A DNA stretch of 64,000 nucleotides from Clostridiales bacterium. Its GTDB lineage: Bacteria; Bacillota; Clostridia; Christensenellales; UBA1242. The DNA lies in NCBI GenBank assembly GCA_015055515.1, contig SVIC01000003.1, positions 15,435 to 79,434 of the forward strand, given 5' to 3'. Shown in pieces: positions 1 through 64,000 of this stretch (positions within the stretch are counted from its first letter, which is position 1; the number at the start of each line of letters is the position of its first letter). Under the pieces are notes generated by a model, which searched no databases, was not told the DNA's origin, and was given only the letters and a program-made list of their open reading frames with translations. Both the position numbers and the translations under genes were made by a program.

Positions 1-389
1 GGATTTGAATCAGGTGTAGTATCTTTAATAACATACATATAGGCTACATAGCCTGTGCCATTGTTAGGATCTGGCAGATCAACATTATCAAATATAAATT
101 TATTGCTACTAGCAGACTGTCCAGCTCTGTGAACAATACTAGTATCTGTCAAATCAGTATTGTTAGAATCCTGTATCTTTGCAGTCAAATCTGTCCTATT
201 CTCACCATCTACTATCACGCCTTGAGCAGTGATCTCACAGTCCACCTCTTTGGCAACATATGTAACTGTCATAAAACTATCTGTACTAGTTCTTAATGCA
301 ACTAACACAATACCTATAGTAAGCCCTATTATTGCCAAAGCCATTATCACGCCGATAATAATTATCAACGATTTTTGTTTTGTTTTCAT
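1..389 (-). CDS. Hypothetical N-terminally anchored or secreted protein; only the 5' part is present because the ORF runs off the window start
   Basis: It is absent from the ORF track because the window edge truncates it. The reverse-strand ATG is at 389..387, with AGGAGA 7 nt upstream. I translated 129 codons down to position 3 without a stop. The protein starts MKTKQKSLIIIIGVIMALAIIGLTIGIVLVAL (basic N-terminus plus a hydrophobic helix). No family recognised. Confidence 0.7.
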   Translation of the reverse strand, partial: MKTKQKSLIIIIGVIMALAIIGLTIGIVLVALRTSTDSFMTVTYVAKEVDCEITAQGVIVDGENRTDLTAKIQDSNNTDLTDTSIVHRAGQSASSNKFIFDNVDLPDPNNGTGYVAYMYVIKDTTPDSN

Positions 390-458
390 TAATTTATCTC
401 CTTTGTCTTATAATATTTAACCATATGTGCCAAAACATCCACATACAATTCTAATATT

Positions 459-490
459 ATTGTATCACTACCCCCCCCCCCAGAGGTCAA
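459..490 (-). promoter_or_regulatory. Candidate sigma-A promoter of the 1..389 gene with a G11 tract inside a 20-nt spacer
   Basis: The reverse strand reads TTGACC-tct-GGGGGGGGGGG-tagTGa-TACAAT. The -35 is 485..490, the extended -10 (TGaTACAAT) ends at 459, and the spacer is 465..484. It sits between the upstream gene's terminator (520..547) and the RBS/ATG at 389. Confidence 0.55.
471..481. repeat. C11 (+ strand) / G11 (- strand) homopolymer tract
   Basis: There are eleven consecutive C residues, counted directly. By eye there is no other G/C run of comparable length in this AT-rich window. Confidence 0.95.
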
Positions 491-519
491 ACAATTTGCA
501 GGAGAAATTATAAAATAAT

Positions 520-547
520 AAAAAAAACTTGCTATATCACATAGCAA
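520..547 (-). terminator. Rho-independent terminator of the 615..1430 gene
   Basis: The - strand has stem TTGCTAT/ATAGCAA (529..535 / 541..547) with a 5-nt loop, followed by a T8 run (A-run 520..527 on the + strand). Confidence 0.6.
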
Positions 548-614
548 ATTAATTTTGATTTATCCACAATTTGATAAACTCGTCTATAACTTCAACGAAA
601 CATCAAATAAAAAA

Positions 615-1430
615 TTAGCTCACAGGACCATTAGGATCAAAACACCCACAACTCCAAGGAGAAGAGAATGTACAATTGTAATAACGATAATAGTTACCAT
701 CCGTTCCATAATAAATCTCATCACCTATTTGATAAGCATCAACATCTGTATCAAAAGAACTGTCTGGACCTTCACCTCCGCAAGTACTGCAAGGATCATA
801 TACACACCCACCTATAACATTGTGTGATGATAAATAATAACTATACTGAGCATATATATCAATATTACCATCAAGCAATTCACTAGGATTATCAATTACT
901 ATTTTTATTCTATATCCATTAGAGAAGGAAGAAAAAGTAAAATTGTTATAATCATGACAAATAACAACCATAGATAAATTGTCATATGGTAGATTACCTA
1001 TTGTTGTATCTCCCGCTGTTGTATATAATAATGTAAACGTTGAGTCTGTATGTAAATACCATCCATTAAAATAATATGTATGACCAAATAAACTTAGCAA
1101 CTCTTCTCCATCTTCTGCTACTGTAGGTATAGCTATTTGAGATATATATTGCCCTTCACTATTTTTCTCAAAAACAGCATCTATACTGCATATATCTTCA
1201 TGCCAATCAGAAAAGTCAGCGCCTGCCTCATATGCTGGCATTAACCTACCCATAAAATTGACCTTCACATCTATTGAATCGGGAATTATTGCAGAATACC
1301 CTAGGGACACACCAGAATCTAATATAATGCTAGTAGGAGAAACTAATACCACCGCCAAAAAAACCACTACACATAGTAGTGCCACAACCATCATTATTAA
1401 GATAATAGATAATTTTTTCTCTAATGACAT
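615..1430 (-). CDS. Hypothetical membrane-anchored extracytoplasmic protein with a Cys-rich C-terminus
   Basis: The ORF is 271 aa. It has an N-terminal hydrophobic anchor (LSIILIMMVVALLCVVVFLAVVLV). The C-terminal 60 aa are rich in C/G/D/Y (CVYDPCSTCGGEGPD...NCTFSSPWSCGCFDPNG). No family recognised. Confidence 0.65.
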   Translation of the reverse strand: MSLEKKLSIILIMMVVALLCVVVFLAVVLVSPTSIILDSGVSLGYSAIIPDSIDVKVNFMGRLMPAYEAGADFSDWHEDICSIDAVFEKNSEGQYISQIAIPTVAEDGEELLSLFGHTYYFNGWYLHTDSTFTLLYTTAGDTTIGNLPYDNLSMVVICHDYNNFTFSSFSNGYRIKIVIDNPSELLDGNIDIYAQYSYYLSSHNVIGGCVYDPCSTCGGEGPDSSFDTDVDAYQIGDEIYYGTDGNYYRYYNCTFSSPWSCGCFDPNGPVS

Positions 1431-1578
1431 GTGTCATCCCAATAATATAACGATAATATATTCTATATAATATACAAATATATTATATAAATTCATTTAT
1501 TTTTGGTCAAACAAATATGACTAAAAACGAGATTTATTAAAATAATATTTACTTATACCTTATTTTTCAAAAATAAAT

Positions 1579-1608
1579 TAAAAAAAGAAGGGCTATACCC
1601 AACCCTTC
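1579..1608 (-). terminator. Rho-independent terminator downstream of recA
   Basis: Stem GAAGGG/CCCTTC (1587..1592 / 1603..1608) is followed on the - strand by a T-run (A-run 1579..1586 on the + strand). Confidence 0.55.
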
Positions 1609-1615
1609 AAAATAT

Positions 1616-2635
1616 TTATTCTGACAAATCAACCTCAGTTAAGCCATTAGAAGCACTCATCTTCTCCCTAACCTTAGTCTCTATCTCTTGCAACATCTCT
1701 TCATTATCATTCAAGATAGCCTTAACATTCTCCTTACCTTGAGCAATCTTAGTACCATTATATGAATACCAACTACCACTCTTATTGATAATGTCTGCCT
1801 CTATTGCAACATCTACAATACAACCTAATTTATCTATACCCTTGCCATACATTATATCAAACTCTGCAACACGGAATGGAGGTGCCATCTTGTTCTTGAC
1901 AACCTTCACCTTCGCCCTATTACCAATGATATTAGATCCATCCTTAATAACATCAACCTTTCTAATATCTAGTCTTACACTAGCATAGAACTTCAAAGCC
2001 TTACCACCAGTGGTTGTCTCCGGATTGCCATATATTACACCTATCTTATCACGCAATTGGTTGATAAAAATTACACAAGTATTATTCTTATTAGTAACGC
2101 CAGTTAACTTTCTAAGGGCTTGTGACATAAGCCTTGCTTGAGTACCAATGAAGTTATCTCCCATCTCACCATCAATCTCTGCCTTAGGAGTAAGTGCTGC
2201 AACAGAGTCAACTATTACTACATCCATAGCACCACTACGAACTAGTGATTCTAATATATCTAATCCTTGCTCACCTGTATCAGGCTGAGACACATATAGG
2301 TCATTAATATTAACACCTAACTTTGCGGCATATTGTGGGTCTAGAGCATGCTCTGCATCAATAAACGCAGCAGTACCACCCATCTTCTGAGCTTCTGCCA
2401 AAATATGCAGAGCCAAAGTTGTCTTACCAGACGATTCTGGTCCATATATCTCTACAATTCTACCCTTTGGCACTCCACCAATTCCTAGTGCGTGATCTAA
2501 TGTAAGGCAACCAGTAGGAATAACATCTATTGCCTGAGCACCAGTATCACCCAACTTCATGATTGAGCCCTTACCAAATTGTTTCTCTATTTGCATTAGA
2601 GCAAGCTCTAACGCCTTCTTCTTAGCATCATCCAT
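1616..2635 (-). CDS. recA: Recombinase RecA
   Basis: The 339-aa protein has the canonical RecA sequence ([13 protein letters not shown]; Walker [13 protein letters not shown]; [11 protein letters not shown]). It has an AAGGAT RBS and sits in pgsA-cinA-recA synteny. Confidence 0.98.
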
Positions 2636-2670
2636 AAATTTATCCTTTTTTATTCAATTATAACACTTGT

Positions 2671-2699
2671 ATTATAACAACATATAGTGACTTTGTCAA
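2671..2699 (-). promoter_or_regulatory. Consensus sigma-A promoter of recA (TTGACA-17-TATAAT)
   Basis: The - strand reads TTGACA (2694..2699), a 17-nt spacer, then TATAAT (2671..2676), about 35 nt upstream of the recA ATG. Confidence 0.75.
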
Positions 2700-2707
2700 A
2701 CATTTAT

Positions 2708-2721
2708 CGTACATTTGTTCG
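2708..2721. promoter_or_regulatory. LexA/DinR (Cheo-type) SOS box upstream of recA
   Basis: The - strand reads CGAACAAATGTACG, one mismatch from the Firmicute consensus CGAAC-N4-GTTCG. It lies immediately upstream of the recA -35. Confidence 0.6.
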
Positions 2722-3957
2722 CTAATTTGTCAATGTTTGATCAAACAATAAATTATTCTGCTTTAACATCCTTATAAGGTAATAACATATGTTTTTTGTC
2801 ACCAAATCAATAATTTCTGACAATTTACCCTTATATGTATGCTTGTAAATATGTACACCCTCTGTATTACCTATTGCAAGAAAACAATTCGCCACATGCG
2901 TATCTATATTATATGCGCCTAATGAAGCCACAACTACATCACATTCGCCACTATCAATCATTGCTGTAGCGACTTCATATGCTGAATCTACGCTATACAT
3001 TCCATTTCTAGCAATATCGTTAAGATCAATTGTTGGATACATACCCAAATCTTTAACTTTTGTAATAATATTATGATTAGTAATATAAGAGATTATTTCA
3101 TCGTCCATCATAACCATATCTCTAATCAATTTACCCTTGGTAACACTCTCTAATACAGATATTCTCTTGCTGGTTAATTTCACAAGATCTATAGCCATTT
3201 GATACAAGGAAATATCCTCTGTAGCATACAAATATCTACCCAATGATTCACAGACCTTTGCAACGAATTCTTGCAAATCCGATCTATCTACACTATTCTT
3301 ATAACCAACAGAAATAAGTGTATCAAGATTATCTGTACGACATTGTATAGACACGCCTACACTATTATTCATGAATGGCATTAGAATCTTTGTCAGAGCA
3401 TCCTCAGTCAAGCCAAAGCACTTCAAGTAAATAAACTCTTGCGGCAAATCATACAGCCTTGACAGTATAGCAATTAGTTTTGAATTAAATATATCAGATA
3501 CCTGATCAACATCTGGTGGTAAGAATACTAAATTAACCCCCGACCTAGACAAATAGAATCCTTGTACATATCCTAGATCACTAGTAAGTGGCTCGGAGCC
3601 ATCTGGAATAAGGCTCTCATTCTCAAAATTGGCATTATCACCAATTTCCCCCGAATGCAATCTAAGATAACTCTCTATTGCAAAAGATGCGGCAGAGTTC
3701 TTAACCAAGAATGTTTGAAAGCAATCACTTATTACTTCCTTTATCTCCTTATTCTTCTCAAAATTCGAACTAAGCTTAATAAAAATCAAATCATTCTGAC
3801 TAGCCCTTATATATTTCTTAACATCATCGGTAGAAAAAGATATGGCTGAATAATTGTTGAGTATTAAGCCATAACGAGACAAAGTATCAGACAAATAGTC
3901 TAATACTTCATCTTTGTTATTAAAATTATAGTCGATATCAAGATATGTATAATTCAT
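2722..3957 (-). CDS. CinA-like (competence/damage-inducible) protein, divergent, with degenerate conserved motifs
   Basis: The 411-aa ORF lies between pgsA and recA, as cinA does in Bacillus. The block VFLPPDVDQVSDIF aligns with the CinA LLPGPPxEMxPMF region. The C-terminal LESVTKGKLI aligns with the PncC-domain AESCTGG. The N-domain GGLGPTxDD position reads KLSSNFEKNKE. Confidence 0.55.
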   Translation of the reverse strand: MNYTYLDIDYNFNNKDEVLDYLSDTLSRYGLILNNYSAISFSTDDVKKYIRASQNDLIFIKLSSNFEKNKEIKEVISDCFQTFLVKNSAASFAIESYLRLHSGEIGDNANFENESLIPDGSEPLTSDLGYVQGFYLSRSGVNLVFLPPDVDQVSDIFNSKLIAILSRLYDLPQEFIYLKCFGLTEDALTKILMPFMNNSVGVSIQCRTDNLDTLISVGYKNSVDRSDLQEFVAKVCESLGRYLYATEDISLYQMAIDLVKLTSKRISVLESVTKGKLIRDMVMMDDEIISYITNHNIITKVKDLGMYPTIDLNDIARNGMYSVDSAYEVATAMIDSGECDVVVASLGAYNIDTHVANCFLAIGNTEGVHIYKHTYKGKLSEIIDLVTKNICYYLIRMLKQNNLLFDQTLTN

Positions 3958-3960
3958 TAT

Positions 3961-4596
3961 TTAGTCTCTTTTTTCGTCCTCATCAGTTGCCTTATCATCT
4001 TTCTTTGTTGATCTTAATACTGTAGGATTGTTAACTATATAACCAACCTCTGATATGATCATAAGAAGACATGTAATGCCTATTAATGCATACAGTACTA
4101 TTGTATAAATATGTACAAACTCTATTGTTGCAAATGCAAATGTTCTAAGATATGCCAAAAGCATACCAGCACCAAGAGTAATATATAATGCAATTTGCTT
4201 GTTTTTGCCCCATCTATCTGCAGCAATAATAATTCCTTTTAATTGTCCAATCTGTCTAAATCCAGTAATAACATAATCACGCTGAAGATTGATAAACATA
4301 AATATAATACCCGCAATAGTAGGAATTACTGGATTTGCACCAGTTATCAGTAGTACTATTGCAGTTGTAGCAAGCAACTTATCAGCAATAGGATCAAGGA
4401 ACTTACCAAGATCTGTTACTTGGTTATTCTTTCTAGCAAGATATCCATCCAAGAAATCAGACAGAACACCTGCAATAAGCAAGATTAAAGCAAACAACTT
4501 GCCCAATCCAAAAGGTATAAAATCTGCCATATACATAAATAGCATGATTGGTGTCATTATAATTCTAGCAACAGTTATCTTCGTTGGTGTGTTCAT
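3961..4596 (-). CDS. pgsA: CDP-diacylglycerol--glycerol-3-phosphate 3-phosphatidyltransferase
   Basis: The 211-aa protein carries the CDP-alcohol phosphatidyltransferase motif DGYLARKNNQVTDLGKFLDPIADK and is multi-TM. Synteny supports the call. Confidence 0.9.
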   Translation of the reverse strand: MNTPTKITVARIIMTPIMLFMYMADFIPFGLGKLFALILLIAGVLSDFLDGYLARKNNQVTDLGKFLDPIADKLLATTAIVLLITGANPVIPTIAGIIFMFINLQRDYVITGFRQIGQLKGIIIAADRWGKNKQIALYITLGAGMLLAYLRTFAFATIEFVHIYTIVLYALIGITCLLMIISEVGYIVNNPTVLRSTKKDDKATDEDEKRD

Positions 4597-5903
4597 AATA
4601 TTTCTCCTTGTAAATCATAATCTAATACATTTGTAATACGAATAGTATAGTATTGGCCTATATTAAGGTTATTGCCCTTTGCACAAATATATATAACAGA
4701 GTCGGACTCAGGATTATGATATTGGCTACGTGCCACATACATATCATCCTCTATACCATCAATCACAACTTCCATAGTTTTAGCTAGCATAGCATTGTTC
4801 AACGTCTTTACAACCCCATACTGAGCTTCTGATATTGCCTTTAACCTTCTATTCTTTGTAGCAGTAGGTACTTGATCTATAAAATCATATGACCTAGTGC
4901 CCTCCTCTCTACTATAGGTAAAAAATCCTACATAATTCAACTTCTGTTCGATTACAAAATTCATCAATTTATCAAAATGTTCTTTTCGTTCGCCTGGAAA
5001 ACCTAAAATAAAAGTTGTCCTTATAGCAATATCAGGAATATTGAGTCTTAACTTCTTAATAAGGTTAACAATCTTATCATAATTATTGCGCCTATTCATT
5101 TGCTTCAATATATAACTATCTACATGTTGCAGAGGGATATCTATATATTTACATACTTTCGGATTATCCCTTATTTCCGCAATCAATTCTTCTGTTATAC
5201 TCTCAGGATAGCAATATAATAATCTTATCCATTTCAAATTAGTTATCTTAGACAATCTTCTAATAAGTGTCACAATATTCGTGCCATCATTGAGATCTGT
5301 GCCATACTTTGTCACATCTTGGGCAACTAATATAATCTCCGTGGCTCCATTATCAACTAAGTTCTGCGCCTCTATCATTAGATCTGATAATGACTCACTC
5401 TTATACCTACCTCTAATGTATGGGATTTTACAATAAGAGCAGAAATTATTACATCCGTCCGAGATCTTAAGATATGCGTAATGCCTAGGTGTTGTTATCA
5501 ACCTATTATGATTGCTATAACAGCAATCGGAAGCCTTCTTATTATACAACCCGAATATCACATCTACAATTCTCTCATTGTCCTTGATATGCACAAATGC
5601 ATCCACTTCTGGCAAACTCTCTGCCAGATCGGTATACTGCATCTCATTTATACAGCCAGTAACAATTATCTTCTCTAATTTGTCACCCTTTAACTCACCG
5701 CACTCTATTATTGCTGAAATTGATTCTTCCCTTGCAGGGCGAATGAATGAGCAAGTATTAACAATTATGATATTTGCCTCGGTCGCATCAGGCTCTATTA
5801 GAAAACCGGCGGACCGAACAGCATACATCATCTTCTCTAGATCCACTCTATTCTTATCACATCCCAAACTTATAAAACCGATCTTTTTCTTAAGTATATC
5901 CAT
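4593..5903 (-). CDS. rimO: Ribosomal protein S12 methylthiotransferase RimO (MiaB-family radical SAM)
   Basis: The 436-aa protein has the N-terminal IGFISLGCDKNRVD, the radical-SAM motif CNNFCSYCKIP and a C-terminal TRAM-like region. It overlaps pgsA by 4 nt. Confidence 0.85.
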   Translation of the reverse strand: MDILKKKIGFISLGCDKNRVDLEKMMYAVRSAGFLIEPDATEANIIIVNTCSFIRPAREESISAIIECGELKGDKLEKIIVTGCINEMQYTDLAESLPEVDAFVHIKDNERIVDVIFGLYNKKASDCCYSNHNRLITTPRHYAYLKISDGCNNFCSYCKIPYIRGRYKSESLSDLMIEAQNLVDNGATEIILVAQDVTKYGTDLNDGTNIVTLIRRLSKITNLKWIRLLYCYPESITEELIAEIRDNPKVCKYIDIPLQHVDSYILKQMNRRNNYDKIVNLIKKLRLNIPDIAIRTTFILGFPGERKEHFDKLMNFVIEQKLNYVGFFTYSREEGTRSYDFIDQVPTATKNRRLKAISEAQYGVVKTLNNAMLAKTMEVVIDGIEDDMYVARSQYHNPESDSVIYICAKGNNLNIGQYYTIRITNVLDYDLQGEIL

Positions 5904-5905
5904 AA

Positions 5906-8794
5906 TTAGAAATCCTCGCCAAATACTTCTTCAAATTCTTGCTGTGACATGAATATAATTCTATTATTCTTATCATCTTTCTTCGATATATAATTCATTG
6001 CTTCCATATCATCTATTATCTTTGCCGCTCTTGGATACCCAATACGCAAGAATCTCTGTACTTTGGTTGTAGATATATTGCCAGATTTGATAGCAAAACG
6101 AAGTACATCCTTCATCAATGGATCCATATTATTAGCATTACCACCACCAGAAGCACCTGATCCAGAATCGGACATTACATCATCATTATTTCTATTGAAC
6201 ATCTTATCCTCTACCTCTTCATCGAAGATACAGTCGTTATTCTCTTTTATAAAGTTAACAACCTTCTCCACCTCTGAATTCTTAAGGAATGCTCCTTGTA
6301 TTCTCTGGGGTTTATTTGTACCCACTGGAGAATACAGCATATCTCCATAACCAAGCAGACTTTCGGCGCCGCCTTGGTTAAGAATTGTAATACTATCATT
6401 AAATGAAGATACGGCAAACGCTATACGAGATGGCAAATTACTCTTAACTAGTCCAGTAATAACATCGGTACTTGGTCTCTGCGTAGCAAGAACTAAGTGT
6501 ATACCTACCGCTCTGGACAACTGTGCTATACGCACTATCTTGGACTCCATTTCTTTTCTAGTCTGCATCATAAGTTCATTCAACTCATCTACAACTACCA
6601 CTATAGTAGGCATCTTCTCTAACTCGCCACTCTTCACCTTCGCACAAGAATTATACTCATCTATATTTCTGATACCAGCTTTAAGTGAATCAAAGAAATT
6701 AATTCTTCTATTCATTTCATCTATAAGCCAATCAAAAGCATTCATTGCCTTTTCTTTATCTGTAATAACATTTGGCACAAGTAAATGTGGCAAACCATTA
6801 TATAGTGAGAATTCCAATCTCTTAGGGTCTATCAGAATAAGCCTCAAGTCTTCTGGACCTGATTTGTATAATAAACTAATAAGAAGAGAGTTCAAGCACA
6901 CAGACTTACCACTACCTGTTGTTCCGGCAACCAATAAGTGAGGCATCTTCTCTATATTTCCTATAATAGGACTATTGGAGATATCTTTACCTAGTCCATA
7001 CGCTGTCTTATACTTCGAATTCTGGAATTCATAGGAATCAATAATATCCTTTAACCCTACCGTTTCCTTCTGTTCGTTCGGTATCTCTACACCAAATGCA
7101 TTCTTGCCAGGTATTGGAATCTCCGTCCTTATAGATCCCTTACAAGCCAACGCCATCTGCATATCTGGCACTAAGTTGTCTATCTTCTTTACCGATATAC
7201 CTATAGGCATTGTTAACTCAAATCTAGTAAATGAAGGACCTCTTGCAACAGAGCATACCTTTGCAGGTATTCTAAAACTATCCAAGGTAGCCTCTAACCT
7301 TCTTGCCTTCTCTTCGTTATTCTCCTCTACAACGTTATCGTTAGTATAGGTATCCAACAAATCAATAGGAGGCTTGACATACGGTCGTCTCTTTGGCTTT
7401 GCCTTCTCCGCCTGAGTCCTAATCTTATTTATCTCATTTACATTTACAACATTGCTAGTATATGATGTGGCACCCCGCCTATCAGTATTTTCACGCATAT
7501 TGTACACTTCATTAGCCTTAGCAATTTGAGCAGATGCTGTATCAAAGTTATTTAGCCTATCAATATAATCGGATTTATTCTTCTCGTAACCACGCAAAGT
7601 TAGATTCTCATCAAACAAATCTTGTTGCTCTGCATATTGTCGCCTCTTAGGCTTTGCCGGTTTAGGCCTTTCGTCTACATACCTATTTGCACTAGTAAAT
7701 AAATTTTCCTGCTCCGCTGTGCCAAACAATTTTTCCTTAGCATTATACCTATTATCAGTCTTACCATAAGTATTGTCCAACCTTATTTCCTGTCTTGGCG
7801 GAACATCAACGCTGGACCTACCCATTATATCATCCAGATAATCTCTATTACGCTTATCACGCTCATACTTAGCAGCAGCCTCGGCAGACTGTGATGCACT
7901 AAAAGATACCGTTGCTGTACGAAGTCTACCCATATCTACTACTGGCTCATCTACTTCATCTTCCTCTTCATCATCATGGAACACCATATTAGGTCTTCTC
8001 TTAGGCTCAGCAACCTCTTCATCTACAGCAAATAAATCCTCATCATCTTCATCAATAATCACAGGCTGTTCTTTCTCTAGCCCTAGTATCCTTCTAGCAA
8101 TAGATTTGTCTACAGCCTTTTTTTCTACCTTAACATCCTCGTCATCGGATATAAAGACATCTTCATCGTAAGGCACCTCATCAAAAGTAGGAGTAGCTTG
8201 TTCGAAATATTCCTCCTCTTCTTCCTCCTCCTGAGGCATAACAATGTTCGACACACTATCTTCGATATACATTCTAGTCTGCTTACGCTTATATATACTA
8301 TCTACGAATAAACATAAGAACGTAAGTAGTATTATAGCAAAAACAACCGATGCACCTGCTAAATGTGTAAGACTATATACAGGATACACAACAAAGCTGA
8401 ATATTACACCACCAGCAGTATAACACTTAGAACAATTAAAAGATTGTAGCAAATAGTGCGCATACGAATTATTAATAATTGTACTAGACGTGAAAATATG
8501 CGCCATTGCAATTAAGCAAAGTGAGGATAATACAAGGTACACAACTTCCTTGCTAGATAATTTAATATTTACCTTACGAATTCGCATTACGCCAAATACT
8601 ATAAAGAAAATACCAACTGGGTATACACACAGCCCAAACACGCCGTATATAAAATTACTGAACACAGGGAATATATTCAACATTAATAGTGCCAACAAAA
8701 CAGAAAAAACACTAATCAGTACAATTGCTAACTTAGACTGGTGTTTTTTCTTCTTGGATACTATTGAACTCTTATTACTAGGATACACAGGCAT
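5906..8794 (-). CDS. ftsK: DNA translocase FtsK/SpoIIIE
   Basis: The 962-aa protein has N-terminal TM helices, a long acidic low-complexity linker (EEEEEEEYFE..., DDEDV...), a motor domain with Walker A GTTGSGKS and a C-terminal winged-helix gamma domain. Confidence 0.95.
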   Translation of the reverse strand: MPVYPSNKSSIVSKKKKHQSKLAIVLISVFSVLLALLMLNIFPVFSNFIYGVFGLCVYPVGIFFIVFGVMRIRKVNIKLSSKEVVYLVLSSLCLIAMAHIFTSSTIINNSYAHYLLQSFNCSKCYTAGGVIFSFVVYPVYSLTHLAGASVVFAIILLTFLCLFVDSIYKRKQTRMYIEDSVSNIVMPQEEEEEEEYFEQATPTFDEVPYDEDVFISDDEDVKVEKKAVDKSIARRILGLEKEQPVIIDEDDEDLFAVDEEVAEPKRRPNMVFHDDEEEDEVDEPVVDMGRLRTATVSFSASQSAEAAAKYERDKRNRDYLDDIMGRSSVDVPPRQEIRLDNTYGKTDNRYNAKEKLFGTAEQENLFTSANRYVDERPKPAKPKRRQYAEQQDLFDENLTLRGYEKNKSDYIDRLNNFDTASAQIAKANEVYNMRENTDRRGATSYTSNVVNVNEINKIRTQAEKAKPKRRPYVKPPIDLLDTYTNDNVVEENNEEKARRLEATLDSFRIPAKVCSVARGPSFTRFELTMPIGISVKKIDNLVPDMQMALACKGSIRTEIPIPGKNAFGVEIPNEQKETVGLKDIIDSYEFQNSKYKTAYGLGKDISNSPIIGNIEKMPHLLVAGTTGSGKSVCLNSLLISLLYKSGPEDLRLILIDPKRLEFSLYNGLPHLLVPNVITDKEKAMNAFDWLIDEMNRRINFFDSLKAGIRNIDEYNSCAKVKSGELEKMPTIVVVVDELNELMMQTRKEMESKIVRIAQLSRAVGIHLVLATQRPSTDVITGLVKSNLPSRIAFAVSSFNDSITILNQGGAESLLGYGDMLYSPVGTNKPQRIQGAFLKNSEVEKVVNFIKENNDCIFDEEVEDKMFNRNNDDVMSDSGSGASGGGNANNMDPLMKDVLRFAIKSGNISTTKVQRFLRIGYPRAAKIIDDMEAMNYISKKDDKNNRIIFMSQQEFEEVFGEDF

Positions 8795-8920
8795 ATATAA
8801 GACCCCACATATTTAATTGAAGTTAACAGCAGAACAATACTATATTCTACTCCATAATATGTATAAGTATAACATAATAAAGTGATAAATAAAAATATAT
8901 TAAGGGGTTTTATACATTTT

Positions 8921-9637
8921 TCAATTTGCCATTTTTAACATTTCTTTTTTTATCTGAGACACTATTCTCTTCTCTAGCCTACTAATATAACTTTGACTGA
9001 TACCTAGATCATCTGCCACTTCTTTTTGAGTCTTCTCGTCATCGCCAGAAAGACCAAATCTAAGTATCATTATCTCTTTCTCACGACTATTAAGTCTATC
9101 CAATATCTGCCAGAGTATCTGCCTTTCTGTAATCTTCTCTAGTTCGAAATGTGGTGTATCATCATCGCTTGCAACTAGGTCTAGATACTGCAACTCATTA
9201 CCCTCGCCATCCACATTAAAGGCATCATCTATACTAATCTCGCCCCTCTGTCTATTTATCTTCCTAAGATACATTAATATTTCATTCTCTATACATCTAC
9301 TTGCATATGTAGCAATCTTAATATTCTTATCTCCATTAAATGAATTAATTGCCTTGATTAAGCCAATACTTCCGATAGACACTATATCCTCCATATCTAA
9401 ATCGTTATGCTCAAATTTCTTTGCAATGAATATTACAAGCCTAATATTTTTTTCTATTAATGTATTCTTTGCCTCATCATCACCCGCCATTAATCTTTCA
9501 ACTAACAACTTCTCTTCTTCTTCAGTTGGTGCATTTGGCAAAGTCTCACCATTGGTAAAATAATGAAGAATATTTTTAGTCTCTTCAAATTCGAAATTCT
9601 TAAATAAATTTAATATTTTTTTCAAAAAATTAGCCAT
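8921..9637 (-). CDS. sigE: Sporulation sigma factor E (pro-sigma-E)
   Basis: The 238-aa protein matches B. subtilis SigE along its length as I recall it (IEKNIRLVIFIAKKF, IATYASRCIENEILMYLR, GISQSYISRLEKRI). It has an N-terminal pro-sequence and lies directly downstream of spoIIGA. Confidence 0.93.
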   Translation of the reverse strand: MANFLKKILNLFKNFEFEETKNILHYFTNGETLPNAPTEEEEKLLVERLMAGDDEAKNTLIEKNIRLVIFIAKKFEHNDLDMEDIVSIGSIGLIKAINSFNGDKNIKIATYASRCIENEILMYLRKINRQRGEISIDDAFNVDGEGNELQYLDLVASDDDTPHFELEKITERQILWQILDRLNSREKEIMILRFGLSGDDEKTQKEVADDLGISQSYISRLEKRIVSQIKKEMLKMAN

Positions 9638-9655
9638 ATTACACTCCTACATTTT

Positions 9656-10498
9656 TTAACAATATTCTCTATGTAAAATCATATCATAATCCCCGAAATT
9701 CTTCTTAGATACCGCAACGCTAACATTGTCATATACCTTACTCTTGCCACCTCCTATTATGTTAATATTATCTGCACGAAAAACCAACATCTTCTCAGTA
9801 GTATTAACTGTGGACACATCTATGTAATGTGCCGAAGGCAAATCATCGCCTGTAACAGACCCTAATAAAACCTTATGAATTGGAAAATTATTAAATATTT
9901 TGCAAAAACTTTTTAACTCTATAACAACACAAGGCACTCCGTTGTCATCAATAAGATTATTACCAGTATCTAGAAAAGCACGCAAGTGACATATTTTTCC
10001 ATTGACTATCAACGATATATCATAAAACAATGCACGTTGCCCAATCTTCGATGCCACATACTTAAATAGTCTAAGTAAAATACCCGCATACAGTAGTATT
10101 GGCACAACAAAGAGACTAAGCGGAATTTCAAAATTAAGAAAAATAAGACCACTAGTGGTGTACACAATATCAAATAAAGAAAGTGTAGCGATAAGAAATC
10201 CACCGAACAGAAAAGTTAAACCAACAAATAGAGAAAAATATGAAAACCACTGCTTAAGACTGCGATACTTTCTAACAAATATAGTCATTATTATACCCAC
10301 CGCAACTCTATAAATTACTAACAACGCCTCGTTATTAGTAATTAATGGCATAAATACAACAAATAGCGTTCCAATTAATGCCGAAAATATTAAGTTCTTG
10401 CGATTGACTGTAAGATTACAAATCTTTGAAGTAAGCGATAGTAGAACATAGTTAACTAAGATATTATCTATAATTACATACTCAATATATACTTCCAT
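9656..10498 (-). CDS. spoIIGA: Sigma-E processing peptidase SpoIIGA
   Basis: The 280-aa protein has five N-terminal TM helices and a C-terminal aspartic protease motif FLDTGN. It lies 18 nt upstream of sigE. Confidence 0.9.
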   Translation of the reverse strand: MEVYIEYVIIDNILVNYVLLSLTSKICNLTVNRKNLIFSALIGTLFVVFMPLITNNEALLVIYRVAVGIIMTIFVRKYRSLKQWFSYFSLFVGLTFLFGGFLIATLSLFDIVYTTSGLIFLNFEIPLSLFVVPILLYAGILLRLFKYVASKIGQRALFYDISLIVNGKICHLRAFLDTGNNLIDDNGVPCVVIELKSFCKIFNNFPIHKVLLGSVTGDDLPSAHYIDVSTVNTTEKMLVFRADNINIIGGGKSKVYDNVSVAVSKKNFGDYDMILHREYC

Positions 10499-10599
10499 CT
10501 CTCCTCCACTAATTTAATTACATTCTATCAATTAAAGTATAGGTATACGCAAGAAAAAAAAGTAAAATTAATACGATTTTAATGTCATTAAGTCGAAGT

Positions 10600-10628
10600 A
10601 AAAAAACACTAAGGTTATATCCCTAGTG
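10600..10628 (-). terminator. Rho-independent terminator of the small 10646..10783 gene
   Basis: The - strand has stem CACTAGGG/CCTTAGTG (10607..10628) followed by a T7 run (A-run 10600..10606 on the + strand). Confidence 0.65.
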
Positions 10629-10645
10629 CTTTATCGAAGATTTTA

Positions 10646-10783
10646 TTATTTTTTCATTTTTTCTACTTTTTTCTTTACCATATCGGTGCCTTTGTCTACC
10701 AATTCTTTTGCCTTAGGGCTATTCTGAACTAATAGTGCGCCAAAGACAACACCTACAGCAATACCTAATAAACATTCTTTCAT
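10646..10783 (-). CDS. Small (45 aa) membrane protein, YtxH-like pattern
   Basis: It is below the ORF-track size cutoff. A GGAGGTGG RBS lies 4 nt upstream of the ATG at 10783. The protein is MKECLLGIAVGVVFGALLVQNSPKAKELVDKGTDMVKKKVEKMKK, a Gly-rich helix followed by P-K-x-K-E-L and a charged tail. It has its own terminator. Confidence 0.55.
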   Translation of the reverse strand: MKECLLGIAVGVVFGALLVQNSPKAKELVDKGTDMVKKKVEKMKK

Positions 10784-10840
10784 CTTCCACCTCCGATATA
10801 TTTAGTGTTAGCAGAAAATGTCGAATTATACAGTTTTCTA

Positions 10841-11224
10841 TTACTTTTTAGCCTTGGCCTGTTTCTTTCTATAATTAGAGATGGCATCCTCTATAGCCTC
10901 TTTTGCCAATACCGAGCAATGTATCTTGTGTGTTGGCAATCCACCAAGATAATCAATTATCTCTTGATTTTCCAACTTCAAAGCTTCTTCTATAGACTTA
11001 CCCTTTATAATATCACAAGCAACAGAAGATGACACAATTGCCGCAGCACAACCAAACGTCTTAAATGACGCATCTTCAATTATTTCGTTATCATTAATTT
11101 TTAAGAATATTTGCATTATATCTCCGCAGGCCTCGTTGCCAACTTTACCTACGGCATTAGCACCCGGCAACTCACCTACATTCTTTGGATTCTTAAACAA
11201 ATCCATTACTTTCTCATTATACAT
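10841..11224 (-). CDS. iscU: Fe-S cluster scaffold protein IscU/NifU
   Basis: The 127-aa protein has NPKNVG, GNEACGD, FKTFGCAAAI and the conserved C-terminal HCS. Confidence 0.93.
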   Translation of the reverse strand: MYNEKVMDLFKNPKNVGELPGANAVGKVGNEACGDIMQIFLKINDNEIIEDASFKTFGCAAAIVSSSVACDIIKGKSIEEALKLENQEIIDYLGGLPTHKIHCSVLAKEAIEDAISNYRKKQAKAKK

Positions 11225-11235
11225 AGTTCATCCCC

Positions 11236-12411
11236 CTATTTTCTAGTCCTCTTCTTCTTAAGTGGGCTCATTGACCTCAACCTAGTTATTACCTCTACTA
11301 ACTTATCTATAACATAATCTACATCATCTTTTGTGATATCTACTCCAAAAGAAAATCTGATTGCTCCATTAATATCTTCATGACTTTTTCCCATCGCCTT
11401 CAATACATGACTTTTTTCTAAGCTACCAGATGCACATGCAGATCCCGTAGATACACATATACCTTCGAAATCAAGTAGCATTAATATACTCTCTCCCTCA
11501 ATATATTTGAAGCTAACGTTAACTATTCCTGGTGCTTTTTGAATAGCATTTCCATTAATAGAAATATCTGCAATACTATATTGCAATTTTTTAATAAAAT
11601 AATCGACTGTATTTGCAATTATCTTATTGGACTCTTTCATATTCGCTAAATTCAATTCCATGGCCTTGCCAAACCCAACTATAGCAGGTACATTGACAGT
11701 ACCGCCACGTCTATTCATTTCTTGCTCGCCACCTTGCATGAATTTCTTAATCTTAACACCTTTCTTAACATATAATGCACCTACACCTTTAGGTCCATGT
11801 ATCTTATGAGCCGACATAGACATTAAGTCGATATACATATCATTTACATCGAAATCTATTACACTCATCGCCTGCACAGCATCGGTATGAAAATACGCGC
11901 CATAATGATGTGCCGTCTCACCTATAGCCTTAATGTTCTGTATAGTCCCTACTTCATTATTTACACTCATTACAGATACCAGTATAGTATCTTTTCTAAT
12001 GCTTTTCATAATATCGAATAGCGATACCATACCAGTATTATCTACTGGAAGATAAGTTATCTCAAAACCCTCTTTTTCCAAATCTTTGCATGTATCAAGG
12101 ATACTATGATGCTCTATTGAAGACACAATAATATGTTTGCCCTTCGCCATATTGGCATAAGCAATACCCTTTAACGCCCAATTATTAGCCTCTGTGCCGC
12201 CAGATGTAAAGAATATTTCATCTCTCTTAGCCTTGATAGCACCAGCAATTATATCTCTTGCCTTATCAACCCCTGCACTAGCCTCTCTGCCTGCAGAGTG
12301 TAAACTATTAGAATTTCCATATATATCGGTGAAATATGGCAACATCTCATTTAGCACCTCACCATACACGCTGGTTGTTGCAGAATTATCTAAATACACT
12401 ATCTTACTCAT
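11236..12411 (-). CDS. iscS: Cysteine desulfurase (NifS/IscS type)
   Basis: The 391-aa protein has the PLP-lysine motif [10 protein letters not shown] and the active-site loop STGSACASG. Confidence 0.93.
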
Positions 12412-12802
12412 AATTATCTCCTATCATATCTTGTAGAGTTTTACTATCTAACAAATTATTTATTTCAGTATATATATAGTTAAATATGGATTTGCTTGGA
12501 CAAGTCACCTTGTCACACTTACCACTATTGCAATCAGCCAAGTACAAGTTGTCCTCCAATGCTCTCAATATCTCTCCTATAGATATTTCATTTGCTGGTC
12601 TAGATACAACATACCCACCGTTTGCACCACGCTCAGTAACTACCAAATCTGCCTTTTTCAATATTCCCAATATTTTCTCTAAATATGGAGCATTGACACC
12701 TGTACTCTTTGCCAATTCGCTAAGTGTGATCACTCTATCTGGACTTTGCCCCAGATAATACATTACACGAAGCCCATATCTGCCCTTTGTAGATAACTTC
12801 AT
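12404..12802 (-). CDS. iscR: Rrf2-family transcriptional regulator (IscR-like)
   Basis: The 132-aa protein starts [17 protein letters not shown] and has a wHTH. A Cys triad C-x4-C-x4-C ([11 protein letters not shown]) follows. It is the first gene of the isc operon and overlaps iscS by 8 nt. Confidence 0.85.
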
Positions 12803-12819
12803 AATATACCCTACCTTTT

Positions 12820-12842
12820 TAGTCTGGTATAATTGTAGACTA
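12820..12842. promoter_or_regulatory. Dyad TAGTCT-N11-AGACTA overlapping the isc -10; candidate Rrf2 operator
   Basis: Perfect 6-bp inverted arms lie at 12820..12825 and 12837..12842, centred on the -10 hexamer. Confidence 0.4.
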
Positions 12843-12860
12843 TTTAATTATTATTGTCAA
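12832..12860 (-). promoter_or_regulatory. Sigma-A promoter of the iscR-iscS-iscU operon (TTGACA-17-TACAAT)
   Basis: The - strand has TTGACA at 12855..12860, a 17-nt spacer and TACAAT at 12832..12837, about 30 nt upstream of the iscR ATG. Confidence 0.7.
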
Positions 12861-12920
12861 CACATATTTTTATTTTTGATATATATTTAGAAAAAAACAA
12901 GAGAAATTTTAGCATTTCTC

Positions 12921-13922
12921 TTATTTCTCAAGACTAGAAATAGGCAAAGAATAAACATCTGTCAACTTTTTTCTATTAACAAGTCTATATTTCTTGCAAG
13001 CAGATTCGAATAATATATATACTTTATCGCCCTTTACAACCACCTCTTCTGACATGGATGGTGCATTTGTTGTAGATATTAAAGACTCTTCATCCAATAA
13101 CCACAGTGGTACAACACTACCATTAATAGTTATATTGGAATGATTTGCTTCAGACAATACATTCTCATAATAATATATATTGCTATCCGGAATACTGTAC
13201 GAAGTAGACATTACGAACTTACCTTCATTAGTTATATCTATACCCTGACACAACCCTCTGATTGATAAAGCCCTAACTGGAATCACACTGTCTATGCCAT
13301 ATGCTTTTGACTCATCTATATCATATGCAAAAACAACTGCTGGATTTGTCTCTCCTGATCTAGTTTGAATATGATGAGTAGCATCGGTAACATAATTACC
13401 ATCACGATAAAACTCTCCTACCCATAACAAACCTTCATGTTCAAATACAAAATCCGCACCATTATTTGTCGCAAACTTATCTATAATATCTATTTTGCTA
13501 CCACTATTCGCATTAAGAATATCATTTATATTAAAACGATAGCAATAACCACCTTCATCTGTAACAGACACAACCCAGCCAGTATTACCATAACACTGCA
13601 CCCCACCGACATGACCAGTAAAATCTGCACCATTATCAAGCAACGTTACATAGTGATTATCTCCACTGTCAGAATTAACCACATACAACCTAGAAGCAGA
13701 CCCATCACTCATATATCCACTAATAAGGAATGTATTATCATTTATTTCACTAAATCCTTGTGGAGTAAAATTAGAGTCCAATCCAGGTATTGCAAATTCC
13801 TTTGTTGCATTGCTAAAGAACTCTCCGTTCCAAGGAAAAAGAAAATAAATTCCTAATGCAAGCATAATAGCAATTAAAATACTTGCTATAACTATCAATA
13901 AAACTTTTAATTTCTTTAACAT
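12921..13922 (-). CDS. Hypothetical membrane-anchored extracytoplasmic protein
   Basis: The 333-aa ORF has an AGGAGA RBS and an N-terminal signal anchor (VLLIVIASILIAIMLALGIYFLF). The remainder is G/D/N/Y-rich and looks beta-rich. No family recognised. Confidence 0.7.
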   Translation of the reverse strand: MLKKLKVLLIVIASILIAIMLALGIYFLFPWNGEFFSNATKEFAIPGLDSNFTPQGFSEINDNTFLISGYMSDGSASRLYVVNSDSGDNHYVTLLDNGADFTGHVGGVQCYGNTGWVVSVTDEGGYCYRFNINDILNANSGSKIDIIDKFATNNGADFVFEHEGLLWVGEFYRDGNYVTDATHHIQTRSGETNPAVVFAYDIDESKAYGIDSVIPVRALSIRGLCQGIDITNEGKFVMSTSYSIPDSNIYYYENVLSEANHSNITINGSVVPLWLLDEESLISTTNAPSMSEEVVVKGDKVYILFESACKKYRLVNRKKLTDVYSLPISSLEK

Positions 13923-13958
13923 ACATTTTCTCCTATTAAAATAACAAATTGAATTACA

Positions 13959-14180
13959 TTACTTTCTTTTGTCACTTATTTCTACTTTTTCAAATCTTGG
14001 CACACCATTAATCTCCTCGATGAACATTTTGTATGGTCTTACCCACAATTTACATTCTCCATACAGAGCCCTATAGCATACCATTCTTTCTTTTGTTTCA
14101 GAATGTGTAGCAATATCTACTATAATATACAGATTTCCTGTCTTGTTATGTCTATAAATTTCATTTCTTATAACTTCCAT
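13959..14180 (-). CDS. DUF1653-like small protein
   Basis: The sequence YRHNKTGNLYIIVDIATHSETKERMVCYRALYGECKLWVRPYKMFIEEINGVPRFEKV fits the DUF1653 pattern as I recall it. I moved the start to the ATG at 14180 (GAGGAG RBS 5 nt upstream) instead of the track's 14225. Confidence 0.6.
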   Translation of the reverse strand: MEVIRNEIYRHNKTGNLYIIVDIATHSETKERMVCYRALYGECKLWVRPYKMFIEEINGVPRFEKVEISDKRK

Positions 14181-14240
14181 AATACTCCTCAATACGATTA
14201 TAAAAGAAATGAATATTAATAACAAATAAATATTATATAA

Positions 14241-14270
14241 AAATAAAAAACCGATTTATACAATCGGTTT
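14241..14270 (-). terminator. Terminator downstream of mscL
   Basis: The - strand has stem AAACCGATT/AATCGGTTT (14248..14256 / 14262..14270) followed by TTTATTT. Confidence 0.55.
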
Positions 14271-14278
14271 CTTATTAT

Positions 14279-14869
14279 CTATTTCTTTTTTGTCTCTTTT
14301 AACAAATCACGGATTTCTTTTAACAATTCTTCTTGTGTTGGATTAAGTAGTTTTTGCTCTGCTTCCAACTTTGCTTTCTCTTCAGCTGCTACCTTTGCCT
14401 TTTCGTCCGCAATACGCTTCTGCTCTGCCTCAAACTCTGCCCATACTTCCTTGTATGGTCTTCCTTCTTCTTTTGCCTTTTGTCTACAAGCCTTCTTCTG
14501 TGCTCTTACTTCTTTCTTAGATTGAGCCTCAACAAATTCACCTAGTTCTTTGAATTTCTGTCTAGAAGATACAACAATCTTAACCATAATAAATACAGAT
14601 AGAGCAATAATGAAGAAATCAATAACATATTGCAAGAAACTACCATATTTCCACAACAACTCTGTTCCATCTTCTCCAACCCTTAATACAAGACTAAGCT
14701 CTGATACACTAGCAGAACCAGTAAGAGCTGTAATAAGTGGCATAATTATATCATTAACAAGACTTGACACAATCTTGTTGAACGCAGTAGCAATAATCAT
14801 ACCTACAGCCAGGTCAAATACATTACCTCTAGTAATGAACGCCTTAAACTCTTTGAAAAACTTTCTCAT
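14279..14869 (-). CDS. mscL: Large-conductance mechanosensitive channel MscL with a long K/E/A-rich C-terminal extension
   Basis: The N-terminal 130 aa are canonical MscL (FKAFITRGNVFDLAVGMIIATAFNKIVSSLVNDIIMPLI). About 60 extra C-terminal residues follow (EAEQKRIADEKAKVAAEEKAKLEAEQK...). Confidence 0.9.
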   Translation of the reverse strand: MRKFFKEFKAFITRGNVFDLAVGMIIATAFNKIVSSLVNDIIMPLITALTGSASVSELSLVLRVGEDGTELLWKYGSFLQYVIDFFIIALSVFIMVKIVVSSRQKFKELGEFVEAQSKKEVRAQKKACRQKAKEEGRPYKEVWAEFEAEQKRIADEKAKVAAEEKAKLEAEQKLLNPTQEELLKEIRDLLKETKKK

Positions 14870-14900
14870 TTATTTTCTCCTTTGTTATACTAACTACTAT

Positions 14901-14929
14901 ATACTATCATAAAAAAAATAAAATTTCAA
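14901..14929 (-). promoter_or_regulatory. Sigma-A promoter of mscL (TTGAAA-17-TGaTAGTAT)
   Basis: The - strand has TTGAAA at 14924..14929, a 17-nt spacer and an extended -10 with TAGTAT at 14901..14906. Confidence 0.55.
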
Positions 14930-15010
14930 TAATATTAGTCGATATTTATATTAAAGAAAAACCTTAATCAACTTATATTCGTTCACTCCAACAGAATAAA
15001 AATCTCTCTG

Positions 15011-15182
15011 CAAACTAGCGTTCGTTAAGGTGGGGGTAATTAAACAACAAAAAATCACTCGTAAAGAGTGACCATTTTGGTAGGGATGAGTGGACTCATC
15101 TCTACCAACTTATTAACCTTATGAGCCCACTCAACAAAAAATGACCTTACGGTCATTGTTTTGGTAGGGATGAGTGGACTCG
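15011..15182 (-). repeat. Copy 1 of a 172-bp direct repeat (period 282 bp) made of the tRNA-Ile trailer plus the tRNA-Ile 3' end
   Basis: It is identical to 15293..15464 except at 15012/15294, 15039/15321 and 15064/15346. It contains two copies of the 23-mer ttttggtagggatgagtggactc (15075..15097 and 15159..15181) and three small hairpins. Confidence 0.95.
15078..15107. other. 30-nt near-perfect palindrome formed by the tRNA-Ile 3' end and its inverted complement (copy 1)
   Basis: The sequence TGGTAGGGATGAGT-GG-ACTCATCTCTACCA has 13 to 14 pairs including one G-T. One arm equals the acceptor 3' strand plus CCA of tRNA-Ile. Confidence 0.85.
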
Positions 15183-15233
15183 CCCCGTTTGTCGGGCAGG
15201 GTCCCCGACTACAAGCCGACCCCCACACTTATA
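15159..15233 (-). pseudogene. tRNA-Ile 3'-part relic in which 5 nt of the T arm are replaced by a 33-nt GC-rich segment
   Basis: The - strand reads ATAAGtGTGGGGGTCGG-[33 nt, 15183..15215]-CGAGTCCACTCATCCCTACCA, against the intact ATAAGGTGGGGGTCGG-TGGTT-CGAGTCCACTCATCCCTACCA. There is no D arm or 5' acceptor strand upstream. Confidence 0.75.
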
Positions 15234-15359
15234 TTTTTCTTGTCAGAAAAATGAAGGCACAGTTCCACTCTGATACAATCTTTTAGATTGTACGAACTAG
15301 CGTTCGTTAAGGTGGGGGTATTTAAACAACAAAAAATCACTCGTAGAGAGTGACCATTT

Positions 15360-15389
15360 TGGTAGGGATGAGTGGACTCATCTCTACCA
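15360..15389. other. 30-nt tRNA-3'-end palindrome (copy 2)
   Basis: The sequence is identical to 15078..15107. Confidence 0.85.
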
Positions 15390-15415
15390 ACTTATTAACC
15401 TTATGAGCCCACTCA

Positions 15416-15439
15416 ACAAAAAATGACCTTACGGTCATT
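15416..15439 (-). terminator. Terminator-like hairpin immediately 3' of tRNA-Ile (duplicated at 15134..15157)
   Basis: After the CCA, the - strand reads aaaac-AATGACC-GTAA-GGTCATT-TTTT. This is a 7-bp stem with a GNRA loop and a short T-run. Confidence 0.45.
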
Positions 15440-15443
15440 GTTT

Positions 15444-15520
15444 TGGTAGGGATGAGTGGACTCGAACCACCGACCCCCACCTTATCAGAGTGGTGCTCTA
15501 ACCGGCTGAGCTACATCCCT
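15444..15520 (-). tRNA. tRNA-Ile (anticodon GAU), CCA encoded
   Basis: The reverse complement is AGGGATGTAGCTCAGCCGGTTAGAGCACCACTCTGATAAGGTGGGGGTCGGTGGTTCGAGTCCACTCATCCCTACCA. It folds by hand into a full cloverleaf: 7-bp acceptor stem, GCTC/GAGC D stem, CCACT/GGTGG anticodon stem, CTGATAA loop and a GGTGG-TTCGAGT-CCACT T arm. Confidence 0.93.
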
Positions 15521-15557
15521 ATATGCTAAAATTAAAGAGTTTAGCCTCATCTTGTGG

Positions 15558-15645
15558 GACCCACCTTATATTTTCCTAAAGGAAAATGGCGTTCGCTTCG
15601 CTCGGCTCCAGAGTGGTGCTCTAACCGGCTTAAGTTTCTATCCCT
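15558..15645 (-). pseudogene. tRNA-Ile-derived relic (5' two-thirds) with a 39-nt insertion inside the anticodon
   Basis: The - strand reads AGGGATAGAAACTTAAGCCGGTTAGAGCACCACTCTG-[39 nt, 15570..15608]-ATAAGGTGGGTC. It has a degenerate acceptor/D region and no T arm. The same ATAT 5' flank precedes it as precedes the intact gene. Confidence 0.8.
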
Positions 15646-15685
15646 ATATTCATGTTTTACCGACTTTATCATCTGTCAATTAAAT

Positions 15686-15762
15686 TGGTGGAGATAAAGA
15701 GATTCGAACTCTTGACCCCCTGCTTGCAAGGCAGGTGCTCTAGCCAGCTGAGCTATACCCCC
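15686..15762 (-). tRNA. tRNA-Ala (anticodon UGC), CCA encoded
   Basis: The reverse complement is GGGGGTATAGCTCAGCTGGCTAGAGCACCTGCCTTGCAAGCAGGGGGTCAAGAGTTCGAATCTCTTTATCTCCACCA. The G3:U70 identity pair is present, the anticodon loop is CTTGCAA, and all four stems pair. Confidence 0.95.
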
Positions 15763-15792
15763 ATAACGCATCTTTTTTCAAAATGCGATATT

Positions 15793-15821
15793 ATATTAAC
15801 ATTTATTAATAGCGTTGTCAA
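15793..15821 (-). promoter_or_regulatory. Sigma-A promoter of the tRNA-Ala/tRNA-Ile unit (TTGACA-17-TAATAT)
   Basis: The - strand has TTGACA at 15816..15821, a 17-nt spacer and TAATAT at 15793..15798, about 30 nt upstream of the tRNA-Ala 5' end. Confidence 0.65.
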
Positions 15822-15893
15822 TGATTTTTTATAGAAATTTCAAAAAAATTTATTTTTATTATAACACCTCATATAATTATCACTTCTAATACA

Positions 15894-15920
15894 AAATATC
15901 TCTGGTCATCCCAGAGATAT
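15894..15920 (-). terminator. Terminator hairpin downstream of the 15925..16338 gene
   Basis: There is an 11-bp perfect stem AATATCTCTGG/CCAGAGATATT with a 5-nt loop, followed on the - strand by TTTGTATT (a weak U-tract). Confidence 0.5.
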
Positions 15921-15924
15921 TCTA

Positions 15925-16338
15925 TTACAATACTCCTAAATAAAACAAAATTGCAATGATTAATCCAAAAAATGCAACCAAGTATAGTACCAAAGCCAAC
16001 CAGCCTAAAAACTTTTTATTTAGACACAATTGCTTTATAACCAAATTAAGACTTATAAAAATAAACGGAAAACCATACAAAAATAAGTATATTCCCACTA
16101 CTAATGCCAACAATGCAAGAAAGAACGCAAATGGTATATTGTTAAATCCATACACAAACAAAGCCAATCCACCAAAACACAAGCCTGCATATAATATGAT
16201 ATATAATATTGCCCTTTTCGCAAACGCTACAGTATTGTTCTTTATTTCTGGATTAGACTTTGCATTATTATATGCTATTCTTGCTTCGATAAAATAGTCT
16301 ATAAATTTCAACAGACTAAATATATTTCTTTTCTTCAT
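15925..16338 (-). CDS. Hypothetical polytopic membrane protein
   Basis: The 137-aa ORF has a GGGAGG RBS and 3 to 4 hydrophobic helices. It lies 9 nt downstream of the preceding gene. No family recognised. Confidence 0.65.
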   Translation of the reverse strand: MKKRNIFSLLKFIDYFIEARIAYNNAKSNPEIKNNTVAFAKRAILYIILYAGLCFGGLALFVYGFNNIPFAFFLALLALVVGIYLFLYGFPFIFISLNLVIKQLCLNKKFLGWLALVLYLVAFFGLIIAILFYLGVL

Positions 16339-16347
16339 AACGCCTCC

Positions 16348-17193
16348 CTAGAAATCAAATCCTGAATTAAGTGAGGATAAATGATTAACCTTTTTCTTCT
16401 TACACACTCTCTCATAAGCTCTAGCATGTACCATAAAGTCTTCTTGTTCCTCATATGGCAATTCCATAAATTTCTTATTTGCCTTTTTCTTCTCTAATAT
16501 TAAGAAAGTTAACAATGTAGCACACAATGCCATTATTCCTAAACCAATTCCAAGCACTACTAAAACCGCCTTAGTTGGCATATCCTCAACCAGTACAAAC
16601 AATCCAATCATTATGGATGCAATTATCACCATTATAATTATAATACTTCTAATAGAGTTCTTTATCTCATGGCCAACAGCCATCTCTTGAATACTAAACT
16701 TAGACATTGCAAACATTCTTCTAGTTAAATATATAAAGAACAACAATTCTCCCACAAATGCCGCTATAATAATTAAAACAAGCACCCATAAGAATACCGA
16801 CATAATAGAGCCCAGTGCAGGACCTATTGCGAATATATCGTACTCTACCCTAATCATAGCTTGCTCTGTAACACCTATTAGATTACATATCATTGGAATA
16901 AGATTAGTAATCACAAAAAATGTAACAAATGCAATACTTGCCACCAAAAAGACAGCTGAGATTACTCCTAAAATAAGAAAAAGCGTTCGGGCTTTATCAG
17001 GACTATCTACCGAATATTTAAGATATGGTATATCTACACCGTAGGACAACCCTTTTTCTCTTGCCTTCTTTACCCTATTATAAGAATACCTACTATATGA
17101 TTGCTTTTCAATAGCATCACTCTCTGCCACATCTGACATATCGATGTCTTCCGACACCTGGTTAATCATATCGAAAGGATCCTTTTCTGCCAT
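16348..17193 (-). CDS. Hypothetical polytopic membrane protein with an acidic N-terminus
   Basis: The 281-aa ORF has a GAGGAGG RBS and about 6 TM helices. Both the N- and C-terminal tails are charged. No family recognised. Confidence 0.65.
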   Translation of the reverse strand: MAEKDPFDMINQVSEDIDMSDVAESDAIEKQSYSRYSYNRVKKAREKGLSYGVDIPYLKYSVDSPDKARTLFLILGVISAVFLVASIAFVTFFVITNLIPMICNLIGVTEQAMIRVEYDIFAIGPALGSIMSVFLWVLVLIIIAAFVGELLFFIYLTRRMFAMSKFSIQEMAVGHEIKNSIRSIIIIMVIIASIMIGLFVLVEDMPTKAVLVVLGIGLGIMALCATLLTFLILEKKKANKKFMELPYEEQEDFMVHARAYERVCKKKKVNHLSSLNSGFDF

Positions 17194-17278
17194 TACTATA
17201 CCTCCTCTATTCCATTGTAATATATCACATTTATTATTTTTTGTGAAACAAATAAGTCAATAATATCAAAAGTAAAAA

Positions 17279-18790
17279 TTAGAACATAGGTGAAAATATA
17301 GAGATAAATCCACAGAACAACTCAATAAAAATATTCATCCTTGTCATTTCTAACGTCTGTTCTTCACTTACATCTAGAATATTTAGCATATCTGACCTGA
17401 TATCTTTGATACACTCATTTCCACACAACCACACGCCATCTTCATAATGATGTACAAGCGACCTATAATCGTAATTCATTGTTCCAACTATCGCCATTTC
17501 ATCATCAACCAATATCATCTTGCTATGAATAAAACCTGGAGTATATTTATATACTTTTACCCCGTATGACAACAATCTTCTATAATTACTCTTAGTCAAC
17601 GCATACACCATCTTCTTATCAGGAATTCCTGGAACTATCAGCTTTACATCCACTCCTCTAGATACTGCAACCTTCAAAGCATTTAATATCTGATAATCTA
17701 CAATGAAGTATGGCGTAGTTATAATAATAGATTTTCTTGCCTTATTAATCATATTAAGATAAGTATTCTGAGCAATTTGTTCACTATACACTGGCTTTGG
17801 ACCATCACAAAATGGTTGAACATAGCCATCTGTTGCCATATTTACCCTTGATGCAACCACATAATTGCTATACATATCTACCTTTCTTGTCTGAGAATTA
17901 TATTGTTGCAAAAACATTATTGTAAAATTGTCAACAGCCTTTCCTTCAATTCTTAAAGCAGTGTCCTTCCAATATCCGAAAGGATGAACAATATTAACAT
18001 ATTCATCACCTATATTAATACCACCAGTATATGCTATAACGCCGTCTATAATAGTAATTTTTCTATGGTCTCTATTGTTATGAATAGCAGAAATAATCGG
18101 TTTGAACTTGTTATATTTAACAATCTGTATGCCTAATTTTTTTAATTTCCTAAAGAAGTTCGCCGACACCTTATTAATCGTTCCAATGTCATCATACATA
18201 ATGCGTACTTCCACACCATTTGACAAACGATCCTTAATAACCTTCAATATTTCTTGCCACATTATGCCATCTTTGATGTAGAAATACTCCATAAATATAA
18301 ACTTCTCTGCCCTTTTAAGATCTTTTATCAAATTATGCAAAAAGTCTTGACCAGTAGGCAGATATTTGACCGATGTGCCATCATGACAAGGCATAAAAGA
18401 TGTAGAGCATATATAATTACTAATATCAGCATATTTATCCAGTGATTTTATATGCTTTTTTGAATACTTCGATGATACTGCTCTTGTTTTTCTAAACATC
18501 TGCATTTGCCTATAAGAGATGAGTTTCTTAGAAAATATAACATACAATGTTGTACCAGCAACAGGGAAAACTAAACATATAACTAACCATGGTATCTTAT
18601 GTGATGGATTAGTGTCATCATTAACAATCTTTAATAACACTACAAACCTAATAATTGTAAGACAATATGAAACCCATCCCACATATATTGATAGATAATA
18701 CACACCAAAAACTATCAAGGCTAACCTTAATAACATTGATAATATTAATAATGTAGATCTATTAAATATAATTTTGAAATAATTTAGCAT
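17279..18790 (-). CDS. cls: Cardiolipin synthase (PLD superfamily)
   Basis: The 503-aa protein has two N-terminal TM helices and two HKD motifs (HRKITIIDG and HSKMILVDD). Confidence 0.92.
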   Translation of the reverse strand: MLNYFKIIFNRSTLLILSMLLRLALIVFGVYYLSIYVGWVSYCLTIIRFVVLLKIVNDDTNPSHKIPWLVICLVFPVAGTTLYVIFSKKLISYRQMQMFRKTRAVSSKYSKKHIKSLDKYADISNYICSTSFMPCHDGTSVKYLPTGQDFLHNLIKDLKRAEKFIFMEYFYIKDGIMWQEILKVIKDRLSNGVEVRIMYDDIGTINKVSANFFRKLKKLGIQIVKYNKFKPIISAIHNNRDHRKITIIDGVIAYTGGINIGDEYVNIVHPFGYWKDTALRIEGKAVDNFTIMFLQQYNSQTRKVDMYSNYVVASRVNMATDGYVQPFCDGPKPVYSEQIAQNTYLNMINKARKSIIITTPYFIVDYQILNALKVAVSRGVDVKLIVPGIPDKKMVYALTKSNYRRLLSYGVKVYKYTPGFIHSKMILVDDEMAIVGTMNYDYRSLVHHYEDGVWLCGNECIKDIRSDMLNILDVSEEQTLEMTRMNIFIELFCGFISIFSPMF

Positions 18791-18898
18791 TTGTTCACCA
18801 TCTATAAGTATTATATGTCAATATAACACTTTGACTATTATATAGCACAAATTTACTTAAATTAATAATAAAAAAGTATATTTTATATCATTTTTCAT

Positions 18899-18943
18899 AA
18901 AAAAAAGTAGCGTCACATTACTAAAAGTAATTGTGACTACTAC
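18899..18943 (-). terminator. Terminator downstream of the fused ABC transporter gene
   Basis: A long imperfect hairpin (18906..18943, arms AGTAG..TCACATTACT / AGTAATTGTGA..CTACT) is followed on the - strand by T8. Confidence 0.5.
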
Positions 18944-18947
18944 TTAA

Positions 18948-21833
18948 TTATTCTGTTCTAAGTGCAATAACAGGATCTTTTTTGCTTGCAATATGTGCAG
19001 GAATAAGACCTGCAATAAATGTAAGTAACATACTAATACCAATTAGAATAAATGCTCCTCCTATTGGTAATGCCGCAACACCTGATAGACCTGCTAATGC
19101 GTGTATTATTATATTGATTGGGATATTCAATAGTAGCGTTACAACTATACCTAAAACTCCCGCCATAGTACCAATAATAAGGCTCTCCGCCGTGAATACC
19201 CTCTTGACATCTTTCTTTGAAGCACCAACACTCCTTAATACACCTATCTCCTTTATCCTTTCTAGCACAGAGATATAGGTAATGATGCCTATCATTATAC
19301 TTGATACAATTAGCGAAATAGACACAAACGCAATAAGAACATAGGATATTGCATTAATGATTGTACTGATTGACGACATCATAATTCCAACAAAGTCGGT
19401 ATAAGATATCTTATCCTCTTCTACCTTATCTTCATTATATTCTGCAACAATTCTCTCAATCTCTGCCTTACTCTCAAAATCTGTACAATAGATACTAACA
19501 GATGTAGGACTAGATACATCAATAGTCTGAACCATTGTTGCATCCATTCCTTTTCTAATAATCTCTGCATTCTGCATATTTATTATCTTCTCTGTAAGTA
19601 GATGTGAATATCCTATTGCGCCACCTATAGATGTAGCAGACACGCCTTCTTTTGGCTTAACTATCGCCTTAATCTTAAGATCAATCTTGTTCTGACCATC
19701 TACCCTATTATCTATCAAATAATCAACCAATTCATTATACTTTAATTCTGTCAATGGGTTAGACATATTGTCCATTGATTTGATTTTTGTTCTAATGTCT
19801 ACATAATCACCATCGCTAACAATATTACCCGCATTATCCAATCTTTGATAAAAATCAGTTTCAAGGATTAATGGATAAGTCTTGCCTATCACATCACTAT
19901 GATTAAATGAAGATGGCTCAATTACATAATCCTTCATATTATTAGCTAATCCTGTAGCCACTTCTTCTATTGTAGGCGAAGTCTTAATACCAAGTGCATA
20001 AAGATTATAATCACTTAGATTACCATTCTCATCTACAACTAAAATAATCTCATTATAAGCCAAATCTTCAAACAACTTATCTTTGTCTGCACCAGATTCG
20101 ATCGCAACTACATCATACTGCGAGTGCAACAACTGTGGATTGTCTAGCATTTCATTCCACACACCCAAATCGTCCGAGCCCATAGAGCTTAGATCGCCCA
20201 TGGTAGTACCACCAGAACTTGTGGCTGAATTAAATCGTGCCATTGTCTCCGCCATGATCTGAGCTTTTAACGCTGGTCTAACTGCGACTCTTATTGCATT
20301 ACGGTCGGACTCGGAACAACTAGATATTATCATTTGCTTTTCTGCATCAGACAATGCATCTTTAGTAGTATCCACCAATACCTTTTCTTCTTTAGTCATT
20401 GTTACATTGGTTATTCCCAATTGCTGTTTTACTGCATTAGTAATTATTGCATCATCAACTGCGCCTTCAATTCTATTTGGAATTTCCTTCTCTGCAACAG
20501 AATCAAAGAATGCCATTACACCATCCTGAAACATGGTATTAGGAGTTAATTGAGTAGTGATCTCTTTTGTACTACCGCCATCACTGATTGTATGCCTACC
20601 ATAAATATTCATATCAATTGAATATGTGTATTGAATACCAGCAACATACTGCTGCAATTCTTGGTTACTGTCAATAAATTTTTTGAAGTCCTTTAAGTTG
20701 TTAGTTCTAGCACCTTGCAAAATATTCTTAAACAAATTGATAATGACATCATTGCTGTATATTTTGTCAGGATCTGATACGCTATTGTCATTATCTGTCG
20801 TACTCATGACCATTTCAAGCATTGCCGAATAATCTACTGTAGCCGCATTTATAGTTATAGGATATGTGGACAATGTATCATTCTGAACCCTATCAATATA
20901 CGCTTGAAAACCACTAGAAAGCGACAATATTAATGCTATACCGATTATGCCAATACTGCCAGCAAAAGACACTAGAATTGTCCTTGCCTTCTTAGTAAGT
21001 AAGTTCTTAAAACTAAGACTAAGTGCAGTGAGAAATGACATCCTTTTTTTCTTATTTTTTGTTTTTATTTCTTTCTTCGTGAGTTCTGTATCATCTGTCA
21101 TGCTTAGCAATTTATCATTAACTATATCTTCATCATCAGCTACAGGATTACTATCACCCACCAGCTCACCATCTTTAAGATTAATAATACGAGAAGAATA
21201 TGTATCTGCTAGCTCAGGATTATGGGTAACCATAATGATTAGTTTTTCTTTAGATATTTCTTTTAAGATTTCCATTACTTGTACACTTGTTTTGCTATCC
21301 AATGCACCCGTTGGCTCATCTGCTAGTATTATATCTGGATCGTTAACTAGAGCTCTTGCAATAGCCACTCTTTGCATCTGACCACCAGACAACTGATTTG
21401 GCTTGGAATGTAATTTATCTTTCAATCCAACCTTTTTTAATACATCTTTTGCTCTTCTTTCCCTTTCTTTTTTACTAACACCAGATAATGTCAATGCCAA
21501 TTGCACATTCTCTAGTACTGTCTGATGAGGAATAAGATTATAGCTTTGGAACACAAAACCAATGGAGTGATTACGATATGTATCCCAATCCTTGTCTGTA
21601 TATGACTTTGTACTTCTACCATTTATAATCAAATCGCCACTAGTATATTTGTCCAACCCGCCTATGATATTAAGAAGTGTTGTCTTTCCACATCCAGACT
21701 GACCAAGTATTGATACAAACTCACTGCGTCTGAATTTAACACTAACACCTTTTAATGCATCAACTCTAAGATACGTACCCTTCTTTGCCTTGCCAAGTTC
21801 ATACACTTTAGATATCTTTTTCAGCTCTAACAT
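18948..21833 (-). CDS. Fused ABC transporter: N-terminal ATPase plus FtsX/MacB-type permease with a very large extracytoplasmic domain
   Basis: The 961-aa protein has Walker A GQSGCGKTT, signature LSGGQMQRVAIARAL and Walker B IILADEPTGALD. TM1 is near aa 285-308, roughly 500 aa of soluble domain follow, and three C-terminal TM helices (the FtsX-like pattern) close the protein. Confidence 0.85.
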   Translation of the reverse strand: MLELKKISKVYELGKAKKGTYLRVDALKGVSVKFRRSEFVSILGQSGCGKTTLLNIIGGLDKYTSGDLIINGRSTKSYTDKDWDTYRNHSIGFVFQSYNLIPHQTVLENVQLALTLSGVSKKERERRAKDVLKKVGLKDKLHSKPNQLSGGQMQRVAIARALVNDPDIILADEPTGALDSKTSVQVMEILKEISKEKLIIMVTHNPELADTYSSRIINLKDGELVGDSNPVADDEDIVNDKLLSMTDDTELTKKEIKTKNKKKRMSFLTALSLSFKNLLTKKARTILVSFAGSIGIIGIALILSLSSGFQAYIDRVQNDTLSTYPITINAATVDYSAMLEMVMSTTDNDNSVSDPDKIYSNDVIINLFKNILQGARTNNLKDFKKFIDSNQELQQYVAGIQYTYSIDMNIYGRHTISDGGSTKEITTQLTPNTMFQDGVMAFFDSVAEKEIPNRIEGAVDDAIITNAVKQQLGITNVTMTKEEKVLVDTTKDALSDAEKQMIISSCSESDRNAIRVAVRPALKAQIMAETMARFNSATSSGGTTMGDLSSMGSDDLGVWNEMLDNPQLLHSQYDVVAIESGADKDKLFEDLAYNEIILVVDENGNLSDYNLYALGIKTSPTIEEVATGLANNMKDYVIEPSSFNHSDVIGKTYPLILETDFYQRLDNAGNIVSDGDYVDIRTKIKSMDNMSNPLTELKYNELVDYLIDNRVDGQNKIDLKIKAIVKPKEGVSATSIGGAIGYSHLLTEKIINMQNAEIIRKGMDATMVQTIDVSSPTSVSIYCTDFESKAEIERIVAEYNEDKVEEDKISYTDFVGIMMSSISTIINAISYVLIAFVSISLIVSSIMIGIITYISVLERIKEIGVLRSVGASKKDVKRVFTAESLIIGTMAGVLGIVVTLLLNIPINIIIHALAGLSGVAALPIGGAFILIGISMLLTFIAGLIPAHIASKKDPVIALRTE

Positions 21834-21994
21834 AATCCGCCTCCTAAATATTAAACCATTATATCATATAGTAATAATAATGAATAATAAAAATAACAAT
21901 TATTATAAAAAACATCCTCAAATTCTAAAATATTATGTTATAAACTATTAAAAAGTCATGTAATAAAGCCTTTTTATAATTATTGCATATCAGT

Positions 21995-22020
21995 AAAAAA
22001 AACTAGCACCTAAGTGCTAG
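21995..22020 (-). terminator. Rho-independent terminator of gap
   Basis: Stem CTAGCAC/GTGCTAG (22003..22009 / 22014..22020) has a 4-nt loop and is followed on the - strand by T8. Confidence 0.7.
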
Positions 22021-22037
22021 CTATATATCATTAAAAA

Positions 22038-23069
<1,032 letters not shown>

Positions 23070-23101
23070 TTATTGTATTTGGACATCGTCCTATACCATT
23101 A

Positions 23102-23130
23102 ATTTTATCAAAATGATTGTTTTATATCAA
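23102..23130 (-). promoter_or_regulatory. Sigma-A promoter of gap (TTGATA-17-TGaTAAAAT)
   Basis: The - strand has TTGATA at 23125..23130, a 17-nt spacer and an extended -10 with TAAAAT at 23102..23107. Confidence 0.6.
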
Positions 23131-23162
23131 ATTATTTGACATACAATTTGTAAAAATACAAC

Positions 23163-23183
23163 AAAAAAACGCCATAACGGCGT
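23163..23183 (-). terminator. Terminator downstream of the 23187..24101 gene
   Basis: Stem ACGCC/GGCGT (23169..23173 / 23179..23183) is flanked by an A7 run on one side and T4 on the other. On the - strand it is followed by T-rich sequence. Confidence 0.5.
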
Positions 23184-23186
23184 CTT

Positions 23187-24101
23187 TTATTGTATTTTCA
23201 ACTTCAGATTATACTTCTCTGCCTTATCATCCAGATTATTAATCTCTTGCACTTGGACATAATCACCTATCCTATACGACAATCTAGTCTTCGTTATAAA
23301 GACCAAACTAACAAAAGCAGAGACTAAAATAATCGCAACCAATAATATTTGAGCAACAAGCCCCATCTGCATACCCACAGCAAGTGCCACGATCTCAAAG
23401 CCAAGCGAAACAACAAATACAGATAACATCATTATGAAAAATATCAAACTATATTTGTAATTCTTGGATATATCAGTATATTTCTTAGTAATTTCTTTAT
23501 TATCATTTGTCTTATTGTCTACAACATTCACAATGCTAGACTTAAAGCCTACAAAGCAATCAAGAATTCTTAATTGTCTATTCTTCTCAGGTAATTGATT
23601 TATAGTCTTAACAACCTCTAAATCCAACAACTGTATATCCGTCTCACCAGAGAAATCCTTATACACATTCAATACCTTTATGCCTAGATTGTAGAACATT
23701 GACCCAATACTCTGGATAAATTTACCAAAACCCGTTCTGGTCTTCTTAAGATACACAATCTTATTGCCAGACTTCCAACTGGTAATGAATGCCTTAATTA
23801 CATTTGCATTAATATCTTCCTTAGCAGAGTAGACAATTGTCGCAGGATAACTCTCACAATATCTCATACCCACAGTAATAAGCTTGTGTTCATTGACATC
23901 ACTCATCATCTTAATAGCCTTGACAGAGTCATTCTCTATAAACTTATTTCTTATATCAGCAAACATCTTCTGCATATTGCCATTCAACACATATATTACA
24001 TCGAAATCTGTTCTTAATTCCCTACAAGTCCTAGAAATAGTCTCATATTGAGATGTAAAATCATATTCATGCATTACTGGCAACAAAAAAACAACCTTCA
24101 T
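23187..24101 (-). CDS. Membrane protein with GT-A (GT2/GtrB-like) architecture, divergent
   Basis: The 304-aa protein has an N-terminal roughly 200-aa alpha/beta-looking domain that starts like GT2 enzymes (MKVVFLLPVMHEYDF...), followed by two C-terminal TM helices. I could not locate a clean DxD motif, so the call is weak. Confidence 0.35.
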   Translation of the reverse strand: MKVVFLLPVMHEYDFTSQYETISRTCRELRTDFDVIYVLNGNMQKMFADIRNKFIENDSVKAIKMMSDVNEHKLITVGMRYCESYPATIVYSAKEDINANVIKAFITSWKSGNKIVYLKKTRTGFGKFIQSIGSMFYNLGIKVLNVYKDFSGETDIQLLDLEVVKTINQLPEKNRQLRILDCFVGFKSSIVNVVDNKTNDNKEITKKYTDISKNYKYSLIFFIMMLSVFVVSLGFEIVALAVGMQMGLVAQILLVAIILVSAFVSLVFITKTRLSYRIGDYVQVQEINNLDDKAEKYNLKLKIQ

Positions 24102-24298
24102 TAATCTCTCCTAAGTATATTTTTACGTATTCTACAATATTATAATATTCAAGTCAAATCATTTTTAGGCTAAGAGAATTTTTTAATGCAACACATTTGC
24201 TAAATCATTCAAAAAAATCAAAAACTTACTTTTTTCATTTGGTCTTTTTTATTGCATTAAAGTATACTTAATGGCGATAAATAATTAAGGAGAAATAT

Positions 24299-25222
24299 AT
24301 GGAGTTACAAAATTCAAATGAAATATTCAAAAAAGCTATAGATGGCAAATACGCTATAGGTGCATTCAACTTTGTAAATATGGAGGTATTGAAAGCAATA
24401 ATAGAAGCAAGCAATGATAATAACAGCCCTGTTATAGTACAATGCTCTACCGGAGCAATAAAATATGCTGGAGTTGATACACTTGTGGCAATGGCAAAAA
24501 GCATGGCAAAAAATGTTAATATTCCTATATGTCTTAACCTTGACCATGGCAAGACATTCGAAGATTGTAAAATGGCTATAGATGCGGGTTTTACTAATGT
24601 AATGATAGATGCATCAAGTCTTCCGTATGAGGAAAATATTGCATTAACTAAGCGTGTTGTAGAATACGCACATAGCAAAAATGTTACGGTAGAGGCAGAA
24701 CTAGGCGTTCTAGCGGGCGTAGAAGAAGACATATCTGCATCTCACAATATATATACAGATCCTGATCAAGCATATGACTTTGTAAAGAGAACTGGTATCG
24801 ATAGCCTTGCTATAGCCATAGGTACTAGCCATGGCACACACAAATTCAAGGGAGACGCTATACTGAGACTAGACATATTGGCCCAGATTGAAGAGAAACT
24901 ACCAACCACCCCACTTGTATTACATGGTGCAAGTACAGTAACAAAAAAACTAGTAGAAAACGCCGAAAAGCAAGGAGTAATGCTAGATGGTGCAAACGGA
25001 GTTCCTGAGAATATGTTAAGCGAAGCTTGTAGCAAGCATATATGTAAAGTAAATGTGGACAGCGACCTTAAAATCGCATACACAACAGGTATTAGAAAAC
25101 ACTTAAATGAAAATGCTGAAAATGTGGATATACGAAAATATAATACATCTGCTATGGAAGAAGTAAAAAAAGTAGTAGCACATAAAATCCAAAACATATT
25201 CAATAGCAAAAATATGGCTTAA
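24299..25222 (+). CDS. fba: Class II fructose-1,6-bisphosphate aldolase
   Basis: The 307-aa protein has AFNFVNME, LNLDHG, GTSHGTHKF and LVLHGAS, the class II metal-ligand pattern. It has an AAGGAG RBS. Confidence 0.93.
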   Translation: MELQNSNEIFKKAIDGKYAIGAFNFVNMEVLKAIIEASNDNNSPVIVQCSTGAIKYAGVDTLVAMAKSMAKNVNIPICLNLDHGKTFEDCKMAIDAGFTNVMIDASSLPYEENIALTKRVVEYAHSKNVTVEAELGVLAGVEEDISASHNIYTDPDQAYDFVKRTGIDSLAIAIGTSHGTHKFKGDAILRLDILAQIEEKLPTTPLVLHGASTVTKKLVENAEKQGVMLDGANGVPENMLSEACSKHICKVNVDSDLKIAYTTGIRKHLNENAENVDIRKYNTSAMEEVKKVVAHKIQNIFNSKNMA

Positions 25223-25246
25223 TTTAGAAGAATTTTCAAATAATAC

Positions 25247-25273
25247 AAGAGTGGCAAATGTCACTCTTTTTTT
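25247..25273 (+). terminator. Rho-independent terminator of fba
   Basis: Stem AGAGTG/CACTCT (25248..25253 / 25262..25267) is followed by T7. Confidence 0.65.
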
Positions 25274-25408
25274 GTCCACAACGATACCATATAGAAAACC
25301 AACAGATAAATAAATTATTGCAAAATATACAAACATTAACTAAGCAATTAAAACAATTGCAAGAATAAAATATATAAATATATAAAAAATAAAGTATATA
25401 GTATTTAT

Positions 25409-25438
25409 TTGTCAAATTGTGACCAAATATGGTATCAT
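25409..25438 (+). promoter_or_regulatory. Candidate sigma-A promoter of the giant ORF (TTGTCA-18-TGgTATCAT)
   Basis: TTGTCA lies at 25409..25414, followed by an 18-nt spacer and an extended -10 with TATCAT at 25433..25438. It is about 40 nt upstream of the start and is preceded by a roughly 130-bp extremely AT-rich tract. Confidence 0.5.
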
Positions 25439-25476
25439 GATTATTGTAAAAAGTATGCAAATTACTTCGAAGAAAA

Positions 25477-28400
25477 ATGGAGAAAAATATGATTAACACT
25501 AACATCAAGAAAACAACAGGTAAAAATATTATTGCAATATCGCTAAGTATAATACTTGCATTTGTATTATCGCACATAATATTTAGCACAAAAACTCTGG
25601 CAGAGAATAGCACCTACATGCCAGACTTTATTGTAGCAACAACCAATATAAGAGAAACAAACAACTATCAAAACAACGCCGTAGATATAATATACGAAGA
25701 GAACTCTGCGGGATCTTTCGTTATGTGGGCGAACGAGTATTATAACCTAAGAGACAATACTCTTAGCCAAGTACCTAACTACAAGCAAGTTATTAGCGTT
25801 GATGGAGATACAAATGTTGCTTCAATAAGTGACTACTACACCTATGATGCAGGAACGGGAAAATTTACTGGCTTGCTTGAACTTCCAGAGGCTAATAAGT
25901 GGTATAGATACGATGATAATGGCAAGCTAAGCCCAATAGGTGCTCGCCTATCAAAAGACAATCTTACTAGTGCCATTTCAATGGAAGATAGCAGAGTAGA
26001 TAGCAAAGATTCTGATGTTAGAAAAATAATTATAGATGGAAAAGATGTATATATACAAGTAGGAGAAGAAAACAAAATTTACTCAAAAGACTACTATTAT
26101 GGATATAATTATAAGTCTTTCAAATCAGAGTATAGTTATAAACCAATTACGCCATCTGATAGTGCGGAAATATCCTACACATATATCTCCGATCTAACAA
26201 CCGATCCTATATCAACAAGTGAGCACAAGTATACTTATATTTCAAATATATTTGAGAAGCATACAGACACAAGTGGCAAATTCGCATATTACAATAACTC
26301 TTGGATGAAGGTTGAATTATGTAATGCTGATGGCATAATCACCAATACAACTGATGACACATACGTAATATTAGAAAAAGACGGACAACTACCTAAGATA
26401 TGGGTGTCTGGATCAACATATTATTATAAAGATACAAATGGCGATAAAAAACAACTTGAGAGCCAACCCGAATTCTATACATATTCTATTCAAAACGGCT
26501 TATATTGCATATCCGGAACAGAATATCTATTACTAGAAAATGAGAATATAGATAGATTTGATGGAACTAAATTAACCCTAACTGGTAATGTCGAGCTAGA
26601 ACTAGATCAACTATATACCAGAGTATACATTAACGAACCATATCTAAAAATAGGCGCTAACACAGAAAAAACTGTAGAATTCGTAAAATTAGACAATACC
26701 GACCCTGCAAATATAAATTTCATATCTGGTAGCATATCGATTAACAAGCACTTATTCAGCATTTCCTATGACAATGCTAATATAATAAACTATAATGGTG
26801 TATGGCAAATAATAGAATATTGTCGTGCAGATGGAGGAAAATTATCCAACACCACAGAAAAAACTAATTATGTAATATTAGAAAAAGATAATAACAATAC
26901 ATCAGTATGGGGTGAATTGAACTCCAACAAGTATTATTACAAAGATGGTGCAAACACAAAAGAACGAACTACCAATGCCACTAACAATGCCCTTCCAACA
27001 TTATATGGCTATAAATTAAACAGTGGATTATATAGTCACAAAGACTACGAATATATTCCGCTAAAAGATGCCGTAATAACAAATATTAGTTACGATGAAA
27101 ACACATTAAAAGAAATAAAGGTTACAACTAATACTGGTAGAGAGCTAACAATCAACAACCTTTCAGATAACCTTTATACAAACAACTATTATTATGAGAT
27201 CTACAAAGCCGTATATGGCGAAGATAAGAACACAATCTTAGATTATGAATTATACAATTACGAATTAAAAGCAAGCGACAACACAAAAGGAAACTTCGAT
27301 AGTTATCAAAGCTTTATAAGTACATATTTTGCAGAAGACAACCTAGATGAATTATACTTCTTGGGCACAGACGGGGCTTATCACGAACTATTCAACACCG
27401 TATACGCTAATAGTGCTAAAGAAGTAATAACTTCTACCACTAGCGATATTGTACTAGACAACTACAAAGTACAAAGAGATCTATACAACTCTGATATTGC
27501 AACTACAGATAATCAAAATGTAGAGAATATATATCTTAGTTTTGGCGATATATACTACCCTAACATAAACGACAACAGCAAAAATGCATTTAATATCATT
27601 ATCACAGAATTGTCTGTTAATATGACATTGACTAATAGTTATTACAACGAGATACCGGTAATAATTAATGAGCCAATTAGACAAGAAAATATCAACTTAT
27701 CTAATGATGTAACCAAGCAAAATTGTTTCTGGTTCCAATATCTAGACCTTCAAAATCTAAGAACATATTCGGGATCAAACCTATCTGACACCAGAATAAT
27801 AGAACATTCTGCCGGAGAATACCAAATTGAAATAACATACAATACTTACAATATCGAGACAGGTATCAGTTCTACATCACAGAATTTCTCTTATTCGTTA
27901 ATTGTAGATGAGACAAGCAACAAAGACAGTTATCCTATTATAAATAATACTGAATATGTAGAAAAAGATAACAACTACCCTATATATACATATAACTTCC
28001 AAAGCATGAACAAGCCAGAGATAATGTTCGATGCTAGCGAATACTCGATGCAATATTCATATAACTACGATGAGTATAATACAGATTACAATTCTGCATT
28101 GAACATATTCAAAAGAGACACTGTTACAAAAGACACATTAGTAACATATGCTACTGCCACTGGAACTGAGAACACAGAGCAGAATATAAAATATTATCAA
28201 GAACATTCAATATTTACTTGGGTAGAAAGCGGATACATCAATAATATCGAAGTAAACAGAACACATTCTAGAACAAAAATACTAGCAAATGCCACTATTA
28301 TAGAAAAACCAACAAATGGTAAAATCCAAATAGTTGGCGCCACCAATGTTGATATTGACAAGGTTGCGATATTAGAATATACATATTATATCGATTCCCC

Positions 28401-31400
28401 TTCAAATGCATTCGTGAACGACAATTATTCTTCGCTGCAATTCGATAAGAAAATTGTCTCAATTGTTGGATACAGCACAGCAGAGAATACTTACTACATT
28501 TGGCACTATATAACAGATATTGAAAAATCAAAAGATGATTCTTTTGTAAGTTATAACAAAGTAATTAATGAATATATAACAAAGATATCCAAGCCAGTAA
28601 ATTATAGGTCATACGACAATATGTACAAGTTCTATAACTTAGATAAAACGCCTGCTACAGATTATGCAAAATTAGAAAAAGGTTTTGCTAGCAGAAAATA
28701 CGACTACTATTTCGATTATGAGCAGTTGGATTTCGATTATATCATAACTGATGAATTTTCCAACTTAGGTGAATACGTATTCGAAATGGGCTATGTAACA
28801 AGCACAAAATACTCACCTAGCAAAACACCTTATAACACATACAATCTGCACAATATCTCTAAAGACGTTATAGCAATTGAACCAAACTTCGATCCAAAAG
28901 GACTTGTTAATCTGCAACAAGGCACACTAAATGGAGGATATAATATATCTATATTTGGTGTAAAATCATATTTCAATAAGTACATGTCTGCGACATCAAC
29001 TACTGTACAGACCGAATTAATGCTAGAGTCAGAAAATATTTATAGTGACATGACCGCCACTATTAATTCAATTAATAACACTAATAAAATTGAACAAATG
29101 CCACAGGCAGGAACAACAATAAATAATGCGGGAACATCTATAGGAAAAGTACCTAATACCAACCAAGTACCAATTTACTTCGAATACTTATGTTCTTATG
29201 CATACACTGGAAACATTTCGAATAGCAGAATTTACAGATACCCTAGCTTCGTATACAACGATGATAATACATGCACAATCAAAAATACTAATAATTATAT
29301 CACCAGCTATTTTGATAAGAACTCAAGACCTGAAGATGATGGATATTATGAGATTATAATAGAGTATTCATATAAAAATAACGATACTAATTACGAGTCC
29401 GACAAGCAATATCAAGTATTTGCATTCGTTATAGACAACTCCTCTCCAGAGGTGGCATACGATACACTAAAAGAAACAATTGACAGCAAAGAATATAAAT
29501 ACTTAGATTGGCAAAGCATGGCATCCAACAATATAACAAACTCTATTGTTAGAGCTAATTGGAATACGCCTAATTACTTCCAATACGATATAATTCCAAC
29601 CATTACAAAGGAAAATTACTCTGGCGTATCAAGCATCTATGGATCAAGTGATAGCACTTCAACAATTAATGCTATAAGCGGAACTAATGAAGAAGTATTC
29701 ATTCATATTAATGAGACAGAGAAGATATCTCTTACAGGCAATGCAGATATTGTAAAAAATAATGGAGTAATACAATATACCGATAAAGCTGGACTAATTG
29801 CAGAAAAGTATTATATAACAAAGTATGACAATGCACATTTGACCAAGGTACCTGTATTCAAGCTAATAGTAGATCAGAACGCAAATCTTGACACAATACT
29901 AGAACAAAGCAAGAAAGAGTATTATCAAACAAGAATATTGAATAATACACTATATCCATCAGATATGTACAACGCTAAGATTGTGGATATTATTAACACT
30001 ATTATCCAGAGTGGAACATCAATTAGTTTTGAATTTATAGGATACAAATGGCAATTCATGATATACCCTACTTCGACACATCTAGATGAAATTAATAAAA
30101 TACAATCTAGTGGTAGCATATGGGGAAGCGGAAACTACTTATTAAAACTAACATATGGTAGCAGTGCAACATCTAACATAACTAGTAGGTTTGTTATAGA
30201 TACACTACCTATATCAAATGTCGTAGCTAGAAGTGTTATGTTATATAACAGCGGAAATATAATATCCAAAGGTTTTAATGGAAATTGCAACTTTGCAAGC
30301 GGATCGAACAACTTAATAAATGAGCCATTTACATTAATATACGATTCTAAAACAAGTGGAGCTGATATCACTACTTATTATAGAAAGATTTCATTCAAAT
30401 CCACTACAATAGATAAAGATTATGACAGACTGTATCTAGCAGACACCACCGTAGGTGTACTTACAGATATAGAGTTAACTGCAAGCGAAGATGCTCGATG
30501 GAAAAAATATACATATAATTATAACTACGGAGAGGCAGGATCAACAGTTCCTACAGGAAACGAATTCAATCCTGATTCTACATCACTATATGTATTCTAC
30601 TTAGAAGATCGTGCGGGCAACAAAGCTAATTATTATGTATTGTATGACAACTCTACACCTAAATACAGTGTGGAGTTAAGTGAAAAAGATAAAACATCAA
30701 ACAACTTCAATCTATACAATATTATCACAGACAATACAACACTATTCTGGGGAAATTATAAGGCAATTGAAGTATCTGGAAGCCTAGATATAGGTTATAT
30801 TATTAATAGAGCAAATCATATCAACTATCAACCTACAGCAATTGAAATGGCACTGAAAGATATCGTTGCAAAAAGCACTAATAACACTTATCTAGGAGCA
30901 AGCTACAAAACTTTTAGAAAAGATAATAACAAGTGGGAAGAAATAAGCAATGCAGACTATTCATCGGGAGATAAATGCTTTATATTAATACCTTTATCTA
31001 ACACAACATTCAACTATTCTCAAACAAACGCCGATGATAAGACAGAGAAGCAATTCATATTCAATATGCTTACTGGCAAAATTAACCAAACCATACTATC
31101 CCCTACAGCATTAGATTTAGCAATTGCAAATGGCTTAGTGGCAAACAACGCAACAGATACTGAAAAAGAGGCAGCAAGAAACCTAATAAAACGTAGCCCT
31201 CAAGGCACATATGGATTCTATGGCGAGATTCAATATGATTACGTAATAGAAGATATTCTAGGAAATAGCGATGGTGGCTTCTTATGGATGAACAACGACT
31301 TGACAGTAGCAATGGCATGGATGACTAATGCAAAAACTGACAAAGAATTGAGCAACAATGATGATCTGGGCGTATTTGCAGCAACAGATCTATCTAGCGC

Positions 31401-34400
31401 ATACGCAACTAGCCAAGTATACTTCACTTATTTAACTAGTATAGATAGTTCTATACCTACTGCAGAATTCGATTATAAATATTATCCATTTGAAGATTTA
31501 AGTAAAACCGGATTCTATAACAATTATAAAATAAAAAATATTTCATACAATAGTTCGAAAAGCTGTTATGAGATAATATTTGTAGATGAAAAGGACAACC
31601 AAATTACACATAACTACAGTGCTTTGTCTACTAACAACTATAATGCTGATGGAGATGCAGTAAATGAACCAAATAGTACTTATCCATTTACTATTTCCCC
31701 TACAACAGCATCTAACAATGGTTGGAACAAAATAACAGCAACTTCTAATTACAATGTTGCAGGAGACCCAAATAGAAAGGTGTCCAATCTAATTAACGAT
31801 ATATCTGATACATCTATTAAATATTCTGGAGCTGGTCTATATGTATTTAGAAGAGTATATGTAGATTATGTAGATGCTACACAATATAGCAATGGCATAA
31901 CAATTGTCAATAAAGCAAAAGCTGAAGAACTGGATAAAGATAGTGCTGTAAGATACTATGTATATTATATTGACAGAAATTCTATAATAGATGTAACTAA
32001 CATGATAGGCTCTGATATAACACTAACATATGGTAACTATATTCATGCTGTAACAAACGACAATGAGAATAACTTAAGCATTGATAATAACTATGCCAAT
32101 GTATATGGCTATGACAGCATATCAATAGATGCTGTACAGCAATCCAGCACATCAAATAGTGTTCAGACTTATGTATCTAGCGATAGTACCAACAAGATAT
32201 ATATCTCTCTAGATATGCCTATGGATAAATACAATCAGCCTAGAGCAGTAGCATTTGCAAAAGAAACTGATTTTGCATTGTCTATGACCGAAGCTGATAA
32301 AGCAAATACTGAATCTATGCTACGTAAGTTCTACAACCTATCTGAGAATCAGAATATTACTGAAGCACAAATAAATGAATTTATTAACAACTTCCTTGGC
32401 AAATACATGTTCGATAATTACAACGGTTTTGCAAACGGAACATATAATAAAAATTTCCAATTGAACGTAACCTTAAAAAATGGAAACAATGCGATCATGG
32501 AAAATAATATTATCACAGAGAATAATTCCATATACTTCAAACAGTATTCTGCAACAACATTACAGACCTCAACTGTTTCATCTATTGATAGACAAAACTT
32601 TACTAATTATTTAAGAAATGATATTACTTCAATCATCCTTAATGATCCTTCCGGCGATGGTTACAACTTTGCTATATCAGACAGCTCATTATTTACAAGA
32701 AATAACGTTATAATATCTGAAGCAAACTCATTGAATATTAACAACATTAATATCGCACCTATGAAGCCTACAGGATCTGTAATAGGTAAAAACCCAAATA
32801 CTAAATATCTAACTGATACAGAGTCTGAGAACTATGTACAAAACTTGTTCCAAAATGATCAGTTAAAGAGTATGAAATATTATGTTGCTTCGGCAGATAG
32901 CATATACCCTAATTCTAACAACAGTACCTTAATATTCTTAATAGATAATGATATATTAACTAACCTTACAGCAACAACAAACCCTTACAATATTGTAATT
33001 AATAAATTTAGTGAAAATGGTACTAAAAGCACAATATTTACTAGTAGCCTAACATACGAGATAGTTAATGGCGAAGTTGTTCCAAAATTCACTGCCAATA
33101 ATGCAAATGCCTTCATTAGTAATGCAACGATAGATAATAAGGCTACAAAATGGGCAATAGTAGTATTTGACAAGACTGCAAAGAATGAACAATATAAGAA
33201 TATATTATCAAATGCTGATGACAATGCAACATACCAGATTACTATCCAGCACTATGGTAAAAAAGAAGATTATATAGACAAAGATGTCAAACAGAACATA
33301 GCATTCAGCGATACTCAAGAGATAACAATTGATCACATAAAACCAATAATTAACCAAATAAAATTAATGGAGCAAGACAAATTTATCTCAAAGAATTTTG
33401 CAAAAATAAAATCATCAATTGAAGCTCAGAATAACAATCTTGTATATAATGATATACAATCATACTACAACGACTTAATTAGTAGAATTTCTAGTGGTAC
33501 AATCACCAAGATTGGAGCACAAAAATATTTGAAAAATGTATATGATATATACCTTGAATGCTACAAGAACTTAATGGGTAAAGAAGATAATTTCTTAAAA
33601 ACATTTACCGATCAATTCGGAGAAAAAGTAAATTACTGGAATAACTATTATTTCACAGTAGATGATAACTTCGAATTCATAAGTGGACTTCCTAGCCTTA
33701 ACAATGAAGATGGTAACGGAATGGGACTGGATTGTTATAACAATATTTATTTTAGAAAAATATCAGATCTGACTAAATACAAATATTCAATAACAACAGA
33801 TGACTTTACATCAACTACTAGTTCAGATATTACTGGTCACAGCATATTCTATGATAACATTGCAGAGACCTATGACAGCAGCAATAACCCAACTATAGAA
33901 TCTGACACAACCTTCTATAAAATAAGCCACACAAACAACAAAAATTATAAATTATTTGGTGAATCTATCAAAGATCCTGGTTATTATGAAATAATAGAAC
34001 GTGATGAGGCTGGAAACTATAGCGTATACCTAGTACACTATAATAATAACGGTAACGAATATAAATACACTTATTCTAAGTTATTTAATGACAAAACAGA
34101 AGATGAAATCAACCTAAGCTCAACAAAAGTTAATGAGATTCTAGGTACTGGGCTGGCATTGTCTAATGCGAATACGGATAATGTCGCCGATATGTTCCGT
34201 GCAGAAATAGCCTATACATTCACGACTATAAAAGAAGATGGCACTGTTGATAGAGTATACAACAATACATCCTCACCTATTTATATTTATTCTACAATGA
34301 TGAACAACGCTGTAGATATATATTATGATCGTAAGAATGACAATATGATAGACATAGACTCTGATTTATTGCAGTCTATCACTGGAATTGTAGCACTTGA

Positions 34401-37242
34401 AAACACAAGTTTAGGTAATGAGATAATCAACAAAGCATTATCAAGAATAAAAGAAATACTGATGTATATATCTAATACTTACACTGATATAGCTCTTGAC
34501 TTTGAATACAGTATTAATATATATGACAAGGTATATGGTAATTATGTTATATCTTACAAATGCCCAGGAAAGCAGTTAGAGTTGGATATAAACAAAGGCG
34601 ATTATTCATTCAATGTTACAATACCTAACAACGAAGTAGGAAGAGCTACCAAGATTGTAAGCTTTAAGGCACGATACTCCAATAGTTCTGCCCCTATACA
34701 GCGTGACAAAAATGGCAACGAGATTCCTGACACTTCTAATAACAAACTTCCATTAAATTCTACTACTTATACATTTAACTATGCAGATGGATCTCAAACT
34801 CAAGGATCTGCTATCATTATTGAGACTATAGACAATTTCGGCAGAAACAAAATATATTATATTACTAACAAAAATGATAGGTTATATTATACCGAAATGA
34901 ACACTATAAAACACTATAATGATACTTATACAGATGATGAGATCAAGATAGTATATAATAGTGATCTATATAACGCAGTAATCATAGAGCAAGTAGATGA
35001 ATCTAATCAACTAACTATTACAACAAGATTAAATGCAAATAATAGTTATCCTATAGCAAATAATGATTATTTGAGATACGATGTCACAGATCTACCTACT
35101 TGGACTAGAAAAGATGACAAAGGAAATATAATATATACAGTATCTAGCGACAAATTATTAAATGAGACTGGTTATATTACTCTAACAATTAAGCAAAACA
35201 TAGATAAAAAATCGAAATTTATTATTTTATTCTTGGACAAGAGCACAATAACAAGTGAAACAACCATAAATGAGTTATACAAAAGTTATGTATCTTTCGT
35301 TAGCAAGCCTGAAGGAATATTATATAACGATGATACGAAGGTAACAATGTATACTTATCTTCCAGAAATCAAATTAATTAATAATAGCAATAGAGTAATT
35401 ACTACTTCTAAAACTATAAAAGATCAAAAAGAACTACTACTATTCATAGAACAATTAAAATACAGATTAGAATATAGTCAAGAGATATTGTTTAATCCAA
35501 GAATATCTATTGCAAAGAACAATATTCAATATGCTGTCATTCCTGAAGAATTAAGTGAAAACGTAAGCCTTGGCAATGGTACATACAGGCTTGTAATATC
35601 TAATGACCTAGGATATTATAGTGAAATAAATTTCAAGATAGAAATCCAAGAAAATATAGCAGACTATGCATTATATATTAATAATAATTTGATGCAAAAA
35701 TCTACATATATTAATACAGATGACGGTAAAATAGTGTATCACTATTATACTACCCTATTGGATGCAACAACTAAGCCGAAGATTAATATAATAACAAATT
35801 CTAACAACAACATTGCTTGCACAAAAATAGAAGATGCTGTAGTAGAAAACAGCAATGATTTGTATGAAACATATAAGGTACACAAGAAAGATAATCCTGA
35901 TGTAATAATAGAATATTTCACTATATATTATTTAGAGAAAGACAAATACAACTTTGTCGATGATAACGGTGGACAAATTGTAAAGATTAATAATAAGAAA
36001 TCATTCAATACCGCACAAGATATAGCATCTGTAAGCAGTTCTAAGAATGACAACAAACTATATATAATCTTTGCCAATACCATAAACGGAAACAACGATC
36101 ATACACAAGGCAATACTATATCACTAACCTATTATTACAATAATGCTTCGACTAAGACAGAAGAAATAAAAATAAATAAGTTAAACAAGTTCATAGAAGA
36201 TGGCAAAACTTATTATTACTATGAAATATCTGAAACTGGTTTACATAAATTTGTAGTAAGTGACCTTGCTGGACAAAGATTAAAATCTGGCAACAGAGAT
36301 TACTTCAATATAACTTTGATTAATAGCATAATATATGAAATCAAAGTTGATGAAGATAAATATATTCAAAATCTACAAAATTACATAACTAACAACGAAG
36401 TTGTTATAAGATTGCTAGATCAAGTAGGCAACACTAACCTATATGATATTATATATGATCAAATAAGAATAACTAGAAATGGTGAATTGTTAACAGACAT
36501 AAAACAAACAACTAAAAATGTATATACTTTCACTACTCCTGGATCATATGAAATACAAGTAAGTGCTAGTGATTCAAGCAATCCTAAGCCTATAACTCAT
36601 TCTATATACTTTACTATAGTAAATCCGAACATAGCATACAGTTCGTATACAATATCATCTGCAAAAGGCTACACAATTAAATCGGTAACAAAGAGATTAA
36701 ATAACACAGAGAATTCCAAGCCTACACCTATAAACGCTTTCAACAATTCTAATTCGTTACTAATTAGTTGTGCCGAGCATGGTGCTGGATATTATACCAT
36801 AACGGTTACAAAATATCTAGAAAGCATTAAGTCTGAAAAAGAATTTTCATTCAATGTATGGCTAAATGATAGAACTGAATCTAGTATAATTATAGCATCT
36901 ATTCCATTCGGAACAGAGACAACAGATACTATTACTATACGATATAACGCATCAAATATATATAATAATATAGGTGAATCTTTCATTAAGATAAATGGAA
37001 ATATTATAGACACTATTACAAAAGATAGCACCTCTGAAACTTCTACCTATAATATAACTGAAAAAGGTGTATATTGGGTAACAATAGAATCTGCTAATGG
37101 TCAAGTTATAGCTAGCTATAAATTAACCAAGAATGAACCACTAAATGCAACTGCCCAGATAATAATAATTGTTGTTGTTGTAGCAGTAATTGCTCTAGTA
37201 GTTATATTCATAATCTTGAGAAAGAAGACTAAGTTCAGATAA
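25477..37242 (+). CDS. Giant (3,921 aa) N/Y/T/I/D-rich cell-surface protein with an N-terminal signal peptide and a C-terminal TM anchor; function unknown
   Basis: A single uninterrupted 11,766-nt ORF. The second ATG at 25489 has the better RBS (GGAG 6 nt upstream). The signal peptide is IIAISLSIILAFVLSHIIFSTKTLA/EN. The C-terminus is AQIIIIVVVVAVIALVVIFIIL-RKKTKFR. Recurrent beta-sandwich-like module ends are present (G-x-Y-x-I/V ... D-x-AGN). I recognised no enzyme, LPXTG, SLH or YD/RHS motif. Confidence 0.85.
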   Translation: MEKNMINTNIKKTTGKNIIAISLSIILAFVLSHIIFSTKTLAENSTYMPDFIVATTNIRETNNYQNNAVDIIYEENSAGSFVMWANEYYNLRDNTLSQVPNYKQVISVDGDTNVASISDYYTYDAGTGKFTGLLELPEANKWYRYDDNGKLSPIGARLSKDNLTSAISMEDSRVDSKDSDVRKIIIDGKDVYIQVGEENKIYSKDYYYGYNYKSFKSEYSYKPITPSDSAEISYTYISDLTTDPISTSEHKYTYISNIFEKHTDTSGKFAYYNNSWMKVELCNADGIITNTTDDTYVILEKDGQLPKIWVSGSTYYYKDTNGDKKQLESQPEFYTYSIQNGLYCISGTEYLLLENENIDRFDGTKLTLTGNVELELDQLYTRVYINEPYLKIGANTEKTVEFVKLDNTDPANINFISGSISINKHLFSISYDNANIINYNGVWQIIEYCRADGGKLSNTTEKTNYVILEKDNNNTSVWGELNSNKYYYKDGANTKERTTNATNNALPTLYGYKLNSGLYSHKDYEYIPLKDAVITNISYDENTLKEIKVTTNTGRELTINNLSDNLYTNNYYYEIYKAVYGEDKNTILDYELYNYELKASDNTKGNFDSYQSFISTYFAEDNLDELYFLGTDGAYHELFNTVYANSAKEVITSTTSDIVLDNYKVQRDLYNSDIATTDNQNVENIYLSFGDIYYPNINDNSKNAFNIIITELSVNMTLTNSYYNEIPVIINEPIRQENINLSNDVTKQNCFWFQYLDLQNLRTYSGSNLSDTRIIEHSAGEYQIEITYNTYNIETGISSTSQNFSYSLIVDETSNKDSYPIINNTEYVEKDNNYPIYTYNFQSMNKPEIMFDASEYSMQYSYNYDEYNTDYNSALNIFKRDTVTKDTLVTYATATGTENTEQNIKYYQEHSIFTWVESGYINNIEVNRTHSRTKILANATIIEKPTNGKIQIVGATNVDIDKVAILEYTYYIDSPSNAFVNDNYSSLQFDKKIVSIVGYSTAENTYYIWHYITDIEKSKDDSFVSYNKVINEYITKISKPVNYRSYDNMYKFYNLDKTPATDYAKLEKGFASRKYDYYFDYEQLDFDYIITDEFSNLGEYVFEMGYVTSTKYSPSKTPYNTYNLHNISKDVIAIEPNFDPKGLVNLQQGTLNGGYNISIFGVKSYFNKYMSATSTTVQTELMLESENIYSDMTATINSINNTNKIEQMPQAGTTINNAGTSIGKVPNTNQVPIYFEYLCSYAYTGNISNSRIYRYPSFVYNDDNTCTIKNTNNYITSYFDKNSRPEDDGYYEIIIEYSYKNNDTNYESDKQYQVFAFVIDNSSPEVAYDTLKETIDSKEYKYLDWQSMASNNITNSIVRANWNTPNYFQYDIIPTITKENYSGVSSIYGSSDSTSTINAISGTNEEVFIHINETEKISLTGNADIVKNNGVIQYTDKAGLIAEKYYITKYDNAHLTKVPVFKLIVDQNANLDTILEQSKKEYYQTRILNNTLYPSDMYNAKIVDIINTIIQSGTSISFEFIGYKWQFMIYPTSTHLDEINKIQSSGSIWGSGNYLLKLTYGSSATSNITSRFVIDTLPISNVVARSVMLYNSGNIISKGFNGNCNFASGSNNLINEPFTLIYDSKTSGADITTYYRKISFKSTTIDKDYDRLYLADTTVGVLTDIELTASEDARWKKYTYNYNYGEAGSTVPTGNEFNPDSTSLYVFYLEDRAGNKANYYVLYDNSTPKYSVELSEKDKTSNNFNLYNIITDNTTLFWGNYKAIEVSGSLDIGYIINRANHINYQPTAIEMALKDIVAKSTNNTYLGASYKTFRKDNNKWEEISNADYSSGDKCFILIPLSNTTFNYSQTNADDKTEKQFIFNMLTGKINQTILSPTALDLAIANGLVANNATDTEKEAARNLIKRSPQGTYGFYGEIQYDYVIEDILGNSDGGFLWMNNDLTVAMAWMTNAKTDKELSNNDDLGVFAATDLSSAYATSQVYFTYLTSIDSSIPTAEFDYKYYPFEDLSKTGFYNNYKIKNISYNSSKSCYEIIFVDEKDNQITHNYSALSTNNYNADGDAVNEPNSTYPFTISPTTASNNGWNKITATSNYNVAGDPNRKVSNLINDISDTSIKYSGAGLYVFRRVYVDYVDATQYSNGITIVNKAKAEELDKDSAVRYYVYYIDRNSIIDVTNMIGSDITLTYGNYIHAVTNDNENNLSIDNNYANVYGYDSISIDAVQQSSTSNSVQTYVSSDSTNKIYISLDMPMDKYNQPRAVAFAKETDFALSMTEADKANTESMLRKFYNLSENQNITEAQINEFINNFLGKYMFDNYNGFANGTYNKNFQLNVTLKNGNNAIMENNIITENNSIYFKQYSATTLQTSTVSSIDRQNFTNYLRNDITSIILNDPSGDGYNFAISDSSLFTRNNVIISEANSLNINNINIAPMKPTGSVIGKNPNTKYLTDTESENYVQNLFQNDQLKSMKYYVASADSIYPNSNNSTLIFLIDNDILTNLTATTNPYNIVINKFSENGTKSTIFTSSLTYEIVNGEVVPKFTANNANAFISNATIDNKATKWAIVVFDKTAKNEQYKNILSNADDNATYQITIQHYGKKEDYIDKDVKQNIAFSDTQEITIDHIKPIINQIKLMEQDKFISKNFAKIKSSIEAQNNNLVYNDIQSYYNDLISRISSGTITKIGAQKYLKNVYDIYLECYKNLMGKEDNFLKTFTDQFGEKVNYWNNYYFTVDDNFEFISGLPSLNNEDGNGMGLDCYNNIYFRKISDLTKYKYSITTDDFTSTTSSDITGHSIFYDNIAETYDSSNNPTIESDTTFYKISHTNNKNYKLFGESIKDPGYYEIIERDEAGNYSVYLVHYNNNGNEYKYTYSKLFNDKTEDEINLSSTKVNEILGTGLALSNANTDNVADMFRAEIAYTFTTIKEDGTVDRVYNNTSSPIYIYSTMMNNAVDIYYDRKNDNMIDIDSDLLQSITGIVALENTSLGNEIINKALSRIKEILMYISNTYTDIALDFEYSINIYDKVYGNYVISYKCPGKQLELDINKGDYSFNVTIPNNEVGRATKIVSFKARYSNSSAPIQRDKNGNEIPDTSNNKLPLNSTTYTFNYADGSQTQGSAIIIETIDNFGRNKIYYITNKNDRLYYTEMNTIKHYNDTYTDDEIKIVYNSDLYNAVIIEQVDESNQLTITTRLNANNSYPIANNDYLRYDVTDLPTWTRKDDKGNIIYTVSSDKLLNETGYITLTIKQNIDKKSKFIILFLDKSTITSETTINELYKSYVSFVSKPEGILYNDDTKVTMYTYLPEIKLINNSNRVITTSKTIKDQKELLLFIEQLKYRLEYSQEILFNPRISIAKNNIQYAVIPEELSENVSLGNGTYRLVISNDLGYYSEINFKIEIQENIADYALYINNNLMQKSTYINTDDGKIVYHYYTTLLDATTKPKINIITNSNNNIACTKIEDAVVENSNDLYETYKVHKKDNPDVIIEYFTIYYLEKDKYNFVDDNGGQIVKINNKKSFNTAQDIASVSSSKNDNKLYIIFANTINGNNDHTQGNTISLTYYYNNASTKTEEIKINKLNKFIEDGKTYYYYEISETGLHKFVVSDLAGQRLKSGNRDYFNITLINSIIYEIKVDEDKYIQNLQNYITNNEVVIRLLDQVGNTNLYDIIYDQIRITRNGELLTDIKQTTKNVYTFTTPGSYEIQVSASDSSNPKPITHSIYFTIVNPNIAYSSYTISSAKGYTIKSVTKRLNNTENSKPTPINAFNNSNSLLISCAEHGAGYYTITVTKYLESIKSEKEFSFNVWLNDRTESSIIIASIPFGTETTDTITIRYNASNIYNNIGESFIKINGNIIDTITKDSTSETSTYNITEKGVYWVTIESANGQVIASYKLTKNEPLNATAQIIIIVVVVAVIALVVIFIILRKKTKFR

Positions 37243-37249
37243 TAAAGAC

Positions 37250-37288
37250 AAAAAAAAAGTATCATTAATATTAATGATACTTTTTTTT
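37250..37288. terminator. Bidirectional terminator shared by the giant ORF and the convergent lipoprotein gene
   Basis: The sequence A9-GTATCATTAA-TA-TTAATGATAC-T8 has a perfect 10-bp palindromic stem (37259..37280) with an A-run on one side and a T-run on the other. The T-run overlaps the lipoprotein stop codon. Confidence 0.8.
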
Positions 37289-39314
37289 AAGTCCAAATAG
37301 ACAATGTTACCAAATCTATAATTTGTGGAGTTAAAATATTTGCCTTTGCAGGATCATATATGTCTAGCGAATCTTCACCGAAATACGCCAAATCAACCTG
37401 CAAGAAGTTATCACCACCATTGAATACGAATGTAAACTGCCCATTCTCATTGTAAGACACTGAATATAAAGATTTGTCACTAAAAGTACTAGCAATTGTG
37501 GCTGTAATCAATAAATCTTCTCCATCTGCAGAATGGAAGTAATCAGAACTTGGTGTATTATTATCATCAAATACCTTTACTCCGTTATAATCGCTGAATT
37601 TCGCCCCAGACATAGACTGACCAACTGAATAACTTGCTAAATCATTAGCGTTGCTATAAACATAATCCAAGTTAAGTGCATACTTGTCATAGAAAGACTC
37701 TGAACTTGTTCCCATATTCATACTTGCGGGTTCATTATCTACATATCCACTGTGCACAACCTCACCTTCTGCCTTGATAGTGAATGAAGGAAGTAAGATA
37801 AATGCATTTTCTTCTGCTTCTTTTGAAGCATTGAAGGACATATTTACCGACATAATATCAAATCTATAATCAATGTGTTGGGTATAATCTTCGCCCTTAT
37901 CCTCGTAATATTCTTCTAAGTCTTCCAGATAGTCTTTCTTAATAGACTCACTAAGTTTTGGCAAGAAAACAATCTGCTTTAATTTGATATCATCTAATAT
38001 AGGCGTATACTTATCACCATTCAATCCCGAAGAAGCAGTATCAAATCCAGACATACCGCCAGACTCTTCTTTGTCCTCTGTAAACAGCTCGCTACATCTC
38101 TTGATCTCGATATTAGTACGAGGCATAATTGTATATGTCATAATCTTACTATCATCTGCAAATGAATCAAAAGTAGTGTCTGTTGTATATATACCAGCGG
38201 TCGTAATATTTGCCATTCGCTCTACCAATATATCTACTACATAATTGTAACCCTTATAATAATGAATATTAGTGTTCTGAGGAAACATATCCACCTCATT
38301 AACAGCAGATATATCCACTGCTGAGAAAGGTACATTCTGTCTAATAGATTCGTCGTTTGCATACGCTCTACCTATTACAACATTCTTCACATAATTAGCT
38401 ATGTTTATTAAATCATTCTGTGAAAATCCTAAATATTCTATATTCTCTATACACTCTTCATACGGAATATCTGATACATTGCCTATGCTATATGACTGGC
38501 TACATACAACATTTGCAATCCCATCTCTGATGGCCTCTGAAGTTGTTTGCCCTTGAACATTCATATCCCACGCATAAGATGAATTCAAGTCATTAGTAAA
38601 TCTTCCCGTTGGGTTCTCACTATCTTCATCCTTCTCATAGTTATATCCACCAAGAATGGCTTGGTTGAAATAAAATTGTCCAGCATTAACCTCATCTATC
38701 CCTAACCCAGCAACTGCACTAAGAGAACTAGCTAATAAGTCTTTTGTATTCGTGTAATCATTAGTATTAAGTATATAACCACTAGATGCATTGCCTTCGC
38801 TAAGAATTGTAGCATTGTTAACCCCCAAGAGATCATACTTGCCCCACAATGATCCAAGTTCGCTATTTATAGATAACAGATTTACTACAGCTGTACTACT
38901 AGGTACCGCCGTATCATCACCATATATAACATTGAGAGCGTACAATAAATGTGATGTAAATGTCTCGAATTGTCTATGCAACAGATCCTTAAATGTCTTG
39001 CTTTCTTCAGTGGCACTATCATAAAAATATCCAGCATGCCCAGCATCATACATAATAAGTACACCACTAAAGAAATCATCTTCGCTAACAGATGTAGGCT
39101 CTATAGGACAAGTGGTACTACTGCTAGACCCACTACCCGAGCCTCCTGCATTGCCACCACTACCAGACCCACCAGAAGAAGAACCACCGCCCGAGCCCCC
39201 ACCAGACCCATTAGATGATGGCAAACAACCAGTGGCAGAAAAACAACAACTAATAATTAGTAGTAGAATTAATATAATATTAAGAATTTTCTTTATTTTG
39301 ATACTTTTTCCCAT
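37287..39314 (-). CDS. Lipoprotein (675 aa) with a Gly/Ser-rich tether; function unknown
   Basis: The signal peptide has lipobox-like LIISC / SATGC. A roughly 40-aa G/S linker follows (GSGGGSGGGSSSGGSGSGGNAGGSGSGSSSS), then a D/N/Y/S-rich globular part. No family recognised. Confidence 0.75.
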   Translation of the reverse strand: MGKSIKIKKILNIILILLLIISCCFSATGCLPSSNGSGGGSGGGSSSGGSGSGGNAGGSGSGSSSSTTCPIEPTSVSEDDFFSGVLIMYDAGHAGYFYDSATEESKTFKDLLHRQFETFTSHLLYALNVIYGDDTAVPSSTAVVNLLSINSELGSLWGKYDLLGVNNATILSEGNASSGYILNTNDYTNTKDLLASSLSAVAGLGIDEVNAGQFYFNQAILGGYNYEKDEDSENPTGRFTNDLNSSYAWDMNVQGQTTSEAIRDGIANVVCSQSYSIGNVSDIPYEECIENIEYLGFSQNDLINIANYVKNVVIGRAYANDESIRQNVPFSAVDISAVNEVDMFPQNTNIHYYKGYNYVVDILVERMANITTAGIYTTDTTFDSFADDSKIMTYTIMPRTNIEIKRCSELFTEDKEESGGMSGFDTASSGLNGDKYTPILDDIKLKQIVFLPKLSESIKKDYLEDLEEYYEDKGEDYTQHIDYRFDIMSVNMSFNASKEAEENAFILLPSFTIKAEGEVVHSGYVDNEPASMNMGTSSESFYDKYALNLDYVYSNANDLASYSVGQSMSGAKFSDYNGVKVFDDNNTPSSDYFHSADGEDLLITATIASTFSDKSLYSVSYNENGQFTFVFNGGDNFLQVDLAYFGEDSLDIYDPAKANILTPQIIDLVTLSIWT

Positions 39315-39416
39315 CTTTCTACACTCTTATCATTAGTGTACCACAAAGTAATAAAAAAAACTACTAAAATATTTCTATCACAAAAATGATAATATATACT
39401 TTAGCAGTCATGAAAA

Positions 39417-40037
39417 TTAAGTAGTTATATAGAAGCAAATAATAAGATTAAGGCTGAGACAATATAAAAATAGTAAAATTACATCCAATATGCCTAATAT
39501 TACTATTAATCTCTGATAATTAAATCCATCATAACAACCGTATTTGCGCACCACCATATTCTTCTTCCAGACAATTGCCAGTATCAGACTATATAAAAGC
39601 ACAATCAAAATGTTAAAAACGGGTATAATTATAATGGCAAATACAAATGCAAGAAAGTTAATAAAACTAATAAGTATGATAAAATTACAACCCCAAACAT
39701 AGCCAAAGAAAAATAATATTATTAAGTTAATAACATATAACACAATATTTCTATTAATAAACATAGAGTATAAAATAAGTAATAGATATACAATCAAATA
39801 ACTGATAAATAATGAAAGAAAGTTGCTATCTCTACATAGGAAAGAAAGCATAGCAGTGTCCGACATATTGTCAATACTAAGGTCTGGAATAAGTGGTGAA
39901 GTAATAACTATTCCTATCACCACTCCTAATATAAACACTGCAAATATTATCAACGTTTTGATACCATACATACGCCATAAGTTACTACAAATATCATTTA
40001 TCTGGTATTTTACTCTATAATAATTACTTCTAGCCAT
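39417..40037 (-). CDS. Hypothetical polytopic membrane protein (weak SpoIIM/DUF95-like topology)
   Basis: I placed the start at the ATG at 40037 (MARSNYY...), because the track's GTG at 40091 lies inside the dut terminator hairpin. The protein has about 5 TM helices. The SpoIIM resemblance is topology only. Confidence 0.55.
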   Translation of the reverse strand: MARSNYYRVKYQINDICSNLWRMYGIKTLIIFAVFILGVVIGIVITSPLIPDLSIDNMSDTAMLSFLCRDSNFLSLFISYLIVYLLLILYSMFINRNIVLYVINLIILFFFGYVWGCNFIILISFINFLAFVFAIIIIPVFNILIVLLYSLILAIVWKKNMVVRKYGCYDGFNYQRLIVILGILDVILLFLYCLSLNLIICFYITT

Positions 40038-40072
40038 ATTATATAATATGATTAGATCGGTATTTATTTGAC

Positions 40073-40113
40073 AAAAAAAACTAACAAACACTATATCAGT
40101 AAATTTGTTAGTT
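40073..40113 (-). terminator. Terminator downstream of dut
   Basis: The - strand has stem AACTAACAAA/TTTGTTAGTT (40079..40088 / 40104..40113) with a 15-nt loop, followed by a T-run (A-run 40073..40078 on the + strand). Confidence 0.5.
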
Positions 40114-40120
40114 CAAATAT

Positions 40121-40591
40121 TTATTTATTAACTTTGTTATCAGTAGAGCCAAAGCCACCGTCTCTAACAATGCCTTGACAATTATCAATATCTGTTGTTA
40201 GATATTTCAAGAATATTCCTTGACCAATCTTCTCTCCAATCTTAAATGTATAAGGCTCTGATCCTAAATTGGTTAATCTAAAACCAATATTACCATCGTT
40301 ATTAGTATTACTATAATAATCCTTGTCTATTATCCCTATTGCGTTAGATAGTATAATACCCCTCTTGCCCATACCAGAAGTAACAGCCAACATCAAGAAT
40401 TCGTCCTCTAACATATCTGCCTTAATATTTGTCCATACAATCTCTGACTTCATGCTAGGAATAGTAATCTCAATAGGCGAAAAGAAATCGTATCCTGCGG
40501 CAAACCTTGTTGCCCTAATTGGCATAATAATATCATCAGGCTTTACATCATACTTAATTGCGTCATCCCTAACTCTTTCGAACTTTCTCAT
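40121..40591 (-). CDS. dut: dUTP diphosphatase (trimeric dUTPase family)
   Basis: The 156-aa protein has AAGYDFFSP, IGIIDKDY and the C-terminal motif RDGGFGSTD. Confidence 0.88.
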   Translation of the reverse strand: MRKFERVRDDAIKYDVKPDDIIMPIRATRFAAGYDFFSPIEITIPSMKSEIVWTNIKADMLEDEFLMLAVTSGMGKRGIILSNAIGIIDKDYYSNTNNDGNIGFRLTNLGSEPYTFKIGEKIGQGIFLKYLTTDIDNCQGIVRDGGFGSTDNKVNK

Positions 40592-40605
40592 TTGTTAACC
40601 TCTTA

Positions 40606-41919
40606 TTACAGAATATATTTCTTTAGGTCATATTTCTTTGTAGTGTCTTTGAATGTATTCTCTACATACGCCCTATCGATTGTCACAGGGCTCATAGGAT
40701 GTGAGCCATTGGCATTAAAGGAAATATCCTCTAGTAGAGATTCCATTAATGAATGTAATCTTCTAGCACCCAGATTCTCATTGGTATCATTTTCCTTTTC
40801 TGCCAATTCGGATATGAACTGCAATGCATCCTCTGTAAATGAAAGATCTATATTATCTACCTTCAACAATTCTTTGTATTGAGTAATAAGTGCATTCTTA
40901 GGCTGAGTCAAAATCTTGAAAAAATCCTTTGCTGCAAGGCTATCCAATTCTACTCTGATAGGGAATCTACCCTGGAACTCTGGAATCAAGTCCTCTACCT
41001 TGCTGATATGGAATGCACCTGCACAAATAAATAATATATAATCGGTCTTGATTGTACCATATTTCGTACTAACAGTACTACCCTCAACCAGTGGAAGAAT
41101 ATCCCTCTGAACACCCTCTCTACTTACATCTGGGCCTTTCTGCTGTTGCGCCTTGCCTGCAATCTTGTCTATCTCATCAATGAATATAATACCCTCTTGC
41201 TCTGCTCTAGCGATAGCCTCTGAGTTAATAGAATCATTGTCTATTAACTTCTCTACCTCTTCATTAAGCATTATCTCCTCTGCCTTAGATACAGTAACTT
41301 TCTTTCTCTTTCTCTGTGGAGGGAATATACTACCCAGTACATTGCCGAAATCCATCTCTCCGCCCATGCCAGGCATAATATTTATTGCCTTTGGTGCATC
41401 TACAAGATTGATCTCAATTAGTTCGTTATCATACACACCATTTCTAAGATTGGTAGCAATCTCTTCTTTTAATTCATCTACCATTCTATTAGGGTCTTCA
41501 TTTTTCTTTACATTGTATATTGCTTCAACCAATCTTTGCTCAACATTCGCTTTTGCTTTCTCTTGGACATTCTGCCTCTTCTCTTCCTTTACTAATCGAA
41601 CAGACACCTCGACCAAATCCCTGATCATGCTCTCACAATCTCTACCTACGTATCCAACTTCAGTAAATTTAGTAGCCTCTACCTTCAAAAAAGGTGCTGA
41701 AACAAGCTTTGCCAGTCTTCTAGCGATCTCTGTCTTACCTACACCAGTAGGACCCTTCATTATGATATTCTTAGGAGTAATCTCATCTCTAATCTCTTTA
41801 GGTAATTTACTCCTTCTATATCTATTCCTAAGAGCAATAGCAACCGCTCTCTTAGCATTATCTTGACCTATAATATAGGTATCCAATTCCTTTACAATTT
41901 GCTTTGGTGATAAATCCAT
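40606..41919 (-). CDS. hslU: ATP-dependent protease ATPase subunit HslU
   Basis: The N-terminus MDLSPKQIVKELDTYIIGQDNAKRAVAIALRNRYRR matches the HslU N-terminus, and Walker A is GPTGVGKTEIARRLA. I moved the start to the ATG at 41919; its GGAGGTG RBS is formed by the last codons of hslV. Confidence 0.95.
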   Translation of the reverse strand: MDLSPKQIVKELDTYIIGQDNAKRAVAIALRNRYRRSKLPKEIRDEITPKNIIMKGPTGVGKTEIARRLAKLVSAPFLKVEATKFTEVGYVGRDCESMIRDLVEVSVRLVKEEKRQNVQEKAKANVEQRLVEAIYNVKKNEDPNRMVDELKEEIATNLRNGVYDNELIEINLVDAPKAINIMPGMGGEMDFGNVLGSIFPPQRKRKKVTVSKAEEIMLNEEVEKLIDNDSINSEAIARAEQEGIIFIDEIDKIAGKAQQQKGPDVSREGVQRDILPLVEGSTVSTKYGTIKTDYILFICAGAFHISKVEDLIPEFQGRFPIRVELDSLAAKDFFKILTQPKNALITQYKELLKVDNIDLSFTEDALQFISELAEKENDTNENLGARRLHSLMESLLEDISFNANGSHPMSPVTIDRAYVENTFKDTTKKYDLKKYIL

Positions 41920-41920
41920 A

Positions 41921-42457
41921 CTACACCTCCTCACAAGTAATGTGATCATTAGTAAATATACATATACTTCCAGCAATCTCTATCGCCTTAATTGCTATTT
42001 CTTTCGCTGTAAGATCGGTATTGTTCATAAGTGCAAGACCTGCAGATAATGCATAGTTGCCACCGCTACCAATAGCTGCAATTCCGTGCTCTGGCTCTAT
42101 CACATCTCCACCACCAGACACAATGAACATCTGGTCCTTATCCGCAACAATCATCATGCAATCCAACTTTCTAGCATATTTATCATCTCTAAATCCGATG
42201 GCTAGCTCCACCGCGCTACGCATTAAATTACCACTGAATTTGTGTAGTAATTCCTCAAATCTATTTGTTAGACTAAATGCATCAGAGACAGTTCCCGCAA
42301 AACCTACGACAACCTTGTCATTAAATACACGCCTTACCTTGATTGCATTGCCTTTTGCTACGACTTGCTGACCCATAGTCACTTGTCCATCACCAGCGAT
42401 AGCAATCTTACCATCTCTCTTCACACCTATAATAGTAGTTCCCTTAAATTCTGTCAT
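41921..42457 (-). CDS. hslV: ATP-dependent protease subunit HslV
   Basis: The N-terminus MTEFKGTTIIGVKRDG carries the catalytic Thr, and GDGQVTMG is present. I moved the start to the ATG at 42457 (AAGGTGA RBS); the track's GTG is part of that RBS. Confidence 0.93.
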   Translation of the reverse strand: MTEFKGTTIIGVKRDGKIAIAGDGQVTMGQQVVAKGNAIKVRRVFNDKVVVGFAGTVSDAFSLTNRFEELLHKFSGNLMRSAVELAIGFRDDKYARKLDCMMIVADKDQMFIVSGGGDVIEPEHGIAAIGSGGNYALSAGLALMNNTDLTAKEIAIKAIEIAGSICIFTNDHITCEEV

Positions 42458-43760
42458 TAATATCACCTTCTTGTATATATTTAGCCAATAGATCTAACGA
42501 TCTATCAGACAATATTTTATATTTTTCTTTTTTATCTTTTACCTTATATCCCAGATTATTAATTAGTCCCATATTAGCACTCATTGGTTGAAAGTTACTA
42601 GGACTAGTAGTCGCTATATAATTCTGCAATGCTCCACAGATAGTCTCTATCGGCAAATCGACCATTGGCTTGTTTTGCAATAAATTACACATATTAATAC
42701 CACATATTAGACCACCGAATATACTCTCCACATACCCTTCTACTCCTGACAACTGTCCTGCAATAAATACATTGGGATATGATAGTAATTGAAAATTCCT
42801 AGTCAATACTTTTGGAGCATTGATATATGTATTCTTATGCATAGTACCATATCTTAAGAACTCGGCATTCTTAAGTGCTGGAATTAACGAAAAGACCCTT
42901 TTTTGCTCACCGAATTTCAGATTGGTCTGAAATCCCACCATATTATAAAAATCATATTCTCTGGTCTCTCGCCTTAACTGTATAACGGCGTAAGGTGTTT
43001 TACCCATTTTGTCGGTCAATCCTACTGGCTTCAATGGCCCAAAACGCATTGTGTCATAGCCACGCTTTGCCAATATTTCTATAGGCATACAGCCCTCGAA
43101 TACTTTCTTATTCTCAAAATCTTTTAACTCAACTGTCTCTGCAGAAATTAATGCATTGTAAAAGTTATCGTATTCTTCTTTGTTCAATGGGCAATTAATA
43201 TAATCGCCTGTACCCTTGTTATACCTATCTTGTATAAAAGCGCTATCAAAATCTATGGTGTCATATGCAACAATAGGTGCAATCGCATCGAAGAAATATA
43301 GACTTTCTTCTCCTACCAATTCTGCAATCCTCTTACTTAAAGTATCGCTAGTCAGTGGACCTGTCGCAATAATTGTAGGCTTAGACAAATCTATATCTGT
43401 CACCTCACCTTCGATAATCTTGAAATTATCGTACTTCAATAATTCATTAGTAACAGCAATACTAAATTCATTTCTATCCACTGCCAGTGCAGATCCCGCT
43501 GGTACAGCCACCTTATCTGCAATCTTTATAAGCAAGCTATCTAACATCCTTAATTCTTGCTTCAACAAACCTTCTGATGTCGTGACATCATTACTCTTAA
43601 GACTATTAGAACACACCAACTCTGCAAGAGTATTCAGCTTATGAGCAGGAGAGAATTTCTTTGGCTTCATTTCATACATATTCACACTAAATCCGCGCTT
43701 CAATAACTGATATGATGCCTCACAACCTGCCAGCCCACCACCTATAATATTTACTATCAT
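42444..43760 (-). CDS. trmFO: Methylenetetrahydrofolate--tRNA-(uracil54-C5)-methyltransferase TrmFO (Gid)
   Basis: The 438-aa protein has the FAD-binding motif IIGGGLAGCEA and sits in the topA-trmFO-hslVU order seen in Bacillus. Confidence 0.9.
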   Translation of the reverse strand: MIVNIIGGGLAGCEASYQLLKRGFSVNMYEMKPKKFSPAHKLNTLAELVCSNSLKSNDVTTSEGLLKQELRMLDSLLIKIADKVAVPAGSALAVDRNEFSIAVTNELLKYDNFKIIEGEVTDIDLSKPTIIATGPLTSDTLSKRIAELVGEESLYFFDAIAPIVAYDTIDFDSAFIQDRYNKGTGDYINCPLNKEEYDNFYNALISAETVELKDFENKKVFEGCMPIEILAKRGYDTMRFGPLKPVGLTDKMGKTPYAVIQLRRETREYDFYNMVGFQTNLKFGEQKRVFSLIPALKNAEFLRYGTMHKNTYINAPKVLTRNFQLLSYPNVFIAGQLSGVEGYVESIFGGLICGINMCNLLQNKPMVDLPIETICGALQNYIATTSPSNFQPMSANMGLINNLGYKVKDKKEKYKILSDRSLDLLAKYIQEGDINDRI

Positions 43761-45892
43761 ACGCCATCACCGCTTGGCTTATTATTTTCGACATTAACCG
43801 TATGATTGCATTGCGGATTAGAGCACTTCTGCCTTAACTTGCCATACACAACTTTCTCGGTCATATAACTACCACAACTAGGACACTTATCAATGCTTGG
43901 CTTCTCCCAAGACCAGAAATCACATTGATTAGGTCTATTGGCACATGCATAGTAAGTATCTCCCTTCTTGGACTTTCTATCATACACCTCTCCACCACAT
44001 TTAGGACAAGTAGCCACTGCCTTTGCCATAGACTTTATATTCCTACATTTTGGGAAATTACCACAAGCCAAAAACTCGCCAAATTTTCCAGTTCTAATAA
44101 GCATCTTTCCACCGCATTTATCACACACAATATCGGTTTCTTTTGGTGGATCCCTGAATGTTGTAGAATCCTTATCTGCACTCTCCAATGTCTTTACAAA
44201 GAAATTATAGAATTTCTGTATCACAGCTTGCCACTCGATACCATCATTAGCAATCTCATCCAGCTTATTCTCCATATCTGCTGTAAACTGAACATTAATA
44301 ATAGAAGAGAAGTACTTATCTAACATATCTGTAATCTTGAACGCCAACTCTGTAGGTATAAGATATTTACCATCTTTTTCTACATATTGCCTATTAAGCA
44401 GTAGTACTATTGTAGGAGTATATGTAGCTGGTCTACCTATACCTTTATCTTCCATCTCCTTCACTATTGTTGCTTCTGTAAATCGCGTTGGAGGCTTAGT
44501 AAACTTCTGTGCTGGAATTAGATCTGACAAATTCAAGACATCACCTTCCTCTAATCTAGGAATCTTAATATCCTCATCATCCTCATCCTCTTCTACTTCA
44601 TCAGCCTTTTTCTTAGATTTCTTCTTCTCTGATAGATTATATACCTTAGTAAAACCATCAAATATCAGAGTTCTACCTGATGCCTTAAAAGTATATATAT
44701 CATTATCTATCTCCACAGTCAATGTATCATATACAGCCTCTGCCATCTGACTTGCTAAGAATTTGTTGTATATAAGTTCATACAATTTATAATTATCTGC
44801 AGACAGATATTCCTTAACTGAAGCAGGAGTTCTATCTAGCGAGATTGGTCTAATCGCCTCGTGGGCATCCTGGGCAGATTTTTTTACCTTATACACATTT
44901 GGGGTCTTTGGCAAGTAATCATTGCCAAAATTCCCTGCAATATAATCCTTTGCCATTGCCATTGCTTGAGGAGATACACGAACAGAGTCTGTTCTTATAT
45001 AGGTAATTAGCGCTACCTTTCCTTCCGAGCCTATATTAACACCCTCATACAATTCTTGTGCACAAGAACTAACTTTTTTTAATGTCATATTCAACTTATT
45101 AGTAGCTTCTTGTTGCATAGAACTAGTAGTATAAGGCGCTGATGGATGCACTTTACTAACTGCTTTTTTGATACTAGACACCTTGAATTGACCAGATTTT
45201 AGTTTTGCCAAGATCTCATCCATGGTCTCTTTGTTAGATATATTAGGCTTCTTGCCATTAATTTTAGTCAATGTAGTCTTGAACTTATCATCTTCTATAG
45301 CCTTATATAAGATAGCATTCAATGTCCAATATTCTTCTGGCTTGAACGATGTTATTTCTTTCTCTCTATCTACTATTAGTTTCAATGCAACACTCTGCAC
45401 ACGACCAGCCGATAGATTTGGCTGAATCTTCTTACAAAGGATTGGGCTTAACTTATAACCCACCAATCTATCTACGACACGCCTAGCTTGCTGTGCATCA
45501 ACCAAGTTAAGATCTATTGGCCTTGGCTTAGTCAACGCTTCTTGTACAGCATTCTTACTAATCTCATTAAATTCTATTCTAACATTGTCCTTTGGATCAA
45601 GATTAAGCACATGACACAAATGCCAACTAATAGCCTCACCCTCTCTATCCGGGTCGGTCGCAAGATATACTCTATCTGCCTTTGCTTGCTTTGCTCGCAA
45701 CTCTCTAGCAACATTGTGCTTATCACTCATAATCTCGTATTGTGGGCGAAAATTATCGTTTACATTAACACCCAATGACTTAACTGGTAAATCACGTATA
45801 TGTCCTTTGGTTGCAATAACCTCATAGTCCTTACCTAAATACTTACTAATTGTGTCTTTCTTTCCGGCACCCTCGATAACAACTAAATTCAT
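43757..45892 (-). CDS. topA: DNA topoisomerase I
   Basis: The 711-aa protein has a Toprim N-terminus (LVVIEGAGKKDTISKYLG), the active-site region ITYIRTDS and C-terminal Zn ribbons (CDKCGGKMLIRTGKFGEFLACGNFPKC and others). Confidence 0.96.
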   Translation of the reverse strand: MNLVVIEGAGKKDTISKYLGKDYEVIATKGHIRDLPVKSLGVNVNDNFRPQYEIMSDKHNVARELRAKQAKADRVYLATDPDREGEAISWHLCHVLNLDPKDNVRIEFNEISKNAVQEALTKPRPIDLNLVDAQQARRVVDRLVGYKLSPILCKKIQPNLSAGRVQSVALKLIVDREKEITSFKPEEYWTLNAILYKAIEDDKFKTTLTKINGKKPNISNKETMDEILAKLKSGQFKVSSIKKAVSKVHPSAPYTTSSMQQEATNKLNMTLKKVSSCAQELYEGVNIGSEGKVALITYIRTDSVRVSPQAMAMAKDYIAGNFGNDYLPKTPNVYKVKKSAQDAHEAIRPISLDRTPASVKEYLSADNYKLYELIYNKFLASQMAEAVYDTLTVEIDNDIYTFKASGRTLIFDGFTKVYNLSEKKKSKKKADEVEEDEDDEDIKIPRLEEGDVLNLSDLIPAQKFTKPPTRFTEATIVKEMEDKGIGRPATYTPTIVLLLNRQYVEKDGKYLIPTELAFKITDMLDKYFSSIINVQFTADMENKLDEIANDGIEWQAVIQKFYNFFVKTLESADKDSTTFRDPPKETDIVCDKCGGKMLIRTGKFGEFLACGNFPKCRNIKSMAKAVATCPKCGGEVYDRKSKKGDTYYACANRPNQCDFWSWEKPSIDKCPSCGSYMTEKVVYGKLRQKCSNPQCNHTVNVENNKPSGDGV

Positions 45893-45959
45893 GCATACCT
45901 CTCTATATATTTTTTCGCATCTGTTTCTTATTTTACCAAAATTACTCTATCTTGGCAAA

Positions 45960-47051
45960 CTAATTCATAGCCATTGTATACATATTTCCTGGCATTTTCT
46001 TAACAATATTTTTTAACTCTAATTTCATTAATATACTATTCACCTTGGCCGATGTCAAGCCACTCTGAGTTATTATCGCATCAAAGTGCACTTCTTTGCC
46101 ATTGAGTACATCTATTATTAGTTGCTCCTCTAGCGTGAATTGCATGACAACACTTTTGCCTCTATTATTGAGCGTTTTACCAAAAGAATTAAGTATATCC
46201 TCTGGAGATAGAACAATCGCACCTTGACAACTCTTAATCACCTCGTTCGATCCCTTAGAGTAAATATCTGTAATCCTACCTGGAACTACAAATATATCTC
46301 TATTACAATCTAGTGCATATTCCTTCGTAATTAAGGCACCGCTCCTAAGAGGTGCTTCTATTATAAGTACCCCTTTGCTAATACCAGCAATAATCCTATT
46401 CCTTGCTGGAAAATGATAGGCCTGCGGACCCTCATTAGGAGGATACTCGCTTATAACCAAACCACCAGTCGCTATTATTTTCTCGGCTAGACCCACATTA
46501 ACAGCTGGATAGATATTATTAATCCCGCTACCAAGCACAGCAATAGTCTTACCCTTTACATTAACCGCTGACTGATGTGCAAATGTATCTATACCATCGG
46601 CAAGACCACTAACTATGCATAATCCTTCCTTCGCCAAGGTCTTGCAAAATACATTTGTCACTTCCTCACCATACGAAGTAGCTCGCCTAGTACCCACAAC
46701 TGCTAGATTATCACTACCTGACATTAGACTTAAATCACCCTTAGTATACAATAGCAATGGAGGATTGTGTATCTCTCTAAGGTTATCAGGATACATATCT
46801 GACAAATAAGTCACTATATCTATACCCATAGAATTTACATTACAAATGTAGTTGTTTAATAACTCTACATCTATCTTATTTATTTCAGAAACTAGATTTT
46901 TGCTAATTAATCCACTTACCTTATCAATAGAAAAAATTAGAGAAACATCGGGTAATGTTTCTATAATTTCTTTTATTTTCGCATACGTAATATTTGTCTG
47001 TATGACTAGTGCTATTACAGCCTTATCATTATCATTCAGTATGTTATTCAT
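45960..47051 (-). CDS. dprA: DNA processing protein DprA (Smf)
   Basis: The 363-aa protein has a Rossmann-like core with SGLADGIDTFAHQ and lies upstream of topA as in Bacillus. Confidence 0.88.
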   Translation of the reverse strand: MNNILNDNDKAVIALVIQTNITYAKIKEIIETLPDVSLIFSIDKVSGLISKNLVSEINKIDVELLNNYICNVNSMGIDIVTYLSDMYPDNLREIHNPPLLLYTKGDLSLMSGSDNLAVVGTRRATSYGEEVTNVFCKTLAKEGLCIVSGLADGIDTFAHQSAVNVKGKTIAVLGSGINNIYPAVNVGLAEKIIATGGLVISEYPPNEGPQAYHFPARNRIIAGISKGVLIIEAPLRSGALITKEYALDCNRDIFVVPGRITDIYSKGSNEVIKSCQGAIVLSPEDILNSFGKTLNNRGKSVVMQFTLEEQLIIDVLNGKEVHFDAIITQSGLTSAKVNSILMKLELKNIVKKMPGNMYTMAMN

Positions 47052-47054
47052 ATA

Positions 47055-48587
47055 TTAACTCCAGTATTTATTATCCAAAGACCTATAAGATATAGCCTCC
47101 ATAATGTGCTCGTCTTGAATGTCCTTCGAACCTTCTAAATCTGCTATAGTCCTAGCGACCTTAAGAATTCTATTATAAGCCCTAGCAGACAAATTCAATT
47201 TTTCAAAAGCAACCTTTAATATAAAATGGCTCTCTTCGCTAATATTGCAATATTTCTTAATTTGCCTATCATTCATCTTGCTATTAGCATAATTATCGCT
47301 ATCGGCAAATCTCTGCAATTGAATCTCTCTAGCCTTATCTACTCTTGCCTTTATACTAGCACTAGATTCCTCATTCGCCTCACCCTGCAAATCACTATAT
47401 TTTACATTGTCTACCTCTATATGCATATCTATTCTATCCATAAGCGGTCCCGACAATTTATTTAGATATTTCCTAATTGCTTGTGGAGTGCATTTACACT
47501 CATTGGTCGTACTACCATAATTACCACATGGGCATGGATTCATACTGGCAATAAGGGTGAAATTAGCAGGATATACTATACTAGCCTCTAATCTAGATAC
47601 AGTAATTACGCCATCTTCTAATGGTTGTCTCAATGTCTCTAGCGAATTACGACTATATTCTGGCATTTCATCTAAGAACAATACGCCATTATGAGTTAGG
47701 CTAATCTCTCCAGGCTTTGCCGTCCTACCACCACCAGTCAATGCAATAGTTGTCGCTGTATGGTGAGGAGATCGGAAAGGTCTCTTTGTAAGTATTCCAG
47801 TATTGGAATCTAGCGTTCCTGCGATACTATGTATCTTAGATATCTCTAAAGCTTCCTCAAATGTCAAATCTGGCAATATGCTAGGAAACGCTTTTGCCAT
47901 CATAGTCTTACCACTACCAGGAGGACCTATTAGAAGTACATTATGGCCACCTGCTGCAGCAATCTCCATTGCACGCTTTGCCTTCGCTTGCCCCTTAATA
48001 TACTTAAAATCATTAGAAACCTTGGTATTATTCATTAGATCTTTGAAACTCTGCACCTCTACCTTCGGTATGTCCAACTCCCCCTTCAAGAACATCACCG
48101 CTTCTTCTAGTGTAGATACAGGATATATATCCATACCATCTATGAAGCTAGCCTCCTTGGCATTTGCTTTAGGTATAATAAATTTCTTAATACCAGCTTG
48201 CTTAGCATAAATAAGCATAGGCAATATACCATTTACCTTATTAACTGATCCATTTAATCCCAGTTCTCCTAGCATAACATATTCTCTAGTCTTATTCACA
48301 TCCAGTTGGTCACTGGCACATAATATCCCTAGTGCTATTGGCAAATCATACATAGGGCCTTCTTTCTTGGTATCTGCAGGAGCCATATTGACTATAATTT
48401 TTAATATAGGGTACTGGAACTTACTATTCTTAATTGCACTCTTTATTCTCTCCTTGCTTTCTTTGATAGAAGCACCTACCAGCCCTACAATATCATAGCC
48501 AGGCAATCCTTGATTAATATCCACTTCTATCTGCATCTTATATCCATCTAGACCAGACAATCCTAGGGAATGTATTATAGCTAACAC
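47055..48587 (-). CDS. comM: Mg-chelatase-like AAA+ protein YifB/ComM
   Basis: The 510-aa protein has an N-terminal Lon-protease-like domain, Walker A LIGPPGSGKTMMAK, Walker B LFLDEMPE and a C-terminal Mg-chelatase-subunit-like tail. Confidence 0.9.
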   Translation of the reverse strand: MLAIIHSLGLSGLDGYKMQIEVDINQGLPGYDIVGLVGASIKESKERIKSAIKNSKFQYPILKIIVNMAPADTKKEGPMYDLPIALGILCASDQLDVNKTREYVMLGELGLNGSVNKVNGILPMLIYAKQAGIKKFIIPKANAKEASFIDGMDIYPVSTLEEAVMFLKGELDIPKVEVQSFKDLMNNTKVSNDFKYIKGQAKAKRAMEIAAAGGHNVLLIGPPGSGKTMMAKAFPSILPDLTFEEALEISKIHSIAGTLDSNTGILTKRPFRSPHHTATTIALTGGGRTAKPGEISLTHNGVLFLDEMPEYSRNSLETLRQPLEDGVITVSRLEASIVYPANFTLIASMNPCPCGNYGSTTNECKCTPQAIRKYLNKLSGPLMDRIDMHIEVDNVKYSDLQGEANEESSASIKARVDKAREIQLQRFADSDNYANSKMNDRQIKKYCNISEESHFILKVAFEKLNLSARAYNRILKVARTIADLEGSKDIQDEHIMEAISYRSLDNKYWS

Positions 48588-48667
48588 TAGCCACCTCCAA
48601 CTTATATATGTACAGATTATATATCATATAAAAACATTTTGCAATGATTTTAGAATAAATGTTCTAT

Positions 48668-48703
48668 AAAAAAATCGATATGAGATTATGCTCCCATATC
48701 GAT
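48668..48703 (-). terminator. Rho-independent terminator of gltX
   Basis: The - strand has stem ATCGATATGGGAG/CTCATATCGAT, about 11 bp with a small bulge (48674..48703), followed by T6-7. Confidence 0.7.
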
Positions 48704-48709
48704 CTTATA

Positions 48710-50353
48710 TTATATACTTCTAGCAATGTCATCTAATCTATGTTTTCCTAGACATACACATATAGAATACAAATCTGGCGTATTTGTTTTACCAGTTATT
48801 GCCACTCTTAATATATTGCAGAATGTTGCTGTATTACCATTGAATAGCGCAGGATTCTGCTTATATATCTTGTTATCTGTACAGAAATTGTATTTATTTG
48901 CCAACGCCTTCACATTATTGAACCATGTATCTTTATCTGCATGTACATCAAATGTAGACACATAATCATCCATAATCTTCTGGATAGTAAGGTAGTCAAC
49001 ATCAAATTGTGTGAAGTCAATATTCAACTCGGAATACTCCTTGAACATATAGTTATAATACTCTGGAACATCTTCCCACTTTGCAATATCTTTTCTTGGC
49101 TTATCTCCACCACGATCTATACTAAATACTTTTATAGCAAAATCCTTATCTCTCTCTAATATATTTGCGAATGGAATATTGTATTCTTTTGCCCAATTAT
49201 ACACCCTATCATATACTTCTTCAGCTGTAAATCTTGCTATAATATTCTTGGAAATATCATTCAGTTTCGCAATATCGAACATTGGATTGTTAGAGCCTAT
49301 CTTATTTATAGAGAATGGGAAACTAGTATATGGCAGAGTTGGATTTGCCATCCTCCACTCTTCAAAATCACTATTTGCAAGGCTAATAAGATACTCTACC
49401 ACAGCCTCTCTAGGATAGCCCATAATCCTAAACACTCTAGAATCGGCTTCTACATCCTTTCTTTTGCTTAATTTTCTCTTATTTCCGTTGTCTAACTTGC
49501 ATATAACAGGAGTATGTGCATACTTCAGCCTTGGATAACCAAAAGCATCAAATAGCTCTAAGTGACTAGCTAGCGACTGATACCACTCTTCCCCTCTTAC
49601 AACAATCGTTGTTCCCATAAGTGTGTCATCTACCAAGTGAGCAAGGCTATATGGTGGAATGCCATCACTCTTCAATATAACAATATCCTTACCATTCTCT
49701 CTGATTTCTCTGTCGCCCTTAATCTCATCTCTTATCTGCATAGATTTATTAGGATCGCCCATAGATAGAAGCCTTATAGCAAATGGTTTACCCTTTGCTA
49801 AATTATACTCAATCTCTTCCATAGACAAGTCTCTACACTTATCATGCTCTACAAGATTGCCTTCTTCTAGCTCTTTTTCTCTTCTCTCTAATATCTCTGC
49901 CTTATCCTCAGCCTTGTCACAGAAGCAAGGATATGCCCTACCTATACTAACTAGATATTTTGCAAATGCCTTATAGATATCCTTTCTCTTGCTCTGGATA
50001 TATGGTCCATATTCACCCAACTCACCAGCATCGCCAATATATCCCTCATCTGGAGTCATTTCAAAGTATTGCAGAGCCTCGTAAGCTATATTACCAGCCT
50101 CTTTTACTTCTCTTTTCTGATCGGTATCTTCTAACCTGAAATAGAATATACCATTTGTGTTAAGCGCTGTCAATTTGTCTATTATAGCACCATACAGACT
50201 GCCTAGATGAAAATACCCAGTAGGACTAGGTGCAATTCTTGTCACCTCACTACCACTTGGTAGATTTCTTTTCTTATATTTTGAGAAGTAGTACTCAGGA
50301 GTCTTTAATATATCTGGAAACAACATCTCTGCTATTCTATAATAATCTTTCAT
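48710..50353 (-). CDS. gltX: Glutamate--tRNA ligase (long form)
   Basis: The 547-aa protein has the class I signature IAPSPTGYFHLGS (the HIGH region), RLEDTDQKR and KLSKRK (KMSKS). It has about 37 extra N-terminal residues and a long C-terminal domain. Confidence 0.85.
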   Translation of the reverse strand: MKDYYRIAEMLFPDILKTPEYYFSKYKKRNLPSGSEVTRIAPSPTGYFHLGSLYGAIIDKLTALNTNGIFYFRLEDTDQKREVKEAGNIAYEALQYFEMTPDEGYIGDAGELGEYGPYIQSKRKDIYKAFAKYLVSIGRAYPCFCDKAEDKAEILERREKELEEGNLVEHDKCRDLSMEEIEYNLAKGKPFAIRLLSMGDPNKSMQIRDEIKGDREIRENGKDIVILKSDGIPPYSLAHLVDDTLMGTTIVVRGEEWYQSLASHLELFDAFGYPRLKYAHTPVICKLDNGNKRKLSKRKDVEADSRVFRIMGYPREAVVEYLISLANSDFEEWRMANPTLPYTSFPFSINKIGSNNPMFDIAKLNDISKNIIARFTAEEVYDRVYNWAKEYNIPFANILERDKDFAIKVFSIDRGGDKPRKDIAKWEDVPEYYNYMFKEYSELNIDFTQFDVDYLTIQKIMDDYVSTFDVHADKDTWFNNVKALANKYNFCTDNKIYKQNPALFNGNTATFCNILRVAITGKTNTPDLYSICVCLGKHRLDDIARSI

Positions 50354-50368
50354 ATTCTTTTCCTCTTT

Positions 50369-51463
50369 TTACCCTATAATATTCGATAACGAATCTAAAT
50401 AATAATTGTCTACAAAGTCTTCTATATGACATAAGAAATCATATGCGTTGGCTTCATCATATGATGCAGATTGGTGATATACACCTACACCACCTTCAAT
50501 TTCACCAAATCTATACATAGATAATTTATAATAATCTATATTAACCGCAATGGACTGAAGTGTCAATATATTTTGTCGTAAAATATTTGAATAATGCATG
50601 TACAGTTCGGCATTATTCATCATTTGCATATCATGCTTAACATCCAATGCCTCTATTACACTTAAGCTTAATTCATTGTCCATCATATCCAAATAATCTA
50701 TACAAACGTACTCGTTATTTTCACAATATGCCTTCATCAGTATGCTTAAATCACATATGGAATTAGTTCCATTCTGCATACTAAATGGTCTAATATTATC
50801 CACATACACATACTGAGCAAAACTAATGATCATATCATCCATAGTTCTTGCCACTGTATTTGCAGATAGACTATCATCTGAGAATATTTTAGATACATGT
50901 AAGTTTCTAAAACAATTAATGAAATCGGATGCTGTGTCAAACAATACATTTAACTGGTACATATACGTAGTAATTTCTATATTAGATATTTCATTTGAGC
51001 CTATATTTGTCACTCTTAATTCTAATGCATCTCTTAATGCATTAACTTCTATTAATTTATCATTCAATTCTTTTAATTTGGTATGTAGATTTGAAAAATC
51101 CTCGCTATTTAGCTTCTGATCAGCTGTTTCATAGAAATTCTCATTCCAATTATTGTAATACCTAAATATAGCACTAAACATCCTATTGTATATTTTATCA
51201 AGTGTATATAGATTGTATTCATTATCTGTCAATGTAGTATTAAGTTCTAGCCGACTAATGATGTCATTGTACTGGATATCAATACTATAACCATTGAACA
51301 TGGTATTGCTACCAGTCTCCCCATCCACATGATTCTCTATCATAGTCTTATATAGATCTTTTATGTCTTCAGATTTGTAATTATTTAGACTACAAGCACT
51401 GAGGGTAATAGAGGAGCATATACTAATCATCATTATTAATATAATCATCATTATTTTCTTCAT
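50369..51463 (-). CDS. Lipoprotein of unknown function, Y/N/D-rich and helical-looking
   Basis: The lipobox is ITLSAC. I placed the start at the ATG at 51463 (AAGGAGG RBS 5 nt upstream) rather than the track's GTG at 51469. The gene ends 15 nt upstream of gltX. Confidence 0.7.
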   Translation of the reverse strand: MKKIMMIILIMMISICSSITLSACSLNNYKSEDIKDLYKTMIENHVDGETGSNTMFNGYSIDIQYNDIISRLELNTTLTDNEYNLYTLDKIYNRMFSAIFRYYNNWNENFYETADQKLNSEDFSNLHTKLKELNDKLIEVNALRDALELRVTNIGSNEISNIEITTYMYQLNVLFDTASDFINCFRNLHVSKIFSDDSLSANTVARTMDDMIISFAQYVYVDNIRPFSMQNGTNSICDLSILMKAYCENNEYVCIDYLDMMDNELSLSVIEALDVKHDMQMMNNAELYMHYSNILRQNILTLQSIAVNIDYYKLSMYRFGEIEGGVGVYHQSASYDEANAYDFLCHIEDFVDNYYLDSLSNIIG

Positions 51464-51473
51464 ACACACCTCC

Positions 51474-52481
51474 TTATAGTCCCAATATGGACATGATAAC
51501 TATCGCAATATCCTCATATCCAACTTCTAGCTTTGAACTAATACCTTTGTCTCCATGCAACAAATCTGCCTTCTGGAAATGTGTAAAAGAATAGATCTGA
51601 TTATAATCTTTTCTATTCTCATAATATAGTTTGCTATATGCCTGCATATAACCATACTCATCCGATATACCGTAACTGATATATTGACCAGCTACATAAT
51701 CTAAATACAAATTGATGTATATAGAAGCATCGTTTAAGAAATTAATCTCTTGATCTTTCTCCACTCTCATTGCTGAATTAATAGTTGATGCAATGGAATC
51801 ATATAACATTGACACAGTCTCGAATTGATAATTACCATCAAAAGACTCTTCTACAACAAAGTCTCTTAATTTTATAACCAATTCCGATTGGTCTAACAAA
51901 TACTGCCTATAAATATTTCTCATCGACTCATATGAATCAATTAAGTCTTGTGTTGTAATAGCACTATCTTCCAATCCATATCTGTTTTGTAATAATACCA
52001 TGTCTTGAACTTTGTTAGACAAATTATATACCGATTCTTTATACTTACTTATTGCAGAATTTACAACACTAGTATTAGAATATTTTGCCAAATCTGCTAA
52101 TGATGCAAAATTTCCATAATATCTTATCCCTTCTGAAAGCACAGCATCATACATTGCATAGCCATAATAATAAAAATGTTCACCCTCGATGCTACCACCC
52201 TCAATAAGATTGGCTCTATCTGTCAAAAACAACCTATCCTTAGTAGTCATAATTGGTGCATGATCATCTTGATTAAAACTTAGGCTATTATTAGCGTACC
52301 CCATAGTATACAAGTCATCTATCTCATTTTGTATATCTAATGCATGCCTATAACGCATAACATCATTGGTGTTGTTATACACAGATAGATTACGATCGAT
52401 ATTAAAGAATATGAAATATACGCCTATCCCTATTCCTGCAACCAATAGTATTATTAATATTATCTTCAATGCTTTTTTCAT
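51474..52481 (-). CDS. Membrane-anchored protein of unknown function, possible distant paralog of the downstream lipoprotein
   Basis: The start at ATG 52481 (MKKALKIILIILLVAGIGIGVYFIF, GAGG RBS) is preferred over the track's 52502. It shares composition and an RYY(G/N)N(F/W) block with the 50369..51463 product. Confidence 0.65.
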   Translation of the reverse strand: MKKALKIILIILLVAGIGIGVYFIFFNIDRNLSVYNNTNDVMRYRHALDIQNEIDDLYTMGYANNSLSFNQDDHAPIMTTKDRLFLTDRANLIEGGSIEGEHFYYYGYAMYDAVLSEGIRYYGNFASLADLAKYSNTSVVNSAISKYKESVYNLSNKVQDMVLLQNRYGLEDSAITTQDLIDSYESMRNIYRQYLLDQSELVIKLRDFVVEESFDGNYQFETVSMLYDSIASTINSAMRVEKDQEINFLNDASIYINLYLDYVAGQYISYGISDEYGYMQAYSKLYYENRKDYNQIYSFTHFQKADLLHGDKGISSKLEVGYEDIAIVIMSILGL

Positions 52482-52586
52482 TGGCGCCTCATCAATAATC
52501 ATTAATTGTAGATATTTGCTATATCCAAATATTATTATATTATTAATTTAATAATCAGTCAAATTAAAAGAACAAAAATTGCAGTA

Positions 52587-53642
52587 TTACAAATTTGTAA
52601 CACCGCAATCAAATTCTCTTCGACAACTTTTCCTAGAATAACTAAGGAGAAGCACAAAGAACATTATACTGAATACACCTGTCAATGAATATAGATACTT
52701 TACAATATTACTAAATCCAAAAAGAGAGACAAATATGCCAAGTAAAATAGTTATAAACACACAGAAGTTATATGATGAAAATTTTCTATTAAGATAATCA
52801 ACTGTTATATACGAAGAACTAATAATTGTTGTGTATATGCCACAGAATTGACATATGGCAAAGATAACAGAGTAGACCGATCCCATATTAATAGATTCTG
52901 CAAGAAGAGGCATATCACTACTCATAACATGAGTGGCGGACAAAGTGATAGAAAGTGTTATAACTAGTATCATTATACCTATTATAATACTTGATATCCT
53001 ACTGCTACGCTCGATCTCTTTTGTCGAGTATTTATATCCAATCTTTATAAGCAATACACCAAGTAATAGCATATTAAAGAAAACATAAATAATTGAACTT
53101 ACAACACCACCAAAAACACTAGACAAAACATCTAAATTAGGCATTGTGATAGTCGACGAATTTGCTATGGTTGTTAACGCAATAACAGCTATAAGAATAA
53201 CTAATACCGGAACTAAAATAATATTCACTAAACGCATTCCATTGTATCTATATTTCAATGCTAATATGGTGAGTAAAATAAGCATTACAACCAAAGCATA
53301 TGCAACTAAATCATTGTATAAAATATTACCTATACTATACACTCCAGCAATCATTGCCCCTACATTAATAACGGCAGATAACACAACAACAATATTGACA
53401 AAAGTCTGCAACATTTTGTTATTGGATACAGACTTTTTGTCACCATTGTTATATTTTTTACCAAAATGTAAGCAATACTTAATAAAAATATAGAAAAACA
53501 ATATTTCTAAAATTGCACACACACATCCCACAAATCCAAACCTGGAAAAATATGTTGCAACCTCTCTGCCACTAACAAAACCAGCACCAATAAACGTACC
53601 AATAATAACACTCACAAGTTCAAAAACTTTCTTATTTGACAT
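52587..53642 (-). CDS. Polytopic membrane protein, YkvI-like (amino-acid-permease superfamily)
   Basis: The 351-aa protein has about 10-11 TM helices. Its N-terminus IIGTFIGAGFVSGREVATYF resembles the YkvI-family signature as I recall it. Its start overlaps the spoIIID stop by 11 nt. Confidence 0.5.
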   Translation of the reverse strand: MSNKKVFELVSVIIGTFIGAGFVSGREVATYFSRFGFVGCVCAILEILFFYIFIKYCLHFGKKYNNGDKKSVSNNKMLQTFVNIVVVLSAVINVGAMIAGVYSIGNILYNDLVAYALVVMLILLTILALKYRYNGMRLVNIILVPVLVILIAVIALTTIANSSTITMPNLDVLSSVFGGVVSSIIYVFFNMLLLGVLLIKIGYKYSTKEIERSSRISSIIIGIMILVITLSITLSATHVMSSDMPLLAESINMGSVYSVIFAICQFCGIYTTIISSSYITVDYLNRKFSSYNFCVFITILLGIFVSLFGFSNIVKYLYSLTGVFSIMFFVLLLSYSRKSCRREFDCGVTNL

Positions 53643-53868
53643 ATCTTCTTTTTGTTGCCAAACCTCCCCTTATATGCTTTTCAGAAAAATTCTTTATTAA
53701 TATTTTTTGTACTTTGCAATACAATGAATAATTTTGCTTTTTTAATTTGTTCGACACATCATTATGCACTGTACTTTTGCTATAAGCAAAATGCCTAGCA
53801 GTTTCTCTTATCGTACATTTATTCAATACAATATATTCAGCAAAATCTTCCGCTCGTGATCGTTGCAT
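53632..53868 (-). CDS. spoIIID: Stage III sporulation protein D (SpoIIID), HTH transcription factor
   Basis: The sequence RAEDFAEYIVLNKCTIRETARHFAYSKSTVHNDVSNKL...KHIRGGLATKRRY parallels B. subtilis SpoIIID (GVSKSTVHKDL ... RHLRGGEATK). The start is at ATG 53868, with a GGGGGTG RBS. Confidence 0.88.
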   Translation of the reverse strand: MQRSRAEDFAEYIVLNKCTIRETARHFAYSKSTVHNDVSNKLKKQNYSLYCKVQKILIKNFSEKHIRGGLATKRRYVK

Positions 53869-53941
53869 ATACACCCCCAACATAAAAAACATCTAATATT
53901 AAATCTTATGTCGAATGAGTATGAATTATATCTAATTTTGC

Positions 53942-53970
53942 AAAAAAATAACAGGCTTTTTAACCTGTTA
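53942..53970 (-). terminator. Rho-independent terminator of the Smr-like gene
   Basis: Stem TAACAGG/CCTGTTA (53949..53955 / 53964..53970) has an 8-nt loop and is followed on the - strand by T7. Confidence 0.65.
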
Positions 53971-53972
53971 TA

Positions 53973-54314
53973 TTAATACACCAGCACCACCGTCACACCA
54001 CTATTAATTCCTGATACTTGGCTATTTATACTTAACTCAGGAGCATACTTGTATATTTCTCTTACATCATCACTATCTTCCATCCAACGGTCGCCTCTTA
54101 CATAAGAGATTATTTTCTTGTCTTTTTTCAATTGAGACAACCTTCTGTCAACCTCAGTCTTAATAGCTCCACCATGCCCACTAGATCCATATCCATGTAT
54201 AAATACTATAACATGACTGCCTTCTGCCTTAGCAAACGAAATTTCTTTTTCCATTAAATATATAGCATAGTCGGTATTAGGCATACCATCTTTCAAATTT
54301 ACTAATCTATACAA
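53973..54314 (-). CDS. Smr-domain-like small protein
   Basis: The 113-aa protein has VIVFIHGYGSSGHGGAIKTEVDRRL and the C-terminal GVTVVLV, which fit the Smr (MutS2 C-terminal) domain pattern. It lacks the LHG of the canonical LDLHG. Confidence 0.5.
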   Translation of the reverse strand: MYRLVNLKDGMPNTDYAIYLMEKEISFAKAEGSHVIVFIHGYGSSGHGGAIKTEVDRRLSQLKKDKKIISYVRGDRWMEDSDDVREIYKYAPELSINSQVSGINSGVTVVLVY

Positions 54315-54320
54315 TCCCCT

Positions 54321-54869
54321 TTACTCCTTCTTCTTAATAAATGTAACAGCGATTGTGCCATAACACTTAACACTATCTACGATATAATTTTCTCCAAAAT
54401 CATATAGCTCATCGCTTCTTAAATGTTCATATATTATGAAACCATCTTCCTTCAATAATCCATATTCCTCTATCAGCCTAATCGCTTTCACTCCATAATT
54501 AGTATTAAACGGAGGATCTAAATATATGTAATCAAACTGTGCATTCATTGCAGATAACTCTTTCAACGCTTTAATATAATTACTCTTAATTAGATTTGGT
54601 CTTATCTTGCATTTAGAGTAATTTTCTGTAATCAACGACCAGCTATCCTTATTGTCATCACAGACAAATACACGGCTAGCACCCCTACTTATAGCCTCTA
54701 ATCCTATTGCACCTGTCCCACCAAATAAATCTAACCACTCACTATCCATTATCTCGAACTGTATTTTTGAAAAAACAGCCTCTCTAACTTTATCTGGAGT
54801 AGGTCTCACATTATCATAATCAAAAGTCTTTAGCTGTATACCTCTATATTTGCCAGCAACAATTCTCAT
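54321..54869 (-). CDS. rsmD: 16S rRNA (guanine966-N2)-methyltransferase RsmD
   Basis: The protein has MRIVAGKYRGIQL, RPTPDKVREAVF, the SAM motif LDLFGGTGAIGLEAISRGA and DPPF. The start is at ATG 54869. Confidence 0.9.
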   Translation of the reverse strand: MRIVAGKYRGIQLKTFDYDNVRPTPDKVREAVFSKIQFEIMDSEWLDLFGGTGAIGLEAISRGASRVFVCDDNKDSWSLITENYSKCKIRPNLIKSNYIKALKELSAMNAQFDYIYLDPPFNTNYGVKAIRLIEEYGLLKEDGFIIYEHLRSDELYDFGENYIVDSVKCYGTIAVTFIKKKE

Positions 54870-54957
54870 AAAACACATCCTTCATCAAATGTTATTTATC
54901 AATAGTACACAACTAATATATCATAGATAAAGACAATTAAAAACAAAAAAAGAAAAA

Positions 54958-56046
54958 TTATTTTTCTTTTTTTATCACAACCTCACACCTTTTATGTTTG
55001 AAATTGACTAAAATATCATATGATGATCTGTTTAATACTTTTGCCATGTCTGACAACGTAATCTTGTTATTATATTGCTCTCCCAATATCACCACTTCGC
55101 TACCTACATATACATTATCAACATTAGACACATCAACCATAAAACAATCCATACATATATTGCCTACAATTGGCGCTTTTTCACCATTTATTAACACATA
55201 GAACTTATTACTTAATCCTCTATTTATTCCATCCGCATATCCCATTGGAACAATCGCTATCTTAGACCTTTTGTTACATTTATATGTTCTATCGTAGCCT
55301 ACACATTGACCTTTTGCAACCGAATTAATCCCAATAACTCTACTCTTAATAGACAATACATTCTTTAACGCCAAGCCCTCCGCTCGTACATCACCATACA
55401 AATTTGCACCTACTCGCACCATACCCATTTGATATGTACTACTAAGCATAGTCGCAAAACTATTAGCACAATGCCTAATAATATACTTAGGTAAATTATG
55501 TACATATTCATTAAATATATCTTTTTGAATTGCGATATACTCAACATCATCTTTTTTTGTTGCGAAATGAGTATATACACCTTGCAAAATAATATTGTTG
55601 TTATGCTTTATTAATTTTAATGCCTTATTAAACTCTGATATTCTATCATACCCATATCTATTGAGTCCTGTATTAATCTTAATATGTATTTTTATAGTGC
55701 TATGCAAACCATCAATTAACGCCTTAAGATAGTTGTTATCTGAGATTGTAATTGTGAGATTATTAGCGCTACAAATATCTATATCATTAAGCGATACTGG
55801 GGCTAAGATTAGAATTGGTATACTATTATTCAATGCCCTAACCTCTAACCCCTCATCTATATTTGCAACAGCATAATAATCGACATACTCATCTATTATA
55901 GGTATAACATTCTTTACCCCCAAACCATATGCATTAGCCTTAACTACCGCACATAATTTTACCTTATCCTTCAGTAGTCTCTTAATAACACTTGCATTAC
56001 ACTTCAAATTATCTGCATCAATTACAAATTTATTAAAATATTCCAT
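54958..56046 (-). CDS. alr: Alanine racemase
   Basis: The 362-aa protein has the PLP-lysine motif AVVKANAYGLG and a C-terminal beta domain with the GYADG block. Confidence 0.92.
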   Translation of the reverse strand: MEYFNKFVIDADNLKCNASVIKRLLKDKVKLCAVVKANAYGLGVKNVIPIIDEYVDYYAVANIDEGLEVRALNNSIPILILAPVSLNDIDICSANNLTITISDNNYLKALIDGLHSTIKIHIKINTGLNRYGYDRISEFNKALKLIKHNNNIILQGVYTHFATKKDDVEYIAIQKDIFNEYVHNLPKYIIRHCANSFATMLSSTYQMGMVRVGANLYGDVRAEGLALKNVLSIKSRVIGINSVAKGQCVGYDRTYKCNKRSKIAIVPMGYADGINRGLSNKFYVLINGEKAPIVGNICMDCFMVDVSNVDNVYVGSEVVILGEQYNNKITLSDMAKVLNRSSYDILVNFKHKRCEVVIKKEK

Positions 56047-56118
56047 AATAAAATATATGCCTCAAATCAAGCGATTGATACAAAAAAATACAATTTGTAC
56101 AAAATATAATAAAAGACT

Positions 56119-56146
56119 TTGCAAGAATTAGGAATGCTGTTATACT
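56119..56146 (+). promoter_or_regulatory. Sigma-A promoter of the Rho-like gene (TTGCAA-16-TGtTATACT)
   Basis: TTGCAA lies at 56119..56124, followed by a 16-nt spacer and an extended -10 with TATACT at 56141..56146. Confidence 0.6.
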
Positions 56147-56175
56147 ATATATAAATATAATCGTAAGGAATAATT

Positions 56176-57309
56176 ATGGATCAAAAGGAATATGAACTAC
56201 AACTTAAAAGCCTAGAAAATATGGGTATTCACACCCTTAGGACTTTTGCCAGAGAGTGTGGTGTAAAGGCACCAACTACCCTAAAAAAAGAAGAACTAAT
56301 AGATCTAATAATGAAAATAAAAAAGGGAGAAATAGAGCCAGTAATTAGCAAAATGGGAAGAAAACCAAAAACACTTCCTGATTTTTCTTTTGCCACTTCA
56401 TCCAACATGGACTCTGGATTTCTATCTCTACATTCTCCTACAATATTGAGTAGCAATACACCTTGTCAAGTATTAGAATGCCAAGTAAAATTCAATGAAT
56501 TAAACAATCCAATTTTTAGATTAATAGAGAAAACTGGCAGAGTCGTGGACATACCAGTATTGCCATCTTTGCTTACTAAGCACAATCTTAAGAAAGACGA
56601 TTTAGTCACAGCAGAGATGAAGACATCTCCTGATGGATATAGTTATATAATTGGAGACATTATAACAATTAACGGCATCGATGCAACCAAATATCATAGC
56701 GATTTGTTTTATAATCTTGACAATGTACCTAACTTAATAGACTATTTAAGAATAGAAAACTTTGAGAAACATGAAGCTATAATGTATCAACCTAAGATAC
56801 TAAAAGGTAAATCTTGCTTCTATTACTATAAAGATGGCAAAAATTTGGCAAACTATATAACAGATTTTGCTAACGATATAAAAGAAGACAAGTTGCATAT
56901 AGTTATATTAAACGCCTCACACACACCTACTCCAAATATTAAAGATACTACTATATACAACATAGATTATAACAAGTCGTACGAAGAGATCTTCAAGGAT
57001 ATAATTGTTGCTAGAGAACATGTGAAAAATCTGTTCATAAGCAACCAAAAGGTCCTATTTATAATCAGTGAAATCGATGAATTGTTCAAGATCATAAATT
57101 ACAATATCACCAATACAATAAGTGATGATGTAGCACCAGACAGCCTAACCGAAGTAAGAAAACTGGTTAATTTATCTAAATACATAAGCAAACAACAGAA
57201 TTTAAGTGTTGTAACATTCTCTTCGTTTGCCACTGGCAAAAATTACAGAGATATATTAGTCTCTAACATCATACAGTATTTATACGAAGTCAAATTAGAA
57301 AGAAAATAA
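56176..57309 (+). CDS. Rho-like protein: Rho_N and Rho RNA-binding-like domains plus a RecA-like domain with degenerate Walker motifs, C-terminally shortened
   Basis: The N-terminus LENMGIHTLRTFARECGVKAPTTLKKEELIDLIMKI fits the Rho_N pattern. DIPVLPSLLTKHNLKKDDLVTAEMKTSPDGYSYIIGDIITINGID parallels E. coli Rho [43 protein letters not shown]. The P-loop position reads YYKDGKN (Rho: PPKAGKT). The Walker B position reads HIVILNASHTP (Rho: LMVLLIDERPE). Confidence 0.6.
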   Translation: MDQKEYELQLKSLENMGIHTLRTFARECGVKAPTTLKKEELIDLIMKIKKGEIEPVISKMGRKPKTLPDFSFATSSNMDSGFLSLHSPTILSSNTPCQVLECQVKFNELNNPIFRLIEKTGRVVDIPVLPSLLTKHNLKKDDLVTAEMKTSPDGYSYIIGDIITINGIDATKYHSDLFYNLDNVPNLIDYLRIENFEKHEAIMYQPKILKGKSCFYYYKDGKNLANYITDFANDIKEDKLHIVILNASHTPTPNIKDTTIYNIDYNKSYEEIFKDIIVAREHVKNLFISNQKVLFIISEIDELFKIINYNITNTISDDVAPDSLTEVRKLVNLSKYISKQQNLSVVTFSSFATGKNYRDILVSNIIQYLYEVKLERK

Positions 57310-57310
57310 A

Positions 57311-57340
57311 TAAGAAGATTGTACAAAAGCAATCTTCTTA
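57311..57340 (+). other. Strong hairpin without a proper U-tract between the Rho-like gene and the permease-like gene
   Basis: An 11-bp stem TAAGAAGATTG/CAATCTTCTTA with an 8-nt loop is followed by ATACTTTTAT. Confidence 0.6.
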
Positions 57341-57361
57341 ATACTTTTATAGAGGTACTCA

Positions 57362-58864
57362 ATGTTTATCAATTTAGGAAAAAAATTAAAGGAATCATTC
57401 TTATCCGTTATTCCTATATCCATTATTGTTCTCATATTTTCTATTACCCTATGCCCTCTTGATGTAGACACATATCTGTCTTTTGGCATAAGTGTAGTGC
57501 TATTAATTATAGGAATGGCGTTATTTACCATGGGAACAGATATATCGATGTCACAAATGGGAGAAAGTATAGGCAAAAGCTTATGCAAATCAAAAAAATT
57601 ATCTTTGATGTTAATTTGTTCAGCCTTTATTGGTTTTATTATTACATTTGCCGAACCCGATCTGGCCGTACTAGCCAAACAAATTAGTGACATGGGAATA
57701 CTGAAGCAAGAATATTTATTCATATCAGTAGTATCTATTGGCGTGGGCGTTTTTCTATTATTTGCAATACTTAAAGTAGTATTTAGATGGAAAATGTCTT
57801 ACATACTTGCAATTGGTTATTCTGTATTATTTATATTCTGTTTCCTAGTACCAGATTATATGATACCTATTGCATTTGATTCTGGCAGTGTAACCACAGG
57901 ACCAATATCTGTGCCGTTCTTAATATCTTTTGGACTAGGAATAGCATCAATCACATCTAGCAAGGATGATGACAATGCACTAGGATACATTGCCCTATCA
58001 TCGCTCGGACCAATTATCGCTGTAATGACACTAGGATTATTCTTGCCTAGGGATATCAATATAATACAACAAAGTACAGAAATAACTCACTCAGGCATTA
58101 ATGCAATACTAACAAACCTTACAGGATATCTACTGGATGTAGCAATCACCCTACTTCCCATAGTCATCATATTTGTTATATTCCAGATATTTATGTTAAA
58201 ATTGTCTAAAACAACAATCAAAAAAATTATCATTGGATTGATCTATACATATGTAGGAGTTGTATTGTTTTTAACAGGTGTCAATGCAGGATTCTTACCA
58301 ATTGCATCGAAACTGGGCAGTGTTATAGCAAGTGGCGATTTCAGTTGGATACTAATACCTTTAAGCATAGTATTGGGATACTTCATAATAGCGGCAGAGC
58401 CAGCAGTACACGTGTTAAAGAAACAAGTAGAAGAAGTAACAAATGGTGCAATAAAACAAAAAACTATTCAGACATTTGTGTCAATTGGTGTAGCAATATC
58501 AGTACTTCTTGCAATGTTAAAAACATTATATGATATTAACCTATTATACATATTGTTGCCTATATACATAATGGCGATTGTGTTATCATTTATTAATGGC
58601 AACCTATTTGTATCAATAGCTTTTGATGCAGGCGGAACAGCTACTGGAGCGATGGCTGTATCATTCATACTACCATTCATATCTGGAGTAGCAAGCGTAA
58701 TAGGCAACAACACAACCGGCTTCGGAACAATAGCATTAATCGCCGCAATGCCAATACTTACTCTACAAGTGCTAGGCTTAATGTACACAATAGCAACAAA
58801 GAAAAAAGACAGAAAGAAACGAAAGTCCAACAAAATCCATGTGGAAATTATCGAATTCGATTAA
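57362..58864 (+). CDS. Internally duplicated polytopic membrane protein (DUF1538-like permease)
   Basis: The 500-aa protein has two homologous halves visible by eye: FAEPDLAVLAKQ / AAEPAVHVLKKQ, and FDSGSVTTGPISVPFLISFGLGIAS / FDAGGTATGAMAVSFILPFISGVAS. The family name is from memory of this AEP/DxGxxxTG pattern. Confidence 0.7.
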   Translation: MFINLGKKLKESFLSVIPISIIVLIFSITLCPLDVDTYLSFGISVVLLIIGMALFTMGTDISMSQMGESIGKSLCKSKKLSLMLICSAFIGFIITFAEPDLAVLAKQISDMGILKQEYLFISVVSIGVGVFLLFAILKVVFRWKMSYILAIGYSVLFIFCFLVPDYMIPIAFDSGSVTTGPISVPFLISFGLGIASITSSKDDDNALGYIALSSLGPIIAVMTLGLFLPRDINIIQQSTEITHSGINAILTNLTGYLLDVAITLLPIVIIFVIFQIFMLKLSKTTIKKIIIGLIYTYVGVVLFLTGVNAGFLPIASKLGSVIASGDFSWILIPLSIVLGYFIIAAEPAVHVLKKQVEEVTNGAIKQKTIQTFVSIGVAISVLLAMLKTLYDINLLYILLPIYIMAIVLSFINGNLFVSIAFDAGGTATGAMAVSFILPFISGVASVIGNNTTGFGTIALIAAMPILTLQVLGLMYTIATKKKDRKKRKSNKIHVEIIEFD

Positions 58865-58874
58865 GGAGTGCGAC

Positions 58875-59219
58875 ATGAAGAACAAACATATTAACGCACC
58901 GTTCGAGATGCTAATAGCAATAGTAGAACGTGGCAAATCTAACAAAGTATCTGAAATATTGACTGCTCATGACTGCAACTATACCCTTACAACCATAGGT
59001 GAAGGAACTGCACAATCAGAAGTATCCGACATCTTCGGATTTGGAATTGTAGAAAGAGATGTTGTATGGGCTCTAGTAAATCCAATAATGTCTCAAAAAA
59101 TATTAGATGCATTAGATAAAACTTTAGAATTAAAACAACCTAGCAGAGGAATTGCTATGTGCATACCAATCAACGCCGCAACCAACCTAATGCTAGACTC
59201 GTTAGGAATTAATTATTAA
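58875..59219 (+). CDS. P-II-like signal-transduction protein, paralog 1
   Basis: The start is at ATG 58875 (AAGGAG RBS; the track's 58839 overlaps the upstream gene). The beta-alpha-beta pattern MLIAIVERGKSNKVSEIL...TIGEG... and the C-terminal SRGIAMCIPINA resemble GlnB (GDGKIFVLPVEE). Confidence 0.6.
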   Translation: MKNKHINAPFEMLIAIVERGKSNKVSEILTAHDCNYTLTTIGEGTAQSEVSDIFGFGIVERDVVWALVNPIMSQKILDALDKTLELKQPSRGIAMCIPINAATNLMLDSLGINY

Positions 59220-59229
59220 GGAGTATATA

Positions 59230-59565
59230 ATGGAAGAGAAGAATTATGATTTAATTATAACAATTGTTAATAAAGGTTATTCCGACTACGTAGTGCAAGC
59301 ATCAAGAGAAGCAGGAGCGACGGGCGGAACTATTATAAATGCATTAAGTTCTAACAGTAACGATACAGAGAAATTCCTGGGTATAACCATACAACCAGAA
59401 AAAGAAATAGTACTAACTGTAGTGGAATCAACTACTAAGAACAAAATAATGAAGGCAATAGTAGAGAATACAAACCTTGACACTATTGGAAGAGGCATGT
59501 GTTTTTCACTGCCAATATCCAAATTAACCGGCATCACCGCCCTAAATTCTAAAAACAAAAAATAA
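59230..59565 (+). CDS. P-II-like signal-transduction protein, paralog 2
   Basis: The 111-aa protein has LIITIVNKGYSDYVVQASREAGATGGTII and GRGMCFSLPISK, which match the P-II fold pattern (GlnB: EAIIKPFKLDDVKEAL..GITGMTV and GDGKIFVLPVEE). It has an AAGGAG RBS. Confidence 0.65.
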   Translation: MEEKNYDLIITIVNKGYSDYVVQASREAGATGGTIINALSSNSNDTEKFLGITIQPEKEIVLTVVESTTKNKIMKAIVENTNLDTIGRGMCFSLPISKLTGITALNSKNKK

Positions 59566-59580
59566 AAATATTTTAATATT

Positions 59581-59630
59581 AAAAATAAGGCCTTTTTATA
59601 CAAAAAATTATAAAAAGACCTTATTTTTTT
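59581..59630 (+). terminator. Terminator after the P-II pair
   Basis: A long AT-rich hairpin (arms 59584..59600 / 59609..59625, one C-A mismatch, 8-nt loop) runs into T7. Confidence 0.6.
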
Positions 59631-59691
59631 CGCAAAAAAAAGATATTTTATAAAAAAATAATATTTTTTTGAAAAACTTTGTTAAAACCCC

Positions 59692-59720
59692 TTCACAAAT
59701 GCACAAAACTGTGATAATAT
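59692..59720 (+). promoter_or_regulatory. Sigma-A promoter of the ABC exporter gene (TTCACA-17-TGaTAATAT)
   Basis: TTCACA lies at 59692..59697, followed by a 17-nt spacer and an extended -10 with TAATAT at 59715..59720. Confidence 0.55.
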
Positions 59721-59749
59721 GACATAATTTATTTTCGGAGCATCACAGA

Positions 59750-61525
59750 ATGAAAAATAGAAAAACAAAAGAAAAGAAAAATACATATTATTTTTTCAAA
59801 TCACTAGGCTATATTAAGCCATACAAAAGTAAAGCAATCATGTGTATTATTAGTTGTGCATTATTTGCAGGACTAAGTGTTTTTGTACCAATATATACAG
59901 AAAAGACACTGACTGCTTTTACAAGTGGCGATGGAACTGGACTACTAATTAGTGCTAGCCTACTACTATTATTCCAAGTTCTTAGTTCTCTATCTCACCT
60001 ACTACTATGGGGAAACGCTGCAGACAAATTAAAAGCAAGCATATCAAAAGATATAAGATATAACACACTAGATAGTATCTTAAAATTAAAGACTAAGAAT
60101 TTTGACTTATACGGAAGTGGCAGATTGGTCCAAGTAATATCTTCTGACACTAATTCGTTAGCATCAATCTACAACTCTCTAGTAGATGTATTCATGTCCA
60201 TCCTTAGCAATTTCGCCATTGTAATATACATATTTGCCAGCAACGTATTCTTAGGGTTATATTGTATTGTTGAATTCGCAGTAGTTGCATTAATATTCAG
60301 AATTAGATTAAAAATTAGACTAAAAGACCAAATTGAGCAAAAGAAAACAATGGATAAAAATACCAGTCTTGTAATGGAAACAATCAAAGGTGTAAGAGAT
60401 ATAAAGAACTACAATATACACGATTCTGTAATGGAAAAAGCAAACGAGTCACTTACCGCCCTACAAAACATTGAAGGAAAATTTGGTAGTAAACAATATA
60501 AATTATATAGAGCATCAATTATACTAAAAAATATTATGGCATTCCTATTTATTCCACTTGCACTATTCTTAATACGATTAGAAATGGCGACATTTGCAGT
60601 AGCATTCACTATATTTGTATTCCGTAATTCAATAACATCTCTTATAGATTGGTTCATGATGAGCTGGGAATACTTCAAAGATGGAGGAATGTATGCAAAA
60701 AGAATATTCGATGTTCTAAATGGATATGAAGAAGGATTTGAGAAATTCCCTAAGAAAGACAATTTCAAAGCTTTGCCAGAGAACATTGATATTGATTTTC
60801 AAAACTTAAACTTTTCATACAACGGAGTAGATAAAGTGCTAAACGACTTCACTCTGCACGTAGAACATGGCACAAAGATAGCCTTTGTTAGTGCTAGTGG
60901 CGGTGGCAAAAGTACGCTATTAAAACTAATTAATAAGACATACGATGTAGATAGAGGACAAATATTTATTGGCGGACAAGATATATGTGACTTCTCAAAA
61001 GAAACCCTAAGGAATATAATAACTATTGTGCCTCAAGAGCCGTACATATTTAATTTCTCCATATTAGACAACCTAAAAATAATTAAGCCAGACGCAACAA
61101 AAGAAGAAATAGAAGATGCTTGCAAAAAAGCCCAAATACATGACTACATAATGTCTCTACCTAAGAAATATAACACAATGCTGGGCGAAGGCGGATCTAG
61201 ATTCTCTGGCGGACAAAAACAAAGATTGTCTATCGCCAGAGCATTATTAAAAGACAGTCCAATACTAATATTCGACGAAGCCACTAGTGCCCTTGATAAC
61301 GAAAACCAAAATGCAGTAAAAGAAGTCGTTGACAATATTGGCAACGATAAAATTGTAATCACTGTTGCGCATAGACTATCAACCATTGTCGATGCAGACA
61401 AGATATATTTTATGAAAAACGGTCAAATTGTCGCTGGAGGCACTCATAGAGAAATGTTAAAGACTTGCGAAGAATACAAGTGCTTATATCGATATGAGAA
61501 TGCAGTAGCAGAAGATAATGAGTAA
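59750..61525 (+). CDS. ABC exporter half-transporter (N-terminal 6-TM domain plus C-terminal ATPase; MsbA/multidrug type)
   Basis: The 591-aa protein has Walker A SASGGGKST, signature FSGGQKQRLSIARAL and Walker B ILIFDEATSALD. Confidence 0.9.
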   Translation: MKNRKTKEKKNTYYFFKSLGYIKPYKSKAIMCIISCALFAGLSVFVPIYTEKTLTAFTSGDGTGLLISASLLLLFQVLSSLSHLLLWGNAADKLKASISKDIRYNTLDSILKLKTKNFDLYGSGRLVQVISSDTNSLASIYNSLVDVFMSILSNFAIVIYIFASNVFLGLYCIVEFAVVALIFRIRLKIRLKDQIEQKKTMDKNTSLVMETIKGVRDIKNYNIHDSVMEKANESLTALQNIEGKFGSKQYKLYRASIILKNIMAFLFIPLALFLIRLEMATFAVAFTIFVFRNSITSLIDWFMMSWEYFKDGGMYAKRIFDVLNGYEEGFEKFPKKDNFKALPENIDIDFQNLNFSYNGVDKVLNDFTLHVEHGTKIAFVSASGGGKSTLLKLINKTYDVDRGQIFIGGQDICDFSKETLRNIITIVPQEPYIFNFSILDNLKIIKPDATKEEIEDACKKAQIHDYIMSLPKKYNTMLGEGGSRFSGGQKQRLSIARALLKDSPILIFDEATSALDNENQNAVKEVVDNIGNDKIVITVAHRLSTIVDADKIYFMKNGQIVAGGTHREMLKTCEEYKCLYRYENAVAEDNE

Positions 61526-61568
61526 AAAAAATCTTAAGCAGGAAATTATCCTTGCTTAAGATTTTTTT
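61524..61568. terminator. Bidirectional terminator between the ABC exporter and the convergent dnaI-like gene
   Basis: The sequence is A8-ATCTTAAGCAGG-aaattat-CCTTGCTTAAGAT-T7. The right arm overlaps the last codons of the dnaI-like gene. Confidence 0.7.
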
Positions 61569-62490
61569 GTCTTAGATCTCTACCATCTATCATTATAGTA
61601 AGTGATACATTGTTATCAAGTAGCCTACTACACAGTCTATAATCATATCTCTCCCTAATCTCATCAAGAGTCAGATTTGATGTGATAACAGTCTTCTTCG
61701 ATGCCAGGTTTCTCTCGTTGATCAGCATTATCAGCATTGGTATTGTTACATTATTCAGCATTTGCTCACAACCTAGATCATCTATACATAGCATTTCACA
61801 CTCCAACAGTGGTGCAATTATACTATTCTTCTCTGCCATGTTAGCGGTATGATAATTTAGAAAAGTCTGATTTAGCTTGAACGCTGACAGATATATAACA
61901 TATCTATGATTATCCAAAGCAAAATTTGCCATACATTCCATAAGGTGTGTTTTACCTACGCCTACCCCACCTAAGATAGTAAAATTATTATACTTAGTAA
62001 TATCAATCTTCTCTACAAATTTCTTTGCCCTGTCGTATACTTGCCTCATATAATCAGGATTGTCAAATATATCATAATTCACATTATCAAATGATGCCTC
62101 TACTTCTCTAGACCCATCAACGCTCATAATGTTACTTGTGGCTCTGGCATTGACACAATCGCATATTCCATTACCCTTCATACCAGTGTCTTTACACTCT
62201 TTGCACCAATATTTTGGCACAAAATCTGCCACATTAAAATTATTCTTTTTTAATAGTTTTAATAGTTTTTCTCTGGTTTTTTCCACCTTATCTGATTGCT
62301 TTGCAATATCTTTTCCTTCCAGTTCCATTACTGCAATGTCTCTCTTCATATCCTTGATATTGTCATACAATTCTTTTATTTCTTCAATCTCTAAAGCACT
62401 TAACAACTTCTCATCAGCAATTCTCTCTACCTTGGATTTGTGTGCTTTGATTTCATCTATTGCCATCTGTTGTATTTGATAATAATTCAT
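61546..62490 (-). CDS. DnaC/DnaI-like AAA+ helicase loader
   Basis: The protein has Walker A GGVGVGKTHL, Walker B LCIDDLG and an N-terminal Cys cluster CKECKDTGMKGNGICDC. The start is at ATG 62490 (GGAGAT RBS within the end of the upstream gene). Confidence 0.8.
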   Translation of the reverse strand: MNYYQIQQMAIDEIKAHKSKVERIADEKLLSALEIEEIKELYDNIKDMKRDIAVMELEGKDIAKQSDKVEKTREKLLKLLKKNNFNVADFVPKYWCKECKDTGMKGNGICDCVNARATSNIMSVDGSREVEASFDNVNYDIFDNPDYMRQVYDRAKKFVEKIDITKYNNFTILGGVGVGKTHLMECMANFALDNHRYVIYLSAFKLNQTFLNYHTANMAEKNSIIAPLLECEMLCIDDLGCEQMLNNVTIPMLIMLINERNLASKKTVITSNLTLDEIRERYDYRLCSRLLDNNVSLTIMIDGRDLRQKNLKQG

Positions 62491-62491
62491 A

Positions 62492-63943
62492 TTATATCTC
62501 CACTTCAAATAGATTATTGATTAGGCTATTTAACTGCGTCTTGGAATATTCTGTACCCTTGGCCTTTTCTGCCGTAGGCTTAGGATTAGAATATGGCTTC
62601 TTATCTGAAAGCATTGACTTCGCCTCTTCCACTGTTGTAATCTTCTTGGAATAAAATGAAGATAACAATTTGTTCATATATTGCATAGGCATAGACATTC
62701 CCACACTCTTCTCTATTGCAAAATCTATCAGTTCTTCGCTAATACCCCATGTATACAGCCATACCCTATACATATTTCTATCACTACTATTTACGCACCT
62801 ATCTAGTGCAAGTTTTCCAAGGATAACCTGTATACTCTCATCATCTTTTGCTAAATCATACAGATACTCATCAATAGCGTCAGATGTAAGTAGGCCAAGC
62901 TTGAACAATTGATTCATCTTACCATTCATACCCTCTAGCGTTCTAATACTGAACTTAAAGCAATAATTTGCCAATTTTATAATAGCGTCTGGCTCAAACC
63001 CTAGATTAATCCAAGGCGCAATATAATTATCTACAACAGTCTCTACGCTATCATACCTTAAGCCCAGCCCTTTGCATGTAGTTCTAGCCAAATCATATAG
63101 GGAATCTAGGTTATTGAAATAATCATCAATCTCTTGTGTAGTATTTAGCTTTAGAGTATAACACTTGCCAACCAACGCGTCTAGTTTATTAAATCCCGCA
63201 CCCTTGGCCTTGGCTTTCTTTGCTAAGTGCACAATTATATCTTGTTGCATCTCAAGATTGTTCTTCCACTCTAAGAACAATCTATATTCTTCTTCACTAG
63301 CTCTTCTTCTAATACCAAGTGTCTTAAGAACAAGACTGATATCTTCGCCATTTCTAGCCAAATCCATTAGCCTCTCTTCTACCTGATCACATGTAAGTAT
63401 TCCATCAAATATCCAATTCTTTGCCACTGTCAAAATATAACTAGATGCTATATTCGCCCCTTTCATATCAACGCAATATTTTATAATCATAATTAGCGCA
63501 TCTGGCTCTATCTTCTTATTCTCAATTAAGTAATAATACTCCTGGTACTCTGATGGCGAAATCATCCTTTTTTCCAACAATTCTTGTGCCTTAATATTAA
63601 ATGACTGGTATTTATCAGGATTAAACTTCTTTAACTGTGATGTAGCATTCTTAATAGGCAAATATCTTACTTCTAGAGGGTCTTTTGTAATTATATTAAC
63701 TAGATTTAATTCTTCCCAGTACATAAATGCACTAATTACATCATCCTCTGTATAATTCAACGCCTTAGAAATATCTGATAGATTATTATCAAGACTCTCT
63801 GGATTGTTGCACTTGTATAATCCATACAAGTATACCTTAACGCAGTTCTCGGGTGCATTCAACATAAAATCATTGATAAATACGTTCTCTATACTAGTCT
63901 GATTCTTGGAAATATATTCCGATGAATATTTACAACAACTCAT
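62492..63943 (-). CDS. DnaD/DnaB-type replication initiation (helicase-loading) protein
   Basis: The 483-aa helical protein lies directly upstream of, and is translationally coupled to, the loader gene, as with Bacillus dnaB-dnaI. It has repeated DnaD-like segments. The start is at ATG 63943 (GGAGGG RBS). The family call is by context and general pattern only. Confidence 0.55.
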   Translation of the reverse strand: MSCCKYSSEYISKNQTSIENVFINDFMLNAPENCVKVYLYGLYKCNNPESLDNNLSDISKALNYTEDDVISAFMYWEELNLVNIITKDPLEVRYLPIKNATSQLKKFNPDKYQSFNIKAQELLEKRMISPSEYQEYYYLIENKKIEPDALIMIIKYCVDMKGANIASSYILTVAKNWIFDGILTCDQVEERLMDLARNGEDISLVLKTLGIRRRASEEEYRLFLEWKNNLEMQQDIIVHLAKKAKAKGAGFNKLDALVGKCYTLKLNTTQEIDDYFNNLDSLYDLARTTCKGLGLRYDSVETVVDNYIAPWINLGFEPDAIIKLANYCFKFSIRTLEGMNGKMNQLFKLGLLTSDAIDEYLYDLAKDDESIQVILGKLALDRCVNSSDRNMYRVWLYTWGISEELIDFAIEKSVGMSMPMQYMNKLLSSFYSKKITTVEEAKSMLSDKKPYSNPKPTAEKAKGTEYSKTQLNSLINNLFEVEI

Positions 63944-64000
63944 ATTTATGCCCTCCAACTACATTACTTTATGTGCATATTATACATTATCCTCTTAAAT

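Follow-up and report, generated by a model that had tools for sequence, protein, structure and literature searches.

Does the DUF1538 permease encoded at this locus work together with the two small proteins whose genes follow it, and if so, what would it carry and how would it be controlled? A transporter and a P-II or P-II-like regulator are encoded in one operon in both the AmtB-GlnK and the SbtA-SbtB systems. The concept of such a pair is therefore already known, and RefSeq annotation already displays a DUF1538 gene beside a P-II gene; what we describe here extends this theme. Clostridia of the gut and rumen very commonly encode DUF1538 permeases; to our knowledge, one distant member of the family has been assayed so far and no structure has been solved. 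In the literature that we found on DUF1538, PF07556, and UmpAB, no paper links DUF1538 to P-II. Our analysis adds that DUF1538 is constantly accompanied by a P-II protein, in most cases a tandem one with a first domain that Pfam does not detect. Because Pfam sees only one of the two P-II domains, the tandem nature of this partner may have gone unnoticed in annotation.

Layout and boundaries of the operon

The list of open reading frames in the window, by which we mean the whole 64,000-nucleotide stretch that was analyzed, contains a permease gene (57362–58864, 500 aa) and two small genes that we call P-II-1 (58875–59219, 114 aa) and P-II-2 (59230–59565, 111 aa), all on the forward strand. Both intergenic gaps are exactly 10 nt. 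Ribosome-binding sites on the same strand could be read from the sequence for all three genes: AGAGG (57351–57355), which lies 6 nt before the permease ATG, AAGGAG (58863–58868), which is separated from the P-II-1 start by a 6-nt spacer, and a second AAGGAG (59218–59223) in the same TAAGGAG-N6-ATG layout before P-II-2. An earlier note on this DNA had described the two small genes as following at 10-nt gaps with strong ribosome-binding sites, and the sequence bears this out, with the AAGGAG at each junction overlapping the stop codon of the preceding gene. This overlap implies translational coupling at both junctions. For P-II-1, we dropped the start at 58839 given by the mechanical list in favor of the ATG at 58875, on the grounds of the AAGGAG spacing and of its homologues, 11 of 11 of which are 114 aa long and begin with the same methionine; the start assumed in the earlier note is thus the right one.

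On the left side, a 12-bp hairpin on the forward strand (57311–57340; terminator-like match, fold ΔG −16.3 kcal/mol, z −4.9) sits between the upstream Rho_N-domain gene, which ends at 57309, and the permease. This hairpin probably terminates that upstream gene and marks the left edge of the module; only 21 nt are left between it and the permease ATG. On the right side, the operon ends in an intrinsic terminator on the forward strand (59581–59628), a hairpin (ΔG −15.9 kcal/mol, z −4.9) with a U-run that appears as a T-run in the DNA.

An ABC exporter encoded at 59750–61525 was considered as a further member of the module and rejected, because the terminator stands between it and the operon and because relatives whose permease is 75% identical lack it at the corresponding syntenic position. 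An ABC exporter family was likewise rejected as a conserved neighbor, occurring in 14 loci of 80 and at scattered positions. Rfam searches at gathering thresholds revealed no riboswitch for the operon in the whole window, and no riboswitch or leader that could serve as a substrate clue at the 12 related loci whose upstream spacers are longest. The only matches in the window and these 12 loci were tRNAs, one 6S RNA, and one T-box, the last of which was discarded as an operon leader because it is encoded on the other strand and goes with a different gene. On balance, we lean slightly toward reading the three genes as a self-contained operon that supplies a secondary transporter together with a P-II-type regulator of its own.

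The DUF1538 permease

The permease matches the Pfam DUF1538 family (PF07556) in two stretches, with a score of 401.2 bits that exceeds the gathering cut-off of 22.6 (E 9.9e-121), and our search returned more than 7000 homologues. Its two halves are 33% identical over 180 residues (E 2e-21), in an alignment that takes in the AEPD/AEPA and FDSG..TTG/FDAGG.ATG motifs. These data confirm the earlier proposal, made from the same motifs, of a duplicated permease of the DUF1538 family.

The AlphaFold2 model of the permease (pLDDT 83.3, pTM 0.82) contains 14 predicted transmembrane helices, seven in each repeat. Repeat 1 (residues 1–230; 57362–58051, forward strand) is UmpA-like, the best stretch for the NCBIfam UmpA model being residues 5–227, and its model features broken helices at A97-E-P-D100 and F172-D-S-G...T-T-G-P. 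Repeat 2 (residues 246–478; 58097–58795, forward strand) is UmpB-like and carries the motifs A345-E-P-A and F421-D-A-G-G. The acidic residues E98, D100, D173, E346, and D422 are invariant in our permease alignment (A3). A sequence search of the PDB with the permease gave no match, and Foldseek returned nothing better than E 0.048 or TM 0.23 for the model; the fold, as predicted, is without a structural relative in the PDB.

Both termini of the permease are predicted to be cytoplasmic. Across 27 sequences, homologous loops of the two repeats carry opposite loads of lysine plus arginine, for example 0.1 in L1-2 vs 3.8 in L1′-2′ and 3.1 in L2-3 vs 0.7 in L2′-3′. This charge bias indicates a 7+7-helix inverted repeat, in which repeat 1 would have its N terminus inside and its C terminus outside and repeat 2 would adopt the opposite orientation.

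The permease ends in a short acidic tail with the motif V-E-I-I-E-F-D (58841–58861, forward strand), kept as acidic-[IV][IV][DE][LF] in most Clostridia relatives. The motif is present in 62 of 80 loci, vs 13% of shuffled tails, and F499 is nearly invariant in alignment A3; the last 10 residues are modeled with low confidence (pLDDT about 53). We regard this tail as a candidate docking motif. Permease homologues of 600–680 aa were also considered as possible permease-P-II fusions, which would have been evidence of direct contact, and were set aside: they contain no P-II domain, and the five extensions that we read are low-complexity tails rich in K, N, S, and E.

Two divergent P-II proteins and their linkage to the permease

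Of the two small proteins, P-II-2 is the closer to the known family. It scores 22.9 bits against Pfam P-II (PF00543), just under the cut-off of 25, with E 1.1e-4 over profile positions 3–96 of 102. Most of its homologues at 42–62% identity have PF00543 matches and are annotated as "P-II family nitrogen regulator," and its family profile matches PDB P-II proteins at E values from 7.6e-7 to 7e-3. We conclude that P-II-2 is a divergent PF00543 relative, orthologous both to the C-terminal domain of a tandem P-II protein found in relatives and to the single P-II protein encoded beside split DUF1538 pairs in Alphaproteobacteria.

P-II-1 has no match in Pfam, where it does not reach the PF00543 gathering score, and only 9 of 35 members of its family match PF00543, all weakly (best E 1e-4). 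Profile comparison by hhalign aligns the P-II-1 profile with the P-II-2 family profile at 98.2% probability (E 6e-14), and an independent P-II-1 profile searched against the PDB finds NifI (E 0.0049). The AlphaFold2 model of P-II-1 (pLDDT 80), to be read with the caveat that its input alignment included P-II-2 relatives, has the β-α-β-β-α-β ferredoxin-like core of the P-II superfamily (E10–18, H22–31, E37–42, E61–68, H73–84, and E92–99), with a T-loop joining β2 to β3, and its best Foldseek matches are GlnK1 (GlnK), PII, and PstA, with a probability of 1.00 and TM scores of 0.5–0.7. The protein also features a conserved loop, G42-E-G-T-A-x-S...D-I-F-G-F-G-I-V. P-II-1 belongs to the P-II fold as a divergent member, with the N-terminal domain of the tandem P-II protein as its orthologue, and the earlier assignment of both small proteins to the P-II fold stands.

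The linkage between permease and P-II is stronger than the earlier note had expected. A P-II gene is found immediately downstream of DUF1538 on the same strand in 79 of 79 uncut Clostridia loci, and directly downstream in 5 of 5 annotated RefSeq records that we inspected, Alphaproteobacteria included, such that the operon is conserved in two phyla. Paraclostridium, Peptoclostridium, and Vescimonas have the same arrangement. Methylocystis and Chelativorans have DUF1538 split over two genes, with a single P-II gene of the same subfamily behind them. All-against-all clustering of the flanking open reading frames of 80 loci identified no third conserved gene beyond the permease and P-II, and no conserved neighbor from nitrogen or carbon metabolism.

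In 73 of the 79 loci, the P-II genes are fused, and the encoded tandem protein begins with the P-II-1-like domain and continues with the P-II-2-like one. The P-II-1 profile collects 1419 representative matches (clusters at 50% identity, E ≤ 0.001), and the best 150 of these 1419 are mostly two-domain proteins. The clade of the window, in which the permease is at least 56% identical, has the P-II protein divided between two genes that encode 114 and 111 aa, and the two products are 25% identical to one another (E 3e-6).

For a comparison of functional residues, we used E. coli GlnB as the reference. Relative to this reference, the P-II pair keeps K58, G87, and G89, whereas K90, R101, and R103, which contact ATP, appear to be absent, as do R47, the plug residue of GlnK, and Y51, the site of modification, and the span from β2 through the T-loop to β3 is 5–6 residues shorter. 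The pair does not carry the canonical GlnB/GlnK set of ATP, 2-oxoglutarate, and T-loop site residues; judged by this alignment, the canonical ATP, 2-oxoglutarate, and modification residues appear to be mostly lost. Because the plug, modification, and most ATP residues are gone, neither the ligand nor a plug of the loop-insertion type known from AmtB-GlnK can be assumed. P-II-2 in the clade of the window has also lost the (A/G)RGxG motif and reads NALSSNS, so one of the two P-II subunits may be ligand-blind.

Proposed substrate, assembly, and control

The earlier note held that no substrate had been assigned to DUF1538. This is not the case, as UmpAB of Halomonas zhaodongensis, a DUF1538 pair that came out of a gain-of-function screen using E. 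coli deficient in antiporters, was reported in 2017 to be a Na+(Li+,K+)/H+ antiporter (PMC5484666), and NCBIfam provides UmpA and UmpB models. Against these models (NF041627 and NF041628), our permease scores 145.3 vs 490 and 111.3 vs 500 bits, respectively, and by sequence, it is a homologue of UmpA and UmpB and not an equivalog. The homology tentatively points to a monovalent cation exchanged for H+, and exchange of Na+, Li+, or K+ for H+ would be the likeliest activity of the permease; the assignment goes back to a single study, in a heterologous host, of a proteobacterial pair that is distant and split. DUF1538 also appears among features predictive of optimal growth pH, beside cation transporters, which is a weak hint (PMC13255231). 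In the surroundings of 56%-identical permease relatives, we observed an adjoining Na+/Ca2+ exchanger gene and a P-type cation ATPase gene, a weak cation hint as well.

The same architecture could instead serve an inorganic anion, ammonium, a bicarbonate-like species, or a small metabolite, with the P-II pair signaling the corresponding state of metabolism, in the manner of GlnK and SbtB. Such a reading would agree with the well-studied P-II/transporter pairs AmtB-GlnK and SbtA-SbtB, which all concern nitrogen or carbon supply and not salt, with the great abundance of DUF1538 in non-halophilic gut anaerobes, with scores that lie far under the UmpA and UmpB equivalog cut-offs, and with the origin of UmpAB in a gain-of-function screen of an antiporter-deficient strain. 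We nonetheless give it less than an even chance, as the five invariant acidic residues, which are membrane embedded, suit the binding of a cation or proton, the sole experimental datum is cation/H+ antiport (PMC5484666), and the neighborhood contains no conserved gene of nitrogen or carbon metabolism.

UmpAB alone was sufficient for antiport activity in E. coli, and the report does not mention a P-II partner, the cloned fragment having ended at umpB (PMC5484666). P-II is thus not needed for transport itself, which fits a regulatory role. From the gene linkage and the AmtB-GlnK and SbtA-SbtB precedents, we consider it likely that the P-II pair acts on the adjacent transporter, and the split proteins, which are fused into one in most relatives, probably act together as its dedicated switch.

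How the two P-II proteins would be assembled is a separate matter, for which the earlier note had offered a hetero-oligomer or dual-signal control. The fixed-order fusion in 73 of 79 loci favors one heteromeric regulator over two independent sensors, and the dual-signal option loses ground. What we observed for P-II-1 and P-II-2 is adjacency, coupling, and, in relatives, fusion of the orthologous domains; the fusion supports joint action and makes it reasonably probable that the two form a heteromer of the kind known from NifI1,2. A point against this model is that two P-II types present at 1:1 do not add up to one trimer. Were the two regulators independent, P-II-1 and P-II-2 would each form a homotrimer, with its own signal and its own, separate action on the transporter. 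Their 25% identity and differing loops (GEGTAxS...DIFGFG vs NALSSNS...KFLG) are compatible with this arrangement, and three tandem chains could build two stacked homotrimeric rings, one per domain type, that would allow separate ligand sites. However, the fusion enforces 1:1 co-localization, as does translational coupling in the window, and Alphaproteobacterial modules work with a single P-II, which argues that two signals are not intrinsic to the system; we judge independent regulators improbable. Very improbable is that the P-II proteins do not regulate the permease and instead have another target or are structural subunits needed for assembly, for although P-II proteins are often multi-target, the canonical plug residues are absent, and the conserved C-terminal tail of the permease could hold a permanent partner, the adjacency is strict in both Bacillota and Alphaproteobacteria and does not extend to a third gene, and the activity of UmpAB in E. 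coli speaks against an obligatory structural role.

In the heteromeric switch that we favor, the two seven-helix repeats of the permease would sit in the membrane in opposite orientations, and the acidic motifs on their broken helices (AEPD/AEPA and FDSG/FDAGG) would meet there to create the ion- or substrate-binding site. P-II-1 and P-II-2, corresponding to the two halves of the tandem protein of relatives and made in equal amounts by means of translational coupling, would combine in a single mixed complex and bind the transporter from its cytoplasmic side. A bound small molecule would decide the switching, with the transporter most likely being turned off.

Taken jointly, these elements amount to a broader proposal that we consider possible, if short of an even chance. 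The P-II proteins of DUF1538 modules would represent a second obligately heteromeric P-II class, far more common than the first, built from diverged domains at 1:1 and not as a classical single trimer. Having lost the canonical ATP/2-oxoglutarate site, they would sense another ligand and gate a 7+7 inverted-repeat transporter without a solved relative. The result is a testable model of how dominant gut anaerobes could control an ion or solute transporter after its translation.

Comparison with known systems

UmpAB from H. zhaodongensis belongs to the same Pfam family as our permease. The order of the units agrees, repeat 1 resembling UmpA and repeat 2 UmpB; each unit has seven predicted helices, and both systems share the AEP and (F/Y/V)D(S/A)G motifs. 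UmpAB comprises two polypeptides that form a heterodimer in a halophile, whereas in the window, both repeats are fused in one 500-aa chain from a low-GC anaerobic Clostridia bacterium of gut type. RefSeq pairs of DUF1538 and P-II, such as WP_021431977/WP_021431978 of Paraclostridium bifermentans, represent the same module. In the Clostridia pairs, the permease is 34–40% identical to that of the window and P-II lies directly downstream, but the regulator is one tandem protein of 222–224 aa, which the clade of the window has split in two.

AmtB-GlnK and SbtA-SbtB likewise consist of a transporter gene followed by a P-II-fold gene, with the linkage kept across lineages. Their transporter families are unrelated to DUF1538, whose predicted fold has no PDB neighbor, and each relies on a single regulator that forms homotrimers, in contrast to the two-domain or two-gene P-II of the DUF1538 module. 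The GlnK residues R47, Y51, K90, R101, and R103, located by way of the GlnB alignment, are not kept in the P-II proteins of the window, where a complex with the permease is proposed from the gene linkage.

The NifI1-NifI2 system of methanogens is also encoded by adjacent P-II paralogue genes, and its products are heteromeric, as those of the window would be if the sequence evidence is a guide. PDB entry 9p1x (NifI) is the best PDB sequence match for the family profiles of both P-II-1 and P-II-2. The target of NifI1-NifI2 is the nitrogenase NifDK and not a transporter, and NifI is a 2:1 heterotrimer that keeps the residues for ADP/ATP and 2-oxoglutarate (bioRxiv 10.1101/2025.09.09.675011). In the present system, by contrast, the fusion in relatives implies a 1:1 ratio and these ligand residues are largely lost.

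Linkage of the DUF1538 permease to P-II genes

Using a permease alignment, we scanned one genome per species and recovered 80 loci, all from Clostridia. A P-II gene lies directly 3' of the permease gene on the same strand in 79 of them, the eightieth being cut at a contig end, and clustering of all flanking ORFs of the scanned loci revealed no other conserved neighbor. RefSeq records extend this arrangement: in Paraclostridium, Peptoclostridium, and Vescimonas, a fused DUF1538 gene is followed by a 222- to 224-aa "P-II family nitrogen regulator," and in the alphaproteobacteria Methylocystis and Chelativorans, two split DUF1538 genes precede a single P-II of 112 to 122 aa. The permease/P-II module spans at least two phyla, and the co-conservation on which the earlier note had made its finding depend holds at all 79 uncut loci and in the RefSeq records.

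In the window, three ORFs on one strand occupy positions 57362–59565, with a GC content of ≈0.31 to 0.33 around the operon. A protein of a "Clostridiales bacterium" assembled from a metagenome, P0001, matches the window at 100% identity. The first (57362–58864, +) encodes the 500-aa permease, which matches Pfam DUF1538 in two places (E 9.9e-121). An AAGGAG sequence at 58863–58868 overlaps the permease stop codon 6 nt 5' of the ATG of P-II-1 (58875–59219, +; 114 aa). The mechanical ORF list had placed this start at ATG 58839, which we dropped for ATG 58875 on the basis of ribosome-binding site placement and homolog starts; all 11 homologs are 114 aa long with a common start at the same position. 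P-II-2 (59230–59565, +; 111 aa) has a TAAGGAG-N6-ATG junction of the same layout, and a terminator-like element comprising a strong hairpin and U-run (59581–59628, +) ends the operon. Upstream, a 12-bp hairpin (57311–57340, +) lies 21 nt 5' of the permease ATG, leaving no room for a sigma-70-like promoter. A second, weak hairpin within 57311–57361 could pair with the permease ribosome-binding site. At L084, a relative's locus whose permease is 75% identical, a 117-nt spacer (4884–5000) contains a terminator and then a clear TTGACA-N17-TATATA promoter.

Directly 5' of the permease gene, in the window and in close relatives, is a gene (56176–57309, +) for a 377-aa protein whose sole recognizable part is a Rho_N domain (residues 13–47) and which scores far under the Rho equivalog cutoffs. 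An MsbA-like ABC exporter of 591 aa (59750–61525, +) lies between the operon and dnaC/dnaB-like genes. L084 and a second locus with a 75% identical permease, L085, are without the exporter and have replication genes directly 3' of P-II-2, indicating a lineage-specific insertion or loss. Elsewhere in the window, most of a 14-kb region of odd composition (AT skew +0.19 to +0.22, GC 0.29–0.33) is taken up by a single 3921-aa ORF (25477–37242, +), which matches no Pfam family at E ≤ 0.001.

Two P-II proteins as a split tandem protein

Both small proteins belong to the P-II superfamily. P-II-2 matches Pfam P-II over its full length at 22.9 bits, slightly below the cutoff of 25; PF00543 is present in most of its homologs of 42 to 62% identity, several of which are named "P-II family nitrogen regulator," and a profile of 50 homologs matches solved P-II structures (NifI 9p1x, E 7.6e-7, then GlnK/GlnB). 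As a single sequence, P-II-1 retrieves nothing in Pfam or the PDB. Its assignment to the P-II fold derives from a family profile that matches the P-II-2 profile (98.2% probability, E 6e-14), from a broader profile, compiled from 35 single-domain relatives and no P-II-2 sequence, that matches NifI over its full length (E 0.0049), from weak Pfam P-II matches in 9 of those 35 relatives, and from an AlphaFold2 model (pLDDT 80) with beta-alpha-beta-beta-alpha-beta order that matches GlnK1, PII from plants and cyanobacteria, and PstA (probability 1.00, TM 0.5–0.7). The P-II fold that the earlier note had read from sequence is thereby borne out by profiles for both proteins and by the model for P-II-1.

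At 73 of the 79 loci, the permease is followed by a single two-domain P-II protein, typically of 220 to 280 aa, in which a P-II-1-like domain at the N terminus is joined to a P-II-2-like domain at the C terminus. Only six loci (L001, L008, L019, L024, L034, and L078) are split as in the window, with the order unchanged. With the P-II-1 profile as query against 1.84 billion representative proteins, 1419 matches were obtained (E ≤ 0.001), and two-stretch proteins of about 215 to 280 aa make up most of the best 150. Pfam P-II sees only the C-terminal domain of the tandem proteins (P0257, P0260, P0262, P0282, and those of L002–L080), and RefSeq names them just "P-II family nitrogen regulator"; the N-terminal domain is effectively unannotated. 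Relatives with 56 to 75% identical permeases keep the split form, making it a trait of the window's clade. The two P-II genes of the window are thus a split tandem P-II. Given the fixed-order fusion in relatives and the translational coupling in the window, P-II-1 and P-II-2 would function as a single unit at a 1:1 ratio. Such a pair could not build one classical trimer; it might, for example, assemble into a pair of linked rings or into two trimers of mixed composition.

The N-domain signature (227 domains) is G.GTA.S..LD.LGL...EK ... PG.GIAF, and that of the C-domain (189 domains) is GA.GGTV..ARG.G.....KF.G..I..EKE ... FSLPV; by its motifs, the single alphaproteobacterial P-II belongs with the C-domain subfamily. 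Aligned to E. coli GlnB, the proteins keep K58, G87, and G89, lack K90, R101, and R103, and have neither R47 (the plug residue of GlnK) nor Y51 (the site of uridylylation); their beta2/T-loop/beta3 span is 5 to 6 residues shorter. Within the clade of the window, ARGxG of the C-type protein gives way to NALSSNS. These losses and this replacement indicate that P-II-1 and P-II-2 are P-II-like but have an altered ligand site.

Permease architecture and C-terminal tail

The two halves of the permease share 33% identity across 180 residues (E 2e-21), and the motifs from which the earlier note had deduced a duplication fall inside this alignment. The confident AlphaFold2 model (pLDDT 83.3, pTM 0.82) has helix breaks that coincide exactly with the invariant motifs AEPD/AEPA and FDSG/FDAGG. 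Lys and Arg counts in the loops of 27 aligned sequences place the N terminus inside, followed by seven helices, an acidic linker outside, seven more helices, and a very basic C terminus inside. Because homologous loops of the two repeats bear opposite charge in these sequences, the repeats are most likely inverted relative to each other; split UmpA/UmpB pairs would then be antiparallel heterodimers. Foldseek of the model against the PDB found no neighbor (best E 0.048, TM at most 0.23), and the sequence had no PDB match.

The permease ends in VEIIEFD (58841–58861, +), an instance of a tail motif consisting of an acidic run and then [IV][IV][DE][LF], modeled with low confidence. This motif occurs at 62 of the 80 Clostridia loci versus 13% of shuffled tails and may serve in docking. 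It is not found in permeases of Peptostreptococcales or Alphaproteobacteria, which keep the P-II partner. Permease homologs of 605 to 640 aa (P0156, P0157, P0162, P0171–P0176, P0181–P0183) carry C-terminal extensions of ≈100 to 135 residues that contain no P-II domain. The five extensions we read are low-complexity and K/N/S/E-rich and follow a conserved (V/M)(E/D)F(N/D)W motif; four of them end in GGE(E/N).

Possible function and relation to known systems

UmpA and UmpB of Halomonas zhaodongensis, the only DUF1538 members assayed, together conferred on vesicles of E. coli KNabc, with no P-II present, a Na+(Li+,K+)/H+ antiport that depended on pH (PMC5484666). Membrane-embedded acidic residues that are invariant in the family alignment fit cation or proton binding. 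As a weak hint at cation homeostasis, the module adjoins genes for a Na+/Ca2+ exchanger family protein and a P-type cation ATPase in L086–L088, loci with 56 to 57% identical permeases; the presence of DUF1538 in a machine-learning list of features tied to optimal growth pH (PMC13255231) hints, also weakly, at a cation/H+ function. No riboswitch was found. Monovalent cation/H+ exchange is our best guess, a tentative one. That the permease moves some other substrate must be taken seriously as a rival reading; its scores are 145 bits against a cutoff of 490 for the NCBIfam UmpA equivalog model and 111 bits against 500 for the UmpB one.

The window permease shares the DUF1538 family with UmpAB but is no UmpAB equivalog, and P-II-1 and P-II-2 lie in the P-II superfamily but are not canonical GlnB/GlnK members. 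In the literature searched, we found no link between DUF1538 and P-II and no description of tandem P-II proteins. RefSeq annotation already displays the DUF1538/P-II gene pair; what is new is the reading of the window's two P-II genes as the split form of a tandem P-II. For this two-paralog aspect, the closest known system is NifI1,2, the heteromeric P-II pair of methanogens, and by working principle, here taken from gene context, the closest are AmtB-GlnK and SbtA-SbtB, in which a transporter is paired with an operon-encoded P-II regulator.
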